Part shown: piece after piece, positions 1-38,984 of the stretch
Layout of the letters: each line of letters opens with the position of its first letter
Position numbering within the stretch: position 1 is the stretch's first letter
From: Welwitschia mirabilis
Lineage: Eukaryota
Direction: 5' to 3'
Length of the DNA: 38,984 nt
NCBI GenBank assembly: GCA_051453625.1
Contig: JBOZIK010000001.1
Coordinates: 49,955,277 to 49,994,260 of the forward strand
The notes under the pieces: model-generated
The model's input: the letters and a program-made list of their open reading frames with translations, nothing else
Database searches by the model: none
What the model was told of the DNA's origin: nothing
Made by a program: the position numbers and the translations under genes

Positions 1-1866
1 GATGATGATACTTTCTCTTTTGAGTTTTAGTTTCTTACCTTTTCTATACTTGTTGAGTTTTAGCACATTTGAGAAGTTTTTTTTAGCATTGCTTCCTTCT
101 ACTTAGTGCGTTATTATGGTCTCATTCTTTTTCTCTTTAACACCATTTTTCCATTAGTCTTTTTTCATCATGTTTATGTTTTTTAGGATAATTCTTTACT
201 TTTTACCTTCTTCCTGATTTTTTGCTACTTTTTTAATGCTTGACTACTTTATAATTTTTCTAGTTTTCTCCTATCCTTTCAACATGTCATTTATTCAATT
301 TTGTCCCATGTCTATTATCCCCATGACAGACAGGATGATAATCATCCTTTTCACTCTATTATAATCTAGAACATCTTGCTTTACTTTTGAAGGGGACAAA
401 ACATCTTTTAAAGCTTTTTCTGAGATATTGAGTAAAAATTTTAAATTTAAAAGGATCATTTTTTATATTTATGATACATATTTATGATGAGTTAATTGGA
501 TATGATTTTATGTTACTTGAATAAAATTTCATAGACTTTATCTAGCAAGAGCATAGTAGCACACTTACAGAGTCTTTCTATAGTTATGTTTTAGAACATT
601 TAAAACATTTGAATAAGAGACAAGAATGTTATGGTTACTCTTTGTAACTTGTTCCTTGTAGAATACATTAATGAATGTGTATGCATCATTTCTTAAGTTA
701 TCACTGCTTAGTTTTACACATCAATTTTAATATTACTATCTCAAATTATGCATATACATTATCATTTTCTGAGCTATCATTTTACATTTTATGGCTTTTT
801 GTATGTATATAACATTTATTTCTTCTATTGCAATGTGTTTAAGTAGGAGGCTTATGAATATGTCAATATTTATATCAGTTAATTGGTTTTTAATGTATAT
901 TCCTACATGGTAAAAATTAAACTCAAAATTACATTTTTCTAGTTGCTAGTTATCTTAGTCAAATAGGCTTATAATTTAGTTAATGACTCACTTTATTAAG
1001 GATTGATAAGGCTATGTTATGATGCCAAGTNNNNNNNNNNNNNNNNNNNNNNNNNNNNNNNNNNNNNNNNNNNNNNNNNNNNNNNNNNNNNNNNNNNNNN
1101 NNNNNNNNNNNNNNNNNNNNNNNNNNNNNNNNNNNNNNNNNNNNNNNNNNNNNNNNNNNNNNNNNNNNNNNNNNNNNNNNNNNNNNNNNNNNNNNNNNNN
1201 NNNNNNNNNNNNNNNNNNNNNNNNNNNNNNNNNNNNNNNNNNNNNNNNNNNNNNNNNNNNNNNNNNNNNNNNNNNNNNNNNNNNNNNNNNNNNNNNNNNN
1301 NNNNNNNNNNNNNNNNNNNNNNNNNNNNNNNNNNNNNNNNNNNNNNNNNNNNNNNNNNNNNNNNNNNNNNNNNNNNNNNNNNNNNNNNNNNNNNNNNNNN
1401 NNNNNNNNNNNNNNNNNNNNNNNNNNNNNNNNNNNNNNNNNNNNNNNNNNNNNNNNNNNNNNNNNNNNNNNNNNNNNNNNNNNNNNNNNNNNNNNNNNNN
1501 NNNNNNNNNNNNNNNNNNNNNNNNNNNNNNNNNNNNNNNNNNNNNNNNNNNNNNNNNNNNNNNNNNNNNNNNNNNNNNNNNNNNNNNNNNNNNNNNNNNN
1601 NNNNNNNNNNNNNNNNNNNNNNNNNNNNNNNNNNNNNNNNNNNNNNNNNNNNNNNNNNNNNNNNNNNNNNNNNNNNNNNNNNNNNNNNNNNNNNNNNNNN
1701 NNNNNNNNNNNNNNNNNNNNNNNNNNNNNNNNNNNNNNNNNNNNNNNNNNNNNNNNNNNNNNNNNNNNNNNNNNNNNNNNNNNNNNNNNNNNNNNNNNNN
1801 NNNNNNNNNNNNNNNNNNNNNNNNNNNNNNNNNNNNNNNNNNNNNNNNNNNNNNNNNNNNNNNNNN

Positions 1867-2241
1867 TTCTATTTGGCATATCTTATAGTTTATGTTGGTT
1901 AGAAATAAGTGATAGAAATCTTCGTAATTAATCCAAGTTATAAGGATTAATTCTTATGACAGGAGGATTAGAATCTAAATAGATTCACTACACTTGCATT
2001 TAATACATTGCATTTCATCATCTTCATCTTGCATTGCATTTGCATTGTTGTTTACTTTCGTTTACTGAAAGATAAAAGACTAAAATACTTTGTAAAATCA
2101 ATTTTCTAACTTCTAACCTAGTGCCTTCAATGAATTACGAAATTCAGGTTAACTTCCGTCTATACACTGTGTGTTTTTTTTAAGTATTATGATTTACAAG
2201 TTTTGCCTAAGGACTTAAGAATTGAATAAATTCACACTACA
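1867..2241 (+). mobile_element. 3' portion of a degenerate LTR, ending ...ttcacactaca; same family as the minus-strand LTR at 35127-35601
   Basis: Collinear similarity to the reverse complement of 35127-35500 (shared blocks ttctatttg.c.ta, aaaatcaatt, aatgaatt.ac, tcc.tctatac; both end aataaa..cac.aca with terminal CA). The 5' part is lost in the gap 1031-1866. Confidence 0.55.
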
Positions 2242-2637
2242 ATAATTACAAGCATAGAAAATCACATATTTGAAATCAAGCAAATTAAATTGAAAGAACA
2301 ACCATTCTTTATTACTCAAATGGAGTGAAGTCTACATCAAAGAAAGATTTAATTCAAACTAAAGATATCATGTTAGCCTTGGAAGGCTATCTCTTTTCTA
2401 ATAGAGAATATTGAAATTTAGACATGCTGAGTGCTCTTATAATAATACATAAAAATTCACCAATCCATAAACATCCCAAAAAGTGATGCTAGGGTATCTT
2501 TTTATACATTAATAACTAGTGTTAAGTTTGGACTTCCATAAATTTGGCAAAAAATTAAATTCTTTAGATCCAATCACAAACAAATGTAACTAAGTCAGCA
2601 TCCAGAGATGAACGTAAGCCATGAGACTCAATGTTAA
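2242..2637 (-). mobile_element. Middle part of an older minus-strand Athila-like LTR, split by the insertion at 2638-13008
   Basis: The reverse complement (gagatagccttccaaggctaacatgata...tctttgatgta...taataaagaatgg) aligns with LTR sequence at 3180-3290 and 12255-12360. It contains a TATA-like tataaaaag on the minus strand near 2500. Confidence 0.6.
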
Positions 2638-3930
2638 TGATAGCATGTAAAAATTTACATTTATCTCAAGTATATCAGGTAAATTTATCATAGTAAAGAC
2701 ATTAAATTAACTATTTTAATCATAAAGACATGTCTTTATTATTTATGATTCCATACTTGAACTTATAAATTTTCTCATAACTTTTACAAGTATTTAACTA
2801 TATTTAGGAGGATATGCTAAAAGATGAAGGTGTTCTTGCATAAAATGCTGGTGGAACTAGTTACTTGTGTAGTGGCACCAATTAGTTTTGAATAATAGCT
2901 TTCAACTTATGTCTTGGATTCATCGTGGAGAAATAATCAACTTATGATTATGAGTCAGTAATTTACTATACCATAATTCACTATTATCCACTGCTATAAA
3001 ATGATCAGTTTTATTGTAATAACCCTAACAAAGAGAACCCTAAATTGTCAAATCCTAGTCTTAGTTTCCTTATAAAAACGGCTAAGAACCTTATTTATAA
3101 AGATGTTTGGGGCATTTAAGAGCATTTACTCTTGGAAGAAAGAACTCTTTTGTCATGTCCTTTCAGTTTTCCTCCTTTGGAAAGGGGCTCTTCTTAAGAC
3201 TAGCATGATGTTTTATTAGAAGTTTGAATTTCCTTTTTTGATGTAATGTATTATTTTAGTTTTACATAATAAAGATAGTGGATTCCTTTCTTAATTTTTA
3301 GTCTTGAATCACTTCATATTTTTAATGCTTAATTGGGATTTACTCATTATCAAGTTATCAATATTTCTGAGTGAATCTTTTTGTTTATCTCTTACTTGCA
3401 TATTGTAATTTCATTTAATGGATCTTGGGATTTGTTCCTACTTTTCATGCTTATAAACAAGCTATAACATGTAGAGTGAAAAAGGATGTTACTAACACTC
3501 ATGTGGTAAATGAGATAATGTTACCATGATTTGATCCTTATTGAACTTGGTAGATTTATGATGTAAAATTAGACTTGAGATACATCTTTGAATGGAAATA
3601 TATTTTTTCATGAAACATTCATATTATTTCTTGAGGCTATGTCTATTTCCAAGCTCTTATTTGTTGAATCTCTTCTCCTTCTTTATTATTCTCGTTTTGA
3701 AGTTTTTTGATTGAATCCTTTTTTTAGTTAAGAAATGTGTGTTTTACTATTTTTCTATCTCTTTTATCCTAATGAAATAATGACTCTGGGATATTTTCTA
3801 TAATCAAAGTTCTATATTACTATTGGTCAAAGTTGGACTCGACTACATAATATTTATATTAATTAGGATGATCTTACATTTATCTTTTATTAACAAAAGG
3901 CATAAGCATAGTTGAGTTGTATCTTGAACA
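2638..3930 (+). repeat. 5' LTR of Athila-like element 1
   Basis: Starts TGATAGCATG, ends TTGAACA; collinear with 11450-13008 (12 mismatches in one 80-nt block counted by eye); TATA-like tataaaa at ~3071. Confidence 0.85.
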
Positions 3931-3938
3931 GATTTTTT

Positions 3939-3956
3939 TGGCATTGTCACTAGGAA
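3939..3956 (+). promoter_or_regulatory. Decayed primer-binding site complementary to the tRNA-Asp 3' end
   Basis: TGGCATTGTCACTAGGAA versus the Athila consensus TGGCGCCGTTGCCGGGGA: 10/18 identical, all 8 differences are transitions. It lies 8 nt after the LTR end. Confidence 0.7.
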
Positions 3957-5218
3957 TAATAGTATAGTGGCTTCAGTAGGACATGCATAGATGTTTCTTC
4001 TTTACAATGTAAGTTTTAGTGTTTTTCATTTTCTTACATTTCCATTAGTTGGTAATGGTTCATTTTTAGAGACATTGAAACTAGTCTAGCTTTTCTTTTA
4101 TATTTTTTCATTTCTTTTAGTTTTTATACTTTTTGGTGATGGGTATTGGTCCTTTGTAGTGATACCTAAACTAGTATGTTTTTCCAAGTTCTTTCAAGTT
4201 TTTGTGAACCTTGTATCTCTAACCTAAATGTGATTGTTATATTGATCTCTTTGTGTGTAATGCTAACTAGTTTTTATAGGTTCTACTACCAACTTCTTTT
4301 GAAATAAGGATGAAGTGATGAAAAAAAAAAATCAAAACCACATAAAAGAACCCTCATCCCTCTCTTTTCTTTTTTCTGCATTTTTTTTATTATAGTAGAG
4401 TTTTCATTTTTAGTATTGTATGTCACAGATTAGACTTCTGATACCTAGTTCTCTAATGATTTTTTTCCTAGATCTGTATGTGGGTTTTATTTCATTTTGT
4501 TTCTCTACCATCTCATTTTTTGTCAACTATTTCCCACTATTGATAATGAAAATAAATTTACATGGCCAAAACCATAATGTTCCTCTTTTTTTGAAGTGTG
4601 TTAGCTAAACAACTAGCACTATCATGATGCCTCACTAATGTCATCAACCGTTTTGATCCAATCACTCCAAAAGTTTATTGAGACACTTGTCTTATTTTTT
4701 CTAACCTTTTCCATTATCAGGTACCTTTGAAAAAAAAACCATCTTCATCTCATTCTTAGACATTCTAGAATTTAAATAGATCCTAATCATTCATAAGTTT
4801 TCTTTAAATTTATTGTTGTGTCCCAACATGACCCCTAGCACCTAGGGGACTCCTTTGCCTCCTACCTTACTTATCTTCAACCCCTTTTCTATTCATCCTA
4901 CCTCTTTCTTATCTTCCTCTTCTCTTNNNNNNNNNNNNNNNNNNNNNNNNNNNNNNNNNNNNNNNNNNNNNNNNNNNNNNNNNNNNNNNNNNNNNNNNNN
5001 NNNNNNNNNNNNNNNNNNNNNNNNNNCATGAGAACTCACTAATGTCACCCACCTTTTTGATCCAATCACTCCAAAAATTTATTGAGACACTTGTCTTATC
5101 TTTTCTAACCTTTTCCATTATTAGGTACCTTTGAAAAAAACCATATTCATCTCATTCTCAGATATTCTAAACTTTTAATAGATCCTAATCATTTATAATT
5201 TTTCTTTAAATTTGTTGT

Positions 5219-8158
5219 TGTAACCTAACATAACCCCTAGTGCCTAGGGGACTCCTTCGCCTTCTACCTTACTTATCTTCTTCTCCTTTTCCCTAATTCT
5301 TTTCCTTCCTTATTACCTTTCGCTCGCTTGCTCTTTCCTTCCTTCCCCTTTTCCCCTCATCTCCATCTTCTTTTAATCCCCTTATCCTTGAAGACCCTAT
5401 AAATCCATTCCCAAATTGAATTAAGGACTCTTTTATGTCTAAGGCATGAAAATGATGTTCCATTAACCTCCACTGCCTTTTGACATGGACTTTAGGCTCC
5501 CCTTAGATCTTGATCTTCCTTTGGCAATTAACCTTTAGGTCTCCTTATTATTCTCTTTTTCCCTTGCTTACTTTCTTCTCCTATCATTCTCTTTTTCTTT
5601 TCCTTTACTCTCTATTCTCTCCTCTCATCCTCTTCCTTCTTCTATTCACTCCTTTCCTTTACTTCGTCCTTTACCTTGTCCCCTTTTCAACACCTTTTCT
5701 CCCCTTTTCGTCCTATCTTTCCTTCTTCTTCCCACTTTTTCACCGTTATCCTTTTATCTTCCCCTCTTTTCCTTTATTTTATCCTCTTTTCTATTCCCTA
5801 TCTTCTCTTTCTTTTCTCTTCCTCTCCCTTCTCCCTACTTTTCTTACTACTTTTTCTAACTCACCAACTTCTCTGAATTCCACCCATTGTAATTTAAGCT
5901 TCTTCCACATCTTACGCATGGAAGATAAATCCCCCTCCTGCATAGAAGGACCCTTCTGCCTCTAGATAGTTATATGGGTCTTGAAAGCCCTCTAGACCCA
6001 CCTTTTTAGTCTCCNNNNNNNNNNNNNNNNNNNNNNNNNNNNNNNNNNNNNNNNNNNNNNNNNNNNNNNNNNNNNNNNNNNNNNNNNNNNNNNNNNNNNN
6101 NNNNNNNNNNNNNNTTCTATTCTATGTCTTGGATGAGGAAGATAAGTTTCCTACCCTTAAATATCACTTCTCCTAGCTCCTTAACCCTCTTAGTGGTTTT
6201 AGAGCCTCTTTAGATCCACTTTCTTAGCTCTCCTCACCATTCAATTCATTTTGACAATTAGGTAACCCCTTCATATTGATTCCCTTGCTCATCCTACCCT
6301 ATTTACTTTGTATTTCTTTCTTTTCTCTTATCTTTCCATCTTTCTACCCTTTCCTCACCCTTTTAACCCCTCTTTTCACCCCTTTTCTACTAAATCACCC
6401 TCCCAAACACCCATAAACTTTCATTCCATATGAATTTCATGCCCTAGGCATGCAATGCCATCTAATTTCACACCTTGAGTGTGGAATCCACCCCTCTTCC
6501 ATGCTTAGGATGTAGAAATTCTCTTTTCTCCTCTAAAAACTAAGGTTAAATAGCTCCTATACTTAGTTTTTATCTCTAGAAACCTTCAAAAATTAGCTCT
6601 TTTGACCTCTATCTCTTTCCCTTACCTCTCAATAGTTAAGAAACTCCTTTCCACTAGTTTCCTTTGATATTATCAATTCTCAATTCTTACTATGGGTTTA
6701 TCATTGCCTTTTCATTCACCTTTGATGAATCATCACCAATAATCCATCAACTTAGAGTTTAGAAGAGTTATAAGGTTGTATCAAATCCTTAGGGTGCACT
6801 AGAATCAAGTGAGCTTTCCCATGAAACAACACTCTGGGGTGAGTACTAGCTTGATACCTAGGGAGAGGATGACTGATCTAGTAAGATGATCCTTCTTGAT
6901 ATCATTACGGACTAGCTAATGACTACCATAATATCGATGACCTCAATCATGTCGATCACTATCATTAGGCCTACAACAATAGCCATAGTCNNNNNNNNNN
7001 ACTTCCTGTCAATGATAGTAATAGAATCCACTTCCATCTGATGACAATGATCTTACTGAGAACTATTAGCATTAATCCTCCATGTTAGTCTGCTAAACTC
7101 ATTACTAATCTGGAGCTATCTATAAAGACCTCCATGGCTTATTGTCAGTCCACTTCCCTTTCATACTTCCATGTTAGTTTTTCTTTCTTGCTCTTAGCCC
7201 AAAGGGATAGCCTCTTCCTTTTACTTCCCCTTCTAAGTCCTTGCATTTGGAGATCCTCTTTATATTCTCTTTTAGTTTCTAATGCCACCTCCATCCCAGT
7301 GATCTTTTTATGAACTAGAGGTGTCCTATCTTCCTTTTCCTATTTCCTAGATGGTTAAATTACTTTATAATAGCTCTTACTCTAAGTCAGTAGGTAGATG
7401 AATCCTCCCCTTACTGATAGAAGAATCTAGTAAACACATGAAGACATATCTTATGATTCCCTTTTATATTTATATTTCTCTATCTATTTACTATTTACTG
7501 TTCATTTTTCTCATGTTACTTTGTACTCCTTTCCCCACTAACCCAACCTTTTCCCTTTAATGCCCATAAGGGAAACACTATATAATTATCTCCCGAATGG
7601 GAAGAAAGAAAAAGAGGAGGTATGGGTTTTAATTTCAATAATAAAGAAAAGTTATTTTTCACATCTTTAGAATTGTATTTGCCAAGTATCTTAGGAGTAG
7701 TAAACAAGGGACCTGATTTCAAATAGCTTCTTTACACAAAGGAGAAACCAAGCATTATATTTTTAGGAGGAATACCATCCTTTACATGAGCCCTTCTTCT
7801 TTAGTTAAACCTCATCATATTTCACTTTCTTAGCCTAGGGAGGAGACCTATTATAACCTCTAATTCCANNNNNNNNNNNNNNNNNNNNNNNNNNNNNNNN
7901 NNNNNNNNNNNNNNNNNNNNNNNNNNNNNNNNNNNNNNNNNNNNNNNNNNNNNNNNNNNNNNNNNNNNNNNNNNNNNNNNNNNNNNNNNNNNNNNNNNNN
8001 NNNNNNNNNNNNNNNNNNNNNNNNNNNNNNNNNNNNNNNNNNNNNNNNNNNNNNNNNNNNNNNNNNNNNNNNNACCTTAAGTGGAATTGTTTACAAGTAC
8101 CTAATTTCGAGCTACCCTCTAAAACAAGTCTAGGACCTTACCCTAGAAAGTAAGTTAT
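5219..8158 (+). mobile_element. Candidate nested ~2.9-kb insertion (solo-LTR-like, TGTAAC start as in Tekay/Del) inside the 5' UTR of element 1
   Basis: Begins tgtaac, ends aagttat, flanked by identical gttgt (5214-5218 and 8159-8163). Removing it leaves a continuous tttaaatttgttgtcttttcc. Internal TATA-like ctataaag near 7120. The 3' terminus is not a clean CA. Confidence 0.4.
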
Positions 8159-8619
8159 GTTGTCTTTTCCGAGCGTGGGAAAGAGAATATATATCAATAT
8201 TTATAGGGTAAATCATTCTATCAAATCCATTCAAAATCTAATATGGAGTTTAGTGTCAATCATGAAATTGGATTTTTCTCTTTATTCATCCTCTATGATA
8301 ACCCATACTATTTCAAACCTAAAAATCCTTCTCACACTAAATGAACTATAAGGGATTATCTTAAACATATAGGAAATCCTTCATACATAGATCAATCTCT
8401 TTATGATCCTCAGTTTGAAAAATCCTTATTATCAACAAAAAAGAGTGTAATCTTATGTTTTCTACCATCCCATATGACCCATATTCTTCGTCATCTTATT
8501 AATGTCATTTATTTTCTAATATTTATACTTTATTTTTTCATGAGAATCTATCATCTTCCCTTTCATCTTCTTCATCCTTTGATCAACATCCTTCATTTCT
8601 CGAAACTTAACAATCCTCT

Positions 8620-8904
8620 TCATCTTCCTTTGAGGACATCCTTAAAATTTTTATGGAATATTAACAATATTATAACTAGTACACCTCTTTCATCCTAAAA
8701 AAACTTGAGAAAAATATCTAATAATTAAATGAGACTATTAATCAACTCCTTAGTGCCTTTAATTGAAATGAAGAGGAAGATATTCCTACATGCCTTGAAC
8801 CTCATTTGAGAAATCTCAAAATACTAAAAAGAATTAATGATAGTCAATTTGACGATGCTAAAGTCATACCCTTTAGAAATGAAAAGGAAACTAATGAAGA
8901 CCTA
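8620..8904 (+). pseudogene. gag: Athila-type gag C-terminal remnant
   Basis: One frame reads SSSFEDILKIFMEY*QYYN*YTSFILKKLEKNI**LNETINQLLSAFN*NEEEDIPTCLEPH...DDAKVIPFRNEKE. This resembles the Athila gag pattern LEDMLKQFM...IKNLETQIGQLA..LN..E.G.LPSQ.E.NP...AKAITLRSGK. The stops are explicable as C>T in CAA/CAG/CGA. Confidence 0.65.
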
Positions 8905-11449
8905 TAAGATAAGAACTTATTAGAGGATCAACAATAAACTAAGAAAAGTCCATCCTTTGAGAAGAGTCATACATTTGAAACTGAGTCATTAAGAAGCTCT
9001 AATAAAGATGAGAACTTTAAACTCATACTTAAGCCATCACATGTGGAATCTTTTCCTTCTTTCTAATACATTCATGAACAAAATATTTCTATTTCTTCAT
9101 ATTCATCCTTTATGTAAGACCCCAACTTTAATGAAGAAGATAAACCTTCCTTANNNNNNNNNNTCTATTAATAAACAATACCTTTATCTAATGGTTTTCA
9201 AATCATCTTTGTCTTCTCCTCAAAATGATATTTTTCAAGAATTGTTGAGAAAGTATAAACAAATTAAATAATGGATCATTTCAAGCCTTAATGAATAAAA
9301 TATACTACTTAAATTAATGTTCTATCTAATTTTGTAGACTCAGGTATAAATATTTACATGGATTCTCCTAGTTCATTACACTTCACATGATCATAGCTTT
9401 CATTTCCTTAACCCTTCACTCATGCATTATCTTGGAAAGCCCTTCTCTTCAACAATTTTGGTTTTGTTGCATGGTTTTATATTGGATTTTTCTCCTCCTT
9501 ATCTTCTTATTTCTTTCTTTTTTATTTTTTCCCCTTTTTTTAAAGAATATACATAGGATGGATGGGTTCATGTATAATAAAACCAATGTCTCCTGATGGT
9601 GTCTCTTTGATGGAATCATCCAAGCGCTACCATTTATGTAATCATTACCTTAAATCATTACACCTAGCTAATCCAAAATTTTATCCACATTACAAAATAA
9701 TCCATCACTATCATAAACCTTGCCATTCACCTCTTCCATCATGGCTTTATTTCATAAGAATCCCTAACCATTCACCCCTCCCATTTACTTATGAGTTTTT
9801 AAGACTTAATAACCCAGGTTGATTACCTTCAATAATTAATTGATAATAAGTGATCTATTTATCATTCCAAGTTTTGGTTATAATTAGGTTCACTTATGAT
9901 TTTTGAGAGAAAGCTATGCTTATTTTGACTTATATTGTTAAGGTTTTCATTAACTTAAAGTCTTTAATTTGGAAAAAGAAAATGGATGAAAAGGTGAAAT
10001 TTCTGCTTTCATGTGGTATCCTTAGTTTTCAAGCATTCATTAGGTTAAGATTATTTCTTAATTAGGCTAATGAGCTAATGATCCATCCTATGTGCATATT
10101 TAAAAAAATAAAATGATGAATATAAGAAGTAGAATCAAAAGAAAAATAAAAAATTTCTCCAAAAGCATACTTCCATTTTTAATCATTCTTATTAAGTTTA
10201 GTTATCTAGATCAAAGCTATGGATACTCATTGGTAATGAAGATCTTACAATCTATTCGTGGTATGTTCAACTACATTAGGGGTATAGACACTTGTTGATA
10301 ATGCAACATTAAATTATTCAAGAATAACATATTTAACTCTACTGTAAGAAAATGTCATAATACTAGATTCTCAATAAGATCAAATGCTTAAAACAAAGGT
10401 ACTCATGTTTAAAAGCTTTAAGAAATAAGGCCATAATCTTAGGTAATTTGTATCTTTTATTCATAGGTAGGATGATTGATTTGCCATATGCATTGCCACT
10501 TTTCATTTCATGACTATTCACATTTCCATTTTCTAATAAACACTTCATCAATTAGATTCTTCTTTTCATTATAGCTTAGTTGTATTGCTTTGAATATTTC
10601 CCTTTGTAATAAAATAACATGTAATGAAGAATCTTCCTTTTAATGTGGTATCAACTTANNNNNNNNNNNNNNNNNNNNNNNNNNNNNNNNNNNNNNNNNN
10701 NNNNNNNNNNNNNNNNNNNNNNNNNNNNNNNNNNNNNNNNNNNNNNNNNNNNNNNNNNGTAATGAAACACTAAATTATTCAAGAACAACATATTTAACTC
10801 TATTATAAGAAAATGTCATAATACTATATTCTTAATAAGATCAAATGCTTGAAACAAAGGCACTCATGTTTATAGAAGGAAACGTGGAAAGTAAACAAAG
10901 GTACTCATGATTGTATGGTATTTATATTTATTAAATAAAATTAAAATTTATAAAAACTTTAAGAAATAAGGCCATTAGCTTAGGTAATTTGTCTCTTTTA
11001 TTCATAGGTAGTATGGTCGATTTGTCGTATGCATTGCCACTTTTCATTTCATGCCTATTCACATTGCCATTTTCTAATAAACACTTCATCAATTAGCTTT
11101 TTCTTTTCATTGTAGCTTAGTTGCATTGCTTTGAATTTTTCCATTTGTAATAAAATAACATGTAATGAAGCATCTTAATTTTAATGTATTATCAACTTAT
11201 TCTTAAATTCTACATTAATTTTTTTACCTTTTCAAATTTTAAGGATAAAGTTTAATTGGGTTGGCATATATAACATTCACATTTTTTAAGAAATTTTTTG
11301 ATTTTAATGCCTTATGCTTATAAAAATTAGTAAAAAATTTTAAGTTCATCATTTCGATACATGAATGTTTTATTTATTAATGTTTCTATGTTAGTCATAC
11401 TGCATTAAATGTTTTGCTAAGGGACTAGTAAAAGGTTGGTTGAGGGATG

Positions 11450-13008
11450 CCATAACATGCAAAGAGTAAAATTTATCTCAAGTATATCAAGATAATATAT
11501 CATATTTAAGATATTAAATTAACTATTGTAATTATAAATACATGTTTTCTATCTTTTCTAATGCCATATTTAAACTTATATATTTCCCATGACTTTTTCA
11601 TGTTTTTTCAACTACATTCTAGAACTTATGCTAAANNNNNNNNNNNNNNNNNNNNNNNNNNNNNNNNNNNNNNNNNNNNNNNNNNNNNNNNNNNNNNNNN
11701 NNNNNNNNNNNNNNNNNNNNNNNNNNNNNNNNNNNTTATCTCAAGTATATCAAGCTAATATATCATATTGAAGACATTAAATTAACTATTGTAATCATAA
11801 GAACATGTCTTCTATCTTTTCTAATGCCATACTTGAACTTATATGTTTTCCATGACTTTTTCATGTTTTTTAACTACATTCTAAAACTTATGCCAAAATA
11901 TGAAGGTTTTCTCACATAAAACATTAGTAGAATGGGTTACTTATGTGGTGGCATTGGTAAATTTTGGAGAATATCTTTCCAACTTACATTGTAGATTCAT
12001 CATGAAGAAATGATCAACTTGCAGTTATGGACCNNNNNNNNNNTACTAAACCAAAATTTTTAATTACCCATAATGACCAATTTTATTATAATAATCCTAA
12101 CTGGGAAAACCTAAAGCATCAAACACTAGCCATAGTTTTCCCTAAAAAAAGGCCAAGTGCCTTGTTTATAAGATCTTAGTGCATTCAACAACACTTAATC
12201 TTAGAGAAAAAAAAAAAACCCTACCATCATGTTCTTCTAGTTTTTCTCCTATGGGAATGGGATAGCCTTGATGCAAGCATGACATTTTATTTACAAGTTT
12301 GATTTTACTTCTTTGATGTAATGTATTATTTTAATTTTGATTAATAAAGATAGTGGCTTTTTTTTTTGATTTCTAGTTATGAATCACTTCACTTTTTTAA
12401 TGGTTGATTGGGATCTACTCATTACCAAGTTATCAATAATTCTGAGTAAATCTTTTTATTCATTTATTACTTGTATAGTGTGATTTTGTTTGATGAATCT
12501 TAGGACTTTTTTCCCTACTTTTCATGCTTATGAATAGGCTATAACAAACTAGAATGATGATGGATCTCACTAACACTCATGTGGTAAATGAGATAACGTC
12601 ATCGTGATTCGAGCTTCATTAAACTTGGTAGATTTATGATGTAAAGTTGGACTTGTAATATATCTTTGAATGAAAATCTCTTATTTTGTGAAAAATTCAT
12701 GTTAGTTCTTAAGTGCTATGTCTATTTTCAAGATCTTATTTAATGAATATTTTCTACTTCTTTATCATTCTTGATTTTAAGTGTTTGATTGAATCTTTTT
12801 ACTAGTTTAGAAGTGTGTGTTTTTACTATTTTTTATCCTTTTTATCCCTATGAAAGAATGACTCTGGGACCTTTTCTATAGTGAAAGTTTTAGATTATTA
12901 TTAGTAAAAGTTAGACTTGAATGCATAATATTTGTGTTGACTAGAATGATCTTGCATTTATCTTTAATTAACACAGGACAAAAGTGTAGCTGAGTTACAC
13001 CTCAAACA
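11450..13008 (+). repeat. 3' LTR of Athila-like element 1 (contains a gap-flanking duplication 11472-11635/11736-11897)
   Basis: Follows the PPT-like aaaggttggttgaggga (11431-11447); collinear with 2638-3930; ends ctcaaaca. Confidence 0.85.
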
Positions 13009-13266
13009 ATTAGATCTACGAAAATGCCAATACTATCATTAGATCTACTAGCATCGCTAGTGTCCTAGGCAAATAGAAATCCATCTCCTCCTTCATAGAG
13101 GTTATCTAGCCTACTAATGACCTACAAAATCATAGTATAAAGGCCAATTATCAACAAATTAAGATTTAGTTAGCAATGATCATAATAAATTCATAAAATC
13201 ATTGTAAATAATTAAATGGTCATGCTAAACTAGTGTGAATTAAATGTCAATTTTTGCATGTTAACA
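13009..13266 (-). mobile_element. 5' end of the older minus-strand Athila-like LTR (continues at 2637 leftwards); duplicated at ~13825-14069
   Basis: The reverse complement starts TGTTAACATGCAAAAATTGACATTTA, matching the family LTR starts tgatagcatgtaaaaatttacattta (2638) and tgtttacatgtaaaaattaacattt (21611). No PPT upstream, so it is a 5' or solo LTR. Confidence 0.7.
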
Positions 13267-15639
13267 AGGAGAGATAATTATATGGGATTTTCTTAATTTA
13301 ATGAAATGCCTCCTCAGAATAGTTTTAGTCCATAAAATATCTTTTCTTACTAAGACTTCTATGCAAGATTTTACACAACCTAAAAATGACCTATATCTAG
13401 AAGTTAGAGCATAGACTAGAAAAGTGATTTTATAGTACTTGAGGATTATGCAAAAAACAATGCTTAAACTTCTTTTCCTTAATTTATATCTCATTTCTAT
13501 TTTTGAGTATTTTTAAATTACTTGTAAAGACTTTATCTTGGGTTATGATAATGTATTTTCTTGTGCAAATAATTTTTTTTATTTCACTTTCTTTATTATC
13601 TTATCACAGGCTTTTAAACTTAAACTTGCTATGTATGTTAGAGGATTTTAAATCTTATTATCAAATTGGTTTAAACATCCATCCCAAATTTGACAAAGTT
13701 TAAGATTTGTCAACACATATTCTTNNNNNNNNNNNNNNNNNNNNNNNNNNNNNNNNNNNNNNNNNNNNNNNNNNNNNNNNNNNNNNNNNNNNNNNNNNNN
13801 NNNNNNNNNNNNNNNNNNNNNNNNACACTATCATTAGATCTACTAGCATCGCTAGTGTCCTAGAAAAATAGAAGTTCATCTCCTTCTACACAGAGGTTCT
13901 TTAGCCTACTAATGACCTACAAAATCATAGTGTGGAGTCCAACTGTTAACAAATTGAAATTTAGTTAGCAATGATCATAATAAATTCATAAAACCATGTA
14001 AATGATCAAATGGTCATGCTAAACTAGTGTTAATTACTTAAATTAAATGTTAATTTTTGCATGTTAACAAGGAGATCTAATTAGATGGAATTTGCTTAAT
14101 TTTATAGGGTTCCTCCTCAGAATAGTTTTACTCCACAAAATACCTTTTTTTGCTGAGACTTCTATGCAAATCTTTAAACAACCTAAACACAACATATATC
14201 TAGAAGTTAGAGCATAGACAAGGAAAGTGGTTTTACAGTACTTGAGGATTATGCAAAAAATAATGCTTAAACTTATTTTTCTTAATTTATATCTCATTTC
14301 TATTTTTTGAGTATTTTTAAATTAATTTTAAAGACTTTATCTTTGATTATTATAATGTATTTCCTTATGCAAATAATTATTTTTTTGTTGCACTTTCTTT
14401 ATTATCTCATCATAGGCTTTTACTCTTAGACTTGATATGTATGTTAGAGGCTTTTAAAGCTTATTATCAAATCATTTTAGACATACACCCCAAATTTGAC
14501 AAAGTTTAAGATTTGAAAATACATATTCTTAATCAAACTTGTCACTCTACTAGTTTATATTTCAAAAAGTCTAGTACTATGCATTTAACTATTGGCTATA
14601 AAATTATTCTAATTACTAATAAACTATTAACTTTATTATGACATAAATATAACTATGGGTATCATTAGCAAGAGAGTGAAAACCTACTTTCCTTAATAAA
14701 AGAAATTAGTAAATATACAAAAAGTGTACATTCCATTATATGAAAAATTATGTGACATATGGAACTAACCATTTGTAATATGATTGTTCTACAAATTTAA
14801 TGGTGGAGACTATTTTAATGCTCTTGTAGTTAGAAAATATTAAAAAAAGTAATTTTCTTAACTTAGGTAACGTTTATTTTGGTACTCAAAATAATATTCT
14901 TGAAATTTGTTCAATTATTTGGCTTTAAATAATCCTTACTATGGGAAACAATCTTAAAAGACTACTTATAAAAGATGGAGGATGAAGAATTTCGGAGTCT
15001 CCTCTTGCATCTTTAAGTTCTTTAAACAAAATATTATACATATTTAATTTATTTTTATTTCTTTAAGTATACAAATTGTAAGCAATAAGCATCAATTAAA
15101 TGCATAGAGGGACATATGTTCTTAATTACTCATCTACATAAAGAAAGTTATTTTTTTAAAGAGATATTTACATGGGATAATTATTTTCTTATTAGTAGCA
15201 TTCTCTCATTCTAAGTAATAGATAAAATGAAGTTTATGTACATATTAGACTCAAACAAATTCTAATAAAGTATTTAAGCATATTCCCATTCAATTTCATT
15301 ACTCACTTAGTTACCCATTAAAATCAACAAATTTCAACAATATTACAGTATTGCAAGTGGAAATTTCAATACATACATGTCAAATATTGAATTTTTTTTA
15401 TTTAGTAGATAAATTGATTTTTTTAAAGATAGTTCATAAGATATCAAGCTATAATTCTTAGGGTGATAAGGTTTCTTAAATGGATGAAACTCTATGAGTG
15501 GCTCTTATTAGCCTTGAAAATAAATAACAAATAACTAAGTCTTAATTTCATAAATTATATGAGACAAATTTCATGGTATTAGTATTAAAATCCATGATCT
15601 TAGAGGGATGGAGGGGGTTTCAGACTTCAAAAAATTATT

Positions 15640-17020
15640 TTATTAAAAGCAAAACATATGAGCCCATATAAGCAAACTATAGATGAAAAAATCCACTAGT
15701 ACATAAGAAAATTATCTAAGAGCAATAATTTAAAAACACTAAAAACCAAAAATAGGAAACAATACAATAATGAAGAAGACTCAAGTCACTATTCCAAAAC
15801 TATATTAACTCCTTCTCATTTAGGTAAAGTTTTTCAATGAACGTTAAGTTGGAAAAGTTGCATTTAATAAGATCTCATATTTATTTTTCATTAAAACATT
15901 AAATTCATGTTTAATAAACTTAAAAATAACTCTATGTCAAAGCTCTTAAATGTTTTATAAACTAAATATTAAAGATAGATCTAGGTAAGAAAAGTAAGAT
16001 GAAAAAGCTTGGAAACATCTCTAGAAATAATATGTACAATGTTTGATTGGAAATTGTCATAATACTTGGAAGTTTAGTTTCATGCATTTTGAGAAATTAT
16101 ACAATGTAAAAAAAAATACTTGAATGAATTCTTGTATTAGAAAATGGAGATTTTAGAGAAGCAAATCCTAAATCCCATAAATAAATACCCATATGCAAGT
16201 GCCAATGATTTAAACACCATAGAAAAGGAAAATACTTGAAAACATTAAACATTTTAAATTTTTTTTACTTCTCTAGTTCAATAAATTAGGAGCCATACAA
16301 ACATTTTATATTTTATTCAGATTCTTATGAATCATTTATTTTTATTAATAATTTCATAAGTGGGTTTTACCTTGAATGAAAAATGAGTCCTTTCATTTGT
16401 TCAATAGATTTAATTCTACTTACTAAATATTATTAACCACTTCAAAGAATTTATTCAATTCCTCTATAAGGCTTTGAAAAGTTTTTTCTTGAGATTTTCT
16501 AGGACTATAATGATTAATTATTTTGTCCTAGTTAACTATCTTCTATGTAAAAGAAGATAAGAAATGATAGTAATTCCTAATTTGCTTTAAGTCAAACAAA
16601 ATCTAGGAAAATGAATAAATTATGTACCTTTATTAAATGTAAACCATTAAGTATTTAATTGTTGAATTATTAATTTTAAAACCTTAATGTACTTTTATTT
16701 TCAATAATCACTAATAAAACTCCAAGCCTTTCAAATTTGTTTAAAGCAAATCATCCTAAAATAGCAATAGCCTTAATGGAGGGAAAAAGTTAAAGAAACC
16801 ATTATTATGCTAGCTACTTAAAACTTTAATTTATATCGATTAACATTGTTTTTAAAAAGAATCTTCCAAGCATCATTACTTTTAAAACATTTTGTTATTC
16901 ATAAAGTGACTCTAGAAAAACCATTTCTACTTTGATTATTGAATTATAGAAAATAAAAAATGATTTTATCTCCTTTTTTTATTTGAAGAATTACTGGAAT
17001 CCTAAGAAGAAGAGTAATTT
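15640..17020 (-). mobile_element. Highly degenerate L1 LINE, 3' part of ORF2 (post-RT region plus zf-RVT zinc finger) and 3' UTR; partly duplicated at 17613-18400
   Basis: Minus-strand motifs in the expected order: LRIPV (~YLGIPL, ~17000), *KIFILGKGD..IYLCSL (~WK...LS.GGR...PIY.MS, in the 18200-18290 copy), MICFK/ERLGV (~VC.PK..GGLG, ~16730-16755), KYKMFVWLLI (~16285-16315), EFIQ..LHCIISQNA* (~ESI.HLFLHC.FS..VW, 16080-16131, 1-nt slip in a T run). AATAAA on the minus strand near 15640. Confidence 0.7.
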
Positions 17021-19021
17021 AGAAAATCTTAGATACTACCCATGCCATAGAATAAACTATCATTTAATAAAATTCACCAACCACCCTCTTCTTCCATTCA
17101 TCTCTAAATTTCTAAGACTTGATACCTGTGGTTGATGGCTCTTAATAAATAAACTATTAATACGTGATCACTTTATTAGAAAAAATTAAGTAGAATTTAA
17201 GTTTACTTGTATTTTTCAAGAAAAGGCTTTAATTTTTCAAGAAAAGGATTTAATTATTTTTTAAGTTATCTTGTGAAGGTTAGTTTCACTTAAGGTTTTT
17301 AAGTTCAGAAAATGTTGTTGAAAGAGGTGAAATCTACTTTTATATTTTATTTCATGTTCTCAAGCATTTTATGGGAATAGGATTTTTCTTGATTAGAAAA
17401 ATGAGTCAATGACCACTTACATGTGAGAAAAAATATAATATCTCTTCTTCAAGAGCACATTTTATTTTGATCAATTAATTAGGTTTAGTTAGCTGCATCG
17501 AGGATATGAACANNNNNNNNNNNNNNNNNNNNNNNNNNNNNNNNNNNNNNNNNNNNNNNNNNNNNNNNNNNNNNNNNNNNNNNNNNNNNNNNNNNNNNNN
17601 NNNNNNNNNNNNTTTATTCAGATTCTCATGAATCATTTATTTTTATTAATGATGTCATAAGTGAGTTTTACCTTGAATAAAAAATGAGTTATTTCATTTG
17701 TTCAATATATTTAGTTCTACTTTCTAAATATTATTATCCACTTCAAAGAATTTATCCAATTCCTCTATAAGGCTTTGGAAAGTTTTTTCTTGAGCTTTTC
17801 TAGGACTATAATGATTAATTACTTTTGTCTAAGTTAACTATCTTCCATGTAAAAGAAAATAAGAAATGGTAGTAATGCCTAATTTACTTTAAGTCAAACA
17901 AATTCTAGGAAAATGAATAACTTATATACTTTATTAAATGTAAGCCATTAAGGATTTAATTGTTGAATTATTAATTTTAAAACCTTAATGTACTTTTAGT
18001 TCCAATAATCACTAATAAAACTCCAAGCATTTTAAATTTGTTTAAAGCAAATCATCCTAAAATAGAAATAGACTTAATAAAGGAAAAAAGCTAAAAGAAA
18101 CCATTATTATGCTAGCTACTTAAAACTTTAACTTGTCTTAATTAACATTTTTTTAAAAAATAATATTTCAAGCATTATTACCTTCAAAACATTTTGTTAT
18201 TCATAAAGAGCATAAATAAATTTCTTATTTATGATAATTAATAACATTAAAATGTAAATCTCCTTTACCCAAGATGAATATTTTTCAAGTGACTCTAGAA
18301 AAACCATTTCTACTTTGATTATTGAATTATAGAAAATAGAAAATGATTTGATTGCCTTTTTTTATTTAAAGAAAAACTAGAATCCTAAGAAGAGTAGTAA
18401 TTTAGGAAATCTTAAATACTTCCCATGCCATAGAATAAACTATCATTTAATAAAAGTCACCAACCACCTTCTTCTTTCATTCATCTCTAAATTTGTAAGA
18501 CTTGATAACTCTAGTTGATGGCTCTTAATGAATAAAGTATTAATAAGTGATCACTTTATTACTACAAATGAGGTAGAATTTAACTTTACTTGTATTTTTC
18601 AAGAAAAGGCTTTGATTAGTTTTTAAGTTATCTTGATAAGATTAGTTTCATTTAAGGTCTTCAAGTTTAAAAAATATTTTTGAAAAGATGGAATTTACTT
18701 TTATATGTTGTTTCATGTTCTTAAGCATTTTATGGGAACAATATTTTTCTTAATTAGAATAATGAGTTAATGACCACTCATATGTGCATAAAAACATATT
18801 AAATATAAGAAGTAGGAATCAAAAGACAAAAAAATATAATATCTCTTCTCCAAGAGTACAATTTATTTTGGTAAATTAATTGGGTTTAGTTAACTGCATC
18901 GAGGCCATGACCGCTTGTTGATAATATAACTCTAATGATTTATTTAAGACATGTTTAATTACATTGGGTCTACAGGTACTGATTAGTAATGCAACATTAA
19001 CTTATTCATGAAACGACATGC

Positions 19022-20607
19022 TTAATTTTATTGGAAGAAGATGTTATAATATTAGATGCTTGATTTTATCTAAATGCTTAAAACAAAAAACATGAATGAT
19101 TGTGAGTAAGGTAAAAATTGGAAAGAAAAAAGGAGGGATATTGAGTTACTTTTATGATTATTTTCTTTTATTTGTNNNNNNNNNNNNNNNNNNNNNNNNN
19201 NNNNNNNNNNNNNNNNNNNNNNNNNNNNNNNNNNNNNNNNNNNNNNNNNNNNNNNNNNNNNNNNNNNNNNNNNNNNNNNNNNNNNNNNNNNNNNNNNNNN
19301 NNNNNNNNNNNNNNNNNNNNNNNNNNNNNNNNNNNNNNNNNNNNNNNNNNNNNNNNNNNNNNNNNNNNNNNNNNNNNNNNNNNNNNNNNNNNNNNNNNNN
19401 NNNNNNNNNNNNNNNNNNNNNNNNNNNNNNNNNNNNNNNNNNNNNNNNNNNNNNNNNNNNNNNNNNNNNNNNNNNNNNNNNNNNNNNNNNNNNNNNNNNN
19501 NNNNNNNNNNNNNNNNNNNNNNNNNNNNNNNNNNNNNNNNNNNNNGGAAAGGAAAAGGGGGAATCTTGAGTTACTTTTATGATTATTTTCTTTCACTTGT
19601 GAACTTGAAAATTTGCTTACTATTAATGTTATTGGAAGAAGATGTTATAACATTAGATGATTGATTTGATCTAAATGCTTAAAACAAAAAACATTAATGA
19701 TTGTAAGAAAGGTAAAAATTGGAAAGGAAAAGGGGGAATCTTGAGTTACTTTTATGATTATTTTCTTTCACTTGTGAACTTGAAAATTTGCTTACTANNN
19801 NNNNNNNNNNNNNNNNNNNNNNNNNNNNNNNNNNNNNNNNNNNNNNNNNNNNNNNNNNNNNNNNNNNNNNNNNNNNNNNNNNNNNNNNNNNNNNNNNNNN
19901 NNNNNNNNNNNNNNNNNNNNNNNNNNNNNNNNNNNNNNNNNNNNNNNNNNNNNNNNNNNNNNNNNNNNNNNNNNNNNNNNNNNNNNNNNNNNNNNNNNNN
20001 NNNNNNNNNNNNNNNNNNNNNNNNNNNNNNNNNNNNNNNNNNNNNNNNNNNNNNNNNNNNNNNNNNNNNNNNNNNNNNNNNNNNNNNNNNNNNNNNNNNN
20101 NNNNNNNNNNNNNNNNNNNNNNNNNNNNNNNNNNNNNNNNNNNNNNNNNNNNNNNNNNNNNNNNNNNNNNNNNNNNNNNNNNNNNNNNNNNNNNNNNNNN
20201 NNNNNNNNNNNNNNNNNNNNNNNNNNNNNNNNNNNNNNNNNNNNNNNNNNNNNNNNNNNNNNNNNNNNNNNNNNNNNNNNNNNNNNNNNNNNNNNNNNNN
20301 NNNNNNNNNNNNNNNNNNNNNNNNNNNNNNNNNNNNNNNNNNNNNNNNNNNNNNNNNNNNNNNNNNNNNNNNNNNNNNNNNNNNNNNNNNNNNNNNNNNN
20401 NNNNNNNNNNNNNNNNNNNNNNNNNNNNNNNNNNNNNNNNNNNNNNNNNNNNNNNNNNNNNNNNNNNNNNNNNNNNNNNNNNNNNNNNNNNNNNNNNNNN
20501 NNNNNNNNNNNNNNNNNNNNNNNNNNNNNNNNNNNNNNAAAGGAGGGATATTGAGTTACTTTTATGATTATTTTCTTTTATTTGTGAACTTAAAAATTTG
20601 CTTACTA
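19022..20607 (+). repeat. 175-bp tandem repeat array, mostly collapsed into N gaps
   Basis: ggaaaggaaaagggggaatcttgag recurs at 19546 and 19721 (period 175). Full unit 19623-19797; partial units 19022-19175, 19546-19622 and 20539-20607. Confidence 0.85.
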
Positions 20608-21610
20608 ATTTTTAGACTTTTGTAGATTTACTTAGAGGATATCTTATTTGTCTGGTATTGTGGTCTATTTGAATAAACATAAAATGCATAAAAATTTCAA
20701 TAAAGTGGTTACTATCCTAATAATCTTTGTATTCTATGTTCATAGATGTTTGGATTAGGTTTTATTTTCATTTTCATGTAGTTCAATTAAAAGATCCAAT
20801 CATAATGATTTTTTATCATGCAGTGCAAATTTTCATCCCACTTGCATTCTATTCATTCATAGCTGAATTTAGCTTGTAACATCAAAAATCGCTATTTTAG
20901 TTGCTACATCATATCATATAACTTTACTCATAGAATTCTAAGATAGCCAGTGAAACTGCTAGTCCTTCTTGATGCCACCATCTAATTTTTAGTTTTTACC
21001 TTCAAACTCTTCCATAACATCACCCATTTCATTCATAGTCTTCTTAAATTTTAAGTTTGTAATAAATTTTTTTAGAAAATGACTATAATCCATTTCTAAT
21101 TGTCACATTTAAGTTTCATTTTTACCTTCAATTACATTTTTCTCTTCTTTATAATAATCTTGATTTTTAGAATAAGTGATTGATTATTATTTCTAAGAGT
21201 GTTTTTATTTTTGCATTTTCTTATGTATTACATTGTACTATTTTTGAGTGTTTTTTACATGCCAGTTTAAAGTACTTACATTGTAGCTTTTTCTAAAGTT
21301 TTGAAATGCTTACATTAAAATTATTTTCTAGCTTAGACTATGAAAAGGCATGTAATGTAAATTTTCTTTTTAAAAATTTTGACTTATTCTTTAAATCATT
21401 TTTTTCTATCTTTTTAACTTTAAAAATAAAGTTTTTTTTTGATTAGGACGTATTCCTGATGTTGATGCCTTATTTGTTAAAAGTTGATTAAATTTTGAAA
21501 AATGTTAAATCATTTTGATATTAAATATTTTACTTAGATAATTTCTTCATGTTAATCATTTCTTTAATAATATTTTGCTAAGAGACTAGTAAAAATCTAG
21601 CTAAAAGGTG

Positions 21611-23870
21611 TGTTTACATGTAAAAATTAACATTTCAACCAAGTACATTTGATTAATTTATCAAAGGCAAAGACATTAAAATAGTTTTTATATCATAAAA
21701 TTATGTATTCTACACTTTTTACCATGAATTAAAAATTATTAACTTTACCTTAGCATTTTAAGGTTAATTGATACTTTCTGAAGGACATGTTGCAGTTTGA
21801 AGAAGATCCATCAGAAAACATTTATGTTGTCATTTAGATTACTANNNNNNNNNNNNNNNNNNNNNNNNNNNNNNNNNNNNNNNNNNNNNNNTATATTTAT
21901 GGAAAGTCTATTATATTCTTCTTACGGGCTTACTTTGATGTTAAATTAGAATAAGTTTTCAACTTCGATGACACATGGTAAAAGTGCAAGATAACATATT
22001 TTAATGACATGTGGTCATAATAAGCACAATGACATGGAGGACACATGACATAGTACCTAATGAAAATTGCATCATCATCAAAAGGCCATGTCATCATCTT
22101 TGTGACATATGAAAATAAGGAATTCTCCTTCTAGATACATGAAAAAATTTGCAACTCTTCCTAATGCAATCACCCAATAAGTATAACCCCCTTTATATAA
22201 ATATCCACCAACCACTACAAGAAAATGATTTCTAAGCCTTCCCTCATGTATAAAAGTGTCTTAGGCCCCTAGTGTAGTGAATCTTTATTTGAAAAAATGT
22301 GATGGAAATATTTGAAGTGTTAAGATGTTATGGCTTTCTAAGCACCTTCCTTGGGAGTGGACTTGATTCAAGGCTAGTTTGAGAAGTTTATTTTAACTAC
22401 ATCTTACTCTCTTGATGTAATGTATTTTCTAAATTAAGAGAAGAAATAGTTGTTCATGCTTTTATTTCTAGTGTGCATTAATATAATACTATTAATCCAT
22501 AAGTGAGACTCTTTCTTTTTTACAATATTTTATTAATTGTTCATTTTTTAGTTTCTAATGCATATTAACATGATACTATTAATCCTTAGATGATACTATA
22601 CTACCAAAATTTGTAGGATTATGTGAATTATCTAAAGTTGACTTTTCAGTTGTAGTTACTATTATGTTATAGATCTTAAGTATAATCATGCTTACTTTAA
22701 ATGTTCATAAAGGGCTATGAAGGATCAAAGTGATTATTGAATTAGCCAATACCCAAGTAGTGAATGAAATTATTTCATCATGCTTAAGCCATTATTACTT
22801 GATGATTGAANNNTATAACTACCTTTATATAACTATCCACCAACCACTACAAGCAAATGATTCATAAGCCTTCCCTCATCTATAAAAGTATCTTAGGCCC
22901 TCAGTATAGTGAATCCTTATTTGGAAAAATGTGATGGAAATATTTAAAGTATTAAGATGTCATGGCTTTCTAAGCACCTTCCTTGGGAGTGGACTTGATT
23001 TAAGGCTAGTTTGATAAGTTTATTTTAACATCTTACTCTCTTGATGTAATGTATTTTCTAAATTAATACAAGAAATAGTTGTTCATGCTTTTATTTCTAG
23101 TGTGCATTAATATGGTACTATTAATTCATAAGTGATACTCTTTCTTCTTGATAATATTTTAGTAATTGTTCATTCTTTGATTTCTAATGCATATTAACAT
23201 GATACTATTCATCCTTAGGTGAGATTATACTACCAATATCTATAGGATTAAGTGAATTATCTAAAGTTGACTTTGTAGTTGTAGTCACTATTATGTTATT
23301 GATCTTAAGGATAATCATACTTACTTTTAATCTTCATAAAGGGCTATGAAGGATCAAAGTGATTATTGAATTCACCAATACCCAGGAAGTGAATGAGATT
23401 ATTTTATCATACTCAAGCCAACATTACTTGATGATTTAAAGTTNNNNNNNNNNNNNNNNNNNNNNNNNNNNNNNNNNNNNNNNNNNNNNNNNNNNNNNNN
23501 NNNNNNNNNNNNNNNNNNNNNNNNNNNNNNNNNNNNNNNNNNNTTTAAAGTTTATATTTCAAGAATTATAAGAATCATAAGAGTTAAAAGGAGTTATTAG
23601 AAAAATCAAGCTAGACCTCTAAAGCATGTTCATCTGCATATGCACCAACCTTAGTTTAAAAAAAAAATCTCAAATCTTTGGATTTTTCTTTTGTTTAATT
23701 TCACTACAAGCTAGAAATTCTTATGTTACTTTTAATTAGTTTATCACAAATATCATTATGGAAGAATGATACTATGTCCTTACTACTTTATTTGATGTTT
23801 GCCTTTTACTACAATGAATAAGGTTATTTCATAGTTAATAACTACTGAGGGGTCTTACATAAAATGTTTT
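21611..23870 (+). repeat. 3' LTR of Athila-like element 2 (contains a ~630-bp duplication 22182-22810/22814-23441)
   Basis: TGTTTACATGTAAAAATT start after a PPT relic; shares blocks such as ttgatgtaatgtatt and gaatga.act with the element 1 LTRs; exact 3' end unclear. Confidence 0.65.
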
Positions 23871-24629
23871 ATGTGCATTTTTAAACTTATGAGGATGATC
23901 TGGTGAAAAATAAGATGTAAATACACATTTTTTTTAAACATAAGATTGCAGAAAGAGATAGGCAAAGACACCAAGAATGTAGCAGAAAGGGGATGTAGAA
24001 GTAGGAAACCAAAAATGAATATTAAAAGAAGAAAAAAGATCAAAGCTATAGAGAATAAAATGTCATCATAAGATAAAACTAAAGAATGATGAAATAAAAA
24101 AAGAAAGCATAAGAAGANNNNNNNNNNNNNNNNNNNNNNNNNNNNNNNNNNNNNNNNNNNNNNNNNNNNNNNNNNNNNNNNNNNNNNNNNNNNNNNNNNN
24201 NNNNNNNNNNNNNNNNNNNNNNNNNNNNNNNNNNNNNNNNNNNNNNNNNNNNNNNNNNNNNNNNNNNNNNNNNNNNNNNNNNNNNNNNNNNNNNNNNNNN
24301 NNNNNNNNNNNNNNNNNNNNNNNNNNNNNNNNNNNNNNNNNNNNNNNNNNNNNNNNNNNNNNNNNNNNNNNNNNNNNNNNNNNNNNNNNNNNNNNNNNNN
24401 NNNNNNNNNNNNNNNNNNNNNNNNNNNNNNNNNNNNNNNNNNNNNNNNNNNNNNNNNNNNNNNNNNNNNNNNNNNNNNNNNNNNNNNNNNNNNNNNNNNN
24501 NNNNNNNNNNNNNNNNNNNNNNNNNNNNNNNNNNNNNNNNNNNNNNNNNNNNNNNNNNNNNNNNNNNCTAAAGAGACACGAACTAAAACAAAGCTATAAT
24601 ACACAAAGACATCTCTATAAAAAAAAGAG

Positions 24630-24703
24630 TATCTCACAATCAAATTTAAGATCTTTAAAATTTTTTATTATCTCACAATCAAATTTAAGATCTTTAAAAT
24701 TTT
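24630..24703. repeat. 39-bp-period direct duplication
   Basis: tatctcacaatcaaatttaagatctttaaaatttt at 24630 and 24669. Confidence 0.9.
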
Positions 24704-26843
24704 GTTTTATAATAGCAATGTGATAAATTTTCAAGTATAGAATCCATTTATAATTTAAATATATGTAATAGTAAATCTTGTAATTTGCACTTATGTTTTA
24801 GAATTAAGAGTCATATTTATCATAGAACACATATCATACTCTCTATCTTTATATATTATGAATTAACAACTTTAGAATTTCCCATGTGTAATCTCCCATG
24901 TGTTATTCATAATTCTTCATGATGATTAAGATATTACTTTATTTATAAAACTAGGTTTAAAAGAAAATGTAATTTAAGATGATAGGAATTTATGGCCATT
25001 TATCCCTGAGACAGATGCATAGAAATTGTTTTTACATTAAAGACATCATCATTCATAGAAGTTATCCTTTCATTATAGGATAGATCTTGACATATAATAT
25101 CCCTTTATTAATGAGTTTATTTTAATTATTATTTAGGCATAAGGCAAAAACAAGCTCCTATTTCTTATTTAATTCAATCATTTAAATTACTTTATAACAT
25201 AGATCTATGTCTAATTTGGTTATTTAAATTCATTAATCATATCTGATTTCTTTGAATAAATTAATTAGATAAGTTTATATCTTATTTGCATTTGTTTTTT
25301 TTAATTTATACATTATGAGTAAAGTGCATACATGAATTTCATATTTGAGTTTGACAAGTGACTTTAGCTAGGACTATTATTAGAAACATGTTATAATTTT
25401 TTTTCTTATTAAAGGTAAAAATTTTATATTAATAGATTTGAGTTATTAAAAAATAAAAAATTTCTAAACCATTGATTTTATAAATGTAGAATTCACTAGT
25501 GTTTTAATTTGCTTATGAAAAATATATGTACTTTATTAATCTCTATTCCTTCTAAGTTTAAATAAGTTTTAATCACTTAAGAACCAAAATAGATTTTTAC
25601 ATTAGGAGGAGGGCACTAGATAAAATGCCACACAACAAAATCAAAATGAATCTAACACTGTAAGGAAACTTCATAATACTTTCATAGTACATTTTTGTAT
25701 TTTCATCATATTTTTGAATCATATTTTTCCTTTGAATATTCTTTTTCTTTTCTTTTCTTCTTTTTACTTTTCTTTCTTTCATGGAAAGTAATTTAGACAT
25801 ATATCAAGGCATTAATAATTTATAGCATCATAATGAAGTTGATGAAGAGATAAAGAATATAACATGAGTAATTTAATTAAGTGTATTTCTCTTTCTTTTA
25901 ATGAAAGTTCATAGGTATTTGAATACCTCTCAATTAGCTAAAATCAAAATGATCATTCATAAATCAAGGTATTACATGCTGAAAAATTAAAATAAAATCA
26001 AGGTATTACATATGAAAGAAGAGAAACTATCTAAATAATAACCATAAAAGACAAATGGTGAACATAATTCCATAAGATCAATTACTTCAATAAGATATTA
26101 TTTTTTTCTATGTTGATCATTATTTGAAAAGTTAGTTTAGCCATCAAAATTATACTTTTAAGTGAAATAAGGACCAAACCATTTTAAAATAAATTGATTA
26201 AATATGAAATGCATAAAATCATTCTTAAAAAGCATCAATTGATAATATTAAATTAAACTTGATATAATCATGATAGAACAAATTTAAAAAGATAAATAAG
26301 GGAAGAAAACTGATATAATTCATTTAAAAATACTCTCCTATCAAATTGGTATAAATGGTGTAAGCATAATTGTCATTTAAAACATCATTGTTATTACTCA
26401 AGAAGAAGATATGGATTTTAGAAATAGGACTTCTAAGAGAATTGATTAACACATGGTTGAAATGATTAAGAATTTCTTTAAGTCAAGGTATAGATTAGTC
26501 TCAAGAAGATAAGTATTTTCCCAATTTAAAGTCTCAAGTAATGCCAAGTCATGTTTTATAGAAATATAAATATCATTGAAGTTATAACATACAATCAATT
26601 TGGGAGTATAGGGGATGATGTTACCTTGAGGTTCATATTTGATAGGATTAGACCCACTTGGTTTGGTTTATTTATCATGATAAGTCTATCCTCCATTGAA
26701 CTTTGTTGGTTCTCATGGCTATCTTTTTATCCTTGTCTTCATTATTGTTATCATTATTACTTGATTGAATGTTATCCTCATCATGCTCTAAATAATTGGA
26801 TTTGTCTTCAAAAAGATTAAAAAGAAAAATGTTACCATATTTT

Positions 26844-27302
26844 TTATGTATTTGAACGTCTGTAGAATTTTTTTAAAGTTAGTACTTCTTCATCATATTC
26901 CAAAAGTAAGTGGATATTGGAGAAATAGTTTAAAATTTTTATTCTATCATCATCCTCATCCTCATCTTCATTAATTTGTTGAGTTGAAACTTCATCATTC
27001 TCACTTGGACTATCCTCTAAAAGGGCAAAACATTCCTCTAAAATTTCTATCATCTCATTATTATCTTTCAAACAAGAGTTGGTATCACTCTATATACTAA
27101 TTTAAATGTCCTATTACTCATTTCAAAGGTAGGAATTAGAAGATGTAGTGGAGTAGGCTTGAGAATGTTGTTGATTATAGACTTGAGCAATGACTTCTAC
27201 TAATTTCTCTAAATTTTTCCTCAGTCTCTCACTTTGTTTATGCTCTTTATTTAGTTTGTTTCATAACTTCATAAAGGGATTGAAATAAATAATATTATTC
27301 AT
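26844..27302 (-). pseudogene. Degenerate acidic/coiled-coil ORF, probably the first ORF of a minus-strand non-chromovirus (Athila/Tat) gypsy relic
   Basis: ATG at 27302 is in frame with the 26844-27071 ORF: MNNIIYFNPFMKL*NKLNKEHKQSERLRKNLEKLVEVIAQVYNQQHSQ...LEECFALLEDSPSENDEVSTQQINEDEDEDDD. It lies downstream of a weak PBS relic (minus strand 27478-27463, TTGCATTGGAAGAAGA vs tRNA-Asn-type TGGCGCTAGAAGGAGG, 10/16) and an LTR-like CA end at 27481. Confidence 0.4.
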
Positions 27303-27529
27303 GATCTATTTCTTGTTTATATTATTTCATATAAGGAGGTTAATGTTTATTAAATCTACTATTGAGAGCTTCTCTAAATGAGTAAAAATTACTAAAGCAA
27401 TAAGATCCATTAACATACCTATATGAAGGTTGAAAAAAAGAGTGTTGAAAATAAGAATTATGTCTTCTTCCAATGCAAAATGTGTCTTCTTTTTGGCGAG
27501 GATTTCATGGAGAGGATTTTGTCTTCTTC

Positions 27530-29121
27530 TATTAATAAATATAATTTTGATTATTCCACTTGTTAAATATTTTATATTAATATGTAGATAGGTCAGTATC
27601 AAAAGGATCAGATATTAATTGGCCTTAGATCATGATGGATGTTCAAAAACAACATCTCACAAAAAGGATTAATTAATAAAATACAAAATTAATTATTTAA
27701 AAACATTTGGGAAATTGAAGACATATTAATTAAAAAAATCTAGAAAATTAAAGACATCTCAAATGTACTTGAAATCAAGTCACAGACTAAAATATGACTA
27801 CCATATTCAAGATAATTGAGCTGAAAGTTGAACCTGACATAAATAAAGATGTTTGCATATTTAAAGATGTCTATACTGAGATGAAATAGGTAACAAAGTT
27901 AGTTTTAATTTTAACTAATATCTTGTATTTCAAATAAGCTATGAAATTGTACATCACGAATTCATGATTATGGAGATCTAAAGATACTATAAAGCCAAAT
28001 TCATTAAAATTTGGATAAGATGACTAAAGATGTCTACAAGATGAAGACATCTAGTTATAAATAGGCATCTATGAAAGTAAAGACATCTTGAATCAGATTT
28101 CACATTGATTAAAACTAAAATTATGTGCTTGATGCCTAGAAGTTGCTTATCCATTACATGATGATTACAAAATTAAACGACTACCTTTTAAGCTTAAACA
28201 ANNNNNNNNNNNNNNNNNNNNNNNNNNNNNNNNNNNNNNNNNNNNNNNNNNNNNNNNNNNNNNNNNNNNNNNNNNNNNNNNNNNNNNNNNNNNNNNNNNN
28301 NAGATCTTTTTAAATTGTATAAAAGCTTGATAACATGAAAAAAATAAAAAATGTTTAGCATTACAATGAATACTCAGCTTCTAAATCTTGGCATACAATA
28401 ATCAAATAAAAAATAAAGAACACACAAGTATAATAAACTTCTCATGAAGAATCAAAGGCATCATTTACAAGGAGCTTGTATTGCTTTCATAATTTGATCT
28501 TGGATCTACATTGCTATTATCTTCATTTATATCATGATGTAATAATAATATCAAGGCCCTTCAATATTCATCAAAAAAATATATTCAGACTTATTATTAT
28601 ATTGTACTTTTAGTTTTACATTATTGACTATCTTATTATTGAATATTGTTGTAAGTCTATTCTTGAATATCAAATACTTTATAAGGCAAATCTTGTAGGG
28701 GTGTGCATTTGATATTGTATTTTTAGCTACTTATTTAATGTAGGATCATTGATGAGCCAAAAAACCATTATTTCCTTGTAAGAAAGAGAGTGCTACCTTG
28801 TAAGGAGACTCTTCGATATTATAAAGGTTCATGGTGTGCCTATGAAAACTAGTATTTTCTTGAGGGGGAGAGAGTGCTATCTTATGAAGAGACTCCCATT
28901 TATTGAAAGGTTGATGATACATTAAAAAATCACTATTTTCTTATACATCAAGAATATCCAGAGGTGGGATTAAAAGCTACCCTCTACATGTGGATGTACC
29001 AAGTTTGGGAAACCACGTTATTTTGTAAGGTGTTTTTATTATACATTTTTATTCTGATATTGATTTAATATTTATATGATGGAACTCATTTACCCCTCCC
29101 TTATAAGTTCAATGATCCTTA
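27530..29121 (+). repeat. 5' LTR of the SIRE element
   Basis: Collinear with 33789-35126 (ttaataaatataattttgattattccact vs ttgataaatctagttttgatgattccact); ends just before the PBS; contains ~82-bp internal repeats at 28762-28942. Confidence 0.85.
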
Positions 29122-29123
29122 AG

Positions 29124-29135
29124 TGGTATCAGGGA
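29124..29135 (+). promoter_or_regulatory. Primer-binding site for initiator tRNA-Met
   Basis: TGGTATCAGGGA versus the consensus TGGTATCAGAGC. Confidence 0.85.
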
Positions 29136-29173
29136 AGGTACTCACAAAAATGATTAACTTTCTTAAGTACACA

Positions 29174-32100
29174 ATGGAAGGGGTGCCATCTATTAGACCT
29201 CTCTTCTTCAAATGGATAGACTACACCTATAGAAAGATGAGGATACAAATGTTCTTACATTTTTTTGAGTTTTAGATTTAGAGAAATGAAAATGAAGGAT
29301 ACATAGAAATCACAATAGGTACTAAAAAAATAAAATGAATAAACTTATCCTACTTTCATGGCCGTGACACTTTCTTAAGAAGAAAAAGCTGAGATAAGAG
29401 AAGAAGATGAATAAGATAGTGAAGACAACAAAGGTTTGAATCTTTAAGAAAGAGATGAACTAATTTTTGAAGAGTGTATTAAACTAGAAAAGTATGTATT
29501 AAGATGAAAAATTTACTTCATATTCATGAATAATCCTATGAATAAGAAAATAATATTAGCAATAAATTATCTTCAGAAAACTCAGCTCTTAAAATTAAGG
29601 ATAGTAAACTAACATGTGAATTAAAGTTTATAAGATAGGAACTATTTGATTCAAGAATGATTAATGAAAAATTCACCCAAGAAAAGAAGACATTAAATAT
29701 CATGCTTGGATAATGTAGATGATCAAATGACAAAAGTGGCATGAGACATAGTAAAGCTACAATAAGTACTTTAGCCTTCTTATTTGACAAATGGAACTAA
29801 AACCCAAGATTATTATCTATTATTATTATCATAATAGAGGTCATTATCAATGAATTAGAACTTGGAGTAGTGAAGAAGCATGCATGATGTGTTGACATTA
29901 GATGCTCTAGGAGATAAATCAAGAAAAATTTGGGTACTAAATCCAAAATTAACTCTTTTAGCTCAAATAGCACTTGGAGTAGTGAAGAGACATGCATGGT
30001 ATGTTGACATTAGATGCCCTAGATACATGACTAAAGGCAAATCAAGAAAAATTTGGGTACCAAAATCAAAAGCNNNNNNNNNNCATGGTATGCTGAAATG
30101 AGATGCTCTAAACACATGACTAGAGATAAATCTAGCTTCACCACCTTAGTGGAAGAAGCTAAAAGAGTTTTAACTTTTAGAGATAACACAAAAGAATCAA
30201 TCAAAGGCATTAGTATCATTGGAGGAGGTAATTTAATATAGGTAAAAGATGTATTCTTTAGAAGCTTTGAAACATAATCTTTTAAGTGTAAGTTAACTCT
30301 ATGATGTAAAGTTTTTTGTTATGTTTACAAAAAATGGTTGTGATATAAGAGAATAAAATACTACCAAAATCTTATTTTTTGGTGTAAGGAAATTAAATTT
30401 TCATATCATCACCTTGCAAGATATATATAATAATGGAATCAAGTGTTTTATTAGCAAAATAGATGAACTATAGCTATGGCATAGGAAGATTGATTCTATA
30501 AATAAATATATTTTCAAAATATTATCTATAAAGGAAAGGATAAGAGGACTTTCTAAGTTTAAAAGCATTGATAATTAGATTGTAAAGCTTGTTAAAAAGA
30601 AAAGTAGTCAAAGGTAAATTTTGATAAGAAAAATATTATTTCTATTGAATGTTCATTAGATCTCTTACATTTAGACATTATTGATTCTTCATCTATAGAA
30701 ATCTTAGATAAAAAAGATATTACTTAATACTTGTAGATGATTTTTCTTGTTTTACATGGATAGCCTTCCTTGCTTATAAGGATGAATCCTTGAATACCAT
30801 TTCTAAGTTGTCCATCAGGTTATAAAACTAAAAGGGATATAGGATTAAAATGATAAGAATTGATAATGGGATCAAATTTAAAAATGCAAAATTTAGAGAA
30901 TTTAAATGGAGTGATTAAAGGAAAGAATAGAATTCTCAACAAAATTAGTAGGATAATGATGCATGATAAAAATGTACCAGATCATTTTTGGGTAAAAGCA
31001 GATAATATAGCATGCTATGTTTCTAATAAAGTTTTGGTAAGAAGATTCACTTTAGAGACTTCATATGAGTTATGGTCAGGTAGAAAAATTTTTTCAATTA
31101 CTTTTATATCTTTAAATTAAAATTCTTAATTTTAAATGAAAAGGATAAGTTAAAGAAGTTTAATTCAAAAGTTAATGAAGGAATTTTTCTAGAATATTTT
31201 ATAGTCAATAAGGCTTATAAGATGTACAATAATAAAACCTATGTAGTTGGGTAAACTATAAATGTTAAAATAAATAATATTGAGTTAACTCCTATAAATG
31301 TGAAAGAGGATTATACTCCTATGTAGATCCTCTAGACATTTTTAAATTTAATCTCATGGTGATAAAGAAAAAGAAGAAGAAATAGAAAATCAAAATCCAT
31401 CAATCATGATCAAAATAAAAAAGAGTTACTCTATTAGAAACATTATAAGAAGTCCTTATAGAGGCATTCAAACTAGAAGTCATATTAGAGACTTTTATAG
31501 CTATACAACTTATGTCTCTCAACTTGAACCTAAAACTTTCAAAGAAACTAAAAGTAATGAAAATTAGATGGTTTCTATGCAAGAATAGCTTAATCAATTT
31601 GAAAGATGCAATGTTTAAGAGCTTACTCCAAGATCTTCTAATAGATCAGTCATTGGCACCAAGTGGGTTTTCAAAAATAAAATAGATGAACATGGCAATG
31701 TTATTAAAAACAAAGAAAGATTAGTGACAAAAAGTTACAATCAATAAGTAGAAATTAACTTTGAAGAAACCTTTGCTCCTATGGATCATATGGAATTAAT
31801 AAGAATGCTTATAGCCTTTGTGTGCATGATAGGTTCAAATTTTATCAAATGGATGTCAAAAGTGATTTTATAAATGGAAATATTCAACAAGAAGTATATG
31901 ATAAAAAATCAAATAAATTCATTAACTCATAAAAATCTAATCATGTCTACAAATTAAAGAAGATTTTCTAGGGTCTTAAACAAGCTCTAAGAGCTTGGTA
32001 TGAAAAACTCTTAGGTTATTTAATTGAAAACCATTTTAAAAGAGGTACTTTAGATGTGATATTATTCATTAGAAATAAATATTTTATTATTTTTTAAATT

Positions 32101-32929
32101 TATGTAGATGATATTGTTTTTTGGTGCTACTAATGAATCATCGTATAAGAAATTTGCTAAGATTATGTAGGATGAGTTTTAAATGCATTCCATAAGAGAA
32201 ATAAGCAACTTTTGGGGACTTCAAGTCATGCAACATAAGCAACATACATTTATTTCATAAGCTAAATATGTTAAAAATTATAAGAAGGTGGATCAAAAGC
32301 TATACAGAGTATGACTATTAGTCTATTATATCTTAAAGATAATCGACTTGATATTATGTTAAGTATAGGAATTTTTATACATTATCAAAATAATCCTAGG
32401 AAATCACATCTCATAACTATCAAAAAATGTTTTTATTACTTAAAGAATACTACTAATTGGGGTCTTTGATACTCAAAGCACTCCTCCCTTGATCTAGTAG
32501 GGTATTATGATGTAGATTGGACTCAATGCAAAGATGATAAAATAAGTGTAGCTTTTTGCTTGGATAATGCCTAATTTCTTAGAGTAGTAAAAAAACAAAA
32601 TTCAATCACTCTATTAACAACTAAGGTTAGGTATATTTCCACTATAAGTTATAAAAAATTAAAAGATTTTGATGTTGTAAAACATTGAAAGATTTTGGTC
32701 TTTCCATGGATAGCATTCCTATTTACTGTAATAACAAGAGTGTAATCAATATATCCAAAAATCCTATACAATACTTTAGAACTAAGCACATTTAGATATG
32801 ATATCACTTTCTTAGAGAACATGTTCAAAACAAAAATATTATAATGCAATACATCAGTACAGATGATCAACTTGTAGATGTGTTTACAAAACCTCTAAGT
32901 ACTAAAAGATATGTAAAGTTATGTAGAAA
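29174..32929 (+). pseudogene. gag-pol: Copia gag-pol polyprotein pseudogene (many stops, frameshifts and deletions)
   Basis: gag MEGVPSIRPLFFKWIDYTYRKMRIQMFL; protease WYVDIRCPRYMT (~WYLDSGCSRHMTG); integrase LWHRK, LDLLHLDI, VPDHFWVKADNIACYVSNKVLVR; RT VIGTKWVFKNKIDEHGNVIKNKERLV, QMDVKS, GLKQALRAWYEKL, YVDDI; RNase H ISKNP..RTKHI, DDQLVDVFTKPL. Confidence 0.95.
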
Positions 32930-33447
32930 NNNNNNNNNNNNNNNNNNNNNNNNNNNNNNNNNNNNNNNNNNNNNNNNNNNNATTCTCAACTCCACATTAT
33001 ATTTATCTTATGAACTAAAATAGCAATTACATTTAGTTAGTATAGTTATAGTTAAATTATGTATGTGATATTTATCTTTTTTACACTATGATTGTTATGC
33101 CTACTACAATCATAGATATTTTCAAAAAATCTAGAACTTTTACTATAGATGTCTTCATATTTGTAGACGTCTCTGAGATAGACATCTTAAAGAATTATAG
33201 ACATCTTTATTTATAATGTTACCAAAAAATGATTAGCAAAACATTAGCTAGTACCTCTAAAGACACAAACTCAAGGGAAGTGCCAGACTCCTAAGAAGGC
33301 ATACATGTAGGGGGAGTATTATTCTTGAATCTATATTACTTTTCTATACTATTCAAAAAGGGAAATAAGTTTTTGTGAATTGGTGGCATTAATGGTATTC
33401 AGGGGGGTAAATTTTTATAATGAATAATGCTCTGTTTTTCATGAATG

Positions 33448-33450
<3 letters not shown>

Positions 33451-33478
<28 letters not shown>
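33451..33478. repeat. (TA)n microsatellite running into a gap
   Basis: 14 visible TA units. Confidence 0.95.
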
Positions 33479-33788
33479 NNNNNNNNNNNNNNNNNACATG
33501 ATATATTCTATGCTCTAATGTATTTTTCTTAATAAATTATCAATTATTCTTGTGTCTTTAGCTAAACTTCTTAATTAGATCTTTAACATGTCTTAATATA
33601 TTTTTTTAAGTGATATATCTATGTATCTTTATCTAATTTCAAGTGGTCTTTATCATGCTTTTTCAATATCATTACATACTTTGGTTATATTCATTTATAT
33701 GGATTATAAATGTCTAATTTTAATTGATTAGATGAGATTATACTAATAAGATTTACCAAGTTTTGAACATCATAAAAAACCAGGAGAT

Positions 33789-35126
33789 CATTGATAAATC
33801 TAGTTTTGATGATTCCACTTATCAAATATTTTATGTCAGCATATAGATAGATTAATACCAAAAGCAACAGATATTGATTGATCTTAGACCATGATAGATC
33901 TTTAAAGATAACATCTCATAAAAAGGATTAGTTAATAAAATACAATCAATTATTTGAAGACATCTAGGAAATTAAAGATGTCTTGATTGAATATGTCTAA
34001 AAAATTGAAGATGCCTTAGATGTACTAGAAATCAAGTCACATACTAAAAGATGACTATCATATTTAAGATGATTGAGCTGAATGTTGAAATTGATATAAA
34101 TGAAGAAATCTACATATTTGAAGATGTCCATACTGAGTCAAAATAAGTAATAAATTCAATTTAATTTTTGACTAACATCTTGTATTTTAGGTGATTTATG
34201 AACTTGTACATCACAGATTCATGATTACAAAGGTTTAAGTGTATTATAAAGCCAAATTCATTAAAATATAGATAAGAGGATTGAAGTATTATATAAGGTA
34301 AATATGTTTGATTGTTAGTAGACACCTACAAAAGTAAAGATGTATTAAACCAAAGTTCATGTTAATTAAAATCGAAGTTACAAACCCCACATTTAGATAT
34401 TGCCTATCCATTACATGGTGATTGCAAAGTTAAATGGAAAACTTTTAAGCTCAAATAACTAGATCTTCTTTAACCATATAAAATCCCAACATGATCAAAA
34501 AAAGAAAAAACTTTTGATACTATAATGAATATTTAGCTTCTGAACCTTGGCATACAATAATCATATCAAGAACAAAGAACACATGAGTGTGAGAAACATC
34601 TCATAAAGAATTAAAGGCATAATTTGCAAGGAACTTGAATTACTTTCATCATTTGATTTTGGATCTACATTGTTGTTATATTCATTCATACTTGTGATGA
34701 CAAAAATAATACTAAGTATCTTAAATCTTTATCAAAGCATATTTTCAGGTTTTTTGTTGTATTGTACTTTTGGTTTTACATTGTGGACTATCTTACTATT
34801 GAATATTGTTATAAGTTCATTCTTGAATATTAACCACTTTGTAAGGAAACCATTGTAGGGGTGTGTATTTGAGATTATGCTTTTCAGTACTTATTTGATG
34901 TAAGGTTATTAATGAAGCAGAAAACTATTATTCCCTTATGAGGGAGAGAGTGTGCCTTATGAGAAGACTTTTACTATTGTAAAGGTTTTTGATTTATCTC
35001 TAAAAACCATTATTCCCTTGAGGAGGAGACATTGATGTCTTGCGAGAAGACTCTTATTTATTGTAAGCTTGGTGGTATGCTAGTAAAACACTATTTTCTT
35101 GTAGGTTAAGAATATCTAGAGGTGTG
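33789..35126 (+). repeat. 3' LTR of the SIRE element, truncated by a later insertion
   Basis: Similarity to the 5' LTR stops after aagaatatctagaggtg (cf. 28950-28966); the last ~155 bp of U5 are absent from the window. Confidence 0.85.
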
Positions 35127-35601
35127 TGTTGTGATGTTTATTTTTGCAATCCTTTATGTCTTACTTAATCCTATTAGTTACAAATAGATATATTGTAAAA
35201 TACAATACAATAGTATAGATGGAGTGATCCAAATGTTGTAAATTCATTAAAAAATGAAGAATGAGAATTGATTTTCAAAGAAATATTGTATTATTTTAAA
35301 ATCTAAGAATAATGCAAGAAATAATGTAATGAAACACACTTATGAAAATGCAAATGTAACCTATTCTAGATGAACACCTATCTAATTATCAAATTGACTT
35401 ATTAAGAAGATTGACCTTGTATAACCTAAATTAGTTAGGAAAACTATTACTAACTAAGACTAACTTAATCTATTAAGTAAGTCAAATAGAATGTAATGCA
35501 AGTTAATCTAAAAATGCACTTAAACTAATATCGTTAACCTTAAAAAGTGAAATTTTCACTGAGTTAGATATAATATAAACTATAAGGGATATGTAAAGAA
35601 T
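35127..35601 (-). mobile_element. 3' end of a minus-strand LTR (family of 1867-2241), itself split by the CACTA element and probably resuming at 38883
   Basis: The reverse complement ends aataaacatcacaaca and is collinear with 1867-2241. Confidence 0.55.
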
Positions 35602-35619
35602 TGCTACAAGAAATATGAT

Positions 35620-35850
35620 CTTTTAAGGCATTTCTACAATGCCTTAAAGATATATAACACAAAACGCTTCAAAATCCNNNNNNNNNNNNNNNNNNNNNNT
35701 TTTAAAACATTTCTAAGGCGTTTCGATATAAATGTCTTAAAATTCCTTTTGAGGCATTTTTAAAAGAAATGCCTCACTATAAAAGTGTTTTCAAGGCATT
35801 TAGCTCAAATGCCTTTTTGAGGCATTTATCCAATAAATTCCTTAAAAAGA
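35620..35850. repeat. Left CACTA subterminal repeat cluster
   Basis: ttttaaggcattt, aatgccttaaa, taaggcgttt, gaggcatttt, aaatgcctca, caaggcattt in both orientations. Confidence 0.85.
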
Positions 35851-36397
35851 CATCACATGGAAAAAAAAATTTACAAATCCAGATAATTTTTAGAAGATAA
35901 AATTATAAATCCATTACTAATTTTTAAAGAACAATGTTTATAGTTATTTGTGCATATCAATAACAAACAAGTCATTACTTGTTTCACTTCATTAGAAAAG
36001 CTTATCTCTAACATATTTGCTAGGGCTTTAATACATGATTCAGTAGAAGAAATTGTAGCTTTACCATCTTTAGTACAAATAAGATAATAATAAATTGTAA
36101 GGATTTTCTGTAANNNNNNNNNNNNNNNNNNNNNNNNNNNNNNNNNNNNNNNNNNNNNNNNNNNNNNNNNNNNNNNNNNNNNNNNNNNNNNNNNNNNNNN
36201 NNNNNNNNNNNNNNNNNNNNNNNNNNNNNNNNNNNNNNNNNNNNNNNNNNNNNNNNNNNNNNNNNNNNNNNNNNNNNNNNNNNNNNNNNNNNNNNNNNNN
36301 NNNNNNNNNNNNNNNNNNNNNNNNNNNNNNNNNNNNNNNNNNNNNNNNNNNNNNNNNNNNNNNNNNNNNNNNNNNNNNNNNNNNNNNNNNNNNNNTA

Positions 36398-36664
36398 GAG
36401 CTAGAGAGAGGATCGAAGATCAAATTTATAATGGATTTGTTAAACCTATGTGAAATAAGTGGGGGAAAACTATTAGCATTCAGTCAAGTACTGAGGCCAT
36501 TGGATTGAGCTTTTTAGATTACATGGTAGTACTATCTTAGAGGCAAGGGAATAGAGTAACACTAATTGAATAATTCAAACAAGTCAAAAGTTCTGTTTGC
36601 ATGAATTAAGACCTATGGAGAAGGAATTAACCTTACAATTACTAGCAGAGTGGTTCTTCTAGAT
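36398..36664 (+). pseudogene. DRD1: Captured fragment of a DRD1/CLSY-subfamily SNF2 chromatin remodeller (helicase C-terminal domain); closest recalled match is DRD1/CHR35
   Basis: ELERGSKIKFIMDLLNLCEISGGKLLAFSQVLRPLD / ELFRLHGSTILEARE* / LNNSNKSKVLFA*IKTYGEGINLTITSRVVLLD. Recalled plant DRD1 pattern: [31 protein letters not shown]...EVFVLTG....EQREW...FN.S.[28 protein letters not shown]. Two frameshifts, an internal deletion and stops. The 5' part is hidden in gap 36114-36395. Confidence 0.85.
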
Positions 36665-36669
36665 AATTA

Positions 36670-38075
36670 ATGCCTTGCAAAAGTTTAAATAAGGAACCTG
36701 GTTTCAACATGTTTTATTTTGTTAATCAGATCATCATCATTGGTATTGTAATTAGACGCCAACGTATATGTATGAGGTACCAATAGGACGCGAAGTGAGG
36801 GGGGTGCTACACTATGTTTGAACATCACCATGTTGTCCTTAAGGGTGAAGTGTTGTAAGTGAAAGCCACCAACCTATAGGGTTGCAAATGTAATGAATTC
36901 CTAACAATTTATTTGTCTTTCACCAAACATGAACCTGGGAAGTCTTTTCATTAGAGCCTTCTTCTATGCCTCTGACATGCATTTTTGATGATGATGTTTT
37001 TTTCAACTCGTCTTCTGATGATCAATTGTACCTTTGAAGCTCTATGCATTTCAACTCTGCCAAAATTCATGCGAAAAAATCTATAGAGGATAAATTAGAA
37101 GTCGTGCATGAAAAATGCCATGAAAAACTCATAAAACAACATTTTTGTTGCTTGAATGCCAAGCACATATGCCTTGTATCTTCCTATCAATTTTCTCAGT
37201 GCTAGAATCTGAATGCTGAAAATACTTACTGCTTTTGACATCTTTGGACTCTTGTAGCTCTCTCTCTTTCTCATAAAAGATCTTCTCATGGCATGTGGAC
37301 AACTCATAGAATAGATGGTAAAGGGCGATAGAGGACCTTACCAATGATCCCATTGCCACTGGCTTCACCAGACATATGGTTTTCTTCACCCTCACAAATT
37401 GTAACCTTCCCTCAAATCTTTTGAAACCTGAAGAGTTCACTTTTTATCAGGTCATGAAGCTATTCAATAGAGAATTTGAACTTTCACAGCAGCTTTAGTG
37501 AGGACTCTTTCATCCATGAATATGCTGTTGGACTTTACTTAGTTGTGCCAGGAATCATATCCAAAAGATATGCTAGGGTCAATAAGCTTAGATCTTTTCA
37601 TGATAATCCTAATACTATTGGACTTTCACTTAGCGTTCTTAGCGCCATCTTAGAGGTTACATTTTCCATTGAACTACCATTCAAGGGGTCCATGTCACTA
37701 GCATTTGAAGATAATATGAGCTTAAAGAACTTCATTAGTATATTTCTTAATTGAGTAGAGTTTTCCGACATTTACTAGTATACTTTACAGGGCATGGCGT
37801 TGATGGAAACTATCGACTGCGGCTCTATGAACGTCCTCGATAATGGGACTAATAGTTCGTTTTACCAGCTTTACCCCTTAACCAGAGCTTGTGCCTCCTT
37901 TGGATTTTGCTGTTTCTATAGGGAATTTATTATGTTTGAGAAAATGAGATTAAATCTCATTAAGGATAAGCTTGATCTAGTTTGAAGGTGAAGAAGCATT
38001 ATCTTCAATGAAAGCTTCTTGACGTGATTGCTAATCACATCTTGGTGCATATGATACATTTTTGGTTATTGTCAT
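36670..38075 (-). other. Unidentified GC-richer, coding-like cargo segment of the CACTA element
   Basis: Begins after the splice-acceptor-like tttcattatttgtttag (minus strand, ~38076). Long stop-poor stretches, e.g. KHNKFPIETAKSKGGTSSG*GVKLVKRTISPIIEDVHRAAVDSFHQRH and ORF 37129-37440. Retains CpGs unlike the flanks. No family recognised. Confidence 0.35.
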
Positions 38076-38214
38076 CTAAACAAATAATGAAATTCAGTAA
38101 TTTACAAAGAGGAAAGGTAGCTTAAAAACTTTAAAAACTATAATAAAAAGCTTAGAATTCCTTACAAAGAGTTAATTCATACATATGTTTTTTGGTGAGA
38201 GGGAAGGTTCTTAC

Positions 38215-38425
38215 CAANNNNNNNNNNNNNNNNNNNNNNNNNNNNNNNNNNNNNNNNNNNNNNNNNNNNNNNNNNNNNNNNNNNNNNNNNNNNNNNNNNN
38301 NNNNNNNNNNNNNNNNNTCCTTCATCATGAAAATAGCCACTAAAATGGCTACCCCCTCTACCACGACTATCTCTATTGCCACCATGGTTTCCTCTGAAAC
38401 CTCCTCGTCATCTTGATGGCCTCAT
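38215..38425 (-). pseudogene. GAR1: Captured first coding exon of a GAR1-like gene (H/ACA snoRNP subunit 1, N-terminal RGG domain)
   Basis: From the ATG at 38425: MRPSR*RGGFRGNHGGNRDSRGRGGSHFSGYFHDEG, resembling plant GAR1 MRPPRGGGGFRG...GRGGG..GGGFRDEGPP.EVVE. After the 100-N gap the sequence ttg|gtaag gives a donor site at 38214. An upstream acceptor tttacag| lies at 38451. Confidence 0.7.
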
Positions 38426-38619
38426 TGCCTTTATTAAGCTGAAGCACTATCTGTAAATACATTGTAGGATTTCAAACAGGTTTTTAGTAGGGTTTTTAAC
38501 AGAAGACATGCATTATTTTTTTAACAAAAGAAAAGACACACATTAGGTTTTCAATAGGGTTACATTTCTAACAAAGGAAAATACGAAGATGTGCATTAGT
38601 TTTATTGCATTTTTTTAAG

Positions 38620-38865
38620 TATGATTTTAAGGCATTTGGCTTTTAAACGTCTTATAAAATGGAAAAAAACTTTTTAAAAGCTCAACCTATTTAAGGCGTT
38701 CTTTTCAAAAATGTGGTAAAAATAATTCAAAGAGGGGTTTTAAGGCATTTTTCAATAAAAATGCCTTAAAAGAATTTCTATCAACTCTTTCATGGTGTTT
38801 ATTGAAATAAATGCCTTAAAATACTCTATACTTAAGGCGCTGATTTAAATAAACGCCTTAAAATC
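38620..38865. repeat. Right CACTA subterminal repeat cluster
   Basis: ttttaaggcattt, tttaaggcgtt, aaatgccttaaaa (x2), ttaaggcgc, aaacgccttaaaa. Confidence 0.85.
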
Positions 38866-38984
38866 CTATATTTCTAGTATTGTATTAAAGAAATAAAAGA
38901 GAAACAGAGTTTGTATTAAGTCAACTAGCATTTAAGTTATAAAGTAGCTACACCTCAATGGAGGATGCACAACCCAACACTAAG

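Follow-up and report, generated by a model that had tools for sequence, protein, structure and literature searches.

A probable Pack-CACTA transposon, old and inert, with at least two unrelated pieces of cargo

The right-hand part of the window (the whole 38,984-nt stretch of Welwitschia mirabilis DNA that was analysed) holds gene-like fragments between repeat-rich ends, and raises the question of whether these form one mobile unit, from how many loci the fragments came, and whether the unit is expressed as a gene. The interval 35602-38882 is probably one old, inert, non-autonomous CACTA (En/Spm-type) transposon of the Pack type. It spans 3281 nt, of which 404 nt are N, in one run of 282 nt, one of 100 nt (38218-38317) and one of 22 nt (35678-35699). 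The window as a whole has 24 N runs, nine of them exactly 100 nt long and four exactly 10 nt long. The features of the element are collected in Table 1.

Table 1. Features of the candidate element and its immediate flanks, with the evidence for each.
Feature	Positions	Strand	Evidence or content
Left copy of candidate 3-bp target-site duplication (AAT)	35599..35601	.	Flanks first inverted-repeat base; contig joints 35596 to 38883 fit
Left terminus, starting TGCTACAAGAAAT, with subterminal AAGGCRTTT-type repeats and 22-nt N run	35602..35850	+	Repeats, four exact motifs, En1 match
80-codon open frame running into N gap, moderately repeated	35874..36113	-	ORF; depth 75-274
N run of 282 nt beside SNF2 piece	36114..36395	.	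X1 contig continues from 36113 into run (loose end)
DRD1/CHR35-type SNF2 ATPase pseudogene fragment	36398..36682	+	phmmer, tblastn, BLASTP
Low-copy filler without detectable homologue, GC 0.37	36683..38075	.	Pfam, PDB, word-based and metagenome searches
AT-rich 139-nt stretch, putative intron of the earlier note	38076..38214	-	GT at 38214-38213, AG at 38077-38076
ATG-initiated Arg/Gly-rich (RGG) exon fragment	38215..38425	-	Translation MRPSR*RGGFRGNHGGNRDSRGRGGSHFSGYFHDEG; 38218-38317 = N
Region upstream of ATG, probably a 5' flank or UTR that was captured	38426..38600	-	Sequence
Right terminus, subterminal repeats, inverted repeat ending ...ATTTCTAGTATTG (reverse complement CAATACTAGAAAT)	38601..38882	+	Five exact motifs, En1 match
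Right copy of candidate 3-bp target-site duplication (TAT)	38883..38885	.	All joints from flank to flank resume at precisely 38883

The two ends resemble those of CACTA transposons. Alignment recovers terminal inverted repeats of 29 nt, 79% complementary, at 35605-35633 and 38851-38879. At the left end the outermost sequence is TGCTACAAGAAAT, and at the right end it is CAATACTAGAAAT in reverse complement; both agree at 10 of 13 positions with the En1 repeat CACTACAAGAAAA as listed in Table 2 of PMC3193017. The terminal pentamers of this copy are TGCTA and CAATA, matching CACTA at three and four of five positions, respectively, and neither end is an exact CACTA. The motif AAGGCRTTT has nine exact occurrences in the window, all nine in the ends of the element (four at 35625-35815 and five at 38629-38859), on both strands and no farther than about 215 nt from the left end and about 255 nt from the right. 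The chance expectation is 0.78 in the window, and none of 100 shuffles reached nine. Short subterminal repeats, direct and inverted, lie near both ends (repeat families D1-D8 and I1-I3), a feature of CACTA elements. The terminal and subterminal repeats described in the earlier note are thus borne out by the 29-nt inverted repeats and the AAGGCRTTT clusters. By analogy with En/Spm, the subterminal repeats would serve in trans as binding sites for a family transposase and a TnpA-like protein. A literature search for the inferred family end motif returned no transposon paper, and scanning metagenomes for the palindromic subterminal motif gave no related locus; its sole match, at one locus, was rejected as a short hairpin in a 1.2-kb contig with seemingly prokaryote-like coding.

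The element was said to have no visible transposase, and the Pfam searches agree. Across 14 ORFs and six read-through frames of 36668-38076, no Pfam family scored above threshold and no Transposase_21/24-type family appeared at E<=10. The N runs, as they stand in the window, are too short to conceal one. An Rfam search of the window gave no match, and no further copies or related ORFs were found elsewhere within it. CpG is depleted in the element, with an observed/expected ratio of 0.37.

Two gene-derived pieces, mutually unrelated, were identified in the element; the earlier note's proposal of at least three donor loci goes beyond what they support. The SNF2 fragment corresponds to the first half of a helicase-C domain, as far as the '...SRVVLLD' motif, and is decayed, with eight in-frame stops in 95 codons and a deletion of about 18 residues. 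A phmmer search of 1.84 billion proteins returned 29 hits with E-values of 1e-3 or lower, the best being 8.9e-10. All 29 are plant-type SNF2 proteins, and all 12 hits tested contain both SNF2-rel_dom and Helicase_C. In tblastn, 31 SNF2 proteins matched the element solely at this fragment, with E down to 2e-12, and a looser search (E up to 200) gave only noise outside it. The idea that the SNF2 tail reached to about 37130 was dropped, as tblastn to E 200 gave noise there. Identity to database proteins is 33-47%, including 44 of 103 residues (about 43%) with a Taxus protein, and the assignment is carried by phmmer, tblastn and BLASTP. The fragment itself matched nothing in Pfam or PDB, and a word-based search against longer proteins found no homologue.

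Among 18 clusters whose names were looked up, five hold a member named CHROMATIN REMODELING 35 or 35-like, and the others are one 'Chromatin remodeling', two generic SNF2, one RAD54-named, eight hypothetical and one unnamed. CHR35 is DRD1 according to a table in PMC6458923. Judged from these names, a DRD1/CHR35-type plant remodeller is confirmed as the predicted source of the fragment, and the DRD1-like call of the earlier note holds, as does the inverted orientation of the fragment (plus strand) relative to the RGG exon (minus strand). The fragment aligns where the helicase-C domain begins in proteins named CHROMATIN REMODELING 35 or 35-like, of the DRD1/CHR35 subfamily of plant Rad54-like SNF2 ATPases. 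Unlike those proteins, it shows only about 95 codons and lacks the SNF2 N-lobe, motif VI and the tail, and it is not a gene.

The RGG exon lies where it had been claimed to lie, with its ATG at 38425, but its sixth codon is TGA (38410-38408) and 100 nt of it are N. It may be GAR1-like, by the resemblance of its 36-codon Arg/Gly-rich start. Like GAR1, the H/ACA snoRNP protein, it passes from the ATG straight into an Arg/Gly-rich domain; plant GAR1 proteins begin in this way, and plant fibrillarins do likewise. The diagnostic Gar1 core, however, would fall within the 100 N or is absent, and no tool favours GAR1 over another RGG protein. The 36 visible RGG codons had no match in Pfam or PDB (phmmer), no frame of 36668-38076 contains a Gar1 Pfam domain, and a literature search with a six-residue N-terminal motif returned no paper. 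Upstream of the ATG, a AAACCCTA motif at 38488-38495 is not significant (the window contains two, with 1.68 expected), and the 31-nt stretch 38467-38497 is common to an unrelated expressed transcript.

The 1.4 kb between the two pieces had been described as coding-like. It contains no intact ORF, and its minus strand has 20-30 stops per approximately 349 codons. The single stop-poor frame is on the plus strand, at 36939-37985, with nine stops in 349 codons (shuffle P(min<=8)=0.0012), and the other five frames have 20-36 stops. The stop-poor frame runs opposite to the proposed transcript. A word-based search with it, run on proteins 257-821 aa and 822-2345 aa long, found no homologue, and a PDB search with the centre gave no match. 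A 98-aa plus-strand ORF had a recognition value of 1244 in the ESM Atlas, with no usable match and low protein-likeness, and a metagenome scan returned no relatives of it, from plants or otherwise; it may not be a real protein.

On the far side of the SNF2 piece, the 80-codon open frame provides a weak lead towards an armadillo/HEAT-type repeat fragment. Its Pfam matches, UME (E=0.012) and FH3 (E=0.014), are both below the cut-offs, and the KAP/Arm clusters that it meets in the Atlas (0.92-0.95) share 147-160 features with it, below the guide value of 170. The frame had no match in PDB, and its AlphaFold model is uninformative (pLDDT 49).

Copy abundance was taken from summed contig depth, which reflects copy number only roughly. 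In both DNA runs the termini are high-copy, at depths of about 1000-1900, and the centre is low-copy, at 0-7. The depth in X1 is about 1580 at 35503-35669, and that of the right terminus is about 1000-1900. The element belongs to a multi-copy family with common termini, and joints linking the left and right subterminal regions represent shorter relatives of it. The SNF2 part, at 30-270 against 0-7 for the centre, has several near-identical copies in the genome. Depth is 0-7 at 36672-37673 and climbs to 6-73 towards 38075; the putative intron has a depth of 38-73 and is therefore repeated elsewhere at >=95% identity.

The cargo would thus amount to 2.7 kb of non-transposon-coding sequence between the ends: the DRD1/CHR35 fragment, shown by its database hits, the RGG first-exon fragment with its 5' flank, the 1.4-kb low-copy filler and possibly the armadillo-like fragment. 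From the Pack-CACTA literature, it may have been gained in earlier transposition or repair, or through co-mobilisation of neighbouring insertions. It is possible to read the SNF2 piece, the filler and the RGG exon instead as a single captured chromosomal segment, made up of two convergent neighbouring genes and the intergenic or intronic DNA between them. Neighbouring genes can converge on each other, as these two pieces do, and filler with a genic GC of 0.37 and no protein match could be an intron or intergenic. Capture from a single donor is nevertheless unlikely, since neither the second half of helicase-C nor an SNF2 tail follows 36682, no frame of 36668-38076 has a Gar1 or other Pfam domain, and the uneven depth of the SNF2 part, the centre and the intron-like stretch suggests separate histories.

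That both ends come from one insertion is supported by DNA contigs of the runs X1 and X5, of two species labels, which join 35596 (or 35595) straight to 38883 with the element absent. The whole 3.29 kb therefore acts as one insertion relative to its flank. The shorter side of the flank-joining contigs is only 26-27 nt, and these contigs may come from paralogous copies of a repeated flank, not from an allelic empty site. The joining contig from X5 has 'CT' in place of 'AG' in the window, which fits an element at 35602-38882 with a 3-bp duplication. Boundaries 35602/38882 with such a duplication best fit the flank-joining contigs, with the duplication imperfect (AAT vs TAT, two of three positions); the other boundary choice, 35604/38879, gives a perfect TTG/TTG duplication. 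Contigs from other copies part from the window after 38879 and continue GT(G/A), which fits a family end of ...TAGTG, and no full sibling copy is among them.

A different history would have two short family members or solo ends inserted independently beside pseudogene-rich DNA, the whole never having moved together. Short family members are indeed numerous, as the joints linking left with right subterminal regions indicate. Both terminal pentamers carry mutations, the two copies of the duplication differ, and Pack-CACTA elements are described in PMC6379663 and PMC8903248 as typically inserting locally in tandem. The contigs that join 35596 to 38883 under two species labels argue against it, as does the lack of relic inner termini, none of which appeared at z>3 in local alignments of the ends with the interior on both strands. 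Two independent insertions are accordingly quite unlikely. The suggestion of two co-mobilised elements is likewise unsupported, with no inner termini at z>3.

The third question concerns expression. The earlier note envisaged a minus-strand chimeric spliced unit, a new mobile gene or lncRNA in which the RGG exon, the 139-nt intron and a 1.4-kb exon are followed by antisense SNF2 sequence and a terminal exon at 35870-36113. The quoted motifs are in place on the minus strand ('tttacag' ending at 38451, 'gtaag' starting at 38214 and 'tttgtttag' ending at 38076), there is an ATG preceded by flanking sequence, 80 codons stay open in the minus-strand frame 35874-36113, and passenger promoters of Pack-CACTA elements can drive hybrid mRNAs in Arabidopsis, as described in PMC6379663. 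However, GT/AG pairs accompanied by T-rich tracts occur often in DNA with a GC content of about 30%. The RGG exon stops at its TGA, the frame spliced from 38215 to 38075 meets a stop 13 codons past the junction, and the centre, with the stop counts given above, is closed on the minus strand.

RNA-seq gave no joint for the 38215 to 38075 splice in X14 or X17, two runs with the same species label. About one quarter of each run was read, and neither holds genuine reads on 35602-38882. X14 placed six reads and X17 placed 17, all partial and most on 38467-38497 with foreign sequence on both sides; apart from this foreign 31-nt match there was no depth over the element. An index of sequencing runs listed no RNA run as containing the sequence. 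Two runs leave room for tissue-specific or small-RNA expression. With its reading frames broken and its splice joint missing from these reads, a chimeric spliced transcription unit is very unlikely. The single Pack-type element would yield neither a protein nor, within the reach of these data, a spliced chimeric RNA. This copy would now be inert, with mutated terminal pentamers, stop-ridden gene pieces, depleted CpG and no RNA found.

As a whole, the element is probably a decayed and ordinary Pack-CACTA whose cargo comprises two or more unrelated pieces, and the proposal of a non-autonomous CACTA-type element with non-transposon cargo stands. The defining feature of Pack-TYPE elements, an interior similar to a non-transposon protein-coding gene of the host, is provided by the SNF2/DRD1-type fragment. 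Pack-CACTAs with 3-bp duplications and multi-locus cargo are already described, in Arabidopsis as Pack-CACTA1/2 (Catoni et al. 2019, PMC6379663) and in a Pack-TYPE survey of maize and rice (Gisby and Catoni 2022, PMC8903248), and these sources report cargo from more than one locus to be common in maize. Like the elements described there, this one is non-autonomous, with CACTA-like ends and a candidate 3-bp duplication (imperfect here). Its interior, less repeated than the ends, likewise consists of chromosomal gene fragments that include exonic and, here putatively, intronic sequence. It differs from them in that this copy is decayed, with its mutated pentamers, its stops and an SNF2 piece of low protein identity.

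The element also has a CACTACAAGAAA-type terminal repeat resembling that of maize En/Spm (En1, as tabulated in PMC3193017) and of other classical CACTA elements (Tpn1, Tdc1, Tam1). With these it further has in common short subterminal repeats, in both orientations, that lie no more than about 250 nt from each end. In contrast to those, it has no transposase or TnpA coding and measures only 3.3 kb, and its AAGGCRTTT motif differs from the En/Spm 12-mer.

DRD1 is a remodeller that acts in RNA-directed DNA methylation, a pathway by which transposons are silenced. That its capture was not accidental, with the copies feeding small RNAs against a host DRD1/CLSY-type gene or acting as a decoy, is an extremely improbable idea, and the divergence of the SNF2 fragment makes current counter-silencing activity less likely; if true, the transposon would have a counter-silencing device, spread by the Pack-CACTA family.

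The practical value lies mainly in annotation, where both the RGG exon and the SNF2 piece should be treated as transposon cargo, masked and kept out of gene calls. Transposons of the Pack type bring exons into new combinations and can give rise to new genes, and the element adds one multi-fragment Pack-CACTA example in another plant lineage, with no new principle. Its potential interest is that a fragment of a silencing-pathway gene appears to have been carried and multiplied by a transposon.

The sequence at 35602-38882 (3281 nt) is one insertion unit with CACTA-type ends. Its 29-nt terminal inverted repeats (35605-35633 and 38851-38879; 79% complementarity) belong to ends that read TGCTACAAGAAAT from 35602 and CAATACTAGAAAT from 38882, and either end is identical at 10 of 13 positions to the En1 terminal repeat, as given in Table 2 of PMC3193017. 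All nine exact copies of AAGGCRTTT in the 39-kb window lie inside the element ends, on both strands, with four at 35625-35815 on the left and five at 38629-38859 on the right; 0.78 copies are expected by chance, and none of 100 shuffles reached nine.

Contigs from the DNA runs X1 (organism A) and X5 (organism B) were mapped onto 34000-38984. One X1 contig connects 35596 directly to 38883 with no intervening bases, one X5 contig connects the same positions with CT between them, and in a second X5 contig the joint is between 35595 and 38883. Around the insertion the window has the sequence ...GTAA-AG-AAT-(element)-TAT-TAAAG, and the X5 contig with CT reads ...GTAA-CT-TAT... at its joint, as expected of an empty site with one copy of the 3-bp duplication, save for two substitutions. 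These flank-joining contigs favor boundaries at 35602 and 38882 with an imperfect duplication, AAT/TAT. They may represent paralogous rather than allelic empty sites; their shorter side spans just 26-27 nt, and the flank itself is repeated (depth 1500-6600). The alternative boundaries, 35604 and 38879, would give a perfect TTG/TTG duplication. Contigs of other copies agree up to 38879 and then read GT(G/A), which fits a canonical ...TAGTG family end, with position 38880 of the present copy changed from G to T.

Summed contig depth is about 1000-1900 at the element ends, 30-270 over 35837-36671, 0-7 over 36672-37673 (in the centre of the element), 38-73 over 38008-38341 and about 10 over 38342-38675. 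The profile is that of a family whose ends are repeated and whose interior is low-copy, as is described for Pack-TYPE elements in PMC8903248. The left and right subterminal regions are directly joined in several contigs, which indicates short relatives; no second copy was found elsewhere within the window. Where the left terminus borders the interior (35867-35930), a 32-nt unit occurs twice with 81% matches, and by contig depth the region around it is approximately 40-fold more repeated than the centre. Both species labels have contigs that contain the element interior (shares 0.76 and 0.45), so the insertion probably predates their split, or the labels are very close.

Features of the element and its upstream neighbor, with stops in translated frames written as (stop)
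Feature	Position	Strand	Content
Decayed Ty1/copia retroelement	28441-35124	+	RVT_2 matches and LTR-like pair
Left cargo piece	35874-36113	-	open for 80 codons, moderately repeated
SNF2 fragment	frame from 36398, to 36682	+	ELERGSKIKFIMDLLNLCEISGGKLLAFSQ...SKVLFA(stop)IKTYGEGINLTITSRVVLLDN(stop)
RGG exon	ATG at 38425, donor at 38215/38214	-	MRPSR, TGA, RGGFRGNHGGNRDSRGRGGSHFSGYFHDEG, 100 N, TTG/gtaaga

No family, transposases included, was found above the Pfam threshold in the 14 ORFs of the element (E<=10). Thirteen have no family at all, and one has UME (0.012) and FH3 (0.014), both below the cut-off. Across 36668-38076, the only match in the six read-through frames was DUF5902 at 0.066, also sub-threshold. 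With no transposon family in either set, the possibility raised earlier that the interior consists of ordinary TnpA/ORF2 relics is not borne out.

The SNF2 fragment has 8 stops in 95 codons, and direct Pfam, PDB and word-index searches gave no match. A phmmer search of 1.84 billion representative proteins with the read-through frame (X at stops) returned 29 proteins at E<=1e-3 (best 8.9e-10, none below 1e-10). In 25 of these proteins the best-matching stretch runs to query residue 90-97, in two to residue 104-108, and in two, at 30% identity, to 156-158. SNF2-rel_dom and Helicase_C were present in all 12 matches tested, and the aligned part is the start of Helicase_C. Five of 18 clusters looked up have CHROMATIN REMODELING 35(-like) members (Tarenaya, Bidens, Linum, Coffea, Capsicum); the others are named "Chromatin remodeling" (1), generic SNF2 (2), RAD54 (1) or hypothetical (8), or are unnamed (1), and all are from land plants wherever a taxon is given. 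CHR35 is DRD1 according to a table in PMC6458923. When 31 proteins were compared to the element by tblastn, only 36398-36664/82 on the plus strand matched (33-43% identity, E down to 2e-12), and BLASTP against a Taxus protein gave 44/103 identical residues with a gap of about 18. The DRD1-like assignment made in the earlier note is thus right. The fragment comprises about 95 visible codons of a badly decayed first half of helicase-C, cut off at the LLD motif, and may extend upstream into an N run. No SNF2 homology was seen by tblastn, loose settings included, past 36682 or at 35870-36113, so the latter, once proposed as a terminal exon, is not part of it.

The left cargo piece is a weak lead for an armadillo-type repeat fragment. 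Its Atlas features match KAP/Arm clusters at 0.92-0.95, with few features shared, and Pfam gave two sub-threshold helical-repeat matches; a PDB search and a single-sequence fold were uninformative.

The centre (36683-38075) has a GC content of 0.37, against about 0.25-0.28 in its surroundings. It had been described as 1.4 kb of coding-like sequence on the minus strand, where the three frames of 36939-37985 contain 20, 21 and 30 stops. A stop-poor frame does exist on the plus strand, with 9 stops over 349 codons, 3 of them within the final 176, versus 26 and 36 in the other frames; a three-frame minimum of eight stops or fewer occurred at a frequency of 0.0012 in 5000 shuffles. This frame has no relative in Pfam, PDB, the word index or metagenomes, and its longest open piece has low protein-likeness (Atlas). 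The centre could be a decayed ORF that shares its strand with the SNF2 fragment, or genic DNA that is non-coding. Neither flanking gene piece visibly continues into it.

The window is very AT-rich, CpG-poor, plant-type DNA (GC 0.28 with N excluded; CpG observed/expected 0.14). Its 24 N runs (nine of exactly 100 nt, four of exactly 10 nt, the others odd-sized at 3-836 nt) resemble scaffold gaps, which makes the length of any feature crossing one, the RGG exon among them, uncertain. Three lie within the element (35678-35699, 36114-36395 and 38218-38317), making 404 of 3281 nt unreadable. The retroelement ends about 480 nt upstream of the element; its RVT_2 matches (Pfam E 3.5e-19 and 2.7e-15) fall in two frames within 29-33.5 kb, Pol_BBD and SH3_retrovirus matches are weak, and its LTR-like pair (28441-28966 and 34600-35124) is 77% identical. 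At 19070-20625 two large N runs, 370 and 741 nt long, are each flanked on both sides by one short unit, translated as ...GGILSYFYDYFL...VNLKICLL; this has the look of a repeat array that could not be resolved in the assembly. A low-complexity CT-rich tract at 5500-5970 (GC skew -0.60, tandem units of 36-41 nt) yields long spurious open frames. Near-identical minus- and plus-strand frame pairs about 800 nt (13261-13512/14064-14321) and 130-400 nt (11510-11758/11635-11919) apart indicate local duplications.

The acceptor-like and donor-like motifs quoted for the RGG exon are present on the minus strand. GAR1 is a reasonable guess at its source, but fibrillarin and other RGG proteins start alike. 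The exon has no match in Pfam or PDB, the stretch where the diagnostic Gar1 core would fall is an N run, and Pfam found no Gar1 domain downstream in any frame (36668-38076). With an N run of exactly 100 nt the exon would measure 211 nt. The proposed 38215-to-38075 splice would give D-DNNQKCIICTKM-stop. A single AAACCCTA motif, located 63 nt before the ATG, is not above chance.

The expression data come from X14 (DNBSEQ) and X17 (oligo-dT Illumina), RNA-seq runs that carry the same species label; about a quarter of each was read. Only 6 and 17 reads were placed, respectively, every one only partly on the stretch. Most fall on 31 nt at 38467-38497, upstream of the RGG exon (6 and 15 at the 38467 edge), with a T>C difference at 38485 and foreign sequence on both sides that is identical between the runs; therefore they come from another transcript, expressed elsewhere. 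X17 also shows slight coverage, at a mean depth of 0.44, across the bin 38843-38984, which takes in the right flank and the element's final 40 nt, and two reads cross the right end. No RNA joints on the element were found in these portions of X14 or X17, which argues against an abundant transcript in these samples; rare, tissue-specific or small RNAs may still occur. The in-frame TGA, the post-splice stop, the minus-strand stops in the centre and the lack of RNA joints leave the proposed chimeric spliced unit unsupported, while the Pack-CACTA and DRD1-like parts of that reading stand. Two unrelated gene-derived pieces are recognized, fewer than the three or more donor loci suggested.

The element carries non-transposon cargo in opposite orientations, is decayed, and has no detected RNA. 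A family transposase recognizing the ends and the AAGGCRTTT repeats would have mobilized it in trans. The cargo may have been gained through co-mobilized neighboring insertions, or through aberrant excision and repair, both of which are proposed for Pack-CACTA cargo in sections of PMC6379663 and PMC8903248; no relic inner termini marking a two-element fusion were found inside the element. Its CpG depletion (observed/expected 0.37) fits long-term methylation, and it is presumably immobile at present because both terminal pentamers are mutated. Gene-fragment-rich CACTA elements, including some with multi-locus cargo and occasional hybrid transcripts, are established (PMC6379663; PMC8903248), and the Welwitschia element is a new but dead member of this kind.

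Follow-up and report, generated by a model that had tools for sequence, protein, structure and literature searches.

A decayed DRD1/CLSY-group helicase-C fragment, probably a passenger of a repeated CACTA-like element, in Welwitschia mirabilis

Introduction

A short relic of the helicase-C lobe of an SNF2 ATPase of the DRD1/CLSY group lies in repeated DNA of Welwitschia mirabilis, and we consider it the probable reading that this scrap is passenger DNA of a repeated, non-autonomous CACTA-like (Pack-type) transposon, decayed and inert. Under this scenario, a non-autonomous CACTA-like element would have picked up the helicase-C scrap of a DRD1/CLSY-group gene, or the scrap would have joined such an element; it would then have multiplied with the repeat to tens of copies, and today it would play no role beyond sharing the fate of the surrounding transposon. 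The first-pass annotation of this DNA had gone further and suggested that the element family could feed back on the machinery of RNA-directed DNA methylation (RdDM), with neutral capture as its fallback; we judge the fallback to be the better reading of the two.

The window, that is, the whole stretch of 38,984 nucleotides that was analysed, is AT-rich (about 25% G+C) and interrupted by 24 runs of N, and it looks, from its sequence, like a draft plant scaffold rich in repeats. Here, we report the homology and decay of the SNF2 piece, the limits of the putative element around it and its repetition in the DNA of two organisms, and we weigh the explanations for its presence.

Results

Homology of the piece to the helicase-C lobe of DRD1/CLSY-group ATPases

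36398..36664, + strand: relic of the helicase-C lobe of a DRD1/CLSY-group SNF2 ATPase, matched by phmmer, BLASTP and tblastn; 5' side truncated by an assembly gap
36114..36395: assembly gap of 282 N, immediately upstream of the SNF2 piece

Both peptides quoted in the first-pass annotation are present in the + strand frame that starts at 36398. The 90-residue reading of this frame, with stops written as X, was compared by phmmer with 1,835,955,588 representative proteins and gave 53 matches at E<=1e-3, the best at 9.8e-13. With a CHR35-like protein as reference, 52 of the 53 fall in the ATPase region; the exception, P0024, a metagenome protein matched through a short repeated stretch, looks spurious. 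Each of the 12 top matches that were scanned contains SNF2-rel_dom plus Helicase_C, and the matched stretch lies inside Helicase_C. Among the 30 representatives that were looked up, five clusters are named CHROMATIN REMODELING 35 or 35-like (CHR35, DRD1) and two CLASSY (CLASSY 1 / CLASSY 3-like); two others are generic SNF2 proteins, one labelled 'RAD54' falls inside the DRD1 clade, and the remainder are unnamed.

The reverse search was equally specific to the piece: by tblastn, 13 of 13 DRD1/CLSY-group references match only 36398/36410-36664 (E 2e-12 to 3.6e-7). No other SNF2 piece was found on either strand of the 39-kb window, all tblastn HSPs elsewhere having E>1. The Pfam Helicase_C model gave no match in two frames of the piece, a PDB sequence search with it returned no solved SNF2 structure at E<=10, and a word-index protein homology search missed it. 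Judged by its sequence matches, the piece is real, isolated and a member of the DRD1/CLSY group. The helicase-C identity of DRD1/CLSY type claimed earlier is thus borne out by phmmer, the domain scan, the cluster names and all 13 tblastn references, and the best matches lie within this group and not in another SNF2 subfamily.

Because the homology begins at the first bases after the gap, it may continue for up to about 94 codons into 36114-36395; the sequence before this gap is without SNF2 similarity (Pfam in six frames, tblastn).

DRD1 versus CLSY

The joint label DRD1/CLSY marks the limit of the data, the two types being inseparable on the 84 aligned residues. The tree of 43 rows gives the piece a branch length of 3.6 changes per site and attaches it at a deep, open fork, outside the 34-row DRD1 clade (SH-aLRT 97), although long rows such as this can be wrongly shut out. 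Profiles made from one common alignment scored 66.0 bits for DRD1 of angiosperms, 66.3 for DRD1 of gymnosperms, 70.9 for all DRD1 and 71.5 for CLSY. The tblastn scores lean slightly in the opposite direction, to the DRD1 type, with 58.9-61.6 bits for gymnosperm DRD1-type, 48.1-54.3 for angiosperm DRD1-type and 45.8-50.1 for CLSY-type references.

Two peculiarities were observed among the matched proteins themselves. The CHR35-like P0020, P0092 and P0109 (from Mikania, Tagetes and Helianthus, all Asteraceae) are annotated with FAR1 and AFT DNA-binding domains before the ATPase, which points either to merged gene models or to a fusion, specific to this lineage, with a domain of transposase origin. 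In P0056, a CHR35-like protein of 1527 aa from Tarenaya, the piece matches two places, 433-533 and 1328-1432; this gene model, with its two helicase-C-like regions, inflates the top score of its phmmer cluster.

Reading frame and decay

Six in-frame stops interrupt the 90 codons of 36398-36664 (codons 37, 40, 44, 54, 56 and 69). In the BLASTP alignment with a CHR35-like protein, residues 5-89 of the piece are aligned in one frame with 39/101 identical positions, and the alignment contains one 16-residue gap. Identity to the 13 references is 33-43% (tblastn), and that to 33 relatives, over 84 aligned residues and across both the DRD1 and the CLSY groups, 37-48%. The piece had been described as frameshifted; instead, the entire match runs in one frame, and the damage consists of the six stops and the single 16-residue gap. 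The frame-1 stretch in which a helicase motif might be seen gave no match, and the frameshift reading was dropped.

The scrap aligns to the helicase-C lobe of DRD1 (CHR35) and CLSY1-4, for example at residues 772-872 of a 967-residue CHR35-like protein. Unlike these proteins of roughly 900-1400 residues, it spans only about 90 codons with six stops, is without an SNF2 N-lobe, which is absent from the entire window, and ends at 36664, before the rest of the helicase-C lobe. Such a piece, gapped and interrupted, is not a working gene.

None of the seven variant places listed within the piece falls in a stop codon, 46 further differences existing beyond those listed. At 36611, a common variant replaces Thr by Ala, which most aligned relatives have at this place. 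The piece had probably already decayed when it was multiplied; the variant places fit this order of events and do not prove it.

A putative CACTA-like element around the SNF2 piece

35602..35633, + strand: left terminal inverted repeat, degenerate and CACTA-like, starting TGCTACAAGAAAT
38851..38882, - strand: right terminal inverted repeat, ending ...TTTCTAGTATTG
35602..35860: left subterminal region with AAGGCRTT / AAYGCCTT in both orientations, motifs at 35625, 35638, 35715, 35793 and 35808
38620..38882: right subterminal region with the same motifs, at 38629, 38693, 38742, 38760, 38810 and 38852
36669..36676, + strand: single occurrence of the subterminal motif, AATGCCTT, five bases past the SNF2 homology
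35678..35699 and 38218..38317: further assembly gaps inside the element, of 22 N and 100 N
35597..38882: segment skipped in joined contigs, consisting of the element plus a few flank letters
35599..35601 (left, AAT) and 38883..38885 (right, TAT): possible target-site duplication, two of three letters agreeing

The ends of the CACTA superfamily are defined as 5'-CACTA...TAGTG-3' (PMC4938662). Around the SNF2 piece, an inverted pair of 29 nt (35605-35633 / 38851-38879; 79%) was found, the alignment of which extends to 35602 and 38882. The literal ends, TGCTA... and ...TATTG, are each one or two letters off CACTA...TAGTG. Other copies continue with GTG after 38879 and then diverge (loose ends in 20 records of X1 and 24 of X5, the contig sets of the two organisms compared below), and the right end of the family is therefore ...TAGTAGTG. 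Terminal inverted repeats in the range of 10-54 bp are thus combined with subterminal repeats, as in CACTA elements. The subterminal motif occurs 15 times in the window, and 11 of the 15 occurrences fall within 35625-35808 and 38629-38852. Both subterminal regions are of high copy, the left one reaching a depth of 613-3296 in X1 and the right one, 38620-38882, being likewise abundant by contig depth.

The limits of the element come from contigs that skip it. One contig of X1 and one of X5, hence of two organisms, join 35596 directly to 38883; these contigs are only about 90% alike, have 27 letters on the shorter side, and the X5 contig holds CT at the joint. An additional X5 contig joins 35597 to 38882. 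The joined contigs look, on sequence grounds, like paralogous copies of a high-copy host repeat in which the site is empty, and the 35596-38883 joint therefore sets the limits of the element and assigns both ends to one insertion. The CT at the X5 joint would fit a 3-bp duplication TAT, the left copy of which now reads AAT, and the sequence of the joined contigs is compatible with a single TAT. In many other contigs, the left arm continues directly into the right arm, 2900-3160 bases being left out, so that the family consists predominantly of short end-to-end derivatives.

No transposase domain was detected by Pfam, either in the 133 ORFs of >=45 aa in the window or in the frames of the element read through stops, and the element, if it is a CACTA member, is non-autonomous. 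No second copy of any part of it was found elsewhere in the window.

Three N gaps divide the element, 35602-38882, into four contigs. The SNF2 piece lies on contig 36396-38217, and N gaps intervene between this contig and both ends of the element; no sequencing record among those listed (DNA contigs X1 and X5, RNA reads X14 and X17) spans these gaps. Because the element ends are of very high copy, mis-scaffolding of contig 36396-38217 is possible. The SNF2 piece and the inverted ends appear to form one element, in a join that crosses assembly gaps and rests on the scaffolding. The earlier statement that the fragment lies between CACTA terminal inverted repeats therefore stands in part: the 29-nt, 79% inverted pair, the subterminal motifs and the empty site speak for it, but the ends are not literal CACTA and N gaps intervene.

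Other cargo

The first-pass annotation had further assumed other cargo on the minus strand, to which the SNF2 fragment would be antisense. Such cargo was not found in a Pfam search, one homology search and two PDB searches. When three contigs of the element were read in six frames through stops, Pfam returned only chance-level matches to UME and FH3 (E>0.01); a homology search with the 104-aa minus-strand ORF 37132-37443 gave no match, and PDB searches with 37187-37546(-) and 38318-38425(-) gave nothing relevant. The argument from antisense is therefore not supported by these searches. The idea that the minus-strand stretches are pieces of a gene for an RGG-box nucleolar protein likewise received no support from the PDB and homology searches. 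One captured gene piece, that of the SNF2 ATPase, is confirmed in the element.

Two minus-strand stretches are recorded as such. At 35874-36113 (-), in the left part of the element, there is an open frame of 80 residues in a repeated region (depth 270-450), with the chance-level Pfam scores UME E 0.012 and FH3_FHOD1-3 E 0.014. At 38318-38425 (-), a short, ATG-started reading with one stop is rich in arginine and glycine.

Repetition of the SNF2 piece in two organisms

36670..37488: low-copy interior of the element, depth 0-8

DNA contigs of two organisms (X1 and X5) were aligned to 35500-38984. Over the SNF2 piece (36436-36669), the summed depth is 63-137 in X1 and 49-72 in X5, the contigs that match the window exactly contributing a depth of 2-5. 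Most aligned contigs are 90-95% alike to the window (1717/2302 in X1, 2559/3346 in X5). At place 36494, at least 10 contigs of X1 and at least 7 of X5 are aligned, all with a letter other than that of the window. At a likeness of 90-95%, we estimate the repetition of the piece at about ten- to sixty-fold, the summed depth not being a copy number. Membership in repeated DNA is accordingly supported by the contig depth in X1 and X5.

Depth varies sharply along the element. It is 270-450 over 35851-36084 and falls to 0 (X1) or 4 (X5) from 36670, where the SNF2 homology ends. An exact contig of organism B, 36623-36817, spans this point, and the 36670 junction is therefore real.

Transcripts and folding

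Among the indexed runs, none with RNA is listed as containing the stretch. RNA reads were taken from roughly a quarter each of two runs, X14 and X17, which are cDNA or poly(A) libraries. RNA-seq depth over 35851-38424, which includes the SNF2 piece, is zero in this portion of both runs. Reads were found only at 38467-38497, just upstream of the arginine- and glycine-rich reading (6-15 reads in both runs), where they are partial and carry identical, unlike flanks; because they run into unlike sequence, they derive from a related transcribed locus elsewhere and not from the element. The SNF2 piece folds no better than its shuffles (z +1.28), it has no inverted partner within the element, and Rfam yielded no family match in the whole window.

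The proposed feedback on the silencing machinery found no footing in these results, given the 33-43% identity, the six stops, the lack of a fold and the lack of RNA-seq reads. Given the low protein identity (33-43% by tblastn, 37-48% over the aligned residues), extended perfect matches at the nucleotide level between the piece and a working gene are improbable, although a donor closer than these relatives may exist. Any small RNAs made from the piece would be expected to match its own copies, not a functional gene of the DRD1/CLSY group.

Discussion

Explanations for the repeated SNF2 scrap

Neutral carriage of the scrap by a CACTA-like element has to be weighed against a different origin of the same repeats. 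The scrap might belong to another repeat family or to a nested insert and have come to stand beside the CACTA-like ends through scaffolding or nesting, in which case it was amplified but not captured here. The three N gaps that split the element would permit this, the 100-N gap 38218-38317 having the look of a gap of unknown size; the contig of the scrap is without subterminal motifs save the one at 36669, and the depth is uneven, from 270-450 (35851-36084) through 63-137 (scrap) to 0-8 (36670-37488). However, the flanks are adjacent in paralogous copies (35596 to 38883), so that one insertion fills the space between them, the gap lengths 22 and 282 are probably read-pair estimates, and no other transposon domain lies near the scrap. 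We regard this alternative as unlikely. The scrap could also be the in-place remnant of a DRD1/CLSY-like gene that was broken up by transposon insertions, since the window is full of transposon debris, including a neighbouring old Ty1/copia element, and a gap conceals what lies upstream of the scrap. Yet there is no other SNF2 piece in the 39 kb on both strands, the scrap lies inside a segment that is absent from the paralogous sites, and its 90-95% repeats in at least 10 and at least 7 contigs of two organisms are unlike a single-locus relic; this origin is hardly credible.

A role for the repeats in silencing is the remaining alternative. Transcripts or small RNAs from the tens of copies would then act in trans on the donor remodeller gene, a scheme to which the derivation of the scrap from the RdDM remodeller group, its many copies in two organisms, the precedent of miR820 and OsDRM2 in a rice CACTA element (PMC3459959) and the cross-talk between captures and donors described for maize (bioRxiv 10.1101/777037) lend some appeal. 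Against it stand an identity of only 33-43% by tblastn and 37-48% over 84 residues, the six stops, the missing fold-back (z +1.28), inverted scrap copy and Rfam microRNA, the zero RNA-seq reads on the scrap and the missing minus-strand cargo that the antisense argument needs. We consider such feedback very improbable, and that a CACTA-like family with tens of DRD1/CLSY-derived copies in two related plants actually damps an RdDM remodeller through small RNAs or antisense RNA must be held extremely doubtful. Passenger DNA of a CACTA-like element, decayed and inert, thus remains our preferred reading.

Comparison with known gene-capturing elements

The nearest known counterpart is found in rice, where pre-miR820, located within CACTA elements, is described as resembling OsDRM2 from exon 2 to intron 3 and as targeting OsDRM2 (Nosaka et al. 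2012, PMC3459959). As in rice, a CACTA-type element would here carry a piece of an RdDM-pathway gene that was multiplied along with the element. The rice piece, however, folds back to give a microRNA with a demonstrated target, as that source describes, whereas the scrap studied here has no fold, no RNA-seq reads and heavy decay; furthermore, the rice donor is a methyltransferase gene and the donor here is a remodeller of the DRD1/CLSY group.

Structurally, the element resembles the Pack-CACTA and Pack-TYPE elements (Catoni et al. 2018, PMC6379663; Gisby and Catoni 2022, PMC8903248), as they are characterized there, in being non-autonomous, with inverted ends, without a transposase and, on the present reading, with host gene DNA enclosed. 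According to a model summarised in PMC8616336, neighbouring short elements enclose host DNA between them, and the abundant short end-to-end derivatives seen here fit this model. The present case differs in its degenerate ends, in its single confirmed gene piece and in a contiguity across the gaps that is presumed.

Tgm-Express1, a CACTA element of soybean, mobilises host gene fragments (Zabala and Vodkin 2007, PMC1947982), which, by that account, are transcribed and spliced into chimeric RNAs; none were seen here in two RNA-seq runs. In maize, according to Muyle et al. (bioRxiv 10.1101/777037), the donor gene may likewise be targeted by small RNAs directed against a capturing transposon. That effect is a genome-wide statistical pattern of recent captures, whereas the scrap analysed here is old and far diverged.

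In the literature that was searched, no DRD1 or CLSY fragment is described as captured by a transposon; the supplementary gene lists of the Pack-TYPE and maize capture surveys may contain one. If the scrap is a neutral relic, it adds one more case to the well-described capture and amplification of gene fragments by non-autonomous CACTA-like elements. The find would matter beyond that only if the copies yield small RNAs that still match a working DRD1/CLSY gene, which the heavy decay makes unlikely. Were the feedback nevertheless true, it would be a second independent case of the miR820/OsDRM2 strategy, and transposons would target the silencing pathway at a second point besides rice DRM2, at a different step of RdDM. 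In practical terms, the scrap is liable to mislead gene annotation and to distort counts of the DRD1/CLSY family in this genome.

Other features of the window

The flanks of the CACTA-like element (35100-35601 and 38883-38984) are of very high copy, with a summed contig depth of 1021-19433, and form part of the abundant repeat that received the insertion. The element starts about 650 bases past the 3' repeat of an old Ty1/copia retrotransposon, which occupies 27680-34952 (+). The direct repeats of this retrotransposon (27680-28792 / 33937-34952) are 78-79% alike and are probably its LTRs, and broken matches to Pol_BBD, SH3_retrovirus and RVT_2 lie in its interior at 30086-31929.

Units of about 630 bases, 91-92% alike, are tandemly duplicated between 22182 and 23327. 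Within each unit, at 22213-22473 and 22845-23102, a stretch of 261 bases is bounded by clean CACTA-type ends (CACTACAAG... to ...TTTCTAGTG); both stretches are without the subterminal motif of the 35602-38882 element.

A C/T-rich, low-complexity stretch with a G+C skew of -0.6 was noted at 5507-5962 (+), where long open frames without a family match run in three + frames. Three further pairs of direct repeats were observed: 3211-3930 / 12286-13008 at a spacing of about 9075 bases, 13032-13504 / 13827-14307 at about 800 bases and 16312-17195 / 17613-18578 at about 1300-1380 bases. The members of these pairs are 79-93% alike and are probably other repeats or local duplications.
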